Below are positions 1-64,000 of a stretch of DNA of 64,000 bases, piece by piece. The notes beneath the pieces were generated by a model. It was not told where the DNA came from. It did no database searches and was given only the letters and a program-made list of their open reading frames with translations. The position numbers and the translations under genes were made by a program. Source of the stretch: an uncultured Verrucomicrobiae bacterium. GTDB taxonomy: Bacteria > Chlamydiota > Chlamydiia > Chlamydiales > Rhabdochlamydiaceae. The DNA is taken from NCBI GenBank assembly GCA_963718565.1, contig OY970364.1, forward strand, positions 1,472,001 to 1,536,000. Reading direction: 5' to 3'. Within the stretch, counting starts at the first letter, position 1, and each line of letters starts with the position of its first letter.

Positions 1-5
1 GAGCA

Positions 6-425
6 GTGCAGTCCCCGCCGGCTCCAGAGACTTTGCCTTCTTACGCCCATCTTCATCCTCAAGTCATGGAAATTTTTGACAGAATGGTCGGGGTCATGAC
101 GGTGATGACTCTATCAGGAATGACGGAAACGACCATTACTTTAAATGCCCCTCAATTTGCTTCTTCTGTTTTTTTCGGCACTCAAATTATAATCCAAGAG
201 TACAGCACGGCTCCGCAAGCATTTAATATCCAACTCAACGGAACCCCTCAAGCAGTTGCACTCTTTCAAGGCAATGCCAATGATTTGATGGCGGCTTTTC
301 AAGCCGGCAATTATAATTTCCGCGTCAACCGCCTTGAAACTGGATATTTGACAGAACGTCCGTTATTTAAACGCAAAGAAAAGGCCGGGGACAAAGAAAA
401 AGACACAGGAGAAAGTCAACGATGA
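6..425 (+). CDS. CdsP/CT671-like (DUF5421, FliK/YscP-like C-terminal domain) T3SS protein, copy 1; probably 5'-truncated by window edge
   Basis: Shares the motif string ETTITL..SVFFGTQIIIQEYSTAPQAFNIQL with the next ORF; lies just upstream of cdsQ, where CT671 lies in Chlamydia. Confidence 0.65.
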   Translation: MQSPPAPETLPSYAHLHPQVMEIFDRMVGVMTVMTLSGMTETTITLNAPQFASSVFFGTQIIIQEYSTAPQAFNIQLNGTPQAVALFQGNANDLMAAFQAGNYNFRVNRLETGYLTERPLFKRKEKAGDKEKDTGESQR

Positions 426-1144
426 GCGTTTCATTGCCTCAAGAAATTTTTCGCAAAACCTCAACAGATTCCCAGGAAACTTCAGAACTTTCTTCTTCGG
501 GCAATATTCCCGATGGACGCTTTCGCGAATTACTGCAAGTTCTTCCGATCGATGACAACCCTCGCGAAAAAAATGTATTCGAGCTCGTGGAGGAAGAAGA
601 AGAGGAAAAATTCATCGATGGGCCTGGGTGTGTTCCCATTTCTTTAAATCCCATCTCTTCGGAGAAAAAAGCGGATAACGCCGATACTCTAGCCCTCTCT
701 TGCCTCCCCTCCGTTTTTTCTCCCATTCCCTTTCACGCGACATCCCACTTCACAGCCGCCGCCATCCAGCACTCTTTGCCTCCTGAAATCGAGGCCATTT
801 TTGAAAAAATGGCCTCCAGTATGATTGTGATGAGCTCATCCGAAGAAACGGAAACGACTCTGTTTCTCGACAATCCTGCTTCTCTTTTTTATGGGACAAA
901 GGTCACAATCCGAGAATTCAGTACCGCCCCCAAAGCATTTAATGTGGAAATTACAAGTTTTACACCAATGGTCAACGTGATCGAATCCTCTAAAAACGAT
1001 CTGTTGTCTGCTTTTCAACATGGAAATTTTAACTTTTCCATTCATCGGCTTGAAACATCTATTCATCGAGAAGAGCGCCCCGTGCTCCACAGAAAGGAAA
1101 GCTCCGATGGCGATAGCGAACAAAGAGGAGGCCGTGAAGAATGA
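422..1144 (+). CDS. CdsP/CT671-like (DUF5421) T3SS protein, copy 2
   Basis: Acidic low-complexity N-terminus; C-terminal ETTLFL..SLFYGTKVTIREFSTAPKAFNVEI paralogous to 6..425; ATGA overlaps on both sides. Confidence 0.65.
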   Translation: MSVSLPQEIFRKTSTDSQETSELSSSGNIPDGRFRELLQVLPIDDNPREKNVFELVEEEEEEKFIDGPGCVPISLNPISSEKKADNADTLALSCLPSVFSPIPFHATSHFTAAAIQHSLPPEIEAIFEKMASSMIVMSSSEETETTLFLDNPASLFYGTKVTIREFSTAPKAFNVEITSFTPMVNVIESSKNDLLSAFQHGNFNFSIHRLETSIHREERPVLHRKESSDGDSEQRGGREE

Positions 1145-2364
1145 CTGCAGCGCCTCTTAACTGGATCAAAGAGATTCATCTGGCCCTGATCGAAGCAAAA
1201 CAGATCCCCCTTCATGGATTTTCCCCTGCGTTTCCCTGGGAAGAATTTTCACAGAACATCGCCTCTTTGTTTCAAATTTCGGAGCTAAAAATTTCTCCCC
1301 GCACCCCACAATTTTTGAGAGGGCAAGATGTCCTGGCTGGGCTGGGCGCAGGATTTATTTCCATTGCCTTAGAAATGACCCCTTTGAGTGGCCAAGCATT
1401 CTGGATCATGGGAAAAGAGGATATTGCGAAATTGACCGCTTTGGCCTTGGCGTCCACTCCGGGCAAAGGATTTTCTTCTCCCCAATTTCAAGAGGGATTT
1501 TATTACTTCCTAGCAACACAAACACTCGCCGTTGTCAATGAGCTCAAAGCTTTTGGGGATCTTTCACCAAAAATTGGCAAAGCATCCTCCTTGGCTCAAG
1601 AAGAATCCCTATGCATCGATGTGGAAATCCAGCATCCCAAACAGACTCTCTGGGGAAGATTAGTCTGCCCCACAACTTTCCATCGAGAGTTTACAACCCA
1701 TTTCAGTACTCAAGAACCTGCACCGCTGACAAGCGCCTTGGCAAAGCAGATCGATGTCCCCTTGTCGCTACAGATAGGCCATACAGTCCTCTCTTTTGCT
1801 GAATGGAAAAGCGTCTCTGTCGGAGATTTTATTCTCCTAGATCGGTGCACTTTTGATCCGACCTCGCACAAAGGGACAGCAACGGTCACTCTTGAACACA
1901 TCCCTCTTTTGCGCGCCCGCATCAAGGAGAATAGTTTAAAAATTGTCGATTACGCTTTTTATCGTGAGGAAAAAAAACCAATGAGTTCCAAAACGCCAGA
2001 CGAAGAGGAAGAAAACCTCGAAGAGACATTCGATGCCGAGGAACCAGCTCCTTTAGAAGAAGCTTCGGAAGAAATAAGCATTGAAGAAGAACCTCTCTGG
2101 TCTTCTTCTCAAAACGTGGAAAAAATAGATGAAAAGATGATTGCTACGAGTGAAATTCCATTGACTGTGACAGTCGAGGTCGCACGCTTACGCATCCCCC
2201 TCGATAAATTGTTGCAGCTTTCTCCTGGCAACGTCCTGGAACTGCCGATTCGACCTGAACAAGGCGTCGATTTGACGATCGAAGGGAAAAAAGTCGCCAA
2301 AGCTGAGCTCATCAAATTGGGCGAAATGCTCGGTGTAAAAATCCTTCAAATCGGTGAACAGTAA
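1141..2364 (+). CDS. sctQ: T3SS cytoplasmic ring protein CdsQ/SctQ (FliN/SpoA domains)
   Basis: Two SpoA domains; C-terminal IPLTVTVEVARLRIPLDKLLQLSPGNVLEL..GKKVAKAELIKLGEMLGVKIL; synteny with pkn5. Confidence 0.92.
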   Translation: MTAAPLNWIKEIHLALIEAKQIPLHGFSPAFPWEEFSQNIASLFQISELKISPRTPQFLRGQDVLAGLGAGFISIALEMTPLSGQAFWIMGKEDIAKLTALALASTPGKGFSSPQFQEGFYYFLATQTLAVVNELKAFGDLSPKIGKASSLAQEESLCIDVEIQHPKQTLWGRLVCPTTFHREFTTHFSTQEPAPLTSALAKQIDVPLSLQIGHTVLSFAEWKSVSVGDFILLDRCTFDPTSHKGTATVTLEHIPLLRARIKENSLKIVDYAFYREEKKPMSSKTPDEEEENLEETFDAEEPAPLEEASEEISIEEEPLWSSSQNVEKIDEKMIATSEIPLTVTVEVARLRIPLDKLLQLSPGNVLELPIRPEQGVDLTIEGKKVAKAELIKLGEMLGVKILQIGEQ

Positions 2365-2369
2365 TTTTC

Positions 2370-3980
2370 ATGGCGGGAAGCTCTTTTTATAAACAAAATA
2401 CGATGCCCGATCTCATTTCAGGAGAAGAGAATTTTCCTCTTCCGACGATGATCGGCCCTTACAAAATTGAAAGCCTCTTTAGTAAAGGAGGCATGAGTCT
2501 GCTTTATCTCGGATTGGACCCGGAAACAAAAAAGGCCCTCATCATCAAAGTCCTCTCTCCTTCCCATGTCACGCATCCCGAAGCCGTAGAGAGGTTTTTA
2601 AAAGAAGCCAAAGTCATCGCGCTCAGCAATCATCCCAATATCGTCAAGCTCTATGGGCAAGGAGAATGGGAAAAAGGCCTTTATATCGCAATGGAGCTGA
2701 TCCATGGCATTTCGCTCAAGCAGTTTATTATGCAGCAATCGCTCTCGATGCGACGCGCCTTGGAAATTATCTTACAGGTCGCCTTTGCTCTTCTGCATTT
2801 GCACTCCCATGGAGTCATTCATCGCGATTTGAAACCCGAGAATATTTTGATCACAGAAGAAGGAGAAGTTAAAGTCATTGATTTTGGCATTGCCCAATTG
2901 CACGAGGAAAAAGAAAACCAGACTTCATCCTCGGGTAAATTTTTGGGCACCCCCAATTACATGAGCCCCGAACAAAAAGAAGATCCGTTTTCTGTCACTT
3001 TCGCAACGGACATTTATTCTCTCGGCGTAACTCTTTATGAGCTTGTCTTGGGGAAATTAAGTTACGGAATCATTCATTTGACAGCCCTCCCTAAAGGACT
3101 CAAAAAAATCGCCGCTAAAACCTTGGCGGTCTCTGTAAAGGAGCGTTATCAAACGATCTCCGAATTTATTCACGACATTTCTCAATATTTGCAATCTGGA
3201 GACCTTGAAAAGGAGCGCCCTGGGATAGACCAGGTCAAAGAATTGAATGAAAGGATCCAAAAGGCAAACCTCAGCCTTTCCCCGATCGCCCTTCCTACAT
3301 GGCCCCAAATCGATCTGGGGATCACGAAAGGTCGAGGCATGCAACAGCTCGGGCTTTATTACGATTTCTTCCGCCTTCCCAATAATACTTTTCTCATGTT
3401 TATCGCCACCACCAAGTCCGCTGCGATCGAGTCTGCCGTATCGATTGCTACCTTGCGTGGCATGATTCGGATGCACCTCCATGAATTTACACCTTCGAGC
3501 AGAGCCATTTTCAAGCCCCTAGCATTTACAGAAACATTGAACCGCATAGTCTGCGAAGACACATCTGGAGAAAAATTCGCCTTGAATGCTGTGCTATTAG
3601 ACCCCTTGCAAGACCGCGTCACATACATCTCCTGCGGATTCAATTCACTTGCGCACATTCCTCAAGGGCAAACCAAACCCCGGAAGCTCGCCTCAGAAAA
3701 TGACCTGCTTGGGACCTCTGTAACGACGGAATTTTCCGAAACCACCGATAACTGGAATGCAGGTGATATTCTTATCCTGCATTCTCTGGCACTGCCTCCT
3801 GAGGCCAAGCCCCAAGAAAAGGAGCAATGGGACCAGGCGATGAGTGAGGCGGCCACTGAAAATCTCCTTTTGTCCGCTCAAAGGCAGTCTGAGGCCATAT
3901 TTAAAAAAATTTCTACCACTTCCGCTTTTGCATTGATCCTCTATCCTAAAGCCTTGATCTCGATTCAAAGAATTATTTAA
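2370..3980 (+). CDS. pkn5: Pkn5-like Ser/Thr protein kinase with degenerate C-terminal SpoIIE/PP2C-like domain
   Basis: KGGMS, HRDLKPEN, DFG, GTPNYMSPEQ, DIYSLG motifs; follows cdsQ. Confidence 0.85.
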   Translation: MAGSSFYKQNTMPDLISGEENFPLPTMIGPYKIESLFSKGGMSLLYLGLDPETKKALIIKVLSPSHVTHPEAVERFLKEAKVIALSNHPNIVKLYGQGEWEKGLYIAMELIHGISLKQFIMQQSLSMRRALEIILQVAFALLHLHSHGVIHRDLKPENILITEEGEVKVIDFGIAQLHEEKENQTSSSGKFLGTPNYMSPEQKEDPFSVTFATDIYSLGVTLYELVLGKLSYGIIHLTALPKGLKKIAAKTLAVSVKERYQTISEFIHDISQYLQSGDLEKERPGIDQVKELNERIQKANLSLSPIALPTWPQIDLGITKGRGMQQLGLYYDFFRLPNNTFLMFIATTKSAAIESAVSIATLRGMIRMHLHEFTPSSRAIFKPLAFTETLNRIVCEDTSGEKFALNAVLLDPLQDRVTYISCGFNSLAHIPQGQTKPRKLASENDLLGTSVTTEFSETTDNWNAGDILILHSLALPPEAKPQEKEQWDQAMSEAATENLLLSAQRQSEAIFKKISTTSAFALILYPKALISIQRII

Positions 3981-4028
3981 TCAAAAAAAATAATATATAG
4001 TATTAAAAATTCTATTAAATATTAGAAA

Positions 4029-4057
4029 TTGAATCTATTTTTTATTTATAATATAAT
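4029..4057 (+). promoter_or_regulatory. sigma66/sigma70-type promoter of F-box/WD40 gene 1
   Basis: TTGAAT-N17-TATAAT; same module before paralogues (6631, 8326, 27300 minus). Confidence 0.7.
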
Positions 4058-4136
4058 TGGTTTTTAATAATTTGCTTTTTTATTAAAAGTAATCATTAGA
4101 AAATAAATAAAAAACTTAAATTAAGGATATAAATTT

Positions 4137-5663
4137 ATGACCTCATTTATCTCTGATTCAAACAAGCATGTCGTTGAGATACCACAGGACAACACCCTAG
4201 CCTTAAGTAGGGTATACAGAGATCCGCTGTCCATCAATGAATTCCCTGAAGAGATTCTCTCTCTCTTTTTTGAAAACTTATCTCTACAGGGAATTAGAGC
4301 ATGTCAATTGACCTGTAAAGAATGGAACTGGATTCTAAATAATAGTGATAATGATGGTTTGTGGGGGAGGTTACTTAAAAATCATTTTCCAAATGTAGAT
4401 GTAGATAGAGGCGTTGTTGAAAATTTTCATAGCGCTTACAAGACCCTCCACAATTTTTATTCAAACCTTATAAAAGGAGTGTGCGCTCCGTACGTCCTTC
4501 AAGGGCATGAAAACACGATTTCCTGCCTTGCCGTTGATGTTAATGTTGATAGCAGGCAACTCTTTTCAGCCTCTTTTGATCGCACCATCAAGGCCTGGGA
4601 TGCACAAACAGGGAAATGCTCCAAAACTCTTCAAGGACATACAGGCCTGGTTTACCGCCTTGTTGCTGATGCGAAGAGCAGGCAACTCTTTTCAGTCTCT
4701 TTGGATGGCACCTTCAAGGTCTGGGATACACGAACAGGAAAATGCCGCGGAACTCTTCAAGGGCATGAAGGCATTGTTTACTGCTTTACCGCTAATGTGA
4801 AGAGAGGGCTACTCTTTTCAGGCTCTTCGGATCGCACCATCAAGGTCTGGGATATACAAACGGGTAAATGCCTCAGAACTCTTCAAGAAGACCGTACAGA
4901 CACGGGTTACTGCCTTGTCGTTGAGGACAACAGCGGGCTACTCTTTTCCGCAAACTCTTCGGGTTACACCATCACGGTCTGGGACATACAAACGGGTAAA
5001 TACCTCAGAACTCTTCAAGGACATGAGTACACGGTTACTAGCCTTGCCGTTATTGAAGGGCAACTTTTTTCAGGCTCTTCGGATCGCACCATCAAGGTCT
5101 GGGACATACAAACGGGTAAATACCTCAGAACTCTTCACGGGCATACAAGCGCGGTTACCTGCCTTGCCGTTGATGACAAGCGCAGGGTACTCTTTTCAGT
5201 CTCTTTGGATCGCACCATCAAGGCCTGGGATACACGAACGGGTAAATGCATCGGAACTCTTCAAAGGCATGAAAACACGGGTTACTGTTACAGCCTTGCC
5301 GCTATTGACGGGAAACTTTTTTTGTTGAATATGAATGCTGATAACAACATGAATATGAATGCTGATAACAACATCGAGCTCTGGGACCTTACAGCAAGCC
5401 AGGACACGATTTTGCAACAGATGGCGAACATGCTAAAAACGGGAACAACACCGCAAATCCAGCGCGCTCTTAACCTATTTTCAAGAATGCCAAACAAGGT
5501 AAAAAATGCAATCTACGGAGAGTTGTATGATATTTGTAAGCCTTTCGCTAATGATTATTGGGGATGCGGAGAGCATGCTTTTCTCAACCAATATGGGCAA
5601 AGTTCTGAGCCTCATCAACAAGCCAAAGCGATTGAAAGTTATTTAAATAAACAAAAACCTTAA
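4137..5663 (+). CDS. F-box/WD40-repeat protein 1 (putative T3SS effector)
   Basis: F-box FPEEILSLFFENL..IRACQLTCKEW; about 7 GH..WD repeats; conserved C-terminal domain. Confidence 0.9.
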   Translation: MTSFISDSNKHVVEIPQDNTLALSRVYRDPLSINEFPEEILSLFFENLSLQGIRACQLTCKEWNWILNNSDNDGLWGRLLKNHFPNVDVDRGVVENFHSAYKTLHNFYSNLIKGVCAPYVLQGHENTISCLAVDVNVDSRQLFSASFDRTIKAWDAQTGKCSKTLQGHTGLVYRLVADAKSRQLFSVSLDGTFKVWDTRTGKCRGTLQGHEGIVYCFTANVKRGLLFSGSSDRTIKVWDIQTGKCLRTLQEDRTDTGYCLVVEDNSGLLFSANSSGYTITVWDIQTGKYLRTLQGHEYTVTSLAVIEGQLFSGSSDRTIKVWDIQTGKYLRTLHGHTSAVTCLAVDDKRRVLFSVSLDRTIKAWDTRTGKCIGTLQRHENTGYCYSLAAIDGKLFLLNMNADNNMNMNADNNIELWDLTASQDTILQQMANMLKTGTTPQIQRALNLFSRMPNKVKNAIYGELYDICKPFANDYWGCGEHAFLNQYGQSSEPHQQAKAIESYLNKQKP

Positions 5664-5759
5664 TGGTTAGGATCATTTTTTTGTTTATAATATAATTGGT
5701 TTTGAAAAATTTGCTTTTTATTAAAAGTAATCATTAGAAAAATAAATAAAAAAACTTAA

Positions 5760-6234
5760 CCCAAGTTCGCGGATTTCCCAGAGGAGCTATGCAAATTCGT
5801 CACTACATCTTGAATTAAACGAGTGTTTTATGACCTCTGAGAATTGAAGACGATAATCCCAGCGCCCTGTAAATCTCTATTTGCTCGCCTTCTGCCTTTG
5901 TAGTGCTGCGGTGGTAGAGCACCCTGCCTTCTGTTGTCTTGGCCCGCACAGTTACTCGGACTCGAGTAATCATGATATTACGTATTGTCTGCCACAAATA
6001 GTTTATCCCTTTTCGAACGGTCTGTCTTGAGGGTTTTCCTTATATACATGCCCTCAGATCTTACCGATGGATCGAATTTATTTGAACATGAAATAATTAT
6101 TTTACAAATTTTCAGTCACTACAAATTCGCAAAAACAGCAAAGCACTAAAAATAAGGGACTTACGAAAGCAAAGGTTGATTTTAATGTTGTTGATTATGA
6201 GGGACTTAGGTCAGCTCTCTCGGGCGAACTTGGG
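5760..6234 (-). mobile_element. Internally deleted IS1634-family derivative (475 bp, both ends kept)
   Basis: TIR CCCAAGTTCGC/GCGAACTTGGG; 5760-6017 matches 25202-25459 and 6017-6234 matches 27051-27268. Confidence 0.93.
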
Positions 6235-6615
6235 CTAGAACATCAGCAGCTTGGGTTTGGGAAAGAGCTTTTTGCTTTAGCTTAGAAAAGACTTCAGCCC
6301 TATCTAATTCTTTGGTACTCATAGTGATAATCCTCTCCATTTAATTACCTCCTTAGTAATGAATACCTTACTACCAGGAGAGGACATTCAGGAGGGGACA
6401 TTTCTATTTAACGCAAAGCGGACATTTCAAAAAAACGCTTATACCCAAACAACTTGAAAAATTGGTTTTTGACTGCGTCGGCAGCCATTGCCTTTGAGCC
6501 CGCGTCCATCGCACAACTTATTCAAGTTGTGCTGCTTCCGCGCCGGCTTCGCCTGCCTCAAATGCAGGGCGCCTTCTTGCCAAATTCCCAGTTTTTCAAG
6601 TTGTTTGGGTATACA
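6235..6615 (-). mobile_element. Left-end remnant of an IS481/IS1202(ISNCY)-like element, with a MITE inserted in its terminus
   Basis: Minus-strand MERIITMSTKELDRAEVFSKLKQKALSQTQAADVL (HTH-like transposase start); three AATGTCC subterminal repeats; TGTAAGCG end restored after removing the MITE. Confidence 0.6.
6442..6611. mobile_element. 170-bp palindromic MITE family A (TA target duplication)
   Basis: TIR TACCCAAACAACTTGAAAAA/TTTTTCAAGTTGTTTGGGTA flanked by TA; core homologous to 58820-58989. Confidence 0.85.
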
Positions 6616-6630
6616 ATTAAATATTAGAGA

Positions 6631-6659
6631 TTGAATCTATTTTTTATTTATAATATAAT
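6631..6659 (+). promoter_or_regulatory. sigma66-type promoter of F-box/WD40 gene 2
   Basis: TTGAAT-N17-TATAAT identical to 4029-4057. Confidence 0.7.
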
Positions 6660-6728
6660 TAGTTTTTAAGAATTTGCTTTTTTATTAGAAAATAAATAAA
6701 AAAAAACCTTAAATGAAGGATGTAAATT

Positions 6729-8024
6729 ATGAGCTTATCTATCTCTGATTCAAACAACGTCGGTAAGATACCGCACAATGCTCTAGCCTTAGATGAGTCG
6801 CCCTTTGATTACCTCCCTCAAGAGATAATCCGTTTCATTTTTGAACTATCACTCCTATCAGGAATTAGAGCAGGTAAATTGACCTGTAAAGAATGGAACC
6901 GGATTCTAGATGATAATAATTATGATTTATGGAAGAGGTTATTTAAAAATCATTTTCCAAGTGTAGATGTAGATAATGATTTATGGAAGTGGTTATTTAA
7001 AAATCATTTTCCAAGTGTAGATGTAGATATAAACACTATTGATATTGAAAGTTTTCATAGTGTTTACAAAACCTTCTATAATCTTTATTCAAATCTTGCA
7101 AAAGAAGCGTATGCTCCACAGACTCTTCAAGGGCATAGAGCCGTGATTTACCGCCTTGCCGTTAATCCTAACAGCAGCCAACTCTTTTCAGCCTCTTCTG
7201 ATGGCACCATCAAGGTCTGGGATACACGAACAGGTGAATGCCTCAGAACTCTTCAAAGGCAGGAAGGCAGCGGCGACTGCCTTGCCTTTGATGTTAATGG
7301 AGAACAATTCTTTTCAGCCCCTTCTGATGACACCATCAAGGCCTGGAATACACAAACGGGTAAATGCCTCGGAATTCTTGAAGGGCTTGAAGGCCGGGTC
7401 TACAGCCTTGCCGTTGGTGATAGCGGGAAAGTCTTTTTAAGCTCTTCTGATCATACCATCAAGGCCTGGGATACACAAACGGGTAAATGTCTCAGAACTC
7501 TTCAGGAGGGGCATGAAGGCGGGGTTCCCCGCATTTGGAATCCCCGCCTTGCCCTTAATGCTAAGGGTGAGAAGCTCTTTTCAAGCTCTTGTAATTGCAC
7601 CATCGAGGTCTGGGATACACGAACGGATAAACGCCTCGGAACTCTTGAAGGGCATAAAAAGATGGTTTACTGCCTTGCCTTTGATGCTAATAGGAAGCAA
7701 CTCTTTTCAGCCTCTTTTGATGGCATCATCAAGGTCTGGGATACAGAAACGGGTGAATGCTTCAGAACTCTTCAAGGGCATGGAGGCGTGGTTTACCATC
7801 TTGTCGTTGATCCTAGCAGCGGGCTACTCCTTTCATGCTCTTGGGATGACACTATCAAGGTCTGGGACATACAAACGGGTAAATGCCTCGGAACTCTTCA
7901 AGGGCGTGTGGGAGATTATTCCTGCGTTGCCTTTATTGGCGGGAAACTTTTTTTTGCAGGTATTGGTGGTAACAACATCAATGTCTGGGACTTTACAGCA
8001 GCAAGCCAGGACACAATTTTGTAA
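6729..8024 (+). CDS. F-box/WD40-repeat protein 2, lacking the family C-terminal domain
   Basis: F-box LPQEIIRFIF..LTCKEW; about 7 WD40 repeats; stops at ASQDTIL just before the duplicated pkn5 fragment. Confidence 0.88.
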   Translation: MSLSISDSNNVGKIPHNALALDESPFDYLPQEIIRFIFELSLLSGIRAGKLTCKEWNRILDDNNYDLWKRLFKNHFPSVDVDNDLWKWLFKNHFPSVDVDINTIDIESFHSVYKTFYNLYSNLAKEAYAPQTLQGHRAVIYRLAVNPNSSQLFSASSDGTIKVWDTRTGECLRTLQRQEGSGDCLAFDVNGEQFFSAPSDDTIKAWNTQTGKCLGILEGLEGRVYSLAVGDSGKVFLSSSDHTIKAWDTQTGKCLRTLQEGHEGGVPRIWNPRLALNAKGEKLFSSSCNCTIEVWDTRTDKRLGTLEGHKKMVYCLAFDANRKQLFSASFDGIIKVWDTETGECFRTLQGHGGVVYHLVVDPSSGLLLSCSWDDTIKVWDIQTGKCLGTLQGRVGDYSCVAFIGGKLFFAGIGGNNINVWDFTAASQDTIL

Positions 8025-8030
8025 GAGACA

Positions 8031-8277
8031 GATAACTGGAATCCAGGTGATATTCTTAATCCTGCATTCTGCTGGCACTGCCTCCTAAGGCCAAGCCCTA
8101 AGAAAAGGAGCAATGGGATCAGGCGATGAGTGAGGCGGCCACTGAAAATCTCCTTTTGTCCGCTCAAAGACAATCTTCTGAGCCCATATTTAAAAAAAAA
8201 TTTCTACTATACTGCGCCCGCTTTTGCATTAATCCCCTATGCTAAAGCCTTGATTTCGATTCAAAGAATTATTTAAT
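8031..8277 (+). pseudogene. Duplicated, frameshifted 3' fragment of pkn5
   Basis: Near-identical to 3747-3980, with indels; homology continues through the intergenic region to the ATG at 8434. Confidence 0.92.
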
Positions 8278-8325
8278 CAAAAAAATATAATATATAGCAT
8301 TAAAAATTCTATTAAATATTAGATA

Positions 8326-8354
8326 TTGAATACATTTTTTATTTATAATATAAT
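8326..8354 (+). promoter_or_regulatory. sigma66-type promoter of F-box/WD40 gene 3
   Basis: TTGAAT-N17-TATAAT. Confidence 0.7.
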
Positions 8355-8433
8355 TGATATTGAAAAATTTGTTTTTTATTAAAAACAATCATTATAAAAA
8401 ATAAATAAAAAACTTAAATAAGGATGTAAATTT

Positions 8434-9888
8434 ATGATCCCATCTATCCCTAATTCGAACCCCGTCGTTCTAACCTTAGATAAGGTGCCACCCTTCGAGG
8501 CGGTCCCTCAAGAGATAGTCTCTTTCATTCTTGAAAACTCTTTCATTCCTGAAAAATCACTTCTGCCAGGAGTTGTAGCATGTCGATTGACCTGTAAACA
8601 ATGGAACCAGATTCTAAATAATAATGGCCTGTGGGAGAGCTTACTTAAAAATCATTTTCCAAGTGTAGATGTAGATACAAAAACTGTTAAAAATTTTCAT
8701 AATGCTTACCAGGCTTTCCATAATCTTTATTTAAATCTCCCAAAAGAAGTGTATGCTTTGGGCATCCTTCAAGGGCATACAGATACGGTTTACTGCACTG
8801 CCGTCACTGGCAACCTACTCTCTTCAGGCTGTCGTGATGGTACCATCAAGGTCTGGGATACACGAACGGGTGAATGCCTCAGAACTCTTCAAGGGCATAC
8901 AGACGTGGTTTGCCACATTGCCGTCACTGGCGACCTACTCTTTTCAGGCTCTCGTGATGGTACCATCAAGATCTGGAACATACAAACGGGTAAATGGCTC
9001 GGAGATCTTCAAGGGCATACAAACCCGGTTGACTGCCTTGCCTTTGAGGCTAATAGCGAGCAACTCTTTTCAAGCTCTCTTGATCACACCATCAAGGTCT
9101 GGAATACACGAACGGGTGAATGCCTCAGAACTCTTCAAAGGCTTGGATTCGAGGTTTCCTCCATTGCTGTTAATAGCAAGCGATTCTTTTCATCAGGCTC
9201 TTATAATAACGCCATCAATGATGACGCCATCAATGTCTGGGATACACGAACAGGGGAATGCCTCAAAGCTTTTCAAGGGCATACAAGCAAGGTTTACTGC
9301 CTTACCATTACTGGCAACCTACTCTTTTCAGGCTCTCGTGATGGCGCCATCAAGGCATGGGATACACGAACAGGGGAATGCCTCAGAACTTTTCAAGGGC
9401 ATACAAGCACGGTTTACTGCCTTGCCATTACTGGCAAGCTACTCTTTTCAACCTCTTTGGATCGCACCATCAAGGTCTGGGATACACGAACGGGTGAATG
9501 CCTCGGAACTCTTCAAGAGCATATAGGCAGGATTTCCTGCCTTGCCGTTGATGGCGGGAAACTTTTTTTGACTGCTGATAGTAACAACATCGAGAGGCGA
9601 GACTTGACAGCAAGCCAGGACACGATTTTGGAGGAGATTGCGGGCATATTAAAAACAGGGACGACAGCGCAAGCCATCCAGTGCGCTCTTAACCGATTTT
9701 CGAGGATGTCAAACGGGGTAAAAAATGCAATCTACGGAGAGTTATATAAGATTTGCAAGCCTTTCGCTAATGATTATTGGGGATGCGGAGAGCATGCTTT
9801 TCTCAACCAATATGGGCAAAGTTCTACGCCTGATCAACAAGCCCAAGCGATTGAGAATTATTTGAAGGATCGCTCTTTGAATAAATAA
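8434..9888 (+). CDS. F-box/WD40-repeat protein 3
   Basis: F-box VPQEIVSFIL..CRLTCKQW; about 7 WD40 repeats; family C-terminal domain. Confidence 0.9.
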   Translation: MIPSIPNSNPVVLTLDKVPPFEAVPQEIVSFILENSFIPEKSLLPGVVACRLTCKQWNQILNNNGLWESLLKNHFPSVDVDTKTVKNFHNAYQAFHNLYLNLPKEVYALGILQGHTDTVYCTAVTGNLLSSGCRDGTIKVWDTRTGECLRTLQGHTDVVCHIAVTGDLLFSGSRDGTIKIWNIQTGKWLGDLQGHTNPVDCLAFEANSEQLFSSSLDHTIKVWNTRTGECLRTLQRLGFEVSSIAVNSKRFFSSGSYNNAINDDAINVWDTRTGECLKAFQGHTSKVYCLTITGNLLFSGSRDGAIKAWDTRTGECLRTFQGHTSTVYCLAITGKLLFSTSLDRTIKVWDTRTGECLGTLQEHIGRISCLAVDGGKLFLTADSNNIERRDLTASQDTILEEIAGILKTGTTAQAIQCALNRFSRMSNGVKNAIYGELYKICKPFANDYWGCGEHAFLNQYGQSSTPDQQAQAIENYLKDRSLNK

Positions 9889-9959
9889 AAAACTTAAACC
9901 AAGAACGTAAATTTATGACTTCATTTATCCCTGGTTCAGACAGCGTTGTCGTTGAGATA

Positions 9960-11446
9960 GGTAGTGTAACATTGTTTCTGTAAATTCAATTTTTCAAGAA
10001 AGTGTTTTGATAATTGAAAAAAAAGTTTGAGATCACATTCTCTTAAGTTTAGACAAACAAACAAAAGGAGAGGTTATGATCTCAAACAGCACATATGCCC
10101 CTGTAATCAACGCATTAGTGGAAGAACTCGGACAACAAGGCTTACACGGCCTCAGCGAACTCTTGAGCAGGCTCTTCAATGAATTAATGAAGACCGAACG
10201 AGAGCAGGTTCTTCAAGCTGGTCCATATGAGCGGACAGAGGCTAGAAAAGGTTATGCTAATGGTTTTAAAGATAAAACGGTACAGACTCGTTTTGGAAAA
10301 TTAGAACTCCAGGTTCCACAAACTCGAGAGATTGCATTCTACCCACAGTGCTTAGAGAAGGGAGAGCGATCAGAAAGGGCATTAAAATTGGCAATTGCAG
10401 AAATGTATGTTCAGGGTGTTTCAACGCGGCGAATAGCTCCAATTGCAAAAGAGCTGTGCGGCTTTGATTTGAGTTCAACCCAAGTTTCTCGGGTTGCAAT
10501 GATTCTCGATGAGGAGCTTGAAAAATTCCGCAGGAGAAATTTAGGTCACATCGTTTATCTTTATCTCGATGCCGATTATCAAAAGGTGAGACACGATGGA
10601 CACGTCAGAGACATTGCAGTACTAAAAGCTGTTGGAGTGAACAAAGATGGATTTCGAGAAGTGCTTGGCATTTCATGCAGTTTATCTGAGGCCGAAGTGC
10701 ATTGGAGGACATTCCTGGAAGACTTACTCTCTCGAGGATTAAGAGGAGTAGAAATGGTGATTAGCGATGATCACTCTGGGCTAAAAGCTGCACTAAGGGC
10801 AGTGCTTCCATCGGTTCCTTGGCAGCGCTGTCTTTTTCATCTTGCTCAAAACGCTCAAAGCTATGTCCCAAACACGGCAATGCGAGGAGAAATTGCACAA
10901 GCGGTACGAGATGTTTATCAAGCCTTGAATCAACAAGAGGCTGAAAAACGAGTTAAGGAAACAGTGCAAAGATATGAAAAAAGAGCGCCCAAATTTTGCA
11001 ATTGGTTTGAAATCAATGCAATTGAGGCAATGACATTTTATCATCGGCCAAGAAGGCACTGGAAACAGATAAGGACTGTTAATATTGTTGAAAGGCTTAA
11101 TGGAGAGATTAAGCGGCGAACAAGAGTAGCAAGATTATTTCCCAATGAAGCGTCTTGTGAAAGATTGGTCACTGCCGTGGTATCTGAGATACACGATGAA
11201 TGGATAAGCGGAAAGAGGTATTTGACGTTAGAATAAAATATTGAGGAAAACAACGCTAACACCGATGGAACACTTTTTGTTTAGGGGTGAATTATCTGGC
11301 ATAAAAAAGTGTCAGATTCGAAAAATTTTTCCTCAAAAGCAAAGTAAAAAGCCGAAGCGTCTCTGACGCGAGAGGCCGTTTTTATAGTAAGAAATTGACC
11401 TAAGTGAAGAAGATTTCAGATTTTACAGAAAAATTGTTGCTTGATC
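9960..11446 (+). mobile_element. IS256-family insertion sequence (1487 bp)
   Basis: Imperfect 25-bp TIR ending TTTCTGTAAA; 9-bp TSD GTTGAGATA at 9951-9959 and 11447-11455. Confidence 0.93.
10076..11236 (+). CDS. IS256-family transposase
   Basis: GYANG..TRFG.LELQVP, MYVQGVSTR, LYLDA, VISDDHSGL, WQRCLFH, RTVNIVERLNGEIKRR. Confidence 0.95.
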   Translation: MISNSTYAPVINALVEELGQQGLHGLSELLSRLFNELMKTEREQVLQAGPYERTEARKGYANGFKDKTVQTRFGKLELQVPQTREIAFYPQCLEKGERSERALKLAIAEMYVQGVSTRRIAPIAKELCGFDLSSTQVSRVAMILDEELEKFRRRNLGHIVYLYLDADYQKVRHDGHVRDIAVLKAVGVNKDGFREVLGISCSLSEAEVHWRTFLEDLLSRGLRGVEMVISDDHSGLKAALRAVLPSVPWQRCLFHLAQNAQSYVPNTAMRGEIAQAVRDVYQALNQQEAEKRVKETVQRYEKRAPKFCNWFEINAIEAMTFYHRPRRHWKQIRTVNIVERLNGEIKRRTRVARLFPNEASCERLVTAVVSEIHDEWISGKRYLTLE

Positions 11447-13065
11447 GTTGAGATACCGCAATCGCAGGACAACACTCTACTAGCCTTAAGTGGGGGTATA
11501 CAACTCTCCAACCTCAAATGTGCCGCCCTTCGATGCGCTCCCTCAAGAGATAATCTCTCTCATTCTTAAAAAATTACCTCTGCTAGAAATTGTAGCATGT
11601 CGATTGACCTGTAAACAATGGAACCAGATTCTAAATAATAATGGCCTGTGGGAGAGCTTACTTAAAAATCATTTTCCAAGTGTAGATGTAGATACAAAAA
11701 CTGTTAAAAATTTTCATAGCGCTTACCAGACCTTCCATAATCTTTATTTAAATCTTACAAAAGAAGTGTATGCTTCGCAGATCCTTCAAGGGCATGAAGG
11801 CGGGGTTTTCTGCCTTGCCGTTCATGTTAATGGAGGACTACTCTCTTCAGGCTCTTTGAATGGTATCATCAAGGTCTGGGATACAACAGGTGAATGCCTC
11901 AACACTCTTCAAGGGCATACAAGCGCGGTTCACTGCCTTGCCGTTGATGTTAATAGAGGACTACTCTTTTCAGGCTCTTTTGATGGCACCATCAAGATCT
12001 GGAACATACAAACGGGTGAATGCCTCGGAACTCTTGGGCATGGAAACGCGGTTCACTGCCTTACCGTTGATGTTGATAGCGGGAAACTCTTTTCAGCCTC
12101 TTTGGATGGCACCATCAAGGTCTGGAACATACAAACGGGTGAATTCAAAACTCTTCAAGAGCATGGAAACGCAGTTTACTGCCTTGCCGTTGATGTTAAT
12201 AGCGGGAAACTCTTTTCAGCCTCTTTGGATGGCACCATCAAGGTCTGGGACATACAAACGGGCAAATGCCTCAAAACCTTTCAAGAGCATCAAGAAGGCC
12301 CGGTTCACTGTCTTATCGTTGATGTTAAAAAAGGGCTACTCTTTTCAGGCTCTTTTGATGGCACCATCAAGGTCTGGGACATACAAACGGGTAAATGCCT
12401 CAGAATTCTTGGACATACAGGCACGGTTTACCGCCTTGTCGTTGATGCTAATAGCGGGCTACTCTTTTCAGCCTCTTTGGGCCGCACCATCAAGGTCTGG
12501 GACATACAAACGGGCGAATGCCTCGGAACTCTTCAAGGGCATGAAGGCGATCATTGCTGCATTGCCGTTATCGGCGGGCGACTTTTTGTAGGTACTGGTA
12601 ACAACATCGAGAAGCGAGACTTGACAGCAAGCCAGGACACGATTTTGGAGGAGATTGCGGGCATATTAAAAACAGGGACGACAGCGCAAGCCATCCAGTG
12701 CGCTCTTAACCGATTTTCGAGGATGTCAAACGGGGTAAAAAATGCAATCTACGGAGAGTTATATAAGATTTGCAAGCCTTTCGCTAATGATTATTGGGGA
12801 TGCGGAGAGCATGCTTTTCTCAACCAATATGGGCAAAGTTCTACGCCTGATCAACAAGCCCAAGCGATTGAGAATTATTTGAAGGATCGCTCTTTGAATA
12901 AATAAAAACCTTAATGGTTAGGATCATTTTTCTATTTACAATATAGCCGATTTTAAAAAATTTGCTTTTAAAATAAATTATTTTAATAGTTGAATAAAAA
13001 CTTTAAATTAAGTTATGACCCCATCTATAAATTACTCAGAACGACCTTAAATAAAGGTGTAAATT

Positions 13066-14604
13066 ATGGCCCTATCTATAAATTGTTCAAAAAGTCATTC
13101 AAACAATTTTTTCATTATGCCGGAATGGATTGGAGAGTTGTGGCGAAGCAGCTACTGCATAGCCAACGCAGCCAAAAACCAACTTTTCAACCCATCCCGA
13201 TGTACTATACCGCAGGGCAATAATCCAGCTTTAAAATTATACGTAGATGTACTCTTGCAAATTTTTAAGAACTTATCTGGACAGGACATTAGAACATGTG
13301 AGTTGGTCTGTAAATACTGGAACCGGATGCTAAATGAGGATCGTCTCTGGCAAGGATTACTTGAAAATCACTTTCCAGGTATGAGTCTACATCCAAGCAG
13401 CACTAAAAATTTTCGGAACATTTACCACACTCTTCACACTTTTTATTTAAAACTTACAAAAGGAGTGTATGCCTCGCACACCCTTCACGGACATGGAAAT
13501 ATGGTTTCGTCCCTTGTTTTTTTTGGTGGAGTACTCTTTTCAAGCTCTTGGGATCACACCGTCAGGGCCTGGGACATAAAAACCGGTAAGTGTATAGCGA
13601 TTCTTCAAGGGCATGGGAGCTCAGTTTCCTGCCTTGCCGTTTCTGATGATGGGAAACTTCTCTTTTCAGGCTCTTGCGATGGCACAATCAAATTCTGGGA
13701 GATAAAAAAGGTCAAGGATATAAAAACAGGTGAATCTATCAAAACATATGAATGCATCGCCACTCTTCAAGGGCATAGAGGCGCGATTTCCTGTCTTGAC
13801 TTTGCCGATGGGAAGCTCTTTTCAGGCGGCTGTGGAGATAACACCATCAAAGTCTGGGATGTAAAAACCGGTAAGTGCATAGAGGTTCTTCAAGGGCAGG
13901 AAAGTGCAATTTCCTCCCTTAAGCTTGTTGACGGGAAACTCTTTTCGGGTTCCCGGAATGGCACAATCAAAATCTGGGATATAAAAACAGGTAAATCCCT
14001 AGCGACTTTTCAGGCGCATACACAGCAGATTTTTCATCTTGCCTTTGCTGACGGTAAACTCTTTTCAAGCTCTTACAATGATGGAAATGAAATCAAGGTT
14101 TGGAATATAGAAACCGGTAAGTGTATAGCGACTCTTCGAGGGCATAGAAACTCCATTTCCGGCCTTATCGTTACTAACGGGAAACTCCTTTCGGGCTCTT
14201 TAGATGACACAATCAAGATCTGGGATATTCAAACAAATGAATGCATAGCGACCCTTCGAGGGTATGGGAGCATGGTTTCGTGTCTTACCTTTGCTAACGG
14301 GAAACTCTTTTTGGGCTCTTTATATAGCCCAATCAAGATTTTGGACTTTGCAGCAGAGTACACAACGATTTTTTATCAAATTGTTGGGCTGTTAAAAACA
14401 GAGGAATCGCAAACCACTCAACAAGCCCTCCAGCGATTTTCAAACATGCCGCCGGCAGCAAAAAGTACAATCTACAAAAAGCTGTATGAGGGATGTAAAG
14501 AAGATACTTCTCACAATCCACTTTGGCAAAGCGCTTCGCCCGCTCGACAAGCTCAAGCGATCATGGATTATTTGAAGGATCAGCCTCTTAAGCTCTCTTC
14601 GTGA
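13066..14604 (+). CDS. F-box/WD40-repeat protein 5 (more divergent)
   Basis: F-box DVLLQIFKNL..CELVCKYW; about 7 WD40 repeats; divergent family C-terminal domain. Confidence 0.88.
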   Translation: MALSINCSKSHSNNFFIMPEWIGELWRSSYCIANAAKNQLFNPSRCTIPQGNNPALKLYVDVLLQIFKNLSGQDIRTCELVCKYWNRMLNEDRLWQGLLENHFPGMSLHPSSTKNFRNIYHTLHTFYLKLTKGVYASHTLHGHGNMVSSLVFFGGVLFSSSWDHTVRAWDIKTGKCIAILQGHGSSVSCLAVSDDGKLLFSGSCDGTIKFWEIKKVKDIKTGESIKTYECIATLQGHRGAISCLDFADGKLFSGGCGDNTIKVWDVKTGKCIEVLQGQESAISSLKLVDGKLFSGSRNGTIKIWDIKTGKSLATFQAHTQQIFHLAFADGKLFSSSYNDGNEIKVWNIETGKCIATLRGHRNSISGLIVTNGKLLSGSLDDTIKIWDIQTNECIATLRGYGSMVSCLTFANGKLFLGSLYSPIKILDFAAEYTTIFYQIVGLLKTEESQTTQQALQRFSNMPPAAKSTIYKKLYEGCKEDTSHNPLWQSASPARQAQAIMDYLKDQPLKLSS

Positions 14605-15568
14605 TGGTGATAACAAGTGCTTGGTCTCCGCTGAAATAGGCGCAAGTTTTAGGGACAGCGATGAAGATCTCTTCCTCATGATAGTCGAGGTCCGGATTTG
14701 TGATGATCTCATTGACAAATTTTTCATCTTGGTATTTAGAAACCGGGCTGCTTAAAAAACACGAAAACCGCGAATTTTCACGCATATGGGATGCCAGACA
14801 CTGATTTAAAAAAGTGAACAGGCGTTCATTAGGGCTTGCGATTGAGGATTTTTTTTCCGATGTTTTCATCAGGATATCCATCTCTCCTTGCGTGATTTTT
14901 CTTGTTCGAACAAGGCCATCGAGGAAGTGCTGAAGCTGCTTTTCTGAAATTTGCGCACGTTCATAAAGCTCCTTGAAGAACCTGGCCAATTGTTGGACTT
15001 GATGCCTCTGATCAAGAGGGATGTCTCGCATCAAACCATGAAGATCCTCATCGGAATATTTGATCTCCGCAAGATCAGGGAAAGTCTTTTCCACTTCTTT
15101 CAGAAGTTGCTCTCCTTTTTTAAGCAAAAACTCGGAGCGCACACTCTCTTCTTGGATCTTTTGCATTTCTTGCCCGCTTTGCAAAGGATAGTCATCGAAA
15201 AAGATCCCATCGAATACTCCTAAATTCGGCAAAGCATGCTGCCAAGTGTCTTCGATAATGATGACGTTGGGATAGCGCCTCGCCCACTCTCTTGCGCGTG
15301 CAGCAACCACAGGATGATATTCGATGATGGTATGGCTCTTGGGATGATAGCTTTGAATACGTTCTGAAGAATAGCCGAGTCCAAATCCGATCTCGAGAAT
15401 ATCGCCAAAGGGTTTCAATGCATCGATGCACGCATGCATGTACGGTTTTTCCCATTCCATCATCACTTGAAATTTTCCGTCTTTGAGCAAAATCTCTTTT
15501 CCTTGCTCATCTTTCTTGTATTCCATCTTGCAATGTGAAAAATCTTGTGTCATCTTGTGAAACTCCAT
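14588..15568 (-). CDS. Class I SAM-dependent methyltransferase, RMT2/GAMT-like
   Basis: VMMEWEKPYM, DILEIGFGLG, HTIIEYHP, FDGIFFDDYP. Confidence 0.8.
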   Translation of the reverse strand: MEFHKMTQDFSHCKMEYKKDEQGKEILLKDGKFQVMMEWEKPYMHACIDALKPFGDILEIGFGLGYSSERIQSYHPKSHTIIEYHPVVAARAREWARRYPNVIIIEDTWQHALPNLGVFDGIFFDDYPLQSGQEMQKIQEESVRSEFLLKKGEQLLKEVEKTFPDLAEIKYSDEDLHGLMRDIPLDQRHQVQQLARFFKELYERAQISEKQLQHFLDGLVRTRKITQGEMDILMKTSEKKSSIASPNERLFTFLNQCLASHMRENSRFSCFLSSPVSKYQDEKFVNEIITNPDLDYHEEEIFIAVPKTCAYFSGDQALVITITKRA

Positions 15569-15731
15569 TTACAATAATCCAAAAAGTATTTTAGGATTCA
15601 CTACAACTCATTTTAATTTTTACGTTGAAGCCATGAAAAAACAATTTTTAAAAAACCAAAAGAAGGCTCTCAAAGGATCAACGATTACCATGATGAACTC
15701 TAAGGATAATAATACTGGGGTCTTTTAAGCC

Positions 15732-18700
15732 ATGAAAGAATTTCGGAAGCGCTACTGGTATGAAGTTGCCCTATGTGCCTCCTTTTTTTCTCTGATTTAT
15801 TCTCCGATTGCCTACACTGCGGATATTGAGGAGAAACTGATCGCGGCGGATGTTCAGTCAAACATCGATGTCGATAAAGATACCTACACAGTCAATTTCA
15901 ATAATATTTCCATCATCGAATTCATCCGTTTTGCCAGTAAAATCACCAATTTAAACTTTGTTTTCGATGAGGGAGACCTTCAATTCACCGTGACCGTGGT
16001 CTCTGAAGAGGCAATTTCAGCAAAAAATGTGATGTCTGCGCTCTCTCAAGTGCTCCGGATGCACGATCTGATCCTGCTTGAACAAGATGGCAATGTGTTG
16101 ATCACTAAAAGCACAAAAGTCAATCAAATCCCGCCGATTGTCTCCGGTGATCTTCCAGAGTCGAAAGCAAGCAATGCTGCATTGATTACCCGAGTTTTTC
16201 GCCTTAAAAATGCCAATGTGGGCACGGTTGCAGGTATTATCCGTCCCATGTGTTCTGACACTGCTTTAATCGAAGTTTCTGCGGAGACAAGGCAACTAAT
16301 TGTCACAGACGTGACGACAAACGTCGAACAAATTGCCTCATTGCTCACAAGTCTGGATGCCCCGCATACACCGCTTGATGTCGAAACCTATGTGGTCAAG
16401 AATATCCCTCCGCAAGACCTGATCGCAATGACCCAGCAGATTCTGAACCCATTTACTGAGGGCAATCCCCTCCTTTTAGTTCCTCAAAATGACACGAATT
16501 CTATCTTTGTCGTTTCGACTCCCTATTTGATCGAACGCGCGATGACCGTGTTGGAAGATTTGGACATTCCGGCCAAGTCGGTCGTCATCAGCAGACAATC
16601 GATGACGGGCAAAAACATCTTTTTATATCAAACAGTCCATCGCTCCGTCGAGGAATTGATGCGCGAACTGGCGCAGGTCAATCAACAATTGAAAAGCATG
16701 GGCGGGCCTCAGACTTCCCTTCAAATTGCCATTGGCGGTGTACAGCCTATTCAGAATACCAATTCCTTGATGTTCGTTGCGGATTCTGACACAACAGCTA
16801 CCCTCAAAGGGATTTTAGCCTCTCTCGACACCCCTGCCACAGGGAAGACTTCCTTCTACATTTACAAAATTCAAAAAGCGCAACCCTCGCAAATTGAAGA
16901 ATCGCTTAAACTCATGGTCGATCGTCTCGAATCGGCTCCGCGACCCGATGAAGACTTGATCGATGCCATCAATAGCATGCGATGGATCAAAGAGACGAAT
17001 TCGCTCATCTTTACGGGATCAGACCCCGCTCTGAAAAGGTTGCAAGAAATCGTTCCTACCTTTGATGTCAGCCCTTATCAAGCCCTCTCTGGAGCTCAGG
17101 CACAAGCAAAATCGACATTTTTGATTTACAATCCTCAATACCGTTCTGGCGAGGAACTGAGTTCTGAGCTCGAAGATATCGGTAAAAATTTAAAAGATTC
17201 TGAGCTGGCCGATCCTTCTTTTTTGCAAACATTGGATTCCATGAAATGGGTCTCCACTACCAACTCTTTAGTCTTTACCGGGGATCCGCAGTCGATTGAA
17301 AGGGTTAATGTCATTTTGAAATCATTAGATACACCCACCCTTCCCGTCAGTAAAGCTGCACAGGTCTTCATTTATAAGCCGCAATACGTCTCTTCTGACC
17401 AGATCCAAAATGCATTGGATAGTCTTGTCCCTTCTCTACAAGCCACCAATTCCCTTTCTGATCAAAACCTGATTCACGCTATTCAATCGTTGCAGTGGAA
17501 TAGCGAGACGCAATCGTTCATGGTGACCTCTGATGGGACGACCATTGAACGTTTGAAAGGCCTGCTAGCTTCCATTGATACTGGACAAGCGCCTGCAGCT
17601 GCGCTAGCAAAAGGCTTTTTTCTCTACAAGTTGCAATATGCTCATTGCGATACCGTTCTCGAACAGTTAAAAAATATCGCTTCAAAACTCCCTGCAAACA
17701 CGTTACAAAACCAAAATCTCATCCATGCGATCCATAGGACCGAATGCATCAAAGAAAACAACTCTCTTTTGATCACAGGACCATCTGCAGCGATCGAACA
17801 GGAAAAAACACTGATCGCAGAATTCGACTCTTCAACAGGCGCTCCTGGGGGAGCACACTCCTTCTTCATCTACAAACCTAAATATCTTCCTCCAGAAGAA
17901 ATCGAAGCGGCATTAAATGATTTAGCAGAGGATTTACAGGCTTCCGGGCTCAATGACCCCGCCCTTTTTCAAACCTTGAAGACAATGCGCTATGTCCCTC
18001 AGACCAATTCCCTTCTATTCACTGGCAATCAGGAAGGTCTCGATAAAGTTCAAAATCTGATTAACGGAATCGACACAAGTACAGCATTAGGAGCAATCCA
18101 GCGCATTGGCAACCTCACCTTCTTTTTGTATAAGATCCAATACGCCTCTGCCGATAAATTGATTTCTTCTCTAAAAGCTTTTGCACAAGAGCTCACACAA
18201 ACCAACGTCCAAGACAAGCAGCTGGCAGATTCGATTAACAGTGTGAAATGGATTAAGGAGACCAATGCGCTTCTTTTCACAGGCAACAACGACACACTAG
18301 AGCGCATTGAGCAGCTTGTTAAAAAATTCGATATCCCCTCTCTTGGAGGACCAGCTCCTGTAGAGCGCGCTGCGCAGACCTTTGTGATCTACAACCCCAA
18401 GTACTTAAGCGGCGATGAACTCATTTCGATTCTTTGTGACTTCATGCAGAACTTGGTCACTTCGGGCGTTTCCGATCCTGGCTTATTTGATGCGATCAAC
18501 AATCTGAAATGGATTTCCAAAACATCCTCCTTGCTTATTTCCGGAGATAAGCAATCCGTTGAAAAAGTCCAACAATTACTCGTAAAGTTCGATCTTCCAG
18601 GAAAAGAAACGATCACCCCTTCTATTGAATCGATCGATAACACCAGCTTTTTAGTGTATAAATTACAATACCATCCTGGCGACGACATTCAAACAGCTTT

Positions 18701-19826
18701 AAAACAGGTTGCCGTCAGTCTCGGAAAAGGCGCCAGTGCACCGACTGCTCTTGTGGATGCAATCAACTCTTTACAATGGATCCAAGTCACCAATTCTCTG
18801 CTCTGCTCCGGCCAACAAGATGTTCTTGTAAAGCTCAAAGATTTAATTCAAAATCTGGATGTCCCTTTGCGCCAAGTCTTCATCGAAGTTCTCATTATCC
18901 AAACTTCACTGACAAATTCTCAGGATTTTGGGCTCATGTGGGGCGGGCAAGCGCAATACTTTAACAAAGCGACTTTGGGGGGCGGCAATTTTCCCACGAC
19001 CCAAAATAGTGGAAGTGGCAACCCTACACCTGGAATTGCATTTCCTGCCACCTTACAAGGGATCAATACGACCAATACACCCAAAGGTGCACAGGTTCCT
19101 TTCATTCAAGGATTTGATCTTGGAGTCATCGGTGACATCATTATGAATAAGGGAAGGTCGTTCATTTCTTTAGGCGCTCTTGTGGATGCCCTTCAGGTCG
19201 ATCTAGACTCCACGATCCTTTTAAATCCTAAAATTATCACCCAAGATAACCGCCAGTCGACAGTTTTTGTGGGAACCAATGTTCCTTATACGGGTTCGCT
19301 TGTTCAAAACACTTCTAATAATACAACGACGACCTCTAACATTGAATACCGCGATGTCGGAATGAGCTTAACAATCACACCCATTCTCGGCGATGGTGAT
19401 GTCATCACCTTAGATATTGTCAATGACATTTCACAAGTCGTTCAGGCGGCTTCCAACACAAATAGTCAAGTTCTGACGGGGATCACGACTAGCCATGCTC
19501 ATATGGAAACGCGTGTTCACGTCCCCGATAATTATTTTGTCGCCTTAAGTGGAATGATCGACGATAGCAAAACTCACTTCAAATCGAGTATTCCCTGCTT
19601 GGGGGGTATCCCCATTATTGGACTCTTTTTTAGCGAAACCGATCGTGTGGCCAACAAACAAAATGTGATCATTTTTGTACGGCCACAAATTGTTAAAACT
19701 TATGCGCAATACAAGCAAATCACAGAACATCAAGAATGGCTATATAAAGATGTTGCACGTCTTCAAATGTTGAAAGAGACATTCGACGAAGGCATTGACT
19801 TTGTCAAAGTTCCCGAGAACGAGTGA
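15732..19826 (+). CDS. sctC: T3SS secretin CdsC/SctC with expanded periplasmic N-domain repeats
   Basis: Signal peptide; N0 YTVNFNNISIIEFIRFASKITNLNFVFD as in chlamydial CdsC; secretin domain QVFIEVLI..P.IITQDN..IEYRDVG..SSIPCLGGIPIIG; synteny. Confidence 0.88.
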   Translation: MKEFRKRYWYEVALCASFFSLIYSPIAYTADIEEKLIAADVQSNIDVDKDTYTVNFNNISIIEFIRFASKITNLNFVFDEGDLQFTVTVVSEEAISAKNVMSALSQVLRMHDLILLEQDGNVLITKSTKVNQIPPIVSGDLPESKASNAALITRVFRLKNANVGTVAGIIRPMCSDTALIEVSAETRQLIVTDVTTNVEQIASLLTSLDAPHTPLDVETYVVKNIPPQDLIAMTQQILNPFTEGNPLLLVPQNDTNSIFVVSTPYLIERAMTVLEDLDIPAKSVVISRQSMTGKNIFLYQTVHRSVEELMRELAQVNQQLKSMGGPQTSLQIAIGGVQPIQNTNSLMFVADSDTTATLKGILASLDTPATGKTSFYIYKIQKAQPSQIEESLKLMVDRLESAPRPDEDLIDAINSMRWIKETNSLIFTGSDPALKRLQEIVPTFDVSPYQALSGAQAQAKSTFLIYNPQYRSGEELSSELEDIGKNLKDSELADPSFLQTLDSMKWVSTTNSLVFTGDPQSIERVNVILKSLDTPTLPVSKAAQVFIYKPQYVSSDQIQNALDSLVPSLQATNSLSDQNLIHAIQSLQWNSETQSFMVTSDGTTIERLKGLLASIDTGQAPAAALAKGFFLYKLQYAHCDTVLEQLKNIASKLPANTLQNQNLIHAIHRTECIKENNSLLITGPSAAIEQEKTLIAEFDSSTGAPGGAHSFFIYKPKYLPPEEIEAALNDLAEDLQASGLNDPALFQTLKTMRYVPQTNSLLFTGNQEGLDKVQNLINGIDTSTALGAIQRIGNLTFFLYKIQYASADKLISSLKAFAQELTQTNVQDKQLADSINSVKWIKETNALLFTGNNDTLERIEQLVKKFDIPSLGGPAPVERAAQTFVIYNPKYLSGDELISILCDFMQNLVTSGVSDPGLFDAINNLKWISKTSSLLISGDKQSVEKVQQLLVKFDLPGKETITPSIESIDNTSFLVYKLQYHPGDDIQTALKQVAVSLGKGASAPTALVDAINSLQWIQVTNSLLCSGQQDVLVKLKDLIQNLDVPLRQVFIEVLIIQTSLTNSQDFGLMWGGQAQYFNKATLGGGNFPTTQNSGSGNPTPGIAFPATLQGINTTNTPKGAQVPFIQGFDLGVIGDIIMNKGRSFISLGALVDALQVDLDSTILLNPKIITQDNRQSTVFVGTNVPYTGSLVQNTSNNTTTTSNIEYRDVGMSLTITPILGDGDVITLDIVNDISQVVQAASNTNSQVLTGITTSHAHMETRVHVPDNYFVALSGMIDDSKTHFKSSIPCLGGIPIIGLFFSETDRVANKQNVIIFVRPQIVKTYAQYKQITEHQEWLYKDVARLQMLKETFDEGIDFVKVPENE

Positions 19827-19869
19827 ATTTTTTCTCATTTCAGGAATAGATCATCAAGTCGAAGTATTT

Positions 19870-20015
19870 TTACGCCTCAAAATCTTTAAGAATCTCATCG
19901 GGTAGTGGAGTGTCGAAATCTTTAGAAATTTTAATTTTTCCTTTTAAAGGACCAAATCGCCGCTTTGGTTTTTTGGCAATAGGAGAAAGTTTATCAACGG
20001 GTTTTCCTGCCACAG
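19870..20015 (-). pseudogene. C-terminal remnant of a Phd/YefM-type antitoxin
   Basis: AGKPVDKLSPI..KRRFGPLKGKIKISKDFDTPLPDEILKDF; 5' part replaced by a MITE-A end; no intact toxin follows. Confidence 0.6.
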
Positions 20016-20051
20016 CAATCAAAAACCGATTCTTCATGTTGTTTCGGTATA
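20016..20051. repeat. Isolated terminal fragment of MITE family A
   Basis: CAATCAAAAACCGATTCTTCATGTTGTTTCGGTATA resembles the ends of 6442-6611 and 58820-58989. Confidence 0.6.
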
Positions 20052-20133
20052 TAATTAAAAAATCATGCCTCACATGCTAAATGCCAAGAGAAGTTCTTAT
20101 CAAGAACCTTTTACATCCTGGCGACACGGATGA

Positions 20134-20288
20134 GATCAACGCAGAGCCGCAAAGACGCTGAGAAAATTGAAGATGGTAACGATTTATAAAATCTCCGCGT
20201 CTTCGCGCCTCTGCGTTGATCCCCTACCGGCTGTGTTCGTACAGTCGTTACAGGGAGGCTAAAAAAACCAATTTTTGAAGTTTCTTCA
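20134..20288 (+). repeat. Collapsed GxxExxY cassette (flanking inverted repeats) plus downstream repeat shared with 57529-57637
   Basis: GATCAACGCAGAG..CTCTGCGTTGATC inverted repeats; 20177-20288 aligns with 57529-57637. Confidence 0.7.
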
Positions 20289-20590
20289 CTCACCTTACGC
20301 AAAATGGGCTCCAACCATATCGCAACCAGTTCTGAACCGCAGCCGTTCAAGTTCTAAAAATGCCATTCGATTTGCCTTCATCAGTAATTGATATTTCAGA
20401 GCAAAATGATTCAAAAAAGTTTGAGTTCGGAGAAATTCCAACTTGCAATAAGCGATGATTGATTCTGAGCAATCAAGTAATCCGAATAGATATCGAGTAG
20501 TCTGTTCATTTTTTCTCCAAAAAATTGAACAAGACTACGAAAAAAAGACAGGCCTTGTCAAGAAATTTTTACCGATTTGCGTAAGGTGAG
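20289..20590 (-). mobile_element. Internally deleted IS (IS4 superfamily, IS701/ISH3-like), 302 bp
   Basis: 15-bp TIR CTCACCTTACGCAAA; 8-bp TSD TTTCTTCA; transposase N-terminus MNRLLDIYSDYLIAQNQ joined to C-terminus LNHFALKYQLLMKANRMAFLEL. Confidence 0.8.
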
Positions 20591-20650
20591 TTTCTTCAGT
20601 ATTTCTCCTTTTTCACTTTACTTTTTTAAGATTAGGCTTAAACTAATACA

Positions 20651-21616
20651 GTGGCAAAAGCAACTATGTGGCGATTTTTATTCTTTTTTTTCAGTTTAGC
20701 CTTAGCATTAAATAGCTGTCAGCGTGTACCAGACAACATCGAACCTACGCTTAGCTATGCAGTCCAAGACAAATATTTACTGTCCTTACCCTCTCCTTTT
20801 CCGCCTTTGACCGAAGAAGAAAAAGCACAAGATTGGGGAAAAGAAATGCAGATCGGTTTTGGGTTTGCCCATCAGCTCGATCTGTATCAAGCAATCACTT
20901 CTTTTAAACGCGCGGAATTTTTAATTCCTTCAGAAGAGAAAATGCGCGCTCTTGAAGCTCAGTATGAAATCCTTGTTTGCTATTACATGGGGAAAAAATG
21001 GAAAGACGTCATTGACACTTTCAATCACAGCCAGCTCCGCTATGCAGATCCAAGTTTTCCTGCATTTCATGATTTGCTGCTGATCCTCTTTGAGACCTAC
21101 AGCCAAGAAAAAATGGACGCAGATGCAGAGCGAATCCTCAGACTGATTTTTCAGTATTACCCAGAAGAAGGGCAAAAGCTCGTTTTATCTCATGCTCTGA
21201 TGACGGCTGATTTACCACTGATCCAGGAAATTGCTGCAACCCCTCCTCCAAAATCTTATCTTGAAGAGTTCTTGACCACTTATGAAACGCATAAAAAATC
21301 CGTTGGCAAAGCCCAAGGATTGAATGCGCTGATTCCCGGGGCAGGTTATCTCTATCTCGGCCAAAAGCAATCTGCCGCCACGGCTTTTTTTCTCAACGGC
21401 CTATTCATAGCCGCTTCGGCCTATTTTTTTGAGCAAGGCAATCTTGCCGCAGGGATCATCTTTACCAGTTTTGAAGCAGGGTGGTATTTTGGAGGTATTT
21501 ACGGGGCTGGACTTGAGGCCAAAGCCTATAATGAACGCCTTTACGAGTCCATGGCTACACCCATGATGGCTCGAGAAAGGCTATTTCCTACTTTGATGTT
21601 AAATTATGCATTTTAG
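20651..21616 (+). CDS. Conserved chlamydial TPR-like lipoprotein
   Basis: Lipobox-like LALNSC; helical repeats; C-terminal NALIPGAGYLYLG membrane motif. Confidence 0.65.
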   Translation: MAKATMWRFLFFFFSLALALNSCQRVPDNIEPTLSYAVQDKYLLSLPSPFPPLTEEEKAQDWGKEMQIGFGFAHQLDLYQAITSFKRAEFLIPSEEKMRALEAQYEILVCYYMGKKWKDVIDTFNHSQLRYADPSFPAFHDLLLILFETYSQEKMDADAERILRLIFQYYPEEGQKLVLSHALMTADLPLIQEIAATPPPKSYLEEFLTTYETHKKSVGKAQGLNALIPGAGYLYLGQKQSAATAFFLNGLFIAASAYFFEQGNLAAGIIFTSFEAGWYFGGIYGAGLEAKAYNERLYESMATPMMARERLFPTLMLNYAF

Positions 21617-21995
21617 AACGTGTGTTCTCCTTATTTTTTCTCCAGTTTTTCTCCATGCTACCCCCGGTTATTTTGAACCGTGGGGGAAAGATACGGATTT
21701 AAGCTATTCGCCTCACCCATTTGTTCAGGAGGTAGCGCCTAAGCATTCTCTTGCCGTTCGCGTCGCAAAACAGATCATTCTTTTTCACCAAAACGTCCTC
21801 TCTCCTGTCGATGGCCCTCGAAGCCATTTTCGCCCAAGTTCCTCAAGCTATATGATGCAATCGATGCAAAAACATGGATTTTTCATGGGGTTTTTCATGG
21901 GCTGTGATCGATTGATGCGCGAAAATAACGATCCGTGGGTTTATCGCACCATTGAGACGGAAGGGAAAATTTTCAAATACGACCCCATTCGTTGA
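21606..21995 (+). CDS. yidD: Membrane protein insertion efficiency factor YidD family
   Basis: FHQNVLSPVDGPRSHFRPSSSSY..KHG..MGCDRLMREN. Confidence 0.8.
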   Translation: MHFRTCVLLIFSPVFLHATPGYFEPWGKDTDLSYSPHPFVQEVAPKHSLAVRVAKQIILFHQNVLSPVDGPRSHFRPSSSSYMMQSMQKHGFFMGFFMGCDRLMRENNDPWVYRTIETEGKIFKYDPIR

Positions 21996-22003
21996 AATCA
22001 GAT

Positions 22004-23470
22004 TTAGACTGGGGGTAGTATAAAATAAGAAGGATCTAGAGATTTGATTTCTTCTTCGCTTAGCTCGTCCTCTTCGAAAATAAACTCTTCATTTTCTTCT
22101 AACAAACTGTGTGCAACTTGAGGAGCGGGAGCAGCAGAATTCTCTGCTTTTTCTCCTTTAGCCGTCCTTCCTTTTAAGAAGAATTGGATCGGGGCACCTA
22201 AAAAGCCGTAAGTGTCGCGAAATTGATTGATCAAATACTTCTTATAGGTTTCCGCCATCAATTTGGGATGATTGACGAACAGCACAAATCGAGGCGGCTT
22301 CACATCGACTTGCGCCAAATAGTAGATGCGCAGACGTTTGCCTTCTAGCATCGGCGGATGGTATTTTTGGACCACTTTTTCGACGAATTTGTTGAGCTGG
22401 CCGGTCGTGATTCGCCGATGTTGTTGTTCATAGACTTCTTTTGCTATCTTAAATAATCCTTCGAGATTTCTTCCCGTCTTTCCAGAGACGAATAAGAGCG
22501 GACAATGATTTAAGAACGGAGTATCGATCTCAAAGCTTTTGCGGCAATGTTCCATCCGAAAACCTTTGACAAGGTCCCATTTATTGAACACAACAATGCA
22601 GCCCTTGCCTTGCGCTTCGATATCAAAGGCAATGCGCTTTTCCTGCGTTGTCATGCCCCGCACAGCGTCGACGATAAGCACGCAAACATCGGCGCGCTCT
22701 AGTGCCCGCTGTGTGCGCACAGCTGCAAATTTCTCGACCACATCATGTTCTGCACTCTTGCGGCGAATCCCAGCTGTATCGATCAACGTAAACCAATCCT
22801 CTCCTTCAAGGATGTCAATATCGATACTATCGCGTGTGGTACCGGCAACTGGACTCACCACACAGCGCTCTTCGTCAAGGAGATAGTTGACGATCGTCGA
22901 TTTACCTACATTAGGGCGCCCGACAATCGCAATGCGGATTGTATCCTTTGTCTCCGTTTCTTCTTCGCGCAGTGGAACATCTTGAAATGCGGCTTCCAAA
23001 AGCTCAGCAATCTGGAAATTCTGTGTCGCAGAAACAGCGATGACCTTGCTGATTCCCAGCGAATACAATGGATAGATAAGGTCCATCCTCGAAAGATCAT
23101 CCACTTTATTCGCAGCTAAAACAACGCTCTTGCCCGTGCGCAAGAGAAGGCGCGCCACATACTCGTCAAGCGCTGTGATTCCTACCGTTGCATCGACTAC
23201 CATAACAATGACATCAGCCTCTTCGATAGCAATTTCCGCTTGACGGCGGATTTCTTCTTGGAAAGGCACTTCGGACTGAGGATTGATCCCGCCGGTATCG
23301 ATCACTTCAAACGGCCTGCCAAAACATTCGGCGTCAGCGTAAAGACGGTCGCGTGTCACCCCTTCCGCTTCATCGACAATCGCAATCCGTTTTTTGCAGA
23401 TCCGATTGAATAATGCTGACTTCCCCACATTCGGCCGTCCGACCAATGCCAATCTAATCGATTTGCTCAT
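22004..23470 (-). CDS. der: Ribosome biogenesis GTPase Der
   Basis: Two GRPNVGKS G-domains plus KH-like C-terminus. Confidence 0.97.
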   Translation of the reverse strand: MSKSIRLALVGRPNVGKSALFNRICKKRIAIVDEAEGVTRDRLYADAECFGRPFEVIDTGGINPQSEVPFQEEIRRQAEIAIEEADVIVMVVDATVGITALDEYVARLLLRTGKSVVLAANKVDDLSRMDLIYPLYSLGISKVIAVSATQNFQIAELLEAAFQDVPLREEETETKDTIRIAIVGRPNVGKSTIVNYLLDEERCVVSPVAGTTRDSIDIDILEGEDWFTLIDTAGIRRKSAEHDVVEKFAAVRTQRALERADVCVLIVDAVRGMTTQEKRIAFDIEAQGKGCIVVFNKWDLVKGFRMEHCRKSFEIDTPFLNHCPLLFVSGKTGRNLEGLFKIAKEVYEQQHRRITTGQLNKFVEKVVQKYHPPMLEGKRLRIYYLAQVDVKPPRFVLFVNHPKLMAETYKKYLINQFRDTYGFLGAPIQFFLKGRTAKGEKAENSAAPAPQVAHSLLEENEEFIFEEDELSEEEIKSLDPSYFILPPV

Positions 23471-23544
23471 GAAATATTCTCTTAAATAGGAGGGAATAGT
23501 ACTTGATCGTGGATTAAAAAACTACAGGCGCTAATTAGGAGCGA

Positions 23545-23571
23545 TTCTCGCTACACGCAGTGCAGCGAGAA
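23545..23571. terminator. Hairpin downstream of F-box/WD40 gene 6
   Basis: TTCTCGCT..AGCGAGAA stem. Confidence 0.4.
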
Positions 23572-23578
23572 TGTAAAA

Positions 23579-25123
23579 TTATTGTTTACCGCTTGGCTTT
23601 CCATGCTGATCATTCAAATAATTTCTAATTGCCTGGGCTTTTTGAACAGGCGTAGAACTTTGCTCATTTTGGTTGTGAAAAGTATCTTCTCCCCATTCCA
23701 AATAGTCCTTGGTGAAATGGTCCTTGGCAAAAAGTTTGCAAATGTCATACAACTTCACGAGGAAAGGGTTGCAAATCTCATACAACTTCTCGTAGATTGC
23801 ATTTTTTGCTGGTTCTGGCATCTTTAAAAATAGCTCAAAAGCTTGCTGAGTAGCTTGTGGTGTCCCTGTTTCTAACATGTCCGCGATCTCTTTAAAAATC
23901 TCGCCCTGGCTTGCTGTAAAGTCCAAGACTGTGATCGTGCCATCATGAGAGCCCGAATAGAATTTTCCGCCAGGAGCAACGGCAACACAGTTAACCCAGT
24001 CTTTATTCCTTTGAAAGGCAGTGATGCATTTACGCGTTTGTATATCCCAGACCTTGATGGTGCCATTTTCAGAGCACGAATAAAGTTTTCCGCCAACAAC
24101 GATAAGCCAATATTCCTCCCCTCTCTCTTGAGGGGTGGCGATGTATTCACCCGTTTTTCTATTCCAGATCTTGATGCTACGATCCCAAGAGCCCGAAAAG
24201 AGGTTTTCGCCAGCAACGACAAGGCAGGGAACAATATCTTCATGCCCTTGAAGGCTATTGATGCATTCACCCGTTTTTCTATTCCAGATCTTAATTGTGT
24301 AATCATGCAAGATCGTGCCTGTGCAATCACAAGAGCTCGAATAGATTTTATTGCCAGCAGCGGCAAGGCTGGAAATCTGGCCTTTATGCCCTTGAAGAGT
24401 TCTGATGCATTCACCCGTTTTTATATTCCAGATCTTGATGGTGCGATCATCAGAGCCCGAACAGAGTCCTTCATCAGCACCAACAGCGGCAAGATCGGAA
24501 ACCATGTCTTTATGCCCTTGAAGAGTTCTGATGCATTCACCCGTTTTTATATTCCAGATCTTGATGGTGCGATCAGCAGAGCCCGAACAGAGGTTTCCGC
24601 CAGCAATGGTAAAGCAGAAAACTGGGCCTTCATGCCCTTGAAGAGTTCTGATGTATTCATCCGTTTTTATATTCCAGATCTTGATTGTGTGATCATAATA
24701 AGAGCTCGAATAAAGTTCTCCGCCAGCAACGGTAAGGCAGCGAACCATGCCCTTATCATGTCCTGGAATAATGCGCGAAGTGCAAACTCCTCTTGGAAGA
24801 TTAAAATTAATATTTGAATAAAGAGCCTGGTAAGCTTTCCGAAAATCTTTAATGGCATCTGGGTTTGTATTTGGAAAATGATCTTCAAGTAATGCGCGAC
24901 AAAGACGCTGACTGTGTAGCGCCAGATTCCATTTTTTACAGACTGACTCACATGCTCTAATTCCCTGTACAGGTAAGCCTTTAAAAATTAAAAAGAAGAT
25001 ATCTAAGGGCAGCGACAAGGCCTGAGCGTTATCCTGGGGCACCAAGGCTAAAGTGTCGTCCTGCGGTATTACAACGGCAGGGTAGTTGGAATGACTTTGT
25101 GAATCATTGATAGGTAGGGTCAT
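23579..25123 (-). CDS. F-box/WD40-repeat protein 6 (outside the array)
   Basis: F-box LPLDIFFLIFKGL..CESVCKKW; about 7 WD40 repeats; family C-terminal domain. Confidence 0.9.
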   Translation of the reverse strand: MTLPINDSQSHSNYPAVVIPQDDTLALVPQDNAQALSLPLDIFFLIFKGLPVQGIRACESVCKKWNLALHSQRLCRALLEDHFPNTNPDAIKDFRKAYQALYSNINFNLPRGVCTSRIIPGHDKGMVRCLTVAGGELYSSSYYDHTIKIWNIKTDEYIRTLQGHEGPVFCFTIAGGNLCSGSADRTIKIWNIKTGECIRTLQGHKDMVSDLAAVGADEGLCSGSDDRTIKIWNIKTGECIRTLQGHKGQISSLAAAGNKIYSSSCDCTGTILHDYTIKIWNRKTGECINSLQGHEDIVPCLVVAGENLFSGSWDRSIKIWNRKTGEYIATPQERGEEYWLIVVGGKLYSCSENGTIKVWDIQTRKCITAFQRNKDWVNCVAVAPGGKFYSGSHDGTITVLDFTASQGEIFKEIADMLETGTPQATQQAFELFLKMPEPAKNAIYEKLYEICNPFLVKLYDICKLFAKDHFTKDYLEWGEDTFHNQNEQSSTPVQKAQAIRNYLNDQHGKPSGKQ

Positions 25124-25201
25124 AATTTATATCTCTGTGTTAAAGTTTTTATTTTATTTTTCTAATAATTTTGTTTTAATAAAGTAAATTTTCAAGCCTA
25201 A

Positions 25202-27268
25202 CCCAAGTTCGCGGCTTTCCCAGAGGAGCTATGCAAATTCGTCACTACATCTTGAATTAAACGAGTGTTTTATGACCTCTGAGAATTGAAGACGATAATC
25301 CCAGCGCCCTGTAAATCTCTATTTGCTCGCCTTCTGCCTTTGTAGTGCTGCGGTGGTAGAGCACCCTGCCTTCTGTTGTCTTGGCCCGCACAGTTACTCG
25401 GACTCGAGTAATCATGATATTACGTATTGTCTGCCACAAATAGTTTATCCCTTTTCGAATTAATTGGTGCCTGCAGTGTTGGATTAGATGGTAGGCAAGT
25501 ATGGTGATCCATAAATGCCCGTCCACTCGATGTTCCTTCTGGTGATAGACTGGACGCAATCCTAATGAGGATTTCATAAATCGAAACGCATCCTCAACGC
25601 TTCTGAGAACATTATACAATTGCCATAACTCTTTTGCTTCCAAATCGGTTCGATTTGTTCTCAGAAAATAGGAGCCAGTGAGCTTTTCTTGCATTTTTTC
25701 TTCGATCACCTTCCATTCCACAGCAATTGTGGTGAGCCCATCTTCTGAAGGAATTGCATTGACTTCATAGCATCCTGAAATTCTCTTATGCTTTTCCTTG
25801 AGCCGACCTACCCGTTCAAGCACTTTGTTATGCTTCTTGCGCCCTTTAGGTTTGGAAAGACCATTCGCAAGTTTTTGTAGATCATCTTCAAATCGTTTTC
25901 TAAATTTTTTCTTCATCCCTGAGGCGACCGCTGCTTTTGCTTCAGATTCGCAATAGAGCCAATTTTCCTCATTACCATCCTGACTGATCAAGGCAGCTTT
26001 TACTAGGTCATGCTGATCACCTACTGAGACTAATTGTCCTTCAAATTCAACAACGGGAGGATCTTGTCTTGCTGAGACAACATACGTATATCTATTCTTG
26101 CGTAACCAGGTCAGATTCTCTTCGGTAGCAATCCCTGCATCCAATACAATAGTTGGCTTGATTAGAGACGAGTGAATACTTAGGCTCGCGATCATTGTTT
26201 GTAGGGTTTGGGGCTCTGAAGCATTTCCTGCAAGTAATGAGGTTTTGATGAGAAATCCGTGCTCATTCATGACTAGCCCTATAGTAATGAGAGGGCAATC
26301 ATTTCGTTTTTCTTTCGAAAGACCATAGGCAGCTTTTGGATTTGCCTCAGCCCGCCCTTCTGTATAGGTATTGGTTAAATCGTAGAGAGCTATTGTACTT
26401 TTGTATCCATGAAATTGCTGTTCGATGGTTTCTAAAGCTGTTTCCAACCCGTCTTTATGAGACAGCAACGTATCGCTGATTTTATAGAGCTTGTGCAAAG
26501 TAGTTTTTGTAAAGTCGAAATCAAGCAATTCGCCAAGACCACTGCTAGTGCATAGCCACCGATAAGCTTCCCTTTCGCTGCTTGGGTGTACAGCCCTGGC
26601 AACGATCGATCCCAAGGCAATTGCGGCATCTGTTTTTGAAAGGCCTAGTTTTTGCAGCTGTTCCGGCAGTTTGAGTTGATTTCCCATCTGAAGTAAGAGA
26701 TGTTCCGCACCAACAGACCGTGGTTCAGTCTGTTCAATTGAATGAACGTCGATATTGACAAATTCAGGTAGTAGATCTTGTTTTAGTTGTTCCGCGTTGT
26801 CTCCTGGGTCGGACAAACGACGCACAATCTGCGAGGTGTAAGATTGGGCTAGCTTTTGAATCTCTTCTGGATAAGCGAATAACGATTGCGCACTTGTAAG
26901 AATATCTTCAATGCATTGAGCGAGAAGTGCATGCTGTTCTTCTGGGAGGTTGATTTCGGCTCCCATGTATAGAAGCGCGCGTTGGCGCGGGCCTCTATCA
27001 GTCCTCACGGATTCAACCAAGTGAAAAGCAGAGTAGGTTTTTCCGCTCTTACGGTCTGTCTTGAGGGTTTTTCTTATATACATGCCCTCAGATCTTACCG
27101 ATGGATCGAATTTATTTAAACATGAAATAATTATTTTACAGATTTTCAGTCACTACAAATTCGCAAAAACAGCAAAGCACTAAAAATAAGGGACTTACGA
27201 AAGCAAAGGTTGATTTTAATGTTGTTGATTATGAGGGACTTAGGTCAGCTCTCTCGGGCGAACTTGGG
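25202..27268 (-). mobile_element. IS1634-family insertion sequence (2067 bp)
   Basis: TIR CCCAAGTTCGC; 4-bp TSD CTAA at 25198-25201 and 27269-27272. Confidence 0.93.
25257..27083 (-). CDS. IS1634-family transposase
   Basis: LYDLTNTY.EG, GLSKEKRNDC, IVLDAGI, VEDAFRFMKSSLGLRPVYHQ. Confidence 0.93.
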   Translation of the reverse strand: MYIRKTLKTDRKSGKTYSAFHLVESVRTDRGPRQRALLYMGAEINLPEEQHALLAQCIEDILTSAQSLFAYPEEIQKLAQSYTSQIVRRLSDPGDNAEQLKQDLLPEFVNIDVHSIEQTEPRSVGAEHLLLQMGNQLKLPEQLQKLGLSKTDAAIALGSIVARAVHPSSEREAYRWLCTSSGLGELLDFDFTKTTLHKLYKISDTLLSHKDGLETALETIEQQFHGYKSTIALYDLTNTYTEGRAEANPKAAYGLSKEKRNDCPLITIGLVMNEHGFLIKTSLLAGNASEPQTLQTMIASLSIHSSLIKPTIVLDAGIATEENLTWLRKNRYTYVVSARQDPPVVEFEGQLVSVGDQHDLVKAALISQDGNEENWLYCESEAKAAVASGMKKKFRKRFEDDLQKLANGLSKPKGRKKHNKVLERVGRLKEKHKRISGCYEVNAIPSEDGLTTIAVEWKVIEEKMQEKLTGSYFLRTNRTDLEAKELWQLYNVLRSVEDAFRFMKSSLGLRPVYHQKEHRVDGHLWITILAYHLIQHCRHQLIRKGINYLWQTIRNIMITRVRVTVRAKTTEGRVLYHRSTTKAEGEQIEIYRALGLSSSILRGHKTLV

Positions 27269-27271
27269 CTA

Positions 27272-27300
27272 ATTATATTATAAATAAAAAATAGATTCAA
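27272..27300 (-). promoter_or_regulatory. sigma66-type promoter of F-box/WD40 gene 6, now separated from its gene by IS1634
   Basis: Reverse-strand TTGAAT-N17-TATAAT identical to 4029-4057. Confidence 0.7.
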
Positions 27301-27353
27301 CTCATGTCTTTAAATAAATTTTTATTATATTTTTTAGAAAACGGGACAATTTA

Positions 27354-27470
27354 GTACGTCCTCAAAAACCTGTGGCAAGCACTGAATGTCATTTGGATCC
27401 ATGCCAGGCTTTGCATTTATCGATCTCAATCAGGCATGGATCCAAATGACATTCAGTGCTTGCCACAGGT
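27354..27470. repeat. Palindromic element family B, copy with a perfect 38-bp stem
   Basis: 27368-27405 is the exact reverse complement of 27433-27470; homologous to 48594-48726. Confidence 0.9.
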
Positions 27471-27733
27471 CTCCATCGATTTAGCACAATTTGTTCATGA
27501 GCGTTATCAAATGTTTTCGCCTACATATTCCCTCCTTTTAGGGTTATGATCGGATTTTCACCGACTAGTAATTGCCCATACCGGGCGCACCCCGCCCTAG
27601 CTCCGCCTTTTCGGGCGGGTCCCTTTTCGCGTCGACTCGCAGAGCCATTCTTAAATCAAACATCAGGCTTTTTACACTTATCGTTGATATGCACACTCTT
27701 TAAAAGAGTCAAAAAAAGCATCCATTTAAAAAA

Positions 27734-30700
27734 TTAAGGAGCCAAGCCCTGTTCAAGATCTTTATTGATCAGCCATAAGAGCTGAAGGAGTTCTTCGCGA
27801 TCAAGGCCCTTGACCTGATCTTGCTCATCAAAGCCGATCACGCCCTCCATCAGGGTCAGTTTTTTTTCGATGAGGCGATGGATATGCTCTTCGATTGTTC
27901 CTTTGGTCACCAATTTAAAGACTTGGACGCCGCGGTTTTGGCCAATGCGGTGCACGCGGTCGGTCGCTTGATTTTCGCGAGCGGGATTCCACCATCGGTC
28001 ATAATGGATGACAACGGAGGCGGAAACAAGATCGACACCGACGCCCACGGCTTGAAGAGAAGCGAGAAAAATCTCGCATTTAGGATCATTGCGAAACAAA
28101 TCGAGCTGCTCTTTACGATTGCGGGTCGAGCCGCGAATGCCTGCATAGCCGATCTGATGATCTTTTAAATAGACCTCCATCATATCGAGCATATCGAGAT
28201 ATTGCGAAAAGACAACGAGCTTTTGACCGCTATCGCGCGTTTCTTGCAGGAGTTCGATGAATAAATCCCATTTCCCCGATTTATGCCTTTGAAATTCGCT
28301 GTACTGTTTGGTGATGAGGCAGGGATGATCGCAGATCTGCTTTAAGGTGGAAAGAAGGGCAAACACATGAAGATAGGGGGCCGGTTTAGCTTGGTTCTCC
28401 AAATCTTTAATGAGCCCTTCTTTTTGCTGAACGAATGCTTTCTTATACAGTTCTCGCTGTTCATCGGAAAGATCGCAGTAGGCGATTTCCTCGATTTTTT
28501 CCGGAAGCTCGAGAAGAACCTCCGATTTTTTTCTACGCAAAATGAAAGGCTTGATCAATTTTGCAAGGAGTCGTTTTTTTTCGACATCCTGATTTTTTTC
28601 AATCGGATTTACAAAAATTTCTTTAAAATGAGCATCTTGCGGGAGATATCCTGGAAGAACGATATCGTAGAGCGCTTTTAATTCGAGTAATCGATTTTCA
28701 ATCGGAGTGCCCGTGAGGCCGATCCGCATGAGCGCTTTGATTTTTTTAAGCGCTTTATGTGTCTGTGATTGGGCATTTTTGGCGATTTGCAATTCATCGA
28801 AAATCGCAATTTCAAATTCGATCTGCGAAAGGGCTTGCTTTTCGCTGCGCAAGGTGCCATAGGATGTCACCAAAATGTCCGCCTTGTCTTGAAAGGCCTC
28901 GAGTTTGCGGCTAATCCCATAAAAAACTAAAACACGGGCATTAGGGAGAAAGTTTTTAAGCAGCTCATCCCAATGATAAATGACAGAAGTGGGGCAAGCG
29001 ACAAGAATTTTCTTCCCTTTTTCACCGCTATTTTGAGCGGCCGCAATTAGCCCCATGGCTTGGTGCGTCTTCCCTAAACCCATTTCATCGCAAAGCAGCC
29101 CAGAAAGCCCATGCAAATACATGAACCACAGCCAGCGTACGCCGACTTCTTGATAAGAGCGCAAATCGCTTTTAAATCCGGAAAGATCGATGGGCTGATC
29201 CGTTTTGAAAGAGGTCAGTTTTTGAATTAATTGCCGCGTTTCCTGCTCTTCTGCGGAAGGGCCGAGCGGAGGTCGCAGGTCTTCAAACACTGTCAGCTTT
29301 AGCCATTCCATCGTTGTCATGCGCAGCTGCTTGCCCTCTTTGAGCCATCGTCTTTTGGGAACATTTTTAAGCCAACTAAACCGTGGAGTTTTTAGAAGCA
29401 AAAGCCCTGCGGAGGTAAACAAATAGCGTTTATTCTCTTGGACTGCCTGCCAGATGTCAAAGAGGTCGACTGTGCCTATTTCCGTTTCTAGAACTCCTTC
29501 CAAGAGCCATTCTGCTGCTTTTGTCCTGACGCTTTTTTGCAGCTCGCGAACCCTTAAGAAAAGATCTTTGGTTTTTTTTAGCTGCTTTTGAATGGAAAAA
29601 ATACAATCGCGAAGCGTATCGAGCTCGTATAAGACAAAATAAGTTTCATCAGAAATAGGAATGACCTTTTCACGGACGTAGGCCTCGGGAACTCTTTTCT
29701 CATAAGGAATTTCGCAAAAACCCTCGCCCTCAACGTACGTATATTCGCCGAAGATCTGTACTTGGGAAGAATCATAGGGAGGATAGAATTGAAAATGGGG
29801 ACGCACGACAATACGTCCAGCTTCATTTAAAAAAATCTCGAGGCCGCTTTTTTCCAAAGGACATTTGCTTGAAAAAAATCCTTTGAGGCCTTCGAGCTCT
29901 TCTCGATGAGCTCTCAAGAAAGACGAAATTTCTGACTTATGAACTAGAGTCCCAGGACGAATTAAAGATCCTCTTCCTATCCTTTTCGCAAAAAAACCTT
30001 TGCCTTTGAGATAAATCCATTCTCCAAAATCGATCATCTCTTCGCCTGTGTCCATGAGTTCAATCGAAGCTTCAAAGCGCAAATACCCCTCTTTTGACAC
30101 TGTAAAATTGAGCTGAGATTCAATCGCATAGACATGGGTCTGAAATCCCTCGAACCCTCCTAGCCAGACGCGATGCCGATTGATGAAATCATTCATTTGT
30201 TTTCGCACAATGACTTTTTCTACTCCCTCGAACAGTAAGTTTTCTAAGAGATAAAACCCTTTCCCCTGTACAAATACCCATGGGCCGAAATAAGCCGAAC
30301 TTTCCTGTTGCAGATCTCCTTTTTCAAAAACATAACAGGCGATGTGCAGATTGTCTTCTTGATCGAATTGAATATGGTATTGAGCTTTGATGGGAGTTAA
30401 ATGGATGTGGAAATCGACGAGATACTTTTGCACAATGAGAGGGTACTTGTGTAAAACGGACTCGATTTTGTCTTGAGGGATTTCATCTTGTTTGAAAATC
30501 GGATCGACGCGCTTTGGAAAGAATCCTTTTTTGGGGATGTACAACCATTCTCCCACTTCAATTGCATTGGACTCTTCCGGAGCAAGAGGAAGGGGATGAT
30601 GGAGCGGAGCTTTCACGATTTTAAAAAGCTTGTTGCGAGGGTCATAGTGAATGGCTTCAATTTTGTATTCTTGAAATTCATAAACAGGCAAAGGGGAATC

Positions 30701-31501
30701 CACCGTGCTCAATGCAGGAATGAGGAGTGACCAATTGACCTCGGCAATATAGAAGCTAAGTGTGAGAGAGGAAAAACGAATATGAATCCAATGAGGCAGA
30801 TTCTTTTCCGTATCTTCAAATTCAATGACATACTTCTCTTTTTCCTCTTGCATAGATACCATCCATTTCGCAAGGTCTGACCAAAAAGAGAGTTCGTATT
30901 GTAATTGATGACTGGGCTTACCTTCTCGCCACAAGACAATTTCTTCTTGGGGCAAATTGGAAAATTTCAGCGATGTTTCTTCTGTTTCCACGGTTCGATG
31001 AAACAAAATCTCTTGAAGCCGTTTTTTCCCTTTAGGATTTGTCCCTTTCACTGAAAAAAGGAGCTTCCCTGTGACAGATTTTGCTCCATAGACTTGATTT
31101 TTTCCTTTAAGAACAGAAGAATCATAACCATGACGCCTGCTGGCCATTTGGCAAAGGTAGTTCCAAAACGAGCTACGAAAACGGATATGCAGAGGCGCTG
31201 ACGTCCCATTAAAAATTTTGAGGTAGGCAGCGGCGAGATGGACGCAAGATTTGGTCTTTTCCGCTTCTGGACAACTGCAAAAGCAATCGAGGATATGTCC
31301 TTCATCATCGAGCTGGAAAAAAGGCCAGTATTTGCCTTTTTTTTTCAAGTCAGAGACTTCCACTTGATAGGTCCCTTCAGAAAATAGCAGTTGCCCGACC
31401 TTGCCCGCTTTAAGCAAAGACATCCCTTCAGACAACTCTTTTTTCGACAACGAATGGCCTTTCATTATTCTTTTGAAATAAAAAATTAAAAGAGAAGACA
31501 A
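27734..31501 (-). CDS. SWIM zinc finger / SNF2-family helicase
   Basis: CFCSC..CVH SWIM; LRSYQ, LCDEMGLGKT, FDELQ, LTGTPIEN, WWNPARENQATDRVHRIGQ. Confidence 0.95.
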   Translation of the reverse strand: MSSLLIFYFKRIMKGHSLSKKELSEGMSLLKAGKVGQLLFSEGTYQVEVSDLKKKGKYWPFFQLDDEGHILDCFCSCPEAEKTKSCVHLAAAYLKIFNGTSAPLHIRFRSSFWNYLCQMASRRHGYDSSVLKGKNQVYGAKSVTGKLLFSVKGTNPKGKKRLQEILFHRTVETEETSLKFSNLPQEEIVLWREGKPSHQLQYELSFWSDLAKWMVSMQEEKEKYVIEFEDTEKNLPHWIHIRFSSLTLSFYIAEVNWSLLIPALSTVDSPLPVYEFQEYKIEAIHYDPRNKLFKIVKAPLHHPLPLAPEESNAIEVGEWLYIPKKGFFPKRVDPIFKQDEIPQDKIESVLHKYPLIVQKYLVDFHIHLTPIKAQYHIQFDQEDNLHIACYVFEKGDLQQESSAYFGPWVFVQGKGFYLLENLLFEGVEKVIVRKQMNDFINRHRVWLGGFEGFQTHVYAIESQLNFTVSKEGYLRFEASIELMDTGEEMIDFGEWIYLKGKGFFAKRIGRGSLIRPGTLVHKSEISSFLRAHREELEGLKGFFSSKCPLEKSGLEIFLNEAGRIVVRPHFQFYPPYDSSQVQIFGEYTYVEGEGFCEIPYEKRVPEAYVREKVIPISDETYFVLYELDTLRDCIFSIQKQLKKTKDLFLRVRELQKSVRTKAAEWLLEGVLETEIGTVDLFDIWQAVQENKRYLFTSAGLLLLKTPRFSWLKNVPKRRWLKEGKQLRMTTMEWLKLTVFEDLRPPLGPSAEEQETRQLIQKLTSFKTDQPIDLSGFKSDLRSYQEVGVRWLWFMYLHGLSGLLCDEMGLGKTHQAMGLIAAAQNSGEKGKKILVACPTSVIYHWDELLKNFLPNARVLVFYGISRKLEAFQDKADILVTSYGTLRSEKQALSQIEFEIAIFDELQIAKNAQSQTHKALKKIKALMRIGLTGTPIENRLLELKALYDIVLPGYLPQDAHFKEIFVNPIEKNQDVEKKRLLAKLIKPFILRRKKSEVLLELPEKIEEIAYCDLSDEQRELYKKAFVQQKEGLIKDLENQAKPAPYLHVFALLSTLKQICDHPCLITKQYSEFQRHKSGKWDLFIELLQETRDSGQKLVVFSQYLDMLDMMEVYLKDHQIGYAGIRGSTRNRKEQLDLFRNDPKCEIFLASLQAVGVGVDLVSASVVIHYDRWWNPARENQATDRVHRIGQNRGVQVFKLVTKGTIEEHIHRLIEKKLTLMEGVIGFDEQDQVKGLDREELLQLLWLINKDLEQGLAP

Positions 31502-31523
31502 TGGGTTAGGCTACCCCTTAGAC

Positions 31524-32387
31524 TTAAGGATGCCTAGGGAGAATTAACTTTTCAATTGATATACTTGGCGCAGTGACGACTCCTTCGAAAACTTCCTGGG
31601 CAGGCCCGAGCATTTCGATCTCCCACTCTTCCTGATCATTTTTACAAAATCGAAACTGAAGATGCTGATGGTACTCAATGGGCTCTTTTTCAAAGGAAAG
31701 CCGGGTACGCACGGAAATCGGAGCTTTGAGGCCGCGATGCTTCATCGCGACGTAAGCTGCTGCAGCAGCCCCTGTGCCGCAAGCGAGGGTTTCACCTTCG
31801 ACTCCACGCTCGTAGGTGCGTAAAGTGATCTGGTTCTCGGAATCGACCGAGACAAAATTCACATTGACGCCTACAGGAGCAAACTGAGGGTGGGAACGGA
31901 TTTTAGCCCCTTCTTCTGCGACATTTTTGCTGTCCAACTTGTCATCGAACAAGATGGCGTGGGGAACACCTGTATTGACGACAAAGACAACTCCTTGGGG
32001 CAGTTCAATCGGCCAGTGCAAAATTCTGGGAACGCCTAAATTGACTGCGATCACTTCTGCACTACGCCGACATTTTAAAATGCCATGCAAAGTTTCAATT
32101 CTTAACTCCAAAGAGCGTTTTTCACGCTTTTGAATAAAGTCGAACAAGCAGCGGATCCCATTGCCGCACATCGATGGCTCGCTGCCATCGGCGTTAAAAA
32201 TACGCATCTTATAATCCGCTACTAGAGAAGAACAAAGAAGGACCAGTCCATCTGCGCCGATCCCTAGCCGCCTATCGCAAAGGAAGTAGGCGAGGGAAGA
32301 AATATCGAATTGAGGAGGAAAACGACGAAAATCCACCAGGATAAAATCGTTTCCGGCCCCATGATATTTCTTAAAAGGAATTTTCAC
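31524..32387 (-). CDS. dapF: Diaminopimelate epimerase
   Basis: [31 protein letters not shown]. Confidence 0.97.
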
Positions 32388-33031
32388 AAATCTTTGTAGG
32401 ATTTAACAATTTTATCGAGCAAGCCAAATTCTAAGGCCTCTTCTGCACTCATCCAAGTATCTCGGTCGATGGCCCGATCAATTGTTTTAGCATCTTTCCC
32501 GGTAGCTTGGACATAGATATCGACGAGGATCTGACGCGATTTCAAGATTTCCCTAGCATGAATTTCGAGATCTGTAGCCTGACCGCGCACGATCGCATTG
32601 ATTGCAGGCTGATGGATCATAATCCTGGCATGTTTTGTTGCAAACCTGCGCTTGGGTGCCGCAACAAGGCTTAAGACAGACCCCATCGAAGCTGCAATTC
32701 CTGTGACAAGAGTCGTTACTGGCGAGGAGATCATTTTGATTTGATCCCAAATCGCAAATCCAGAATCGACGGATCCTCCAGGAGAATTGATGATGAATAA
32801 AATCGGCTTGCCAGGATCGGAAATCTCTAGATACCATAATTTACGGATGATCTCTTTGGCGCTATCATTGTCAACGGCATCCGACAAAAAGACCCGGCGC
32901 GTTTTAAGCAAGGATTCATCAATTTTATCTTCGAGCAGACTCATCCCAGCTTTTCTGTGCTGCACAGGAGGCTCTTCCTCTTCATTTAAGAAACCCATAT
33001 AAAAACCTCTTCTTTTTTGAATTAAACTCAA
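32384..33031 (-). CDS. clpP: ATP-dependent Clp protease proteolytic subunit (start probably about 32998)
   Basis: [31 protein letters not shown]. Confidence 0.96.
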
Positions 33032-34536
33032 TCAATAACAAGCTCAGGATAGAGTGGGTAAGAATTCAATAAAATGGCGACTCTTTTCTGAACGCTTGCT
33101 AGTACTTTGCGATCGATGTCTACTTTTGCTCTACTCAAACCGCCTTTTTCATCGAGAGCTGGCTTAGTCACTTTAAGCAATTCGACGATCACGTCGGCAA
33201 TCTCTGCCATTTCAACCTGTTTCATCCCAAGGGTTGTGGTGGCTGGGGCGCCGATCCTCACGCCGGAAGTGTACCATGGGCCATTGACATCGTAAGGGAT
33301 GCTATTGCGATTAACAGTTAAGCGCGCCTCTCGAAGGGCAAGTTCTGCTTGACGGCCAGTCATGCCAAACGTAGAGGCAACATCGAAGACGAGCAAATGG
33401 TTGTCAGTACCGCCGGTCGTCACCTTGACACCTTTAGCTTGCAGCTGTTCGGCTAAGGTACGTGCATTAGCTACGACTTGATGAGCATATTGTTGGAATG
33501 CAGGAGTATTTGCTTCTTTACAAGCGATCGCTTTTGCCGCGATCACTTGCGGAAGAGGCCCGCCTAGAACAATCGGACATCCTTTGTCGACGACTTCTTT
33601 GAGTTCATTTTTGCACATAACCAGCCCCCCACGAGGGCCGCGCAATGTTTTATGCGTCGTTGTCGTCACGATATGTGCAAAAGGGATAGGATCGTACTCT
33701 CCTTTCATCGCTTTACCTGCGACAAGTCCAGCAAAATGGGCCATATCGACCATGAACAATGCGCCTACGCTGTCTGCAATCTCGCGCATCTTAGCAAAAT
33801 TAATCAGCCGTGGGTAAGCCGAATAGCCTGCGATCAAGATCGTCGGTTTTTCTCTTTTCACATGTTCTTGAAGTTCTGCATAGTCGAGCAAACCTGTCGT
33901 ACGATTGACCTCGTAAGGTACAGACTGCATGATCTTCGCTGAAACATTATGGCGATAGCCATGGGTGAGATGGCCGCCAGAGTTGAGGGACATTCCCATC
34001 ACTTTCTGATTGACGAGCAGTTGTCTGAGTTTTTCATATTCTTCAGGAGACAATTCATCAATGTTTTTCTTCCCGAGCCGTTCGACTTCTTTGTTTTGTA
34101 CGCGGTAAACCAGCATCGCCCAAAAAGCAACGAGATTGGCATCGGCTCCGGAATGAGGTTGCACGTAGGCATGATCACAGTTAAACAGCTTTTTTGTTTC
34201 TTCGACGCATGCTGCCTCGATCGCGTCGACATTGTCACAACCCGCATAAAATCGATGGAATGGCACACCTTCCGCATATTTGTCTGTCAGCAGATTTCCC
34301 ATAGCTAGTTGCACAGCTAAGGAAGAAAAATTTTCCGAGGCAATCAATTTCAAATGGCTGCGCTGATCTTTCAATTCTTGAACGATCTTTTGCTCAATGA
34401 GTGGATATTCGGAATGAATATGGTCTAGCGCTGCCATATAGGCAATTGCTGCTTTCGTTCTTTTTCTTTCTGGAACTTTATGGAAATATTTTTCTAAGTG
34501 TGCCATAACTCTCAGATTTTTGTTGCATACTAACAA
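33028..34536 (-). CDS. glyA: Serine hydroxymethyltransferase (start probably about 34506)
   Basis: [27 protein letters not shown]. Confidence 0.97.
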
Positions 34537-34568
34537 CCAACAAAAATAGCAGCGCGTAGGATTTTTAA

Positions 34569-34892
34569 CTAGAACTTCGGTGTGTACTGCAATGAGACGC
34601 CATCGCGGATATGATGGTTCTCCCCACTTTCATAGCGCTGGTCGTTAATTAATACTTTGAATTCGCATTCTTTAAAAGGAACGTTCGTCTCCCAAACCCA
34701 CTCATCAGGACCAACGTTTTTAAGCAAGGCGCCGTGGTCCCAACTCAGTCCCGCGCTACTGCCGCGTATAAAAAGATTGTTGTCATAACCCACATTATAA
34801 CGGACGATGATCTGTGTTTTTTCTCTTTTAGATTTAGAAATTTCCTTTTCTTTTTCTACTATTTTTTTCCTTTTCGAAAGAATACCATTCAT
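34569..34892 (-). CDS. Small protein with basic N-terminus and a single CBM20-like (starch-binding) domain
   Basis: VGYDNNLFIRG..LSW..EFKVLIND..YESGENH resembles the CBM20 pattern. Confidence 0.55.
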   Translation of the reverse strand: MNGILSKRKKIVEKEKEISKSKREKTQIIVRYNVGYDNNLFIRGSSAGLSWDHGALLKNVGPDEWVWETNVPFKECEFKVLINDQRYESGENHHIRDGVSLQYTPKF

Positions 34893-34916
34893 TCCCCCAT
34901 TTTTAATTGCTTTTCC

Positions 34917-35109
34917 TACGAGGGAATTGCAAAACTCCTCGCCGCATAAAATCGCGCTTTTGGCACCTGTGTCGCCTTGGCGGCGGCTCTCCTACTTATC
35001 CAAGTATGCTTCTTTCGCCGCCGCCAACCGAACCCGCTGTGCGGGTTCTGGCAACAGGTGCCAAAATCATCGATTTTCTGCTGGCAAGGAGTTTTGCAAT
35101 TCCCTCTTA
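34917..35109. mobile_element. Palindromic element family C (RPE-like MITE), long variant
   Basis: TIR GAGGGAATTGCAAAACTCCT; inverted homologue of 52109-52245 with an extra internal hairpin. Confidence 0.88.
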
Positions 35110-35252
35110 CTTCTAGCATTTTTTACACCCATGTCAATAATTTTTTTACATCCAGGCTATCCAGATAATTTTACTTGAGGGATATTGATCATTGAGGCTA
35201 AGCTAACGTCTCAAGAATTTGTATATCTTCATACCTTTTTAGTGGGAAAACA

Positions 35253-36020
35253 ATGTTAGAAGACCTCAAAGAGATTTTAGACATTCAAGAACTCGACATG
35301 AAAATGCTCCGTCTCATGCGGGTAAAAAAAGAGAGAGTAAAAGAGCTGCAGCAAATTGAGGAGCTGCGCAAGGAACTTCATCAGCAAACTGCAATCAAAG
35401 AAACTGAAATTGAAGAGCTTGGAAAAAATATCCAAACGCTGGAGCATAAAATCCAAGAGGTCGCTGCTAAAATTAAAAAATTGGAAGCGCAGCAAACAAA
35501 CATCAAAAAAGCTGACGAATTTAATGCGCTGACGCAGGAGATGACTCAAGCCGAAAAAGAACGCATCGCCTTAGAACAGAAAGTCTCCGATCTCGTCGAC
35601 AAACGTGTCGCTGAAGAAGAAATGCTCACCAAAATCAAAGAAAGTCTCAAAGGTTCTGAAGAAAATAGCTTAAACCTCGAAAAAGAGATTCAGGCAAGTA
35701 TTGGAGTCATCAATGAAGAAGGCATAGGCCTCAAAGAGCAGCGCGACACCTTAGCTACTCAGGCAAATCCAGAAATTCTTCAAATTTATGAAAGATTGTT
35801 GCGCAATAAAAAAGACCGCGTCGTTGTCCCCATCGAAAATCGCACATGCAGCGGTTGCCATATTGTATTGACAGCACAGCATGAAAATCTTGTCCGAAAA
35901 GGGGGAAATTTGGTCTTCTGCGAACACTGTTCGCGCATTCACTACTGGCAAGAGAGCAAAGTTTTGGAAGGCTCAGCAGTTGCTACGAAGCGCCGACGTC
36001 GACGTCTTGCCAACGCATAA
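35253..36020 (+). CDS. CT398/CdsZ-like coiled-coil C4 zinc-ribbon protein
   Basis: Long coiled coil; CSGCH..CEHCSR; directly upstream of rnpB. Confidence 0.85.
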   Translation: MLEDLKEILDIQELDMKMLRLMRVKKERVKELQQIEELRKELHQQTAIKETEIEELGKNIQTLEHKIQEVAAKIKKLEAQQTNIKKADEFNALTQEMTQAEKERIALEQKVSDLVDKRVAEEEMLTKIKESLKGSEENSLNLEKEIQASIGVINEEGIGLKEQRDTLATQANPEILQIYERLLRNKKDRVVVPIENRTCSGCHIVLTAQHENLVRKGGNLVFCEHCSRIHYWQESKVLEGSAVATKRRRRRLANA

Positions 36021-36025
36021 GCTTT

Positions 36026-36369
36026 TGGGGAAAGCAGGCAATCGCTGCTACAGGAACACTGTGGGAGAGGAAAGTCTGGACTTCACAGGAGAGGATACCA
36101 GTGAAAGACTGGGGGCCGTAAGGCTACGGAAAGTGTAACAGAAAATACTCCGCCGGCCTCAAAAACCGGACAGGCTGAAAATGCCAACTTTAGGAGTTGG
36201 CCGCGCTCGCAGAGATGCGGGGTGTTATAAACCCTATCCGAAGCAAGATCTCGATGGTTATTCACTGTTCTCCGCAGGACCATCGACAATAACCGCTCGA
36301 GGGTCTTGGCGACAAGGCCCCTAGAGGAATGATTGCTCAACGACAGAATCCGGCTTATCGCTTTCCCTA
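36026..36369 (+). ncRNA. rnpB: RNase P RNA
   Basis: GAGGAAAGTC, GGAAAGTGTAACAGAAAA, ACAGAATCCGGCTTA; ends pair (GGGAAAGC/GCTTTCCC). Confidence 0.95.
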
Positions 36370-36374
36370 TTTTT

Positions 36375-37376
36375 TTAATCCAAGCGGTTGTTATCCGAAA
36401 GCTCCAGCGGATGACACTTTTCATAGACCTCGCGTTTCAAGCGGGAGGAGACTTGGGTATAGATCGTCGTTGTGGCAAGAGAGCGATGGCCGAGGAGAAC
36501 TTGAATCGTCTTTAAATCCATGCCCTTTTCTAGCCAATGGGTGGCAATCGTATGGCGAATCGTATGCGGGGTGATCTTGGCGACAAGCCCACTAGCTTTT
36601 AGGTATTCTTCAAATTTACGATCGATGGAACGCACTGTCAGGCGCTCCCCCCACTTATTGAGAAAAACCGCTTTCTCATCGACTTGTGCCTTGTGGTCAT
36701 CGCTATCGTGCAGCCTTTCCGGATGGCTTAAGTAGTTTTTTAGCCATTGGGCCGCTGTTTTGGTGATGGGAACAATGCGCTCTTTTTTCCCCTTTCCCAT
36801 CACTCGAAGGCGAAAATTGCGTTCATCGAGATCTTGTCTATTCAGCCCTGCAAGCTCGCTGATGCGCAGACCACTGCTGTAGAATAGCTCCATGATGCAG
36901 CGATCTCTAAATCCCAAGTACTTTGAAGTGTCCGGCTGTTCAAAAAGCCTTTCCACCTGATCATAACTCAACGAAGAAGGAATTTTCTTTTCCAATTTGG
37001 GACTATCGATCTCATCGAGAGGACTGTGCTCGATCAGCTTCCCTTTAATGAGGTATGTATAGAAGGAGCGTAAAGAGGAGAGTCGGCGAAGAATTGTCTT
37101 TTTAGTCGCACTTTTTGCAGACAATGCGGCCAGATAGGACCGAATCGAACGTTTATCCACATCCTGAACACAAAATGGGGTGGAAGGAGGAGTGGAAAGC
37201 TCTGCATTCGATTTCCTCGACCGCAATTCAGGCTTAAGCTTTAAAATCTCTTCTTCGAAAAAAGTTTTAAACGCTTCTAAATCAAGAGCATAATTTCTCA
37301 AGGTGTGTTCCGAGGCGTTTTTAATCACGCGAAGATGATTTAAAAATTTATGCGCTCCCTCGCCAAAACTGACCAT
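36375..37376 (-). CDS. xerC: Tyrosine recombinase XerC
   Basis: SGLRISEL, GKGKKERIVP, HTIRHTIATH, LLGH..TTTIYT. Confidence 0.9.
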   Translation of the reverse strand: MVSFGEGAHKFLNHLRVIKNASEHTLRNYALDLEAFKTFFEEEILKLKPELRSRKSNAELSTPPSTPFCVQDVDKRSIRSYLAALSAKSATKKTILRRLSSLRSFYTYLIKGKLIEHSPLDEIDSPKLEKKIPSSLSYDQVERLFEQPDTSKYLGFRDRCIMELFYSSGLRISELAGLNRQDLDERNFRLRVMGKGKKERIVPITKTAAQWLKNYLSHPERLHDSDDHKAQVDEKAVFLNKWGERLTVRSIDRKFEEYLKASGLVAKITPHTIRHTIATHWLEKGMDLKTIQVLLGHRSLATTTIYTQVSSRLKREVYEKCHPLELSDNNRLD

Positions 37377-37446
37377 AAGCTTAGTTCTTGTTCCACTATG
37401 ACTTTTATGTTAGCATTAGAATCTATTTCAATATTTAAATCATCTT

Positions 37447-39033
37447 ATGACAATCAGTTTACGCGAAATCACTAAAAAAGTCGGCCCCCGTCTCCTTTTC
37501 GAAAATATCACCATGACTTTCAACTCAAATTGCCGCTATGGTCTGACGGGGCCAAACGGTGCGGGAAAATCGACCCTGCTAAAAATTATCATGGGGGTAG
37601 AAGAATCGACAAGTGGAACTGTTTCGCTGCCGCGCAAAGTGGGTTTTTTAAAACAAAATACTGAACAGTTCCGCGATAAAAAAGTTCTCGACGTTGTCAT
37701 TATGGGCAACAAACGTCTCTGGGATGCGTTGACAGAGCGCGATAATCTTTATGAAGTTGAGATGACGGATGAGGTTGGCATCCGTCTAGGTGAGCTTGAA
37801 GAGATCATCAATGAAGAAGACGGCTACGATGCTGAGTCCAATGCCGAAATCCTTCTCTCAGGGATGGGCGTCCCTCATAAGATGCAGCATGAAAAAATGC
37901 ATGCGATTCCCACGGATCGACAATTCCGTGCCCTGCTGTGCCAAGCGCTCTTCGGCAATCCCGATGCGTTGTTGCTCGACGAACCGACTAACCATCTCGA
38001 TTTGGAATCGATTGGCTGGCTCGAACATTTCCTTCACGATTACAGGGGTGTCCTCGTCGTCGTCAGCCACGATAGACACTTTCTTAATGCCGTGACGACT
38101 CATATTGCCGATATCGATTATGAAACAGTCATCATTTATCCAGGCAACTACGATGAAATGCTTGTCGCCAAGACCGCTGTTCGCGAAAGAACAGAACTCG
38201 AAAATAAGACAAAAGAAAAGAAAGTTGCCCAGCTGCGCGAGTTTGTCGCCAAATTCGGTGCTGGCACGCGCGCCAGTCAAGTGCAGTCACGTATCCGAGA
38301 AATAGAGCGGCTCGAACCTCAAGAGCTCAAAAAATCCAATATTCAACGCCCTTACATCCGCTTTTATCCTCCAGAAAGGCCCTCCGGCCAAGTCGTCTTT
38401 AAAATGAGCGATGCGACAAAAAGTTATGAGAACAATCCAGTGATCCGCAATTTTTCATTTGAAGCCACACGCGGAGAAAAAATTGGCGTCATCGGTAACA
38501 ATGGGCGCGGAAAATCCACTTTGCTAAAAATCCTCGCTGGTTTCCTGCCTTTGGATGCTGGGCATATGGAAGTTGGCCATCAGGTGCAGATTGGCTATTT
38601 TCCCCAAAACCACTCAGAGGTGATTGATAAAAAGAGCACAACGACTGCCTTTGAATGGCTAAAAAAACGACGAGAGGGCGTATACGATCAAGACATCCGC
38701 AGCATTCTTGGAAAGATGCTTTTCTCCGGAGATGATGCCTTCAAGCCTATTTCTCATCTCTCAGGGGGAGAGACAGCGCGTCTGATTATCGGCGGCTTGA
38801 TGCTGTGCAACCATAATGTCTTGATCATGGATGAGCCGAATAACCATCTCGACCTAGAAGCTGTATCGGCGCTTTCTTGGGCCTTGCAAGATTTTAAAGG
38901 GACCGTAATCGTCGCAAGCCACGACCGCGACCTCATTGGCAATGTGGCGACAAAAATCATTGCGTTTGAAGAAACCCGAATTCGTTCATTTGAGGGAAAA
39001 CTCGACGAGTACTTTGCCGCAGTGACAAGATGA
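37447..39033 (+). CDS. ABC-F family ATPase
   Basis: Two NBDs (GPNGAGKST, GNNGRGKST), LLDEPTNHLD, linker GNYD. Confidence 0.93.
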   Translation: MTISLREITKKVGPRLLFENITMTFNSNCRYGLTGPNGAGKSTLLKIIMGVEESTSGTVSLPRKVGFLKQNTEQFRDKKVLDVVIMGNKRLWDALTERDNLYEVEMTDEVGIRLGELEEIINEEDGYDAESNAEILLSGMGVPHKMQHEKMHAIPTDRQFRALLCQALFGNPDALLLDEPTNHLDLESIGWLEHFLHDYRGVLVVVSHDRHFLNAVTTHIADIDYETVIIYPGNYDEMLVAKTAVRERTELENKTKEKKVAQLREFVAKFGAGTRASQVQSRIREIERLEPQELKKSNIQRPYIRFYPPERPSGQVVFKMSDATKSYENNPVIRNFSFEATRGEKIGVIGNNGRGKSTLLKILAGFLPLDAGHMEVGHQVQIGYFPQNHSEVIDKKSTTTAFEWLKKRREGVYDQDIRSILGKMLFSGDDAFKPISHLSGGETARLIIGGLMLCNHNVLIMDEPNNHLDLEAVSALSWALQDFKGTVIVASHDRDLIGNVATKIIAFEETRIRSFEGKLDEYFAAVTR

Positions 39034-39294
39034 TCGCACACATGACTGAGGGAGAATTCCTTCGCCTTTCCGAGCGCTTTCGTCATAAACAAGCGGCTAA
39101 ACTCCTTAGAGCCTTTCATGATAGCAGCGATAGCCATCAACTTAGAGAGGGGGTTTGCAATTCCCTCTAGAGACTTTCTCTGAATTTGGATTTTCAAAAA
39201 AAAACTTCTTAATTACACATCTATCTTAAAATCTGCATTGTTTAATTTGACAAATTAATTTTTTAATTATATCTTATTAAGAAAGAGGGAGTAT

Positions 39295-39405
39295 ATGAAA
39301 GAGATTCCCCGAATCGCAGGATGGCCTACGCAAACTTCTTTTGTACGCGAACCTCAAAGCTCGCGAAAAAAGCGCCGTTCGAAAAAACAGCATTCCAAAA
39401 GGTAA
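39295..39405 (+). CDS. Putative 36-aa basic peptide (not in ORF track)
   Basis: TTGACA-N17-TATCTT at 39247-39275; RBS GAGGGAG; MKEIPRIAGWPTQTSFVREPQSSRKKRRSKKQHSKR. Confidence 0.4.
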   Translation: MKEIPRIAGWPTQTSFVREPQSSRKKRRSKKQHSKR

Positions 39406-39407
39406 AC

Positions 39408-39647
39408 ATGGCAGAACCTATCGGTCCCCTTCCACAGCCAGCCCCCGCGCACGGGGCGCCACAAGCTCTTCCAAACGTTCCTGTCTTATCCCGACAAATG
39501 CAGGACCAAGTAATGACATTGGCGGATGAATTGCAGAAGATCCTAGACGACCCTACATTAGCTACACAACGGTCATTTTTGAGTGAATTTGCCAGCAATG
39601 CTTCCCATTTAAATCGAACAGTTGATCAAGCTCTTTTAGTGAGGTAA
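39408..39647 (+). CDS. Hypothetical protein (Pro-rich N-terminus)
   Basis: ORF from MAEPIGPLPQP; tightly spaced with neighbours. Confidence 0.55.
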   Translation: MAEPIGPLPQPAPAHGAPQALPNVPVLSRQMQDQVMTLADELQKILDDPTLATQRSFLSEFASNASHLNRTVDQALLVR

Positions 39648-39648
39648 A

Positions 39649-39891
39649 ATGCTTAGAGAAAATCTCAAAGACAGCGCTGAAATCCTACATAACATTTTAC
39701 ATCAGCCGCTTGAAATCTCGGGAGCGCCTGAAAGTATCTCTTTATTGCAAGCGGTGCAAAACTACCCTTCCCAGCAGCCTGATCATTCCGATTTGAGCAA
39801 ATTACTGCGCACCTTTTCTTCCAATCGCGACCCCTTGGAAGTGCTCATCCGCGAACTCCATCTGATCGCTCACGACCTCATACCGAAATGA
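39649..39891 (+). CDS. Hypothetical protein
   Basis: ORF with GAGG RBS, 1 nt after previous stop. Confidence 0.55.
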   Translation: MLRENLKDSAEILHNILHQPLEISGAPESISLLQAVQNYPSQQPDHSDLSKLLRTFSSNRDPLEVLIRELHLIAHDLIPK

Positions 39892-40349
39892 ATTCCATTC
39901 AGTCAGCGTTGACAGGACAAAAAGAACGATTTTCTTCATGATTCTCAAAGCTCCTGTCTCGGTGTCATTGGCTTTTTTGCATTACCTGCCACATACCTGG
40001 CACATTTCGAATTTTGGAAAATTTCTGACAGTGATCACTTTGTCGTAACTCACTAAGAAAAAAGAATCTGGGTGAGAGGAATCGAAGATCATTTCGTTAT
40101 TGATAAGTTGTTCAATTTGAATCAATTCTTCCTGAGTGATGTTTTAGCCACTAAACGATTCATTCTTCTCTCTTTTTCAGAGTTTTTTTAGATCTGATAT
40201 TTTCTTGCCGAGGAGTCGTCCGCCACATATCCGCCACAATCAGCAGTTTTGAGGTTTTTATGACATAGACGGATTTGTTGTAAATGATTGGATATAAAAG
40301 AATACTGATTTCGCGAGCGAAGCGAGTGAAATTAGTCCAAACTCCAGTA

Positions 40350-41249
40350 TTAAAAGGGGAAGACCCTAAAGTCTTCGGCGGCAAACACATTGGGGAAAAT
40401 GGGTTTGGCTTCGCGGGCGAAGACTTCCGCATCTTGATAGCGTGCGGAAAAGTGAGTCAAGACAAGCATCTCGGCGCCAGAGGCCTTAGCGATTTCGGCG
40501 GCCTGTTTTGCGGTGAGATGATGGTGCTTTTCAGCAAGTTCGCGATGAGATTCTAAATAGGTGCTTTCGCAAAGGAAAAGTTTTGCCCCACGTGCAAGAT
40601 CGATGGCTGCCTGGCAAGGTAATGTGTCAATGGCGATAGCTAAAACATCACCCGTTTTAACCCGACTGACGTCATCGAGGCAGACTGTTTTACCTTGGAT
40701 AACAATTTCTCCTTTTTCTTCTAAGAGGCGTACATTCGGCCCTTTAACCCCCGCTGCATCGAGTTTGGTCTTGTCAAATTTGCGCGTGTCCTTTTCTTTG
40801 ATCCGCCAACCGAGATTATCGACTCCATGTTCGAGATAGCGGGCTTCAATGCGGAAATGTTCGTCTTCGTGGACCAACCCTTCACCTCTGATGGGATGCT
40901 CAATCACTTGGATCGTTTGATGGTACATCGTTCCATAACGCAAGCGCTCAAAATAGACTTGACCGCTCGCAGGATAATAACAGTGAATCGGATGGGTGAC
41001 TTTATCGAGGTTGAGCCGCATCAGCATCGATCCTAGGCCTAAGCAATGGTCTCCGTGAAAATGGCTGATGAACATGCGCGTCACACACGGTGGGGCGACG
41101 CCTGCGAAAATGAATTGCCTCTGGGTCCCCTCTCCTGGATCAAATAACAACCCTTCTTCATTCCAACGGACGAGGTAGGCGCCATGATTGCGTGTACGCG
41201 TCGGTTGCTGACTGGAACATCCTAAGATCGTTAAATCGCGAACGGTCAT
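40350..41249 (-). CDS. rnz: Ribonuclease Z
   Basis: [29 protein letters not shown]. Confidence 0.95.
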
Positions 41250-42412
41250 GACACTCTCCTTGCAAAAAAGGAGATTCTTCCAAGGAGCATGCCTGCTAGC
41301 CCGCCGACGATATGCGCAGTATTGGCAATGCTTGGGGTAATCTTGACCGAAGAAAACAATTGAAGGCTGAACATCAATATCTCAAGGGCGAACATCGCGA
41401 CGACAAAAAATAGCAAGAACAGGATCGTCCCTTTTTGCAAAGGATATCCTTCCCAGGGAGCTTTTCTCTGCCGCATCCAAATAAAGCCGGCAAGTCCGAC
41501 GGCAACACCAGAAAAACCAAGAAAATAAGGACCACTCATTAAGTATTGAGAAACATTAGAGAGCACGCCAATGAGAAGGATAAGGAGACAAATTTTCCAT
41601 TTGCTTAGGCGCTCTTCTATTTGTTTAAGGAGAATCCAGACCCAGATCATATTGAAAAGAATGTGTAAAAAATCGCGATGTAAAATACAAGGAGTAAACA
41701 AACGCCATAATTCTCCTTGGCGAATTTTTTCAAACATCGGGATCTGTTGTGCGCTTTCCCACCCTTCTGTTTTAACGGTCGCAAAAAAATCATAGACGCC
41801 TTTCCAGGACGGAACTTCATTGGCCTTTTTGAGCAAGGCTTTGGCCTCTGGAGGAATCTCCTTTTCTTCTTTATAGGTATTGAATGGAAATGTCTCGATG
41901 GCTTCTTCAATATACTTATAAGAGGTGGGATAATCAAAAAACATCGATTTCAGAATCGGAGTGAGGACGATCTGAACAGCGACCGGCCCCTCGTCTTTTA
42001 AAATCTCCGCTTCTTGAAAGTCATTCCACAAGTATAAAAAACCGCAGAGGACAATGATCAGATGGGTCAATAGAAACGAATAGCGACGCTCTTTAACACG
42101 AATCGATTGCACCGGCTTCCACTTGAGCTCTTCGGATTCCGAGATTTGAGCATAGTCCGGTGGAGGCGGAGTCGCAGAGAGCGGGATCGCTAGATTTTGG
42201 AACTGGGGATCGTTGGGGTTTTGCTTAAATCGATGCATCCATTCGTTGGCAAGATCTAGATCATCTTCATCGTAGACCCAAATGCGGTAATGTTTAGCTC
42301 CAGATTTCTCCTCGGCATAGGGTTCATAGGTATTCTGAATTCCTTCTTTGATCAGAAAGGAATAAAAGGCATAAGCTTCCTTTTCTGTTTCAAAAGCACC
42401 AATTAGACGCAT
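41246..42412 (-). CDS. Rhomboid intramembrane serine protease (GlpG-like)
   Basis: WRLFTP..LH..HILFN, GFSG, AHIVG. Confidence 0.9.
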
Positions 42413-42921
42413 CTGTTCTCAACAATCTTTTTAATAATCTGTGAAGTGGAAAGTCCGGGAACCAAAGGAACGATATGCATCCTACCCCCGCATGAGCACA
42501 CTGTTTCCGCTTCAATGCAATTTTCACCGTATTCGACGCCATTGACATGCACATCGGGCTTGATGCACGAAAGAATCTGACGAGGGTCTGTCTCATCAAA
42601 CCAAGTGACAAAATCGACCATTTCTAGGGCCGCCATCAGCAGCAGACGATATTCGAGAGGAATGATCGGCCGCAATGGATTTTTATACTCTCTAATCGAC
42701 CGATCTGTATTTAAAGCGACGAGCAACAAATCTGCTTGCTGAGAAGCTTGATAGATCATCTCCAGATGTCCGGCGTGCATTAAATCAAAAGAGCCATTAA
42801 GCGTGGCGATTGTCTTATTAAGAGCGCGCAGCTCAGCGATTGTGCGTTCTATCTGATGAGGCTCAATAATTTTAGAACGGATCGCTTCAGCAAATGAATT
42901 ACTTTGACGGGAAGGCGACAT
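42403..42921 (-). CDS. RfaE/HldE domain II-like nucleotidyltransferase (start reassigned to about 42921)
   Basis: NGSFDLMHAGH, VALNTDRS, RPII, KPDVHVNG, GLSTSQII. Confidence 0.82.
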   Translation of the reverse strand: MSPSRQSNSFAEAIRSKIIEPHQIERTIAELRALNKTIATLNGSFDLMHAGHLEMIYQASQQADLLLVALNTDRSIREYKNPLRPIIPLEYRLLLMAALEMVDFVTWFDETDPRQILSCIKPDVHVNGVEYGENCIEAETVCSCGGRMHIVPLVPGLSTSQIIKKIVENRCV

Positions 42922-45418
42922 GGAAGACCTCATCGTAGTTTTTGACAAAATGAACGTGAATTCCTTTTTTGAGATAAAGAGGGAGTTCATCATAGTCGCG
43001 CTGATTTTCTTTCGGGAAAATGAGAACTTTGGCTCCCGATCGTTTTGCAGCAATCAGCTTTTCTTTCACACCACCGATGGGCAGGACTTTTCCTGTAAGA
43101 GTGAGTTCTCCCGTCATTCCCAGATCTGTGAGGACAGGTTCATTGCGGAGCAGCGAAAGCATCGCTGTGACCATCGTAATTCCTGCAGAAGGACCATCTT
43201 TGGGAGTCGCTCCCTCAGGAATATGGACATGGACTTGGGATTTTTCAAAAAAAGAAACCCCTGGGGCATATTTACTGACCATGCTATGCAAAAACGTCCA
43301 CGCAATTTGCGAAGACTCTTTCATCACATCCCCTGCTTGCCCGGTTAATTTCATTTCCGTTTTTTCTCCGGGAACTCGCGTCGTCTCAATATAGAGAGTT
43401 GCGCCTCCGAGGGAGGTCCATGCAAGGCCCATGCAAACACCTGTAGGAGTGTATTCATAAAAACGATCCGTGGTAAAGATCGGCTTGCTTAAAAATTTAT
43501 CGAGATTGCGTTCGGAAACGATAACCTTTTTAAATTTTGCAGATTTTTTCTCCATCTCTTTGACAATCTGAATGGCCACTTTCCGCATAATCTTTTTAAT
43601 ATTGTTTTCTAGGCTGCGGACTCCGGACTCACGCGCATATCCATGGATAATTTGCGTGATTCCTCTGTCGGTAAACTCAAGATGGGAAGTCTTAAGTCCC
43701 ATATTTTTGCGATTGCGCGGGATCAGATATTTTTTAGCGATCTGAACTTTTTCTTCGAGGATGTATCCTGACAAGCGCAGGATGTCCATGCGGTCTTTAA
43801 GCGGTTCAGGGATGGTATCTAGAACGTTGGCAGTCACGATGAAAAGAATATTCGATAGGTCGCAACGCACGTCGAGATAATGGTCCAAGAAATCCTTGTT
43901 TTGTTCCGGATCCAACACTTCCAGCAAAGCGGATGCCGGATCTCCGTGATAGCTTGAGCTCATTTTGTCCACTTCATCAAGCATGATGACGGGATTCATC
44001 TCTTGGGTGAACTTCATGGCTTGGATTATTTTTCCAGGCATCGCCCCAATATAGGTACGGCGATGCCCTTTAATCTCGGCCTCGTCGCGCATGCCTCCGA
44101 CGGAAAAGCGATAGAACTGTCGCTTCAACGCACGGGCAACGCTTTTCCCAATACTCGTTTTTCCAACACCTGGCGGACCAACAAGGCAGATAATACTTCC
44201 CTTGACTCCGCCTGACAATTTTCCCACCGCAATGAATTCCAAAATACGCTGTTTGATATCGTTCAGCCCATAATGGTCCTCTTCGAGAACCTTCTTAGCG
44301 AATTTGAGATCCACTCCTTGCTCTCCATCTGTAACTCCGCCATAGATTCCCCAAGGAACAATCGTGAGCCAGTCGAGATAATTACGGCAAACTGCATATT
44401 CTGCAGACTGGACTTCAAGAACGCTGAGCTTTTCCAGCTCTTCTTTGATTGTCTGCATGACATCATCAGGCACTTTGCGCTTTTTAAGCCGAGTCTCAAA
44501 TTTTTCGATATCACAAGTTTTGTCATCCTTTTCTAAACCCAATTCTTTTTTTATCGTCTTAAGTTGTTCGCGCAGGAAAAATTCTCGTTGGGTCTTGGAG
44601 ATTGTCGCTTCGATTTTTTGGTTAATGCTATTTTGTAATTTGCTTAGGTCAAGCTCTTTTTTTAACAGCACAAGAGCCTTATCGATCCTCCCTTGAAGGT
44701 CATAAGTCTCCAGCACATCTTGGAGCTCTTCTCGCGAGGCCGTTGTCAAAGCCACAGCAAAATCTGCCAATTTTCCAGGTTCCGTAAAATCAGAATGACC
44801 GAGAAAAATCTGAAGTTCTTCTTTGAACAGAGGATTGAGCTTTAACAACTCTTTGATCGTTGTAATGATGCTGATCGAATAGGCTTTGAGCTCTTTTGCA
44901 TCTCTTTTAGTGATGATGTCTTCGTGATAATCGATGTGCGCTTTGAGGTGCTTGCCAGACTTCATCGGCTTGCGAATGGAGATCCTTTTCTCCATGTTGA
45001 GGACAACTTGGGCTCCTCCCTGCTCCATAGGGATAATCCGCAAAATGCGCGCCAGGACGCCGACTTGGTAAAGATCTTCAAAGCCGACTTTGTAGACGTT
45101 GATATCTTCGTGCTTAGTTAGGAAAAGCCCCATGCACTTGTGCTCAGATTTCGCCACTGTCTTGAGCACTTCATAATACGCTCCAGGTTCAATGACAATC
45201 GGAGCAGCCATCCCCGGGAAAAAAGGACGCCGCGTCAATGGAATTATAAAGATCTCATCGGGAGCTTCCATCGACTTTTCGCGCTGCTGGTCTTGTTTGA
45301 CCGAATCTTGCACAGCTTCAACAATTGCTTCTTCGATGTTTTCTTCATCATCTGTCATTTCATTTTCTTTGCTCAAGAGAGACTCCTTAAAAGAATACGA
45401 CGTTTCAAAGCAATCCAA
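42899..45418 (-). CDS. lon: ATP-dependent protease Lon (start possibly 45358)
   Basis: GPPGVGKTS, HRRTYIGAMPG, PKDGPSAG. Confidence 0.97.
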   Translation of the reverse strand: MDCFETSYSFKESLLSKENEMTDDEENIEEAIVEAVQDSVKQDQQREKSMEAPDEIFIIPLTRRPFFPGMAAPIVIEPGAYYEVLKTVAKSEHKCMGLFLTKHEDINVYKVGFEDLYQVGVLARILRIIPMEQGGAQVVLNMEKRISIRKPMKSGKHLKAHIDYHEDIITKRDAKELKAYSISIITTIKELLKLNPLFKEELQIFLGHSDFTEPGKLADFAVALTTASREELQDVLETYDLQGRIDKALVLLKKELDLSKLQNSINQKIEATISKTQREFFLREQLKTIKKELGLEKDDKTCDIEKFETRLKKRKVPDDVMQTIKEELEKLSVLEVQSAEYAVCRNYLDWLTIVPWGIYGGVTDGEQGVDLKFAKKVLEEDHYGLNDIKQRILEFIAVGKLSGGVKGSIICLVGPPGVGKTSIGKSVARALKRQFYRFSVGGMRDEAEIKGHRRTYIGAMPGKIIQAMKFTQEMNPVIMLDEVDKMSSSYHGDPASALLEVLDPEQNKDFLDHYLDVRCDLSNILFIVTANVLDTIPEPLKDRMDILRLSGYILEEKVQIAKKYLIPRNRKNMGLKTSHLEFTDRGITQIIHGYARESGVRSLENNIKKIMRKVAIQIVKEMEKKSAKFKKVIVSERNLDKFLSKPIFTTDRFYEYTPTGVCMGLAWTSLGGATLYIETTRVPGEKTEMKLTGQAGDVMKESSQIAWTFLHSMVSKYAPGVSFFEKSQVHVHIPEGATPKDGPSAGITMVTAMLSLLRNEPVLTDLGMTGELTLTGKVLPIGGVKEKLIAAKRSGAKVLIFPKENQRDYDELPLYLKKGIHVHFVKNYDEVFHVAFPSK

Positions 45419-45587
45419 TCTACCAGCTCAAGAAAATATGTGCAACTTAGAGCTATCTGGGAGCAACTAAAACCTGTCTGGGAAAGTTTGTTATTCGCCT
45501 TTTGAAAAAAAATATTGATTTTCACTATTGACAAACTTTAATTTGTCGTGCGAAAATTTTAAAAAACAAATTTTTCTAGAGGTGGTT

Positions 45588-48584
45588 ATGGGGAAAAAAG
45601 TTCAAGCGATCTTCGTGTCATTTTTCTCTTTTTTTGGAACCGTGCACGCGAGCTGTCCAAACACTCAAACCAATTGTCCAAATCCCAATGTGACGCAAGG
45701 GTATTTAGGTAACCTCGGCACAACAGCGGGCAATTGTCACGGCACTCCTTTGCCTCCATTATGCGCATTTGGCTCCCTCTCTATTAATCAAAATTCTCCT
45801 TTACAAGCAATTAATCGTCTGAATTGCACTCAACTTCCAACAACAAATAACTTTCAGCTTTTTCAAAATCCTTGCGCAATCAATCAAAATACTTGGACAA
45901 ACGGCGGCACAACAGGAATTTCAGCTGGAGCAGGAGTTCTGCGCATGCGTCACGGTCCTTTTATGATCGGTATGGCAAGAACAGGACCTGTTGCGACGGT
46001 CGCTCAATTCAACTACAATTTGAATGTCAATTTTCCTAATCTCCTTGCAGACAATAGAATGACATTTTTCTTTAGCGCTGCCGAGACCAATCAAGGGCTG
46101 CCTAATGATTACTTTAGCATTACCACGGATGTTGTTAACTCCGATACTTGCATTCTCACTTATACGCCAAACAATGGCACCCCTGGAACGCTTACGGATT
46201 ATAATATCACAGGCAATGTTTTCCATGACGTCTATTACAACAACCTCACCCCAGCGCTTGGGATCAGTAATCCTTTATATACGATAGGGACCGATATCTA
46301 TCTCAGCGTCAATGGCGGGCCCGTTACCGCTGTCCCCTTTGGCACAACCGTGACTGGGAATTATTTTCAAATATTTATTAACAGGTACAATCCTCTCGGA
46401 CCTGCATCGTTTTTACTTTACGCTGTCGACTCGAACAACGCTCCGATTACTTTCACAGTCATCAGTGCGGCAAACGATAACATGGTGTTTACGGCTACTT
46501 CGCCTTATACAGGTTTTCTTAGGCTAGCGCCGCTATCGACAAATGACCCTAATCCTACTGTAGGAATGACTTGGGCTCAGCAGAGCTTTTTTATGCCTGA
46601 AGACGTGTGCAACACCGCGGACACCTCTGTTCCAGCGAGTACGACTTTTTGCACAATGCAAGGGTCTACAATTTCTCCTTGCCCCATCGAAAGCTCGAGT
46701 TGCGCCTTGTCAGCCACCTCCGAAAGCTGGTGGAAAACAGCCCAAGTCGATGCAATTTCTACAACAGGAATGAGTTTTTACATGCTTTTGCCAGCAGGGT
46801 GGTCGACGCTATTTTCACAGCTAGCTGTAAAAACAATCGGTGCAACGTGGATGAACACAACAGGAACCACTCAATATCCCACCTCGCAGGCGCTTTCGTG
46901 TATTCTTCCAGCACTTGCTCTTGCGGATGGCTTGAATGCGACAACTTACGCATCAGGGTATTACAACAATTTCATTCAGGCCATGGGCTTTATGCCCCCT
47001 TCCACAAACCCGCCTTTCACAAACGGATGCGACTTTTCAACGAATTTTTTTCTCGTGCAATTTGACATGTTCATGGCCTCTAATTTAGCCTCAGGGGTCA
47101 GCTCATTTCAAAGTGCAAATCGAGGACTTCCTAGTTACAGCATTACAGCCCCTGTCAACAATATCGCCGTCTATACTGCTGCAAGCCGGTACGTCCCGGT
47201 GCAGGCAGATATTAGCGCGACATCCACTTCGCTGACCTGGACTTATACTCCTTCGACAGCTGTTCCTCCTCCCTCTGGCCCATTTACTCCACTGCTTTGC
47301 TTCCCTTTTTGGAAATTCTTACAAGGAACAACAGCAGGCGTTGTGAACACAACACCCGGAAGCGGACAGCCTTTGCAAAATTTTGTCTTTAATGACACGA
47401 TCAAAGGAACACTCTATACCGCAACCGCTATCAACGGTGCTTTCACTTTCCTGGAAGGGGGTGTTCCTTCCTGGTATGGAGCCGCAGGGACCTTTGGCCC
47501 GATTGATCTCTTTTTTCCAAGCACATCTCTCACTTTTTCGCCCTCTCAATTGACCGCGCTTCAAACAGCGCTTACCCAAATCCAAGAAACCATTCCTCCG
47601 CTCCCTTACTTTCCTGAGGCCTTTTTAGACGCTGCCTACAACGCGGGTAAAACATGCTTCATGTTAGCCAAGTCCGCGTTATACATTGCTTATTTTATGC
47701 AGCAAAATGGTTCTTCCCCATCTCAAATCATCACCCAGACAAAACCCTTTGCAGACAATGCGAAAAGCTGTCTGACGGCTTATCTCCTTGGGCGCACACC
47801 TGGGTCTTCTTTTTTTGTCGCTGACCGCAGCTCTGGAGGAATTTGCGTGAACGGAGCTGGAGGGCAAGGCGACTGGCCTAATGGCCCCAATTTGCAGCAA
47901 TATGCCCAGACATCTGCATCATCAGAAACAGATTCAGGATATGATTTTGGCAACTACATCTACAATGATCATCATTTTTTCGCCGGATATTTTTTACTTG
48001 CTTCCGCCCTCGTCACGAACTGGGACATGATCTATAACCCTTCTCAGCTTTGGATCAATCTCCCTGTACTGGGGGCAGATAATCAGACTTATACAATCCG
48101 CGATATGATTGACTTCCTCTGGAGGGATACGCATAATCCATTCACTCATGACACGACGCAACCTATTTACGATCCAGATCTTCCTTATGATCGTTATGGA
48201 TTTCCTTGGGAAGGACACGGGGTTGCAAACGGCCTGCAGTATCAGCCCAATGCTTTGGGAAGAAATCAGGAAAGTATTTCTGAGGATTTCAATTGCTGGC
48301 TTGGAATGAATACTTTTGCCAAATTAGTGCTGCTCACTCCTCTGACTGCTGAAGAAACAGCACGCTATCAAACTCTGCATGACTTTAGTTTGATGAATTT
48401 AAAACTCAATGCAAGTTCTGGGATTCAGTGGTATAAAAACTACACATATTGGACTCCTACCAACCTGTTCTTCTCGAATCCTTCTTCTCTTGCTCCAGCA
48501 ATTTATATTGGCCAATTTTCACAGGCGACAGTGACAAACGGCCAAGTCAATGATCAGTCTGCTCAAAACCAAACATTCTTTTGA
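45588..48584 (+). CDS. Secreted glycoside hydrolase family 81-like (endo-beta-1,3-glucanase) protein
   Basis: Signal peptide MGKKVQAIFVSFFSFFGTVHA; DFGNYIYNDHHFFAGYF and GRNQESISEDFN resemble the GH81 catalytic motifs. Confidence 0.72.
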   Translation: MGKKVQAIFVSFFSFFGTVHASCPNTQTNCPNPNVTQGYLGNLGTTAGNCHGTPLPPLCAFGSLSINQNSPLQAINRLNCTQLPTTNNFQLFQNPCAINQNTWTNGGTTGISAGAGVLRMRHGPFMIGMARTGPVATVAQFNYNLNVNFPNLLADNRMTFFFSAAETNQGLPNDYFSITTDVVNSDTCILTYTPNNGTPGTLTDYNITGNVFHDVYYNNLTPALGISNPLYTIGTDIYLSVNGGPVTAVPFGTTVTGNYFQIFINRYNPLGPASFLLYAVDSNNAPITFTVISAANDNMVFTATSPYTGFLRLAPLSTNDPNPTVGMTWAQQSFFMPEDVCNTADTSVPASTTFCTMQGSTISPCPIESSSCALSATSESWWKTAQVDAISTTGMSFYMLLPAGWSTLFSQLAVKTIGATWMNTTGTTQYPTSQALSCILPALALADGLNATTYASGYYNNFIQAMGFMPPSTNPPFTNGCDFSTNFFLVQFDMFMASNLASGVSSFQSANRGLPSYSITAPVNNIAVYTAASRYVPVQADISATSTSLTWTYTPSTAVPPPSGPFTPLLCFPFWKFLQGTTAGVVNTTPGSGQPLQNFVFNDTIKGTLYTATAINGAFTFLEGGVPSWYGAAGTFGPIDLFFPSTSLTFSPSQLTALQTALTQIQETIPPLPYFPEAFLDAAYNAGKTCFMLAKSALYIAYFMQQNGSSPSQIITQTKPFADNAKSCLTAYLLGRTPGSSFFVADRSSGGICVNGAGGQGDWPNGPNLQQYAQTSASSETDSGYDFGNYIYNDHHFFAGYFLLASALVTNWDMIYNPSQLWINLPVLGADNQTYTIRDMIDFLWRDTHNPFTHDTTQPIYDPDLPYDRYGFPWEGHGVANGLQYQPNALGRNQESISEDFNCWLGMNTFAKLVLLTPLTAEETARYQTLHDFSLMNLKLNASSGIQWYKNYTYWTPTNLFFSNPSSLAPAIYIGQFSQATVTNGQVNDQSAQNQTFF

Positions 48585-48593
48585 AGGTTATTT

Positions 48594-48726
48594 CGTACGT
48601 CCTTAAAAACTCATGGCAAAAGTTGAAGACCATTTTGATCCATGCCTGATTGAGATCGATAAATGCAAAGCCTGGCATGGATCCAAATGACATTCAGTGC
48701 TTGCCATAGGTTTTTAAGGACGTACG
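48594..48726. repeat. Palindromic element family B, full copy (133 bp) between convergent genes
   Basis: TIR CGTACGTCCTTAAAAAC; TTATTT on both flanks. Confidence 0.85.
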
Positions 48727-51700
48727 TTATTTCAGCCTATCAATAACTATTGGCTTTTCTAAATAATCTAGATAAAATCTTTCATTAAAAATTAATAAAT
48801 TTAAGAAGGTGTCGTCGTTATTGTAAAAGAGATCTCCGGGATAATAATAAACACTAAAGGAAGGGGCCCACACACCCGCAAAACCTCTTCCCCTTGCTTT
48901 TATTGCTGAAGGAGACGGGGGGGATGGAGGAGATGGTGGAATTGGCGGGATAGGAGGAGAACATTGTTTGCAATTCAAAAAAGTCGAAGTGCTTGTCGTA
49001 TACCCTTGGTCAAAAATCACGCAAAAATCGTTAGCGATCGCAGTGATATCTGTAGAGACCACCGGGTCCTTAAACTCAATATTTTCATTTCCCGCATTAA
49101 AAAGAGCTAGGCCTGCAGCGCTTACAGGCCCGTTGATGACAACTCCATTCGCATAATCGACATCGAAGTAGCTTAAATTATTCAGCGCCCCTAACTGCAC
49201 TGCGCTGGATGTAGAGGCATCGATTCCGAGCAAATTTGTCCCGCTGCTTTGAATATCTCCGATAGTGATGTTTCCTCCACGCAGAATAATGCCATTGAAT
49301 CCTAAAGTCAATGGCCCTTGGATCTCAATATTGCCAGGAGAACCCGCGCCGGATGCATCAAAGTTTTGTCCAGAAAAAATTAAAGAGGGCAGCACTTCAG
49401 ATCCACCGCCTTCTCCGGCACCCCCTGTGGCAAAAATAGGGCCTCGCAATGTTGTTCCACTTGCCGATGAAACAACAACATTGCCCCCAGCGCCGCCTGT
49501 GCCTGTTGTGCCGGGAAAAGCAGGAGTTCCTCCTGCATAAACGGCGAGCAGATTAATGGACCCTCCCATGGAATTCAGAGTCACTGATCCTCCATTTAAT
49601 CCATTGGGGGCATTGGGATTGCTAGAGGTGCTTACTGAACTGGACTGCCTTCCTCCAGTAGTCGTAATCACTGATTTGAAATTGACGACATCTCCAACAC
49701 TGGGCGCAAGAACCGGACTTAATGTAGGCCCTCCTCCAGCTTGGACTAAATAATAAAAATTAATGTCACCTGCCGTAGTAATCGACACATCCCCTCCATT
49801 ACGAGGAGAAGAAGGAATCGTATCCCCTCCTAATTGAATAGGAGCGCCACTAGTAATCAGAGGCCCTTGAAAGCTCGTCGTTCCTGTGCCTGCAAGCTGG
49901 GCAAAGGATGCGACTACCATCGTATAATTAGATTGGTTCGGATTGGTTTGGCTGGACAATAAGACATTATTTGCGGTTTCAATCTGCAAATTTCCAAGAG
50001 GTGTCGTGCCAACAGAATTCCCAAAAGTAATATCTCCTCCTGCACTGAGCGTCAGATCGCGTGGAGTGGAGGGAGAATCACTATTCAAAATGCCATCAAA
50101 AGTCACATCGCCGGTCGTAGAGGAAAATGTACAAGGCCCATGGAGAGTAATCGTATTCGCGGCCGGGGAAGACGTGGATTGCACAACGATATCATTCTGA
50201 GTATAGACCCCTGCAGCAAATGAAATGTCATTATTTCCAGAGGTTATCGCTGAAAACGAACTTAGCGGCGAGGTCTGTCCTACGGCTCCACCGGTCGCTA
50301 AGCCAAAGGAGATCGCTGTTGCTGCTTGTACGGTAAGGCTAGGAGGGGTAGAAGAAGACGCGTTGATAGGATCATCAAAAGTCACATTTGCCAGTGTTGA
50401 CTGAATCGTCGTGTCTCCTGTAATCAAAGTATTCCCAGTGAATGTCAAAGTCCCTTGCGTGATAAAGGAACCGTTGAGAAAAATGGTTCCCCGATTATTA
50501 GGAGCAGACGCGCCATTGATTGTATTAAACGAGACATTAACATTAGCAGCAATAGTGACGGATGCAGGAGTTGCCCCTTGATTATCTCCTAATGCGATAT
50601 AAGTATCGTTCGTCGCACTGGCATTGGCGCCGATGATAATCGTTGTGGGGCTACTGATGCTTTCAAAACAGCTTGTCGTAACAATGTAATTGGATATCCC
50701 GTCGCAGGCCGGGATAGGATTTACGCACGCACAGCCATCATTGAGATAAGGAATCATTGAAGTGCTTGTGCAGTTCAGACTTGAAGGAGTATTCATTGTC
50801 GCCGTCGCACTAATGGTGACGCTGCATGGGTCAAGATCCCATTGCCCCCCTTGACCATGAATCGCCGACACATCGACAAGCCCCGTAATTGCCCGGAAGC
50901 GATCTCCGCTCGAAGTTTCAATATATCCCCCACTCCCGTCAATCGCTCCGCCGCGAGAAAATAGTTTGGCATCAAAAACGGTTGCCTTATCAGCCCACAG
51001 GATAATTTCTCCTCCATCTCCTCGACTGATCGCATCCGTATGGACCGAGGTGTGTTCATCGCAAACAGTATATTGAGCGGTCGGATACAGTCCCTCTCCA
51101 TGCTTTCCCCCGCCAATCCACACTGTTCCACCACCAAAAGCTCCGGAAGCTTCAATAGCAGCACCTTCCAGGGAGATGACTGCGCCTTGAACTTTAACTT
51201 CACTCTCTTGTGCAGACGCGGCGATTTGACTAGCATTCAAATGGCCACTCACGATGACCAAACTATCCTCTTCGCCATATAAGTGAATCGTCTTAGCTTT
51301 AGAAGTTCCTGTGTGATGCAACACAAAAGCGGCCGGTGCTCCGCTTTCTAAAAAGCAAGGTTTTTCCTGAACATCCTGTAAATCCTGCCTGTCGCATTTC
51401 ACAAAGAGATGGCCCTCTTCTTTTCCCATGTATACATGTTCCGCAGTCACAATGAGCACCCCTCCTTCTTCAGCCAAAAGATTTCCTTTCTGAAAGATGG
51501 ATTGACCAATAAGGGCAATTTCCTGGGCAGAAATTGTTCCATAAACCTCGATAGGGCCTTTGATGTCATTGAAGCGATCGATGCCTTGAATAAAGTCTTG
51601 ATCGCTCAAATGCGCTGCTGCCGCATAAAGAGAGGCGACATTCACAATAGAATCAGGGCCAAACAGAATTCCGGCTGGATTTAGCACATAGACAATTCCA

Positions 51701-51990
51701 TTCGAAAGTAATTTGCCGTCGATATGGCTGGGCATGTCGCTACAGACGCGATTTAAGACGCGATGTGCACTTTCCGCCATTTGAAAACGAACAGTTTCAT
51801 GGCTGTGAATGTCAAAATTGTCATAATTGAGTACCGTTCGATCGGAAGCTTCCACAATCAGTTCATTGCCTTGGGCAACAATGGTTGCCTTTCCATGGGC
51901 GACATCTGAGATAGAAGGAAGAGCTTCTAACAAAAGATTTCCTGAAAGGAATAGCAGAAGAATTTGGTATAAATATAATCGTCTCATCAA
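48727..51990 (-). CDS. Filamentous haemagglutinin N-terminal (TPS) domain protein, TpsA-like
   Basis: Signal peptide; VLNRV..SHIDGKLLSNG.VYVLNPAGILFG; GG.IETS; Gly/Ser/Thr beta-helix; Pro-rich tail. Confidence 0.85.
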   Translation of the reverse strand: MMRRLYLYQILLLFLSGNLLLEALPSISDVAHGKATIVAQGNELIVEASDRTVLNYDNFDIHSHETVRFQMAESAHRVLNRVCSDMPSHIDGKLLSNGIVYVLNPAGILFGPDSIVNVASLYAAAAHLSDQDFIQGIDRFNDIKGPIEVYGTISAQEIALIGQSIFQKGNLLAEEGGVLIVTAEHVYMGKEEGHLFVKCDRQDLQDVQEKPCFLESGAPAAFVLHHTGTSKAKTIHLYGEEDSLVIVSGHLNASQIAASAQESEVKVQGAVISLEGAAIEASGAFGGGTVWIGGGKHGEGLYPTAQYTVCDEHTSVHTDAISRGDGGEIILWADKATVFDAKLFSRGGAIDGSGGYIETSSGDRFRAITGLVDVSAIHGQGGQWDLDPCSVTISATATMNTPSSLNCTSTSMIPYLNDGCACVNPIPACDGISNYIVTTSCFESISSPTTIIIGANASATNDTYIALGDNQGATPASVTIAANVNVSFNTINGASAPNNRGTIFLNGSFITQGTLTFTGNTLITGDTTIQSTLANVTFDDPINASSSTPPSLTVQAATAISFGLATGGAVGQTSPLSSFSAITSGNNDISFAAGVYTQNDIVVQSTSSPAANTITLHGPCTFSSTTGDVTFDGILNSDSPSTPRDLTLSAGGDITFGNSVGTTPLGNLQIETANNVLLSSQTNPNQSNYTMVVASFAQLAGTGTTSFQGPLITSGAPIQLGGDTIPSSPRNGGDVSITTAGDINFYYLVQAGGGPTLSPVLAPSVGDVVNFKSVITTTGGRQSSSVSTSSNPNAPNGLNGGSVTLNSMGGSINLLAVYAGGTPAFPGTTGTGGAGGNVVVSSASGTTLRGPIFATGGAGEGGGSEVLPSLIFSGQNFDASGAGSPGNIEIQGPLTLGFNGIILRGGNITIGDIQSSGTNLLGIDASTSSAVQLGALNNLSYFDVDYANGVVINGPVSAAGLALFNAGNENIEFKDPVVSTDITAIANDFCVIFDQGYTTSTSTFLNCKQCSPPIPPIPPSPPSPPSPSAIKARGRGFAGVWAPSFSVYYYPGDLFYNNDDTFLNLLIFNERFYLDYLEKPIVIDRLK

Positions 51991-52095
51991 TCTATGTGAT
52001 ATTTAAATTTGAAACGAATTGCAAACATTTTTTCCATTTTCAATTCCTAAGGCTCCATGATAAAATGCTTTAACCATCTAGAATTAGGTTCCACT

Positions 52096-52848
52096 TTGTA
52101 TTTTTTAAGAGGGAATTGCAAAACTCCTCGCCAGCAGAAAATCGATGATTTTGGCACCTGTTGCCAGAACCCGCACAGCGGGTTCGCCAAGGCGACAGGT
52201 GCCAAAAGCGCGATTTTATGCGGCGAGGAGTTTTGCAATTCCCTCTTAATTTTAGACACAAGCACAGATCAGTGCTTGATCGCACTGGCAAGGGAAAATC
52301 AGATCATCGCTGAAGAAATTTTTGCCCATGGCAATCTTCTTTCTCATCGGCTTCTTCCAAGCATCCACGCTCTTATCGAGGCACATATCCAATCCCCTAA
52401 GAATCTTAAAGGAATTGCATTCGGAATTGGCCCTGGCTCATACACAGGAACACGGGTCGGCGTTGCCGTCGCTGAAAGCCTTGCGTTCGGGCTGCAGATC
52501 CCCGTTAAAACATTTCCTTCACCACTTGCCTTTCTGCCTAACAAAGAAGGGTCCTTTGCTTTTCTCATTCCCACCAGATCAGGTCATTTCTATGTCCTTT
52601 CGGGATCTATTTCTTCCTCGCAGATCCTTCCAAAAGAAGCATCCGTTGTGAATAGGGAAGAGCTCGAAAAATTCGAGGCTGCAGACTTTTTAATCTGCTC
52701 GTCAGACCAAGACCTTCCTCCTGCATTTAGAAAAAAACTGCTTTTTCTTCCCTCTCCTAATCTCCTATTGTTGGGCCATTTTCTTTCTGAACAAGGACCT
52801 GTTTCTTTAGAAAATGTTGAAGTTCTCTATACCAACAACTTGAAATAA
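52096..52848 (+). CDS. tsaB: tRNA threonylcarbamoyladenosine biosynthesis protein TsaB with a 47-aa in-frame palindromic insertion
   Basis: [19 protein letters not shown]; lies before rpsU-dnaJ; inferred TTG start (ATG at 52057 also in frame). Confidence 0.85.
52109..52245. mobile_element. Palindromic element family C inside tsaB
   Basis: TTAA-GAGGGAATTGCAAAACTCCTCGCC..GGCGAGGAGTTTTGCAATTCCCTC-TTAA; net +141 bp. Confidence 0.92.
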
Positions 52849-52933
52849 TATCTCCTTATCCCATAAGATTAGTCATGCGAAACAAAAGAATGGTTTTTTT
52901 GTTTTTAAACAAAATTTAACAACTCAGGATCAG

Positions 52934-53137
52934 ATGTCCATGCCAAGTGTTAAAGTTCGAGTAGGAGAACCTATCGATAAAGCATTGAGAGCTTTAAAGA
53001 AAAAACTTGATAAAGAAGGAATCATGAAGTCGGCCAAGGCTCATCGTTTTTATGATAAGCCTTCTGTAAAAAGCCGTGCCAAGTCCAAAGCTGCCCAAAA
53101 ATATAAGAAGACCAGACCTAGAAGCTATACGATGTAA
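52934..53137 (+). CDS. rpsU: 30S ribosomal protein S21
   Basis: [28 protein letters not shown]. Confidence 0.95.
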
Positions 53138-53257
53138 TTCTTTAAATTTAGCAGTCAACGTCGCTATTTGCTAAATTTCTTGTCGGATAAACAAGTCTTT
53201 GCTATACTCAAGAGCTAGAGAGCAACAATCATTCTTTAAATATAGAACTACATTGCC

Positions 53258-54409
53258 ATGAGTGATTACTACGAGATTTTAGGGTTATCGCGCAGCGCTA
53301 CTCAAGAAGAGATTAAAAAGGCTTATCGTAAAAGCGCGCTCAAATACCACCCAGATCGCAATCCTGGTGATGCGGCGGCGGAGAAAAAATTCAAAGAGAT
53401 CTCTGAAGCCTACGAAGCGCTTAGTGATGAAAGAAAACGCCAAGTTTACGATCAGTACGGAGCCGATGCCCTTAGAGGAGCAGGAATGGGCGGTCCAGGA
53501 GGAGGTCACACCGGTTTTTCTTCTATGGAAGAAGCTTTGCGCACCTTTATGGGTGCCTTCGGCGGCGGTGGCGGAGAGTCCATTTTTGATTCCTTCTTCG
53601 GCTTCGAAGCGGAAGGCAGTGAGGGTGAGCGTCAAGGCGCCAGTAAAAAAATGAACCTTTCCATTTCTTTTGAAGAAGCGATGAAGGGTGCCGAAAAAGA
53701 AGCCGCTTTAAACAATTACGCCATCTGCTCTCAGTGCGAAGGTTCAGGCGCAGCATCATCCAGCAGTGTCAAAAAATGCTCTCGTTGTAGAGGATCTGGT
53801 CAGGTTCATCAAACGCGCGGTTTTTTCAGTATGACAGGCGTGTGTCCCCAATGTCATGGGAAAGGCAAAACGATCACAGATCCCTGCTCTACGTGCCATG
53901 GCGATGGCCGTGTTAAAAAGAAACAGCATATCAAAATCAAAGTTCCTGCCGGCGTCGACACAGGCATGCGCCTTCGCATGTCAGGATACGGGGATGCTGG
54001 TGAAGGCGGAGGGCCTCTAGGTGACCTGTATGTTTTTATTTCTGTTGAGCCTCATTCTGTGTTTCAAAGAGAAGGCGATGATATCCTTGTTGAGCTCCCT
54101 TTAAGCTTTTCTGAAGCAGCTTTAGGGTGCAAAAAAGAGCTGCCGACACCGCACGGCAGTTCTTGTCGCATCTCCATTCCAGAAGGAACCCAAAGTGGAA
54201 AGGTTTTGAGCGTGAAAGGCGAAGGCGCCCCTAATGTCCACGGACATGGACGTGGCAACATGCTCGTCAAAATGAGCATCGAAACTCCTATCAATCTCAA
54301 TGACGACCAGAAAGAGCTTTTGCGTCAATTTGGAGAACTGGAAAAAGAACAAAACTCTCCTCGCAAGCGCAGCTTCTTCGACAAGCTCAAGGTTTTTTTT
54401 TCAGATTAA
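53258..54409 (+). CDS. dnaJ: Chaperone DnaJ
   Basis: HPD J-domain, G/F region, four CxxCxGxG. Confidence 0.97.
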
Positions 54410-54418
54410 CTCGACTCT

Positions 54419-54519
54419 GCAGCTTTAAGCTGCTGTGAACCCAGGCTTTAAGCTTAAGCCGAGCTTCGCACTCGGCTTAAGCATTGTTTTTGAAAATACC
54501 CAGCCCTTAAGGGCCGGGT
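54419..54519. repeat. Cluster of short palindromes (REP/IS200-IS605 end-like)
   Basis: GCAGCTTTAAGCTGC; GCTTAAGCCGAG-N7-CTCGGCTTAAGC; ACCCAGCCCTTAAGGGCCGGGT. Confidence 0.5.
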
Positions 54520-54535
54520 TTCTGCTGGAGGACGG

Positions 54536-55381
54536 ATGAACCCCTCTAAAAAGATTATCCCTTTTCATCCACGAGCATTTCCGCCTCGACGTTTGAATAA
54601 GAAAAAATTTTCAAAGCAACTGGAAACAGCGAATCATCTGTTGAAAGAATACAGCACTTTCCTCACCTCTTCTCGTTGGCCAGAGCGCCTTTATTCTCAA
54701 CTCTTCAATCTCGAAGCCATCGCATCCATAGAATCGCAAACGGTGAAGACGGCTCTGCGAAGAAAAGATCTTAACAAAAACTCAAAGCTTCACCTGGTCT
54801 CAAATTATAGAGACGCTTTGTTATGGGCGTGTAAACAGGATCAAAACTCCTCGTTGACAAAAGATCTGATCTGCGCCATCCACAAAAAGGCCAAAAGAGG
54901 GACAACTCCCAGGGCGGATCTCGGAGTCTATAGAAATCGTCAAAATTGGATCGGCCCCAAAGGATGTACAATTGAAGAAGCTTATTTTTATCCTCCTGCT
55001 GAAACTCAAGTAGAAAGCTTAATGGAGAAACTTCTTGAGTTTGCAAAAAAAAACAAAAAAGAACCTCTTCTTCAGCTCGCTCTCCTATTTGCTCAATTTC
55101 TGATTATCCACCCTTTTATGGACGGAAATGGGCGGGTGGCGAGAATCTTAATTCCTCTTTTTCTTTACCAAAAAAAAGCGACTCCGCTGCCTTTTTTATT
55201 GATGAGTGACTATTTTCTGCAGCATCGATTGCAATATTTCTCTCATCTTTTTAAAATAACAGAAGAAAGTAAATGGGAAGCTTGGATTGCTTTTTTCTTG
55301 AAAGGGACAATCATCGAAATGAGAAGAGCTTTTCGCGTCTTTAAACAGATAAATTCTTTATCTGTTACAAACTTTAAATAA
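54536..55381 (+). CDS. Fic family protein
   Basis: YRNRQNWIG; HPFMDGNGRVAR. Confidence 0.9.
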   Translation: MNPSKKIIPFHPRAFPPRRLNKKKFSKQLETANHLLKEYSTFLTSSRWPERLYSQLFNLEAIASIESQTVKTALRRKDLNKNSKLHLVSNYRDALLWACKQDQNSSLTKDLICAIHKKAKRGTTPRADLGVYRNRQNWIGPKGCTIEEAYFYPPAETQVESLMEKLLEFAKKNKKEPLLQLALLFAQFLIIHPFMDGNGRVARILIPLFLYQKKATPLPFLLMSDYFLQHRLQYFSHLFKITEESKWEAWIAFFLKGTIIEMRRAFRVFKQINSLSVTNFK

Positions 55382-55444
55382 TAAAGCCCCGAGATAATCT
55401 CTCTCGAGGCTGATTAAAGGCCGCAAAAACTCTTATTTTAAAGC

Positions 55445-55627
55445 TTAGCAAGTCGAACAGCTCGCAGATTCGCCACCTGTCATACTTTTTCTCATCATTG
55501 CAGCAGAAGGTTTTTTCTTTGCTCTTCTTTTTGGAGCAGCTTTGCGCTTAGTTGCTTTTTTCTTAGTAGAGCGTTTTACTGTTCTTTTTGTTTTCTTTGA
55601 CTTTTTTGCTTTCTTTTTCTTCGCCAT
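55445..55627 (-). CDS. Small Lys/Arg-rich histone H1-like protein
   Basis: MAKKKKAKKSKKTKR.. with GAGG RBS; ends SCSTC. Confidence 0.55.
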   Translation of the reverse strand: MAKKKKAKKSKKTKRTVKRSTKKKATKRKAAPKRRAKKKPSAAMMRKSMTGGESASCSTC

Positions 55628-55826
55628 GATTTTTTTTCCTCTAGATTGTGTTATCCATGCAGCAATCGCTTCAAGCAGATTGCTAAAAACATTTGATGGG
55701 ATTGGACTTTCCGCCCTCAGAAAGTCAGCGCCCTTATCAACTTTTTCAAGCTCACATTCTCAGGATTAAATTTTTTATTCAACACTAAATGAAAAAAAAT
55801 TTTAAGAAATGAAAAACAGACAGCTT

Positions 55827-57212
55827 CTAAGACTTTGCTGCAACCTTTTTATAAAGATAAAATAATAATACTGGAGTAATGCTCACTACATTTCCCACGC
55901 AAATCATAAGAATATAGCGGAAATGCGATCCGACATTCACATTATCAGGTGGGAAAAAGCTCACGATGATCGTACATAAGCAGCCAAATAGCCCCAATAG
56001 GCATGTCGTCCACATGCCAAGAGTACCACCAGGAATCTTAAAAGCTTTAGGACGATTGACATACTTGTAATGCAGACGACAAGCTGAAAAGAATACCAGA
56101 ATATACATGATCATATACAGTTCTGTGCTCAGCGCCGTTAAAAACCAATAAAAAGCATTGACACTTGGAACGAGAAGAAAGATCAAACATAACAAACTCA
56201 CAAGGGCTGCTTGGCAAAGCAAAACATTTTGGGCAACGCCATGCTTATTCTTACGCATGAACATGCGAGGCAAATATCCATATTCGGCAGCATGCATGAG
56301 GCCTTTTGCAGGTGAGATTAGCCAATTCGTGATCCCTCCAATCGAACCCACAACGATCAAAATGGCAAGAATCGGAGTGAGCGCTTTCATGCCAAAAGCA
56401 GCAAACATATTACTAAATACTTGAATCACCCCTGCCACAAGGTTAATCTCTTTCTCTGGGAGAACAAAAGCAATGGATAGCGATCCGAGAACCATCGACA
56501 CCAAAATAAATGCGCTCGAGCATAAGATTGCCTTTGGAAAATTACGCTGAGGTTCATGAATGTCATTGACATGGACCCCAGAGAGTTCGATGCCAAGAAA
56601 AGATGCCATGATGGCAATCAAGGCTACCCAGTGAGTGGCTTGTCCCAAAGAAGGAAACAATTGGCCAGGTTGAAGGCTGATCTGCAGCGGATGGTCACTA
56701 AACGCCCACACTCCACCTAAGATGATCAGAAAAAGCATGGGAAAAATTGTGCCAATGAGTGCGCAAAAATTATTGATTTTTGCAGACAGATGAATTCCGC
56801 GCAGATTCACTAGAGTAACTCCCCAAAACACAATGAGAATACAGAGGATCAGGTACCCTTTGTTCTGTGCAAGGTCGGGATCGATCAAATAAGCCGCAGT
56901 ACCTGCGATGAAGGAGAGAATCGTCGGGTACCAGACCATCGTGTTGATCCACTGCAGCCAAATCGCAACCATGGCCCATTTTTCCCCGAAGGCCGTCTTT
57001 ACCCAATGATAGACCCCCCCCTTTTCGGGAAACGTGGCTGAAAGCTCAGCTGCGACCAAAGAAGTGGGAATTAAAAACACAATGCTTGAGAAAATAAAGA
57101 AAAAAATCAGTGAGCTTCCAAAAAGTGCAGAAGCAGGTAGATTGCGAATGCTATCGATTGCTGCGACGATGAGGAGAACTAAGGAGAAAAGAGAAATTTT
57201 TTTATGTGCCAT
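55827..57212 (-). CDS. APC-family amino acid permease (GadC/XasA-like)
   Basis: DSIRNLP, VAAELSATFPEKGGVYHWV, multiple TM helices. Confidence 0.92.
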   Translation of the reverse strand: MAHKKISLFSLVLLIVAAIDSIRNLPASALFGSSLIFFFIFSSIVFLIPTSLVAAELSATFPEKGGVYHWVKTAFGEKWAMVAIWLQWINTMVWYPTILSFIAGTAAYLIDPDLAQNKGYLILCILIVFWGVTLVNLRGIHLSAKINNFCALIGTIFPMLFLIILGGVWAFSDHPLQISLQPGQLFPSLGQATHWVALIAIMASFLGIELSGVHVNDIHEPQRNFPKAILCSSAFILVSMVLGSLSIAFVLPEKEINLVAGVIQVFSNMFAAFGMKALTPILAILIVVGSIGGITNWLISPAKGLMHAAEYGYLPRMFMRKNKHGVAQNVLLCQAALVSLLCLIFLLVPSVNAFYWFLTALSTELYMIMYILVFFSACRLHYKYVNRPKAFKIPGGTLGMWTTCLLGLFGCLCTIIVSFFPPDNVNVGSHFRYILMICVGNVVSITPVLLFYLYKKVAAKS

Positions 57213-57331
57213 AGATGGTGTATCGTTTAGAAAAATTGAAAAATCGCTAGTTTTTTAGAAAACAGCAATTTTCCATCCACCTGGAAATGAAATCAATCAA
57301 AACATAGACTCTTTTTCAAGTTATACCCTTC

Positions 57332-57541
57332 GTGGATGAAAAAGATGCTGCAATGCGTCTTGATCTACTTGTGGGAGGCAGAGTGATTATTGAAGTGAAG
57401 GCCACAGAGCAAGAACATGCCGTTCGCAAGGCGCAGGTTTTGACCTATTTGCGTTTGACAGGACTCAAGTCAGGATTGTTACTCAATTTTGGGCGGCAAC
57501 TGCTTCGCGATGGTATAGAAAGGGTTGTTAACGATTTATAA
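57332..57541 (+). pseudogene. C-terminal half of a GxxExxY (PD-(D/E)xK-like) protein
   Basis: RLDLLVGGRVIIEVKA..AQVLTYLRLTGLKSGLLLNFG; N-terminal GxxExxY motif absent. Confidence 0.8.
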
Positions 57542-57755
57542 CCTCCGCGGCTCTGCGTCTTTGCGTTGATCCCCTGCCGACTGTGTTCGTACAGGCGTTA
57601 CAGGGGGCTAAAAAAACCAATTTTTGAAGTTTCTTCAGTATACAAGTCTTTGGGCACAGGGGGTGTAGTAAATAATTTTTGATTTTTTTCTTCAATTCAT
57701 TTAATTCATAATTAGAAAGCAAAAATGCTTTCCTTATAATTTAGGAGCAATCTTT

Positions 57756-57860
57756 ATGAGCCAACAACCAAGACAACCTCAACAACCAAAAAAACCCGAG
57801 CAACCCTCTCCAGGTAAGCAGCAGCCTCAGTATCCACCAAAACAGCAACCAAAACGATAG
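57756..57860 (+). CDS. Putative 34-aa Gln/Pro-rich peptide (not in ORF track)
   Basis: TATAAT at 57735, AGGAG RBS; MSQQPRQPQQPKKPEQPSPGKQQPQYPPKQQPKR. Confidence 0.55.
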   Translation: MSQQPRQPQQPKKPEQPSPGKQQPQYPPKQQPKR

Positions 57861-58093
57861 ATTTTTTCTTCAACTCCCGCTCTTCAAAGCTTGATCAAAC
57901 CTGATCATATATAACCAAATTATCAACTTTTGATCGAGGGCTATCATGCCCTCGGTTTAATTTCCTGGTGCTGCAAATTGCTTTGCTGTCTTGCCCCCAC
58001 GGTGTCACATGTACACCATTAGGCAAAACACACCAGGCCCATCGCTTTTGGATAAAAGCGAGGTCTGAGCCAGACACTATTGCCAGATTCTCT

Positions 58094-58714
58094 TTAGACA
58101 TTGGCGACCGCATTTTGAAGGTTGGCCAAAAGCTGTTTGTTCTTATGGCTTCTTGAACCATATAGCCTTGCAGAAAAGACGGTAATGATTTCCAAAACGT
58201 CTTTGGCAAGTTCCTCCTCGAAGGAAGGTTCGTCTCCCTGGTTGATAATCACCACTTCGACATTTTTGACTGCGCAAAGAGAGAAGACAAGCTCTGCTCC
58301 GAATCGCAAAAGGCGGTCTTTATGCGTGAGAACCAGGCGGCCAATCTCTCCGTTCATAATTTGCTCAAGCAGTTGTTTTAGCCCACGTTTATTATAGTTC
58401 ATCCCGGAACCGAGGTCTTTGGTTACCGAAAACACCCATCCTTTTGCAGAACAGTAAATTTCTAACATATGGACTTGTCGTTGTAAATCTTCTTTTTGAT
58501 CATGACTCGAAACTCTTGCGTAGGCAACAGTTAGACGATCAGAGGTTTTATCTCCGCAATTAAATGGCTGTAACTGAGTGAGACTATAGCGGCGTTGGCC
58601 GCCCTGTGTGCGATGACAGGGAACGATTTTCTTTTGTCTTTCCCATCGGCGGAGTGTTTGTGGAGAAACTCCCAAACATTTTGCTGCTTCCTGAATGCTT
58701 AAAAACTTGTTCAT
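58094..58714 (-). CDS. tnpA: IS607-family transposase TnpA (MerR-HTH serine recombinase); tnpB missing
   Basis: GVSPQTLRRWE, YARVSS, DLGSGMN, DRLLRFG, FSARLYG. Confidence 0.93.
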   Translation of the reverse strand: MNKFLSIQEAAKCLGVSPQTLRRWERQKKIVPCHRTQGGQRRYSLTQLQPFNCGDKTSDRLTVAYARVSSHDQKEDLQRQVHMLEIYCSAKGWVFSVTKDLGSGMNYNKRGLKQLLEQIMNGEIGRLVLTHKDRLLRFGAELVFSLCAVKNVEVVIINQGDEPSFEEELAKDVLEIITVFSARLYGSRSHKNKQLLANLQNAVANV

Positions 58715-58767
58715 TCTGATAATATATAATCAGGTTTGAATAAGTTCAATGGATTCTGTTACAAGCC

Positions 58768-59080
58768 CTAGAAAAATCAATTCGTGCATCTTCAGAAAAA
58801 ATTTGATCTAAGCTGTCTATACCGAAATGAACTCAAGATTTGGGAATTTGGCAAGGAGGCGCCCTGAATTTGAGCCAGCGTATGCGACGCCGAAGCAGCA
58901 CAACTTGAATAAGTTGTGCGATGCAGGTGGGCTCAAATACAGTGGCTGCCCGACGTAGCCAAAAACCAAATCTTGAGTTCATTTCGGTATATATCTTTTT
59001 TATCAATCGCGGCCGCATATTTAGTCAGAAGATCCATAATTTCAAGGCGATCAGAAACTTCTTGTAAGGTCATTACCATG
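58768..59080 (-). pseudogene. SnoaL/NTF2-like gene disrupted by MITE A and truncated by IS607
   Basis: MTLQEVSDRLEIMDLLTKYAAAIDKKDI|DSLDQIFSEDARIDFSR reads through after removing the MITE plus one TA. Confidence 0.7.
58820..58989. mobile_element. 170-bp palindromic MITE family A
   Basis: Perfect 24-bp TIR TACCGAAATGAACTCAAGATTTGG; TA duplication. Confidence 0.88.
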
Positions 59081-59188
59081 GCTCTTGCACCTTTCCTATC
59101 TGAACAAGATGAGCTAAACATTAAGGTATACTGTACTACCGTATTGAATGAAGTTGCAACAAGAGTTTTGATAGGTCTGGGCGCAGTA

Positions 59189-60312
59189 TATACTCTAGAA
59201 AATTGAAGTCTGGAGAGGATTGAGTTCAATTGTTTGGAAATTGTCGTTAATTCGCTTTTTCAGCATGTCTTTTAAATTAATAACGCCAGTGTTGAAAAAA
59301 TCTCTAATTTTCTCAGTAAATTCATTGAATTTTGAATACAGTGTATTATAAGTAACACACTCTCTCATAACTTTCCATAAACGCTCAATAGCATTCAAAT
59401 TTGGGGAATACGGAGGTAAGTAGTGTATTTGAATTTTGGTTTGGCTATCCAAATATTTTTGCACTTCCTTATTCTTGTTTGATCTGCCGTTGTCTAAGAT
59501 TAAGTGGATTTTTTTTGCATCTGTATTAGCCGCTAACGTTTGGAGAAAATCGACCGCACTTGCAGCATCCACAGTGCTATATTCCTTCGTCACGACTTGC
59601 ATTGCAGTCAATTCAATGGCACCAATAAAATGCAATCGCTCTTGCTTAGCGGTTGTTCCTAATGTCTTTATTTCGTTTTTTAGGATCCACCCAGCCACAG
59701 ACTGGCTCTGATACTCAGGGTGTACAGCATCTCCAAAGAAAATTTTCTCGCCTTCTTGGAGACCGGCTTTCAATTCATTGTATTTTTTAAGGAACGCAGC
59801 TTGTTTTTCGGGATCGAGCTTTCCTGGTACTTTGATTGGATGTTTATAAACAAATCCATGCCTCTTCAACCAATTTGTCATACCAGCCACAGTGTATTTC
59901 ACTTGATATGCGTCTAGAACGTAGAGACAAATTTTGCTCATTTTGAGATACGTTATTTGACTCAAATGTCTCCTCAGCGCATCTTCTTGGTCTAGGGTTA
60001 ACTTGGAGGCCTTTCCCAAATGTGGATCATTGATAGTTTTTTGCTTGGCATCGTATTCTCTTTGATAATCATAAACGGACGACTCGCTAATTCTTAAAAT
60101 CGCCGCTATTTCCCCTGGACTGTGGCAATCATCCCTACCTAAAATGACGCATACACGGTTCCGTTCGTTGACATCTCTTGTTTTTTTTACAAGCTGTTCT
60201 AAATATAAACGCTGCTCATTGGACAACTTTTGCATAGAAGCATTATCCACTATCGCTGAAATATTTTTTAGGGAAATTTAAAATTTTACAGAATCCAATC
60301 ATGAATAGTATA
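59189..60312 (-). mobile_element. IS630-family insertion sequence
   Basis: Imperfect TIR TATACT..ATTG.A.TC at both ends, TA target. Confidence 0.8.
59195..60250 (-). CDS. IS630-family transposase
   Basis: FGDAVHP, LILDNG, LPPYSPNLNAIERLW. Confidence 0.93.
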   Translation of the reverse strand: MDNASMQKLSNEQRLYLEQLVKKTRDVNERNRVCVILGRDDCHSPGEIAAILRISESSVYDYQREYDAKQKTINDPHLGKASKLTLDQEDALRRHLSQITYLKMSKICLYVLDAYQVKYTVAGMTNWLKRHGFVYKHPIKVPGKLDPEKQAAFLKKYNELKAGLQEGEKIFFGDAVHPEYQSQSVAGWILKNEIKTLGTTAKQERLHFIGAIELTAMQVVTKEYSTVDAASAVDFLQTLAANTDAKKIHLILDNGRSNKNKEVQKYLDSQTKIQIHYLPPYSPNLNAIERLWKVMRECVTYNTLYSKFNEFTEKIRDFFNTGVINLKDMLKKRINDNFQTIELNPLQTSIF

Positions 60313-60475
60313 GCTCCTATTCCGATAGTCTGTAGCGTTAATTGAAAAACGCTATTCGCCATTATGAAACACGCCGGTATACGGGTTGTGTTTTTACACA
60401 AACCATTAAATTTTAAGACAAAAAGCATCAACAAATCGACAGATGACGTTTTGTTGATCAAATTTGACAGATTCG

Positions 60476-60520
60476 AAATCAATCAACAAAACGTCATCTG
60501 TCGATTTGTTGATTGATTTT
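60476..60520 (-). terminator. Hairpin downstream of the glgB-like gene, with an inverted partial copy at 60427-60458
   Basis: AAATCAATCAACAAA-N14-TTTGTTGATTGATTT. Confidence 0.5.
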
Positions 60521-60529
60521 CGGATATTT

Positions 60530-63500
60530 TTAAGTGAAATGGACTTGATCAGATTCAATAGTGATAGAAGAAGCCTGACCGTCAAATTTACGATTATAAG
60601 AATCTTCCCATTTGAATATCTTGCCATTTTTGAGAAGGGCAAACTTAAAGTCTTTTCCAACTGGGACTTGACCTACCCATCCTTTTCCATTACGCGTGAA
60701 AACCAAGGGCTTTTCGTCCCAATCGGGATCGCAACACACAGCAAGAGCGTTTCCAGGTCCAATATCTTCTTTGAGAACCCATGTTTCAATAGAGTCTTGT
60801 TGGGCAGGTTGGAAAACCACAGATGGAGTTTGAACCGGTGCAGCAAGAGAGCTGAATTCAGGTCGATGTATCGATGGCATCCCAGGCGTGAAAGAACGGT
60901 TGCGTCCTCCTGTTTCCCATTCCTCATTATCCAATAAAATCTTATACTCAATGGCTTTCGACTCCTTGAACTTTACAGGTACTCTCCAAGTTCCATCGCT
61001 ATTTCTTTGAAGTTCTATAGCTTCATCACTCTCCCATCCTAATGGGCGTTCGCCTCGAATGAACAATTTCTTTTCTGGAGGTAATTCACAAGAGATCGTC
61101 AACCCAGGTGGATACAATTTTGGACGTAGAATGATCCCAGATTGGGGAGCAATGCGCACTTTGAAACCGATGATGCATCCGTTGATATCATCATTCTCCC
61201 GGATCAACTCTATGGCTCTACCCGTGTTTATTCTTCCTTCTCCACCCCATTGAAGGTCATCGGTGTTGAAAATCTCTTCAATCTCTTTTAAGTATTGCAG
61301 TGCGGGATTAGACTGCATTGAAGGGAACATGATGTTGTACTCCTGCTCCATCGTATCACCAAAATTGTTGATACAAATCAGCTGATTGCTCGGGTCATTG
61401 CTCTTGCGGAAATAGGCAACAATCGGACGGCCATCATTTTTGCCAGGATCTGCTGTGTGAAACCACTGAATATTTTCGGGTTGATTACCCCATAGAGCTT
61501 GCTCTTTTAGATATAAATCATTGAAAGCTACAACAAACTTCATATACTGCTCATGGCGCGACCCCGGGACTAGTTGCTCCCAATCCACACCACCTACATT
61601 TCGCTCTTCTGGGCCTGCAAAATAAGTCATTGTCTTGTCGTATCCACCACTAATGCCATTTGCAATATACATCAGATCCGACCATTGCCCTGTTTGAGCA
61701 AATTCATTCCCCATAAAGCTAAGCTTACTTCCGGGAAGGCAGATTTGCTGAGCATAGAATGCTCTCAGATCTGCGAATTTACTTGGCAGAGTCTCCTCTG
61801 AACAAGCTACTTGTTTCTGCACACGTTCTAGCATAGTGGGACGTTCGGTGTTTCCAGTTTCATCATGAGAGAAAGCCCTCACAGCTCTTTCATGGATTTG
61901 TTGTTCAAGAGTATCAATTTTCATTGCATCGAATAGAGCCCCCCGATGGTATTTTCTATGCTCAGGTTTCTCTGATAGGAAACTATGCTCAAACATGGAG
62001 TATAGCCACCCCAAAGCCCATTTTTCATCAAAACCCAATCCTCTCATCAAAGCCTCTCCATACAAGCTAAATTTTTCAGAAGGAGAGTGAGTCGAGGCGA
62101 CTATCCCGTGGGACTCTTCTGCCATAGTGATTACACCTGGATATCTACCGTGAATAAAAGCGTTCACGTCTCGAATAAAATTTAGAGCATCAGGATTCCA
62201 TTTGCCACCCTTGTAATGAGGAAGGGAGTCCTCTTTAAATAGGTCGGTTCGCACTATATTGGACACGGAATCGAAGCGCAAGCCATCGATGTGATACTCG
62301 TCGAGCCAAGCTTTTGCATTTGATAATAAAAAATCACAGACTTTTGGCTGCTCAAAATTAAAGTTAATCACATTCCAATTTTTCTGGTAGGCACGCCTTA
62401 GATCCTGATGCTCATAGAGAGCAGTTCCATCAAAATTATGCAAGCCGGACTCATTGACTCCAAAATGACCTGGGATCCAGTCCAAGAAGACACCAATACC
62501 CTGATTGTGCATGTGATCGACAAAAGCTTTAAAATCAGCAGAAGATCCTAAACGGTGATTGGGTGCAAAGAAAGCAGTGGGCTGATAACCCGTGTAGGGA
62601 AAATCCAAAATGTGATCCATAACGCTAAAGAGTTCCACATGGGTAAAACTATTCTGTTTGCAATGCTCAGCAAGCTCGATTGCCAATTCTTTCCAATTCA
62701 TGATTTCGCCATTCTTCCTCTTCCAGGAGCTGACATGAAGTTCATAGATATTCCTAGCAGAGTCTTGGTTCGCATTTTGAGCTCTTTTGGACATCCAAGA
62801 ACCATCCGTCCAGTCGAATTTTGTTTCAGCTACCACAGATACTTGACGAAAACGTGTTTCCATAATCTGTCGATGACCACCTTCAGTGAGACCACCTTTA
62901 AAATTGAGACCATCTTTAAATTGTGCATCTCTAACTTCTTTATTTTGGCGAGCATAGGGATCTGCTTTCTTTAGCAACTCACCTTCCTGGGTCTTAATTA
63001 AGTATTCGTAAACCGTACCGACTTTCGCATCGTCAGTCCTCAGTTCCCAATTACCTGCAGCGCTCTTCTGCATGGGAATTATTTTATAATCTCGACCGTT
63101 CTTGAAAATGGCGACAGAAACCTCCTTAGCATTTGGAGCGTACACTCTAAATACAACAGAGTTTTCATGAATATGAGATCCGTAAAATGTGTGCAAATCT
63201 GCACATATTCCTCTTCCATAATAGGGCGGCTGATAATGCTGCTCTAAATCAGCTCTTTTTATCGGGTCTAAACTTTTGTAAATCTTATGCAACTGACGAT
63301 GCGTCAGCGCATTGCTATCCACTAATTGTTTAAAATGTTCGATTTCTCTGTCAGTTTGCTCATCAAAAAGCCTGTTGAATTCACTCGTATGTTTTACTAT
63401 CTCCTTTTCCATCAGCAATGCATCGTTGCTTGAGCTCCCTTGGAGTAATTTTTTCAATTGCTCAATTTGGTCAACTGTTTTTTTTGCTTCCAAAAGGCGA

Positions 63501-63949
63501 ATTTTATCTTCAATCGAATTAATTGCTTGCTCAATAATGTTTTCGCCTTGAGGATGCAGATAAGGAGTCTGGATTGCAGAAAGAATAGAGAAATCCTCTA
63601 AGAGAGTGCTCTCACCGTAAGTCGGTTTTTGTGGGCAACCATGCTGGTGCCACACTACATAACTCAATATCTCTTTGATCGAAGCAGGAAGGGCATGGTA
63701 AGCTTGGCTCTTGGCAGACTGGTCTGCACCTGAAAGAGCTGTTTGAAATGCTATCAGAAGCTGCTTCTGTAATTTTACAGATGCCAAAAGAGTGGTCTGA
63801 TCTATTTCTGTTAGAGCGGATCGCACTACGTTATCTATCCTTGAATCTGTCTCACAATTGCCACCCATGCTCAATCGAGAAGGAGGAGTAACAATAGCCA
63901 AAGGAGCTTTTACATATTGACTCGTTACAAACTGCTGCATTAGCTTCAA
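60530..63949 (-). CDS. 1,4-alpha-glucan branching enzyme (GH13) with about 250-aa N-terminal extension and two C-terminal CBM20-like domains
   Basis: FRVYAPNA, KADPYA, IYELHVSSW, GYQPT, LDWIPGHF, DGLRFDSV, MAEES, FSHDE, FMGNEFAQ. Confidence 0.85.
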   Translation of the reverse strand: MKLMQQFVTSQYVKAPLAIVTPPSRLSMGGNCETDSRIDNVVRSALTEIDQTTLLASVKLQKQLLIAFQTALSGADQSAKSQAYHALPASIKEILSYVVWHQHGCPQKPTYGESTLLEDFSILSAIQTPYLHPQGENIIEQAINSIEDKIRLLEAKKTVDQIEQLKKLLQGSSSNDALLMEKEIVKHTSEFNRLFDEQTDREIEHFKQLVDSNALTHRQLHKIYKSLDPIKRADLEQHYQPPYYGRGICADLHTFYGSHIHENSVVFRVYAPNAKEVSVAIFKNGRDYKIIPMQKSAAGNWELRTDDAKVGTVYEYLIKTQEGELLKKADPYARQNKEVRDAQFKDGLNFKGGLTEGGHRQIMETRFRQVSVVAETKFDWTDGSWMSKRAQNANQDSARNIYELHVSSWKRKNGEIMNWKELAIELAEHCKQNSFTHVELFSVMDHILDFPYTGYQPTAFFAPNHRLGSSADFKAFVDHMHNQGIGVFLDWIPGHFGVNESGLHNFDGTALYEHQDLRRAYQKNWNVINFNFEQPKVCDFLLSNAKAWLDEYHIDGLRFDSVSNIVRTDLFKEDSLPHYKGGKWNPDALNFIRDVNAFIHGRYPGVITMAEESHGIVASTHSPSEKFSLYGEALMRGLGFDEKWALGWLYSMFEHSFLSEKPEHRKYHRGALFDAMKIDTLEQQIHERAVRAFSHDETGNTERPTMLERVQKQVACSEETLPSKFADLRAFYAQQICLPGSKLSFMGNEFAQTGQWSDLMYIANGISGGYDKTMTYFAGPEERNVGGVDWEQLVPGSRHEQYMKFVVAFNDLYLKEQALWGNQPENIQWFHTADPGKNDGRPIVAYFRKSNDPSNQLICINNFGDTMEQEYNIMFPSMQSNPALQYLKEIEEIFNTDDLQWGGEGRINTGRAIELIRENDDINGCIIGFKVRIAPQSGIILRPKLYPPGLTISCELPPEKKLFIRGERPLGWESDEAIELQRNSDGTWRVPVKFKESKAIEYKILLDNEEWETGGRNRSFTPGMPSIHRPEFSSLAAPVQTPSVVFQPAQQDSIETWVLKEDIGPGNALAVCCDPDWDEKPLVFTRNGKGWVGQVPVGKDFKFALLKNGKIFKWEDSYNRKFDGQASSITIESDQVHFT

Positions 63950-64000
63950 TGCTTTTGTAGCTGGGTAAATAGCTCCCTGAGTGTTTTTTAGAAGGAAGGG

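Follow-up and report, generated by a model that had tools for sequence, protein, structure and literature searches.

A decaying and diversifying array of F-box/WD40 genes in a chlamydial type III gene cluster, putative mimics of FBXW-type SCF substrate receptors

Five F-box/WD40 genes are arrayed between pkn5 and the secretin gene sctC in an uncultured soil chlamydia, within its type III gene cluster, as found in a 64,000-nucleotide stretch of DNA (the window; Table 1). We consider it probable, at roughly 60%, that the array encodes type III-delivered mimics of FBXW-type SCF substrate receptors that are both diversifying and decaying. The short unstructured N-terminus would then act as a type III secretion signal, the F-box as a handle for Skp1, and the seven-bladed WD40 propeller, connected to the F-box by a helical linker, as the target-binding face. 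The neighbouring type III system would inject these proteins into the host, where, by binding host Skp1, they would divert or prevent the ubiquitination of varying host proteins. The turnover of copies would reflect an arms race with protist hosts or else drift.

All five genes are co-oriented, as the initial annotation had described, and lie on the plus strand, sharing the orientation of the surrounding sctN-O...Q-pkn5...sctC cluster, and the flanking genes were confirmed by Pfam. The sixth copy listed in the same annotation is present on the minus strand. Homologues of the pkn5-like kinase (59–65% identity) carry the name "protein kinase [Rhabdochlamydiaceae bacterium]", and the named members of the chlamydial family to which this genome belongs are Rhabdochlamydiaceae. 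The 326-aa gene next to sctC matched no family in a Pfam search and adjoins sctC in all 11 intervals retrieved from relatives (48–71% identity). The regions upstream of c1, c2 and c3 are homologous; the promoter-like motif before c1 recurs at 6631–6659 (c2) and 8326–8354 (c3), each with 10/12 consensus matches, and the three are regarded as candidate promoters.

Table 1. Features of the array and its surroundings, with positions counted from the first letter of the window.
Feature	Position	Strand	Length	Evidence or remark
pkn5-like Ser/Thr kinase with SpoIIE/PP2C-like C-terminal part, left border	2370–3980	+		Pkinase E 1.2e-46; SpoIIE E 3.6e-9
Promoter-like TTGAAT-17-TATAAT	4029–4057	+		80 bp upstream of c1; consensus scan, 10/12 matches
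c1, full-length: F-box, seven WD40, C-terminal helical module	4137–5663	+	508 aa	
Internally deleted IS derivative (both ends of a roughly 2.07-kb IS)	5755–6237		483 bp	
Dispersed repeat, MITE-like	6439–6613		175 bp	at least 5 genomic copies, 99.4–100% identity
c2: F-box, seven WD40, without C-terminal module	6729–8024	+	431 aa	
Pseudo-copy of the pkn5 3' end (about 237 bp)	8028–8276 (end approximate)	+		alignment to 3744–4136
c3, full-length: F-box, seven WD40, C-terminal module	8434–9888	+	484 aa	
Detached c4 5' end: ATG and 14 further codons	9915–9959	+		homologous to c1 start
IS256-type insertion sequence inside c4	about 9960–11446	+	1.49 kb	PF00872 E 1.2e-108; ends uncertain by about 2 bp
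c4 remainder, ORF from internal GTG: F-box, seven WD40, C-terminal module	11490–12905	+	471 aa	
c5, divergent full-length copy	13066–14604	+	512 aa	
Conserved gene between c5 and secretin, adjoining sctC	14588–15568	-	326 aa	kept in relatives
SctC/CdsC secretin, right border	15732–19826	+	1364 aa	Secretin_N E 2.8e-73; Secretin E 2.6e-35
c6, sixth full-length paralogue	23579–25123	-	514 aa	
Complete version of the IS (roughly 2.07 kb) that the 483-bp derivative represents, adjoining c6	25181–27271	-		DDE_Tnp_1 transposase 25257–27083

The combination of an F-box with about seven WD40 repeats, claimed at the outset, was recovered in six of six copies. The F-box-like family PF12937 scored 26.0 to 46.8 bits (Pfam cut-off 24.3), PF00646 exceeded its own cut-off in c4, c5 and c6 only, WD40 (PF00400) gave E-values of 1e-45 to 1e-59, and seven "WD" blade ends were counted in each copy. 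Within the array, the uniform architecture initially proposed held for c1, c3 and c5, but not for c2, where the C-terminal domain is missing, nor for c4, which is split. The shared C-terminal domain was confirmed in c1, c3, c4, c5 and c6, and the short N-terminus, rich in Ser, Thr and Asn, was recognised in c1, c2, c5, c6 and the detached c4 fragment. Individual copies show further changes: an internal duplication of roughly 20 aa in the c2 linker, a 6-aa insert in the c3 F-box, about 30 extra residues at the c5 N-terminus, including a short dispersed repeat (13153–13190), and an internal duplication in the c6 C-terminal module.

An AlphaFold2 model of c4 (pLDDT 91.7, pTM 0.89) placed F-box helices at 19–61, a linker helix at 75–91, 28 strands making up seven blades, and then five helices at 382–470. 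The first 20 or so residues were modelled with low confidence (pLDDT 56–74) and are Ser/Thr/Asn-rich and not hydrophobic. The best Foldseek matches were to Fbw7-Skp1 (7t1z_B, 2ovr_B; E about 1e-27), with FBXW11-Skp1 and Cdc4-Skp1 (6wnx, 3v7d) also among the top matches (E 1e-24 to 1e-27 overall), the alignments to the Fbw7, FBXW11 and Cdc4 chains spanning 400–460 columns at 21–28% identity. Together with the Pfam domains, these matches bear out the FBXW-like architecture suggested earlier, and the array proteins are predicted to have the FBXW-type order of F-box, helical linker and seven-bladed propeller, the same as in Fbw7, beta-TrCP/FBXW11 and yeast Cdc4. Fbw7 and Cdc4 have eight blades and beta-TrCP has seven, the number in the c4 model. 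The array proteins differ from the FBXW receptors in that the region before the F-box is too short for a dimerisation domain, the blades are unusually alike, an extra five-helix C-terminal module is present, and the gene is bacterial. By sequence, the best PDB match of the propeller was the highly repetitive cyanobacterial WD40 protein 2ymu (E 9.5e-95), with Fbw7 ranking behind it (E 1.4e-65), and the propeller may therefore be of bacterial origin. Proteins of the 2ymu type share the near-identical tandem blades but have neither an F-box nor a C-terminal helical module.

The five-helix module is nearly restricted to this chlamydial family. It is likewise joined to other effector-like domains: a tyrosine-phosphatase protein carries it, and PARG-like and hydrolase-like proteins show a weaker match to it. 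Pfam searches gave no family for four of the five modules and only sub-threshold matches for c5, the best Foldseek match had an E-value of 0.89, the best VIA-align Z of 7.2 lies within the helical-bundle background, and comparison with Atlas returned no usable match. The three-part architecture of F-box, WD40 and C-terminal module is retained across several genomes at 40–50% identity.

Segmental duplication at the pkn5-sctC site, within the lineage of this genome, gave rise to the array. After the pkn5 pseudo-copy between c2 and c3, the sequence up to 8433 repeats the spacer between pkn5 and c1; when 8028–8433 was aligned to 3744–4136, 31 substitutions were found in 391 aligned bases (7.9%) together with 17 gap columns. 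The presence of a pkn5 3' fragment at this position shows that the array was expanded on site. In a tree of the family that left out c2, the copies c1, c3, c4, c5 and c6 and one distant copy formed a clade exclusive to this genome (SH-like support 98). Clades of the family are genome-specific, and its expansions are species-specific. Furthermore, F-box/WD40 genes were found in none of the four congeners with the interval assembled (G092, G126, G221 and G224), where it holds only a 587–616-aa ORF and/or the 326-aa gene. The local amplification proposed in the initial annotation is supported by the copied fragment, the genome-only clade and the congeners. Its statement that pkn5 and cdsC are adjacent applies to some relatives but not generally, as the interval ranged from 0.3 to 7.8 kb and contained varied genes among 25 relatives; in a member of another genus (G281) it is occupied by an F-box-LRR-RING protein. 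Elsewhere in the congener G221, about 20 family genes lie in tandem on one contig (C16).

Decay of the array is as evident as its growth, with two of the five genes truncated or split and mobile elements between them. The c2 gene ends directly after "...ASQDTIL", where the copied piece of pkn5 is joined on (8027/8028). The c4 gene is split after codon 15, leaving a remainder without its native N-terminus, by an element, not mentioned in the initial annotation, with a transposase at 10076–11236, inverted repeats at 9968–9987 and 11419–11438 (20 nt, 85%) and the 9-bp direct repeat GTTGAGATA on both sides; six other full-length copies were found in the genome at 99.6–100% identity, together with fragments. 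The IS256 family is characterised by a Mutator-type DDE transposase, imperfect inverted repeats at the ends and target duplications of 8–9 bp, and the transposase, repeats and multiple copies identify the element as a member of this family. The two halves of the deleted IS derivative between c1 and c2 each match at least 20 genomic sites at 97–99.8%, lying about 1.85 kb apart elsewhere, and one identical 483-bp derivative is found at genome position 822779–823261. Further broken family copies occur elsewhere in the genome, e.g. at 1331373/1331740 and 1654290/1657451. Given two damaged genes and the MITEs and IS in the interval, some of the array may be in the process of being lost.

The copies differ pairwise by 18–30% in DNA, and the blades within one protein are alike (up to 93% DNA identity). 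For 30 of the 42 blades the closest relative was something other than the same-position blade of another copy, and two tracts, of 129 bp and 295 bp, do not differ at all between c3 and c4; blades have been shuffled within and between copies, with later gene conversion. Among c1–c4, dN/dS in the WD region was 1.29–1.54 (Nei-Gojobori) compared to 0.49 in the C-terminal module, which is under purifying constraint, with the limitation that such figures presuppose a positional orthology that blade shuffling and gene conversion violate. The most variable columns are three per blade, which we take from the WD40 literature, and not from model coordinates, to be the canonical top-face positions. At these hotspot columns, fixed before the test, dN/dS was 2.6–22 with a bootstrap P(dN<=dS) of at most 0.0145 in six of six pairs, the pairs not being independent of one another. 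The WD columns outside the hotspots gave 1.13–1.46 (P up to 0.26), and amino-acid change is concentrated at the three top-face positions. Between c1 and c3, synonymous divergence (pS 0.24–0.30) was 3–4 times that of the duplicated non-coding flank (0.079); protein-level selection alone is insufficient to produce this excess, which suggests that other copies have recombined with these genes or that the flank was converted later.

A wider reading, which we offer tentatively, is that this genus continually generates diversity among injected adaptors of ubiquitin ligases, through recombination of near-identical blades and selection on three top-face residues per blade. Recombination within and between tandem copies would keep yielding propellers with new host targets, the five-helix module would be shared by different effectors and serve in delivery, localisation or docking to the host, and the pkn5-sctC gap would be a landing site used repeatedly by such effector genes. 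Repeat shuffling is thought to yield new specificities in fungal immune receptors, and fungal NOD-like receptors have highly internally conserved, shuffled WD40 repeats with variation on the binding face; to our knowledge, these WD40 proteins are without an F-box and without a C-terminal helical module.

The same turnover might instead be mainly non-adaptive, with recombination-prone repeats and active insertion sequences in a small population producing copies that mostly drift to loss, and with relaxed constraint and blade shuffling accounting for the amino-acid excess. The broken copies inside and outside the array, the IS derivative and MITE between c1 and c2, the modest ratios outside the hotspots, and F-box matches that swing from 0 to 67 per genome within the chlamydial family all fit such a process, and a possible non-adaptive contribution was likewise suggested for other chlamydial F-box families in the abstract of Domman 2014 (PMC4209131). 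We nevertheless consider it unlikely as the main explanation, since the C-terminal module is constrained, c1, c3, c5 and c6 retain open frames of 484–514 aa, change is focused on three top-face columns, and the three-part architecture has been retained in several genomes.

Architecture alone makes an adaptor indistinguishable from an inhibitor, and the proteins could be secreted decoys that sequester host Skp1, or whose propeller shields host proteins without handing them over to SCF. The C-terminal module is compatible with this, being absent from Fbw7, beta-TrCP and Cdc4, dispensable for the Foldseek alignments and without a clear relative in its own searches. The predicted helical linker, which in FBXW receptors is a rigid joint between F-box and propeller, fits productive substrate positioning, and we judge the decoy explanation rather improbable. 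Many bacteria, cyanobacteria among them, have WD40 proteins whose repeats closely resemble one another, and the array proteins could be unsecreted WD40 scaffolds with an F-box-like helical N-terminus that acts inside the bacterium. This is very unlikely in view of F-boxes above the Pfam cut-off in every copy, a fold match to eukaryotic receptors that spans F-box, linker and propeller, and the confinement of the family, at highly variable copy number, to an obligately host-associated lineage; moreover, searches of this genome for a Skp1 domain, run without a positive control, found none, in agreement with the absence assumed in the initial annotation. An assembly artefact, with repeats wrongly collapsed or expanded, can practically be dismissed: some short metagenome contigs do contain odd joins (one from 9756 to 5538 and one that skips 624 bp of c3), but 39–69 letters are identical at these joins, as expected of shortcuts in a de Bruijn graph, an assembler could not confuse copies 18–30% apart, the second copy of the pkn5 fragment bears its own substitutions and indels, and fragments of c1–c5 at least 99% identical were found in soil and freshwater metagenome runs from two studies, covering the c2 end and downstream (7855–8181) and the IS/c4 junction (11040–11510).

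As putative injected SCF receptor mimics, the array proteins can be compared with other bacterial F-box effectors. Chlamydial F-box families (NEX1a, NEX2 and others) form tandem arrays with large copy-number differences between close relatives, evolve by birth and death and were proposed to be type III effectors, and a heterologous assay showed functional type III signals in members of four large chlamydial families with F-box or BTB-box domains (Domman 2014, PMC4209131). Tandem arrays and lineage-specific expansion are shared with the present family (five genes here, about 20 in G221), whereas the published families have LRR or TPR partners and belong to Parachlamydiaceae, and the present one has a C-terminal helical module of its own; in the main text of that paper, "WD40" is absent and "WD-40" appears a single time, in a general remark about eukaryotes. 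Membership in NEX1 or NEX2 was ruled out because the repeats are WD40 and not LRR or TPR, so that the family seems to work like those of Domman 2014 while standing outside these two. Legionella AnkB and Ralstonia GALA are injected and engage host SCF through their F-box; as far as the sources consulted go, their partners are ankyrin or LRR, not WD40, and they are single genes or small families (PMC2790608, PMC2244805, PMC7830128), with Legionella using a different secretion system (PMC2790608, PMC7830128). F-box expansions in chlamydiae are already published, with LRR/TPR partners; a literature search found no paper on the present FBXW-type family or its helical module.

If the proposed function is correct, no bacterial protein so far would come closer than this full FBXW look-alike to the eukaryotic receptors that control cell-cycle and signalling proteins. 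The near-identical blades, binding-face variation, species-specific arrays (5 to about 20 genes) and conserved module would make the family unusually tractable for studying how host ubiquitination is retargeted by intracellular bacteria. The copies are a ready-made set of propellers whose differences lie mainly at predicted contact residues, and the duplicated pkn5 fragment is a rare internal record of array growth. The phenomenon of F-box expansion would thereby be extended to a large and little-studied chlamydial family.

The pkn5–secretin interval of the single-contig source genome (2,284,058 bp; window G000:C1:1472001-1536000) holds six large plus-strand ORFs, namely c1 to c5 and one transposase. 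Upstream of the window lie SctD, SctN and SctO; next come two small F-box genes with another IS, then an SctQ-like gene and the kinase, and these neighbours identify the setting as a chlamydial type III secretion cluster. Both F-box genes are of the F-box-only type (288 and 286 aa). Together with the IS, a full copy with a 608-aa DDE transposase, they lie in the 14 kb preceding the window (L026, G000:C1:1458001-1472000; features at 8756-9619, 9779-11602 and 11998-12855) and separate the SctO-like gene from the next type III gene; the cluster has here a second site with F-box cargo.

Features of the pkn5–secretin interval and its surroundings (window coordinates)
Feature	Position	Strand	Remarks
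Pkinase + SpoIIE-like kinase (pkn5)	2370-3980	+	left border of interval
c1	4137-5663	+	F-box + WD40 + module
c2	6729-8024	+	F-box + WD40, without module
c3	8434-9888	+	F-box + WD40 + module
Mutator/IS256-type transposase	10076-11236	+	PF00872, E 1.2e-108
c4, present ORF	11490-12905	+	F-box + WD40 + module; internal GTG start
c5	13066-14604	+	F-box + WD40 + module
326-aa gene	14588-15568	-	between c5 and secretin; no Pfam match
Secretin (SctC/CdsC), 1364 aa	15732-19826	+	right border of interval
c6	23579-25123	-	3.7 kb past secretin; adjoins 2.07-kb IS

Homologues of the kinase with 59-65% identity were named 'Rhabdochlamydiaceae bacterium', and nearer ones (79%) carried the label of a 'Verrucomicrobia bacterium' MAG; we take the source organism for an uncultured representative of the former chlamydial family. 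Its SpoIIE/PP2C-like phosphatase domain (residues 353-516, E 3.6e-9) is kept in the precomputed Pfam lists of the homologues. The 326-aa gene was found beside sctC in all 11 intervals fetched from relatives (48-71% identity), and the Gly-rich 'EIGFGLG' stretch of its product presumably recalls SAM-methyltransferase motif I.

The initial annotation had described five paralogues of shared architecture. This held for the F-box (F-box-like in Pfam, 26.0-46.8 bits against a cut-off of 24.3) and the WD40 propeller (E 1e-45 to 1e-59, seven blades each), both present in all six c genes, but not for every copy as a whole: the full architecture is present in c1, c3, c5 and c6, while c2 stops directly after its last blade and lacks the five-helix C-terminal module, and c4 is split by an IS. 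This element lies at about 9960-11446, with a 9-bp direct repeat on both sides and imperfect inverted repeats of 20 nt close to either end. It separates a 45-bp piece (9915-9959), made up of the ATG plus the next 14 codons and homologous to the c1 start, from the rest of the gene. As six other full copies of this IS256-type element in the genome are 99.6-100% identical, the insertion into c4 was recent. At a G run near 11480-11495, the alignment places the remaining ORF in a different frame from the detached start, which may reflect either a true frameshift or an error of sequencing. An F-box fragment elsewhere in the genome (1357551-1358102) directly adjoins another IS256-type copy (1357988-1359475), suggesting repeated strikes of that IS on the family. 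Two further elements lie in the c1–c2 gap: a 483-bp version of the IS adjoining c6 that has undergone internal deletion, and a 175-bp dispersed repeat. In c5, about 30 extra N-terminal residues include a 38-bp dispersed repeat; around 13153-13190, in the 5' coding part, a 33-52-bp stretch recurs at nine or more other places in the genome with 85-100% identity. The short repeat is probably the remnant of an in-frame palindromic element.

A direct trace of how the array grew was found between c2 and c3. The 406 bp from the end of c2 to the ATG of c3 (8028-8433) duplicate 3744-4136, a stretch made up of the final 237 bp of the kinase gene and the kinase–c1 spacer. Between the two, 31 of 391 aligned bases are substituted (7.9%), and the alignment has 17 gap columns. 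As the end of pkn5 and its spacer were copied to this place, a segment reaching from inside pkn5 to inside a c gene must have been tandemly duplicated at this site, and c2 breaks off at the duplication junction. A promoter-like TTGAAT-17-TATAAT, by consensus match only, precedes c1, c2 and c3 by 70-80 bp. Duplication of a two-gene unit (c1 to c3, c2 to c4) is one possible scheme: it fits the flank homology and the fact that c2 is nearest to c4, but c3 and c4 are now the most alike (81.8%). These two have stretches of 129 and 295 bp in common without a single difference, against 18% overall, from which it follows that gene conversion came after duplication and accounts for their present likeness.

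The interval was then compared among 25 relatives that carry both border genes on one contig, out of 88 genomes with matches, taking its size as secretin start minus kinase end. The adjacency of pkn5 and cdsC cited by the initial annotation holds for some relatives only: the spacing ranges from 280 bp to 7,790 bp, with varied cargo, compared to 11,755 bp in the source genome. Eleven intervals of at least 1.1 kb were fetched. No F-box/WD40 gene was found in the interval of any of the four congeners (G092, G126, G221 and G224), which besides the 326-aa gene encode at most one ORF of 587-616 aa without a Pfam family. In other genera, the interval encodes an F-box-LRR-RING protein (G281; L019 1989-3338), a 1468-aa autotransporter (G138; L022 1169-5572) or ORFs of 927 and 984 aa without a clear family (G387; L020). 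The interval thus behaves as a slot whose filling varies among members of the family, and an F-box/WD40 array there is a peculiarity of the source genome.

The gene family itself is more widespread. Of 400 genomes drawn from the whole phylum, 24 had matches to a module profile, including 21 of 89 from the same family and 9 of 11 from the same genus, with two genomes in other families. Proteins of several assemblies retain all three parts of the architecture at 40-50% identity, some of them under the automatic name 'F-box/WD repeat-containing protein'. In a FastTree phylogeny of 121 family members, from which c2 was left out as it lacks the module, c1, c3, c4, c5, c6 and a distant copy (genome position 1940308) formed a clade restricted to the source genome (SH-like support 98), and 17 G221 copies as well as the G126 copies fell into clades of their own; expansion, or homogenization, has therefore been species-specific. 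In G221, contig C16 opens with about 20 co-oriented F-box/WD40/module genes over 33 kb (L024 and L025, G221:C16:1-40000), and the array may be longer than assembled. A six-frame search revealed in-frame stops in several of these copies. By tblastn, the source genome has about 23 paralogous loci, and the Pfam F-box-like model matched it in 26 places (20 over the cut-off); F-box matches occur in 65 of 91 genomes of the family, the counts running from 0 to 67 per genome. A pattern search of genome contigs with the N-terminal alignment gave 17 pattern matches, none of which was confirmed. With the pkn5 3' end duplicated in place, a genome-only clade, and four congeners devoid of F-box/WD40 genes in the interval, the proposal that the array was amplified locally is supported.

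Array fragments with at least 99% identity occur in soil and freshwater metagenome runs. The four runs compared consist of short contigs of low depth, which therefore cannot bridge the genes, and uncovered bins carry no meaning. Two odd joins were seen, each on a single short contig: one from 9756 to 5538 (c3 module to the 3' end of c1), the other from 8841 to 9466, skipping 624 bp (about five blades) in c3. The joined parts share stretches of 39-69 identical letters, and we take the joins to be graph shortcuts via these stretches rather than real recombinant alleles.

Within the propeller, Nei-Gojobori dN/dS among c1 to c4 was 1.29-1.54 over approximately 275 WD codons (bootstrap P(dN<=dS) 0.004-0.087) and 0.49 in the module, values to be read with the caveat that recombination violates the assumptions of the method and that the six pairs are not independent. 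Three columns per blade were fixed beforehand (the second position ahead of strand a, the position opening that strand, and the one directly preceding the conserved Asp), which we take to be the canonical WD40 top-face hotspots. At these, dN/dS rose to 2.6-22 (P <= 0.0145 in all six pairs), and the same columns had the highest entropy among well-aligned blade positions. The nearest relative of a blade (n = 42) was in the same gene for 21, at the same position of another copy for 12 and elsewhere for nine, and blades 3 and 4 of c4 are 93% identical at the DNA level; judged by sequence, the blades do not keep positional orthology. Synonymous divergence (0.19-0.30) exceeds that of the duplicated flank (0.079), an excess for which selection at the protein level cannot account. 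We read these data as pointing to recombination-driven shuffling combined with focused change at the binding face; positive selection on the propeller is likely but not proven.

An AlphaFold2 model of c4 based on 32 aligned sequences (pLDDT 91.7, pTM 0.89) folded the F-box into four helices, followed by a linker helix, 28 strands and another five helices at the C terminus. Foldseek aligned it best, over 400-460 columns, with the F-box protein chains of the Fbw7-Skp1, FBXW11-Skp1 and Cdc4-Skp1 complexes. When solved structures were ranked by sequence, the cyanobacterial highly repetitive propeller 2ymu came first (E 9.5e-95), followed by designed consensus propellers and then Fbw7 (E 1.4e-65). 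The module was also confidently modelled when folded alone (pLDDT 90.1). A Pfam scan of the last ~90 residues found no family in four of five modules and sub-threshold matches only in c5, Foldseek and VIA-align gave no convincing structural relative (an HDOD-domain protein, Z 7.2 in VIA-align, was within background), and a protein atlas search returned no usable match. Complex prediction of a module homodimer gave no support, and no verdict either. A HMMER scan of 1.84 billion representatives retrieved 475 module proteins at E <= 0.001, often with 2-4 module copies. Among 25 that were Pfam-scanned, 10 had beta-propeller and/or F-box domains, 14 had no Pfam family and one, the metagenomic P0231, had a tyrosine-phosphatase domain; only this protein suggests a link between module and tyrosine phosphatase, as a 643-aa ORF of the source genome with a weak module match (1292158-1294086) has no Pfam family. 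Other weaker matches in the genome were a microbial PARG catalytic-domain protein (808060-810522, L029) and a DUF818 'Chlamydia CHLPS' hydrolase-like protein (541617-542906, L030).

The c proteins are predicted to be injected by the type III system and to act as putative Skp1 binders. This putative effector role is based on the predicted FBXW-like fold, the position within and co-orientation with type III genes, the obligate host association of the phylum, and the absence of a Skp1 domain from searches of the genome, which were run without a positive control. It also draws on published type III signals: in the four largest gene families of chlamydiae, which carry F-box or BTB-box domains, the members tested have working signals (PMC4209131). 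The F-box families described there have LRR and TPR partners, and the term 'WD40' does not occur in that paper, whereas the partner here is WD40. A 2024 review enters F-box and WD40 as separate items in its account of repeats in environmental chlamydiae (PMC11323580), FBXW appears in a Legionella review for eukaryotes only (PMC7830128), and a Rhabdochlamydiaceae genomics paper contains neither 'F-box' nor 'WD40' (PMC9723776). Subscription journals and supplements aside, no description of chlamydial F-box + WD40 proteins and no literature pairing Rhabdochlamydiaceae with F-box was found. We therefore file the array as a further case of the already known F-box effector-like expansions, with an FBXW architecture, a helical module of its own and unusually clear traces of growth and decay as its new features.

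Follow-up and report, generated by a model that had tools for sequence, protein, structure and literature searches.

Non-self receptors, such as the NLR-like proteins of fungi and bacteria, are the best-known case of repeats that recombination homogenizes while a few surface residues diversify. In the HNWD/NWD genes of Podospora anserina, among them het-d and het-e, on which Chevanne and co-workers are said to have published further work in 2010, the DNA sequence of the WD40 repeats is conserved both inside each paralog and across paralogs, and the repeats do not group by position. The positively selected codons of Podospora, in the accessible part of the report, occupy the same paired positions that are hypervariable in the family described here (Paoletti et al., 2007, PMC1805685); in both cases they are paired around a conserved top-face residue, which here gives x-V-x and x-D-x, with two more after GH. 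Highly repetitive (HR) prokaryotic WD40 proteins likewise have low inter-blade dS, and their conserved repeats carry predicted hotspot residues that are diverse; the available part of the survey ascribes the low inter-repeat dS to recent repeat duplication (Hu et al., 2017, PMC5587647). The text of that survey mentions neither F-box nor gene conversion nor Verrucomicrobia, and the inter-gene exchange, mosaic genes and nonsynonymous excess found here set the present family apart from its account, as far as that is accessible.

The eukaryotic FBXW receptors Fbw7, beta-TrCP/FBXW11 and Cdc4 share the domain order of the present family, in which a helical linker leads from the F-box to the WD40 propeller, but differ from it in their conserved degron pockets and in blades that are old and diverged. 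F-box effectors are also known from host-associated bacteria, such as AnkB, LegU1 and LicA of Legionella, VirF of Agrobacterium and GALA/RipG of Ralstonia, but these join the F-box to ankyrin, LRR or TPR repeats. Lineage-specific tandem expansions like the present one occur among the F-box/BTB genes of Parachlamydiaceae, for which the available part of the study reports birth-and-death evolution with dN/dS of 0.29–0.63 and no convincing recombination (Domman et al., 2014, PMC4209131). The term "WD40" does not occur in the accessible parts of that study or of a 2026 review (PMC13720258), and no earlier case of an HNWD-like pattern in bacterial F-box proteins was found in the literature.

Here we analyze a window of 64,000 nt from the genome of an uncultured Verrucomicrobiae bacterium, whose WD40 genes an initial annotation had likened to fungal HNWD receptors. 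That likeness held: blades have been homogenized both within genes and between neighbors, and the predicted top-face codons on either side of the conserved V and D carry more nonsynonymous change than expected. What is shared with HNWD is the process and not membership in one protein family. The present family has neither NACHT nor HET, and its constant part consists of an F-box plus a novel helical tail; its repeat identity is lower (p-distance 0.08–0.54, compared with up to 100% identity in Podospora); seven blades are counted in 28 of 31 relatives, among which repeat number was not seen to vary as a polymorphism; there is no RIP; and its owner is a bacterium, in which the presumed role is attacking or manipulating a host and not self/non-self recognition. 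Seven is also the blade number of beta-TrCP, but these are bacterial genes with an added C-terminal helical domain. Unlike chlamydial F-box families, as far as the accessible text describes them (Domman et al., 2014, PMC4209131), the present family combines concerted evolution with site-specific omega above 1.

Gene family and protein architecture

The family comprises five tandem genes, G1–G5, on the plus strand (window positions 4137–14604) and a sixth, G6, on the minus strand (23579–25123), and therefore occupies but also exceeds the range of 4490..12620 first assigned to it. Each of the six encodes an F-box and seven WD40 blades in an open reading frame, and five are full length; G2 lacks the conserved, roughly 90-residue helical tail that the others have. 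G1 (4137..5663, +; blades 4476–5381, then the tail) has no GH in blade 4 and carries a 24-nt tandem duplication in blade 7 (5326–5374). G2 (6729..8024, +; blades 7098–7991) stops after ASQDTIL, with unrelated DNA downstream, and its linker contains a 54-nt tandem duplication (6922–7029). The tail is present in G3 (8434..9888, +; blades 8734–9603) and in G4 (11490..12905, +; blades 11757–12620), the protein chosen for modeling. G5 (13066..14604, +; blades 13450–14343) is an older paralog of the same architecture whose blades have not been recently homogenized (within-gene pS 0.44), and the blades of G6 (23579..25123, −; blades 23921–24796) group by gene (within-gene pS 0.23).

A Mutator-family (IS256-like) transposase gene (10076..11236, +; PF00872, E = 1.2e-108) is inserted between G3 and G4, and IS elements and one MITE-like element lie within the gene cluster. 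An AT-rich upstream element (4003..4090, +), with copies at 5642–5729, 6605–6692, 8300–8387 and 12893–12980, adjoins family genes, before or after them, and belongs to the duplicated unit; it is likely to be a promoter region. At 8218..8285 (+) there is a 94% copy of 3922–3989, the 3′ end of the kinase gene at 2370–3980, which came along with the segmental duplication that made the region upstream of G3.

The F-box proposed initially was recovered by profile search, F-box-like (PF12937) matching above its curated cut-off in all six N-termini (E = 9e-6 to 2e-12), and WD40 (PF00400) matched with E values of 1e-45 to 1e-59. An AlphaFold model of G4 (pLDDT 91.1, pTM 0.88) arranges 28 strands in seven blades, with F-box helices at 19–61 and a linker helix at 75–91 joining the F-box to the propeller, and so shows the features of the FBXW type, an N-terminal F-box and a propeller connected to it by a helical linker. 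The best solved matches of the model are Fbw7-Skp1 (7t1z_B and 2ovr_B, E = 1e-27), followed by FBXW11/beta-TrCP and Cdc4, and the alignments to Fbw7, FBXW11 and Cdc4 span 400–447 columns, F-box included, at about 28% identity; the reference chains of all three come from Skp1 complexes. No recognized fold was found for the C-terminal helical domain, which is specific to the family. A NACHT or HET domain was not found either, as the N-termini match F-box families only and the G4 model has only short helices before the propeller. G1–G6 may dock on Skp1 and recruit substrates through the top face.

The genome as a whole contains 23 F-box matches, 20 of them above the curated cut-off, while none of 14 control genomes has any. 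It also has four strong matches and one fragment of the nucleotide transporter family (TLC), and FHIPEP is present while flagellin was not found in the genome. These features make a host-dependent lifestyle plausible; the organism, a small-genome member of the Verrucomicrobiae, probably lives inside a host and is presumed to be intracellular, as originally stated.

Homogenization and exchange of blades

The 57-nt scaffold (51 specified bases) that had been read off the array recurs at 11 window sites with at most three mismatches (0.00 expected, 100 shuffles), all on the plus strand and within G1–G4, and its 14-nt core has 24 matches at up to one mismatch, compared with 0.03 expected. Conservation does extend to synonymous sites, since in most scaffold columns the same residue is encoded by an identical codon in 0.8–1.0 of pairs, whereas genome codon usage predicts only 0.18–0.57 (28 blades, G1–G4), and the scaffold codons AAA, ATC and ACC are invariant. 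"Near-invariant" was nevertheless an overstatement, as the core blade p-distance is 0.08–0.54 (median 0.30), whole-gene blastn identity is 72–83%, and there are only eight exact inter-blade matches of at least 36 nt. Because only two of these link blades of different genes, inter-gene exchange may now be rare.

The internal blades, that is, blades 2–6 of G1–G4 (20 of the 28), differ between genes by a dS of 0.251 at the same position (30 pairs) and 0.250 at other positions (120 pairs), and within genes by 0.201 (40 pairs). The nearest neighbor of an internal blade occupies the same blade position in 5/20 cases (permutation mean 3.2, P = 0.22) and lies in the same gene in 9/20 (P = 0.02). Blades 1 and 7 form clades with a support of 0.97, G5 falling in the blade-1 clade, and the absence of clustering by blade position is therefore true of blades 2–6 but untrue of blades 1 and 7. 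Sequence comparison is thus the basis on which the internal blades are shown to be homogenized within and between neighboring genes, with blades 1 and 7 retaining positional orthology. Since this orthology extends across genes including the old G5, the seven-blade gene is older than the similarity of its internal blades. A PHI-like test of the 20 internal blades, based on 31 biallelic sites, detected no effect of distance on incompatibility (P = 0.47).

Similarity regardless of blade position was found in all five arrays compared, from three genomes. Within-array pS is 0.15–0.34 in four of the five and 0.52 in the old G015 array, and between-array pS is 0.43–0.69, except for the related G003 pair L090/L091 at 0.20. 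Within-gene blade pS is 0.13–0.24 in 8 of the 23 family ORFs of the bacterium's own genome that have at least two blades, and 0.30–0.65 in the other 15. The inter-blade pS of G6 is 0.23, yet its N-terminus is separated from those of the other genes by a dS of 0.55–0.77. Seven blades were counted in 6/6 window genes and 28/31 related ORFs, and two contig joints resemble artifacts.

A 3′ tract of G3 (9582..9890, +) is 100% identical to 12599–12907 of G4 over about 309 nt, with sharp borders, and this stretch is read as a gene-conversion or recombination tract. G3 and G4 have no differences over 93 C-terminal codons, an N-terminal dS of 0.08 and a WD dS of 0.205. A 5′ tract of G3 (8545..8790, +) is approximately 90–95% identical to 11562–11807 of G4 and is flanked by differing DNA, namely the upstream part and the WD middle. 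The 89 quartet-informative sites of G1–G4 split 43/21/25 and are spatially clustered (P = 0.0003; WD region alone, P = 0.0005). Site patterns of this kind show the family genes to be mosaic.

Hypervariable codons and selection

Six codons per blade are hot, three after GH, then V-x and x-D-x, and every peptide that had been listed after GH and around S-x-D-x was found in the translations. The hot codons change at positions 1 and 2 and hold position 3 (diversity 0.56, 0.58 and 0.25), following the pattern NNC, NNG or NNT. In the window array their pN is 0.414 compared with a pooled pS of 0.172 (approximately 2.4-fold), and 57.5 nonsynonymous differences were counted where 23.9 were expected (P = 7e-9), in agreement with the excess anticipated at top-face sites. 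Selection was assessed by counting on independent closest pairs and by per-column pN and pS, and the hot columns were picked after data inspection, though they coincide with positions already described for WD40 and HNWD proteins. The same excess was obtained for L090 (P = 1e-8), L091 (P = 2e-8) and L092 (P = 0.01), and none in the old G015 array (P = 0.36). Four arrays from two related genomes are hypervariable at these same six codons, and column entropies correlate in 10/10 array pairs (rho 0.40–0.70). With predefined structural classes, pN/pS is above 1 in six of eight, about 1.0 for the whole B-C turn and 0.46 for strand C. These counts show an excess of amino-acid change at six codons per blade that are predicted to lie on the top face.

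The initial placement of the variation on the top face was incomplete, as in the window array the bottom-face A-B loop also varies, with two-codon indels. Non-hot codons in the other arrays with hot columns are under clear purifying selection (pN/pS 0.25–0.5); in the window array, pN/pS is about 1.1 at the remaining 34 blade codons and about 0.9–1.0 in the F-box region. Given this background close to 1, the lost tail of G2 and the degenerate blades of G1, relaxed constraint may account for some of the variation.

Search for a diversification machinery

No DGR reverse transcriptase was found in the genome (completeness 95%). The sole RVT_1 match is a frameshifted reverse transcriptase at 489–491 kb, about 1 Mb from the array, which by its motifs we take to be of the group-II-intron type. 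An adenine bias is absent, consensus-A sites being among the least variable (17/30 invariant in L090, 23/31 in L091). The array was accordingly rejected as a DGR target, as the initial annotation had also concluded for the local DNA, given that the only reverse transcriptase is of this frameshifted type and that variation is not confined to adenines. No recombinases other than IS transposases were found in the cluster. The blade pieces at 4584–4735, 7358–7547, 8754–8928 and 12289–12460 show 0 differences from contigs of four runs in two studies; contigs of the second study cover few blade pieces. Two contig joints, at 8841/9466, have the same 39 nt on either side and resemble the result of an assembly collapse. 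The suggestion of an undescribed diversification system was not upheld, as RecA is present in the genome and ordinary homologous recombination together with selection suffices.

Discussion

We consider it fairly probable that concerted evolution and diversifying selection act together on a genus-wide, tandemly expanded FBXW-like family of putative SCF-hijacking effectors of a Verrucomicrobiae symbiont. Homogenization would occur by RecA-type gene conversion and unequal exchange, seeded in the ~57-nt scaffold, which spans strand C through GH and separates the variable codons of one blade from those of the next, and exchange within the scaffold would allow the variable residues of each blade to travel as one cassette. 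The proteins would be secreted, probably via a non-flagellar type III system, and would dock on host Skp1-Cul1, leading to ubiquitination of host proteins bound at the top face, with selection for new or escaping targets driving diversification.

It is unlikely that the repeats are simply young, one blade having been amplified recently and the gene duplicated in a short burst, with diverging surfaces and no exchange since. The star-like, equidistant internal blades of G1–G4, the non-significant PHI-like test and the scarcity of long identical tracts between genes would fit such a history, and low inter-repeat dS is taken in this way in the available text of Hu et al. (2017, PMC5587647), but blades 1 and 7 are positionally orthologous across genes, G5 included, the blades of G6 are closer to one another than its N-terminus is to that of any paralog, and the G3/G4 mosaic and clustered quartet signal speak for exchange. 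Repeated independent bursts would also be needed, as the pattern occurs in all five arrays and pS is greater between than within arrays in four. Somewhat less probable still is near-neutral drift of decaying, redundant paralogs in a small-population symbiont, in which only structural residues would be held constant while all others vary, mimicking a hypervariable surface. Hot-codon pN at 2.4 times pS counts against it, since neutral drift cannot exceed 1, as do the conserved third positions, the recurrence of the same six hot codons where other codons have pN/pS of 0.25–0.5, and the six open frames, five of full length; the truncated G2, the degenerate blades and tandem duplications of G1, the IS and MITE-like elements within the cluster and, in the window array, a pN/pS of about 1 both for non-hot blade codons and for the F-box region are what it would explain.

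Targeted mutagenesis or cassette donation, rewriting blades within the life of a population, is very improbable, although NNC/NNG/NNT codons recall the products of adenine mutagenesis, the truncated G2 could be a silent donor, and every variable cassette is flanked by scaffold homology. The genome's single reverse transcriptase is frameshifted, distant and group-II-intron-like, consensus-A sites are among the least variable, the only recombinases in the cluster are IS transposases, and the covered blade pieces are identical in four runs of two studies. The process is the evolution of a gene family, not a programmed diversification device. We give equally little credence to the view that the proteins act inside the bacterium, as scaffolds or in signaling, with an incidental F-box-like match; many prokaryotic WD40 proteins are not effectors according to the accessible text of Hu et al. 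(2017, PMC5587647), but F-box, linker and propeller can be superposed as one unit on the Fbw7, beta-TrCP and Cdc4 chains of Skp1 complexes, F-box-like matches number 23 here and zero in the 14 control genomes, and the genome has markers of host dependence.

Under the favored reading of concerted evolution with diversifying selection, a receptor-type mode of diversification acts on proteins that a symbiont appears to use as weapons or tools, namely F-box adaptors that would borrow the host ubiquitin ligase, in contrast to chlamydial F-box families, reported to be under birth-and-death evolution and purifying selection. If this reading is right, the family offers a model, open to testing, for how new host targets come within reach of an intracellular bacterium. 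The lineage is an unstudied one of the Verrucomicrobiae with nucleotide transporters and many eukaryote-like proteins, and dozens of natural seven-blade propellers differing almost only at 42 surface positions lend themselves to specificity mapping. More tentatively, the arrays could be to the symbiont what an immune-receptor repertoire is to a host: a permanent stock of host-protein degraders that recombination reshuffles, six-residue blade cassettes moving between paralogs via the 57-nt scaffold. If so, no effector family would have been shown before to diversify in the HNWD/NLR manner, the propellers would amount to a natural collection of binders on one scaffold, and the bacterium could quickly retarget the host SCF ligase as hosts change or evolve.

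Organization and Fold of the F-box/WD40 Genes

The window spans positions 1,472,001-1,536,000 of a single contig of 2,284,058 bp (43.6% G+C) and holds six genes, G1 to G6, whose products combine an F-box with seven WD40 blades of 39-53 residues each. G1 (4137-5663), G2 (6729-8024), G3 (8434-9888), G4 (11490-12905) and G5 (13066-14604) are arranged in tandem on the + strand, while G6 (23579-25123) stands alone on the - strand and is adjoined by a DDE transposase. All six match the WD40 profile PF00400 (E 1e-45 to 1e-59), and all six N-termini, scanned separately, exceed the curated cut-off of the F-box-like profile PF12937. A conserved tail of ~90 residues follows blade 7 in five of the genes; G2 has a stop codon directly after blade 7 and unrelated DNA downstream. 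The cluster is flanked by genes for a Ser/Thr kinase that carries a fused PP2C/SpoIIE phosphatase domain (2370-3980) and a secretin of 1364 aa containing nine Secretin_N repeats (15732-19826), and a Mutator-family transposase (10076-11236) lies between G3 and G4. The G1-G2 interval contains the remnant of a multi-copy element (5755-6234), of which the window seems to carry a deleted copy, since contigs of three runs have extra DNA at position 6017 (~1.6 kb in X1 + X5). A ~170-bp MITE-like element bounded by ~26-nt terminal inverted repeats (6441-6612) reaches a contig depth of 183 versus ~2-25 in its flanks in one run, and is thus multi-copy or common to other organisms.

For G4, a structure model drawing on 31 family members (pLDDT 91.1, pTM 0.88) comprises F-box helices (residues 19-61), a linker helix (75-91), seven blades with 28 strands (95-377) and five C-terminal helices. 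The closest solved structures are those of Fbw7-Skp1 (7t1z_B and 2ovr_B, E ~1e-27, 432-447 aligned columns), with FBXW11/beta-TrCP-Skp1 and Cdc4-Skp1 also among the best matches. The C-terminal tail modelled alone reached pLDDT 78; it matched no Pfam family, no PDB sequence below E 0.09, no structure in Foldseek at E <=0.001 and nothing usable in the Atlas, and its best VIA Z of 6.8 is within the noise range for helical bundles. Longer members of ~680-800 aa occur in L091, an array of the related genome G003 (G003:C2:148000-158500), and among many matches in G003 and G005; the ~200 extra residues that they carry beyond the conserved tail have no Pfam match.

Long open reading frames also run through the WD40 arrays in other frames (4915-5328, 7513-8088, 8753-9526 and 11860-12591 on the + strand, and 23945-24817, +, antisense to G6). 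Frame +2 has 2-5 stops in the window arrays and the antisense frame of G6 has none; frame +2 is closed by 6-16 stops in related arrays, and these frames were therefore rejected as real genes and are read as a probable by-product of repeating a stop-free unit.

Homogenization of the Internal Blades

The initial annotation described a near-invariant DNA scaffold that recurs within and between genes, synonymous sites included. Recurrence is evident for the 57-nt scaffold (51 specified bases), which has 11 window matches at <=3 mismatches versus 0 expected. Synonymous conservation holds as well, as same-residue pairs among the 28 blades of G1-G4 share a codon far above the expectation from genome codon usage (e.g., 1.00 versus 0.19 for Leu in column 22, and 0.99 versus 0.18 for Ser in column 54). 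The scaffold is conserved but not invariant: the median p-distance of blade cores is 0.30 (range 0.08-0.54), and only eight exact matches of >=36 nt exist between blades.

A repeat tree had been proposed as a check for clustering by blade position, and the outcome is divided, with blades 1 and 7 clustering by position, the internal blades not, and the genes being mosaic. Among all 28 blades the nearest neighbour is at the same position in 12 (P<0.0002), a strong signal that is due to blades 1 and 7, which form clades of their own (support 0.97), the blade-1 clade taking in the old gene G5; hence the seven-blade gene arose before its internal blades came to resemble one another. Position was tested on blades 2-6 (20 of the 28 blades; 40 aligned core codons, with insert columns dropped), since blade 1 is without the opening part of the unit and blade 7 has diverged. 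Between genes, dS is 0.251 at the same position (30 pairs) and 0.250 at different positions (120 pairs), and within a gene it is 0.201 (40 pairs). The nearest neighbour is at the same position for 5/20 internal blades (permutation mean 3.2, P 0.22) and in the same gene for 9/20 (P 0.02). G6 has internal blades at pS 0.23, yet its N-terminal region is at dS 0.55-0.77 from all other copies, and G5 has no comparable homogenization (within-gene pS 0.44). Genome-wide, within-gene blade pS is 0.13-0.65 among ORFs with at least two blades, and is <=0.24 in 8/23.

The genes themselves are mosaics. G3 and G4 share an identical 3′ stretch of ~309 nt (9582-9890 = 12599-12907; 0 differences in 93 codons), are 90-95% alike over 8545-8790, and are dissimilar upstream of the latter and beyond the stop codon; their WD regions have dS 0.205, dN 0.281 and differing blade lengths. 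The 89 quartet-informative sites of G1-G4 are split 43/21/25 across the three groupings and run in blocks (adjacent-same 47 versus 31.7, P 0.0003; WD region alone, P 0.0005). A PHI-like four-gamete test over the 20 internal blades (31 biallelic sites), which has low power at 120 nt, gave no signal (P 0.47). The final 68 nt of the upstream kinase gene recur before G3, a trace of segmental duplication. Tandem duplications are present in G1 blade 7 (5326-5374, a perfect 24-nt repeat) and in the G2 linker (6922-7029, 54 nt, 98%), and they show that slippage or unequal exchange has acted recently on both genes.

One alternative is that blades were recently amplified and the gene then duplicated, with no later exchange; recent repeat duplication is the explanation that Hu et al. 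(2017; PMC5587647), in the sections on this class, give for highly repetitive prokaryotic WD40 proteins, in which dS is low and the hotspot residues are diverse. Related arrays, one from genome G015 and three from G003 (31 family ORFs, 28 kept with exactly seven detected blades), bear on this. In every one of them pS is alike for within-gene, same-blade and other-blade comparisons, with values of ~0.5 for G015, 0.15 for two of the G003 arrays and 0.32-0.36 for the remaining one. Between arrays it is 0.43-0.69, except for 0.20 between two related G003 arrays (pair lists >600 were subsampled). Such array-specific, position-independent homogeneity, seen in each of three genomes, agrees with the prediction of concerted evolution, while a pure burst of amplification would require repeated independent re-amplifications to recur across them.

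Hypervariable Codons and Selection

Variation had been placed after GH and around a conserved D, and this is where it falls: the same six columns (three after GH, one after a conserved V and two flanking a conserved D) are hypervariable in 5/5 arrays, column entropies correlate in 10/10 array pairs (rho 0.40-0.70), and every variable peptide originally named occurs in the translations. By the strand assignment of the model these columns map to the D-A loop, the start of strand A and the B-C turn, which canonical WD40 topology places on the top face. The codons follow the patterns NNC, NNG, NNC, NNT/G and NNC. In the window, diversity at positions 1, 2 and 3 is 0.56, 0.58 and 0.25; the corresponding values for the G003 array L090 are 0.60, 0.45 and 0.19.

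Nonsynonymous differences at these hot codons were compared, over independent closest pairs, with the expectation at the pooled synonymous rate; with the contrasts somewhat inflated, as the columns were chosen after inspecting the data, 57.5 were seen versus 23.9 expected in window G1-G4 (10 pairs, P 7e-9), 51.4 versus 20.7 in L090 (15 pairs, P 1e-8), 36.0 versus 12.1 in L091 (10 pairs, P 2e-8), 41.4 versus 27.6 in L092, the third G003 array (7 pairs, P 0.01), and 202.4 versus 196.6 in G015 (37 pairs, P 0.36). The anticipated top-face excess is present at the six hot codons but is not exclusive to them, as 6/8 predefined structural classes show a nonsynonymous excess over 10 independent pairs. 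The window array is variable, with indels, in the A-B loop on the bottom face, has pN/pS ~1.1 at the other 34 codons versus 0.25-0.5 elsewhere, and has omega ~0.9-1.0 in the F-box region, all of which points to relaxed constraint in addition to selection.

Search for Diversification Machinery

The suggestion of an undescribed diversification system is not sustained, while the statement that no local diversity-generating retroelement (DGR) exists is correct. The only reverse-transcriptase match of the genome is a frameshifted gene of the group-II-intron type ~1 Mb away (genome 489.4-490.9 kb), and consensus-A sites rank among the least variable, so a DGR or other reverse transcriptase-based mechanism was rejected. 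A repeat of ~260 bp with >30 genome copies at 88-98% identity has one copy at genome 487.1-487.4 kb.

Eleven public runs contain part of the window, none with half of its words, and there is no RNA among the public runs listed as containing window sequence. The blade pieces covered by low-depth contigs (four runs, two studies) show 0 differences; many parts are uncovered, no contig spans a gene, and coverage is too thin to rule out rare variants. Contig joints at 8841/9466, one skipping and one returning 624 nt, have 39 nt common to both sides, as assembly collapse would give, and collapse is the best reading of these and of the 5737/8398 joint.

The Family in Its Probable Host-Associated Setting

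Fungal NACHT-WD genes evolve under concerted evolution and positive selection, as set out in the relevant sections of Paoletti et al. (2007; PMC1805685), and the V-flanking and D-flanking pairs selected in Podospora recur among the hot codons here (PMC1805685). The proposed likeness to the HNWD genes (het-d/het-e) of that fungus extends to the process and not to membership in the family. The chlamydial F-box/BTB families that carry LRR or TPR repeats are described by Domman et al. (2014; PMC4209131), whose sections on these families report birth-and-death under purifying selection with no convincing recombination (PMC4209131). A 2026 review of ubiquitin-targeting effectors (PMC13720258) has F-box domains partnered with ankyrin or LRR, and the word WD40 is absent from it. 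Our literature search turned up no paper describing bacterial F-box/WD40 arrays like these, and nothing under the name 'Acheromyda'; the supplements of Hu et al. (2017), which list highly repetitive WD40 proteins, could contain relatives.

Apart from the source genome, which has ~25 family ORFs, 15/18 genomes of the genus carry the family, one of them with as many as 77 matches. F-box-like matches number 23 in the source genome (20 above the curated cut-off) versus 0/14 control genomes. The genome also has four strong matches and one fragment of the nucleotide transporter (TLC), and encodes RecA and an FHIPEP export-gate gene, with no match to flagellin. The FHIPEP gene (genome 58661-60650, -) is a two-piece match with a TGA within the second piece, and perhaps has a frameshift or is subject to read-through. 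From the F-box-like expansion, the TLC matches and FHIPEP without flagellin, host dependence and a non-flagellar type III system may reasonably be inferred.

There is no sign of a novel molecular mechanism. Concerted evolution with diversifying selection is real and well-marked in this case, and it is the setting that is new, that of putative SCF-hijacking adaptors in a Verrucomicrobiae symbiont.
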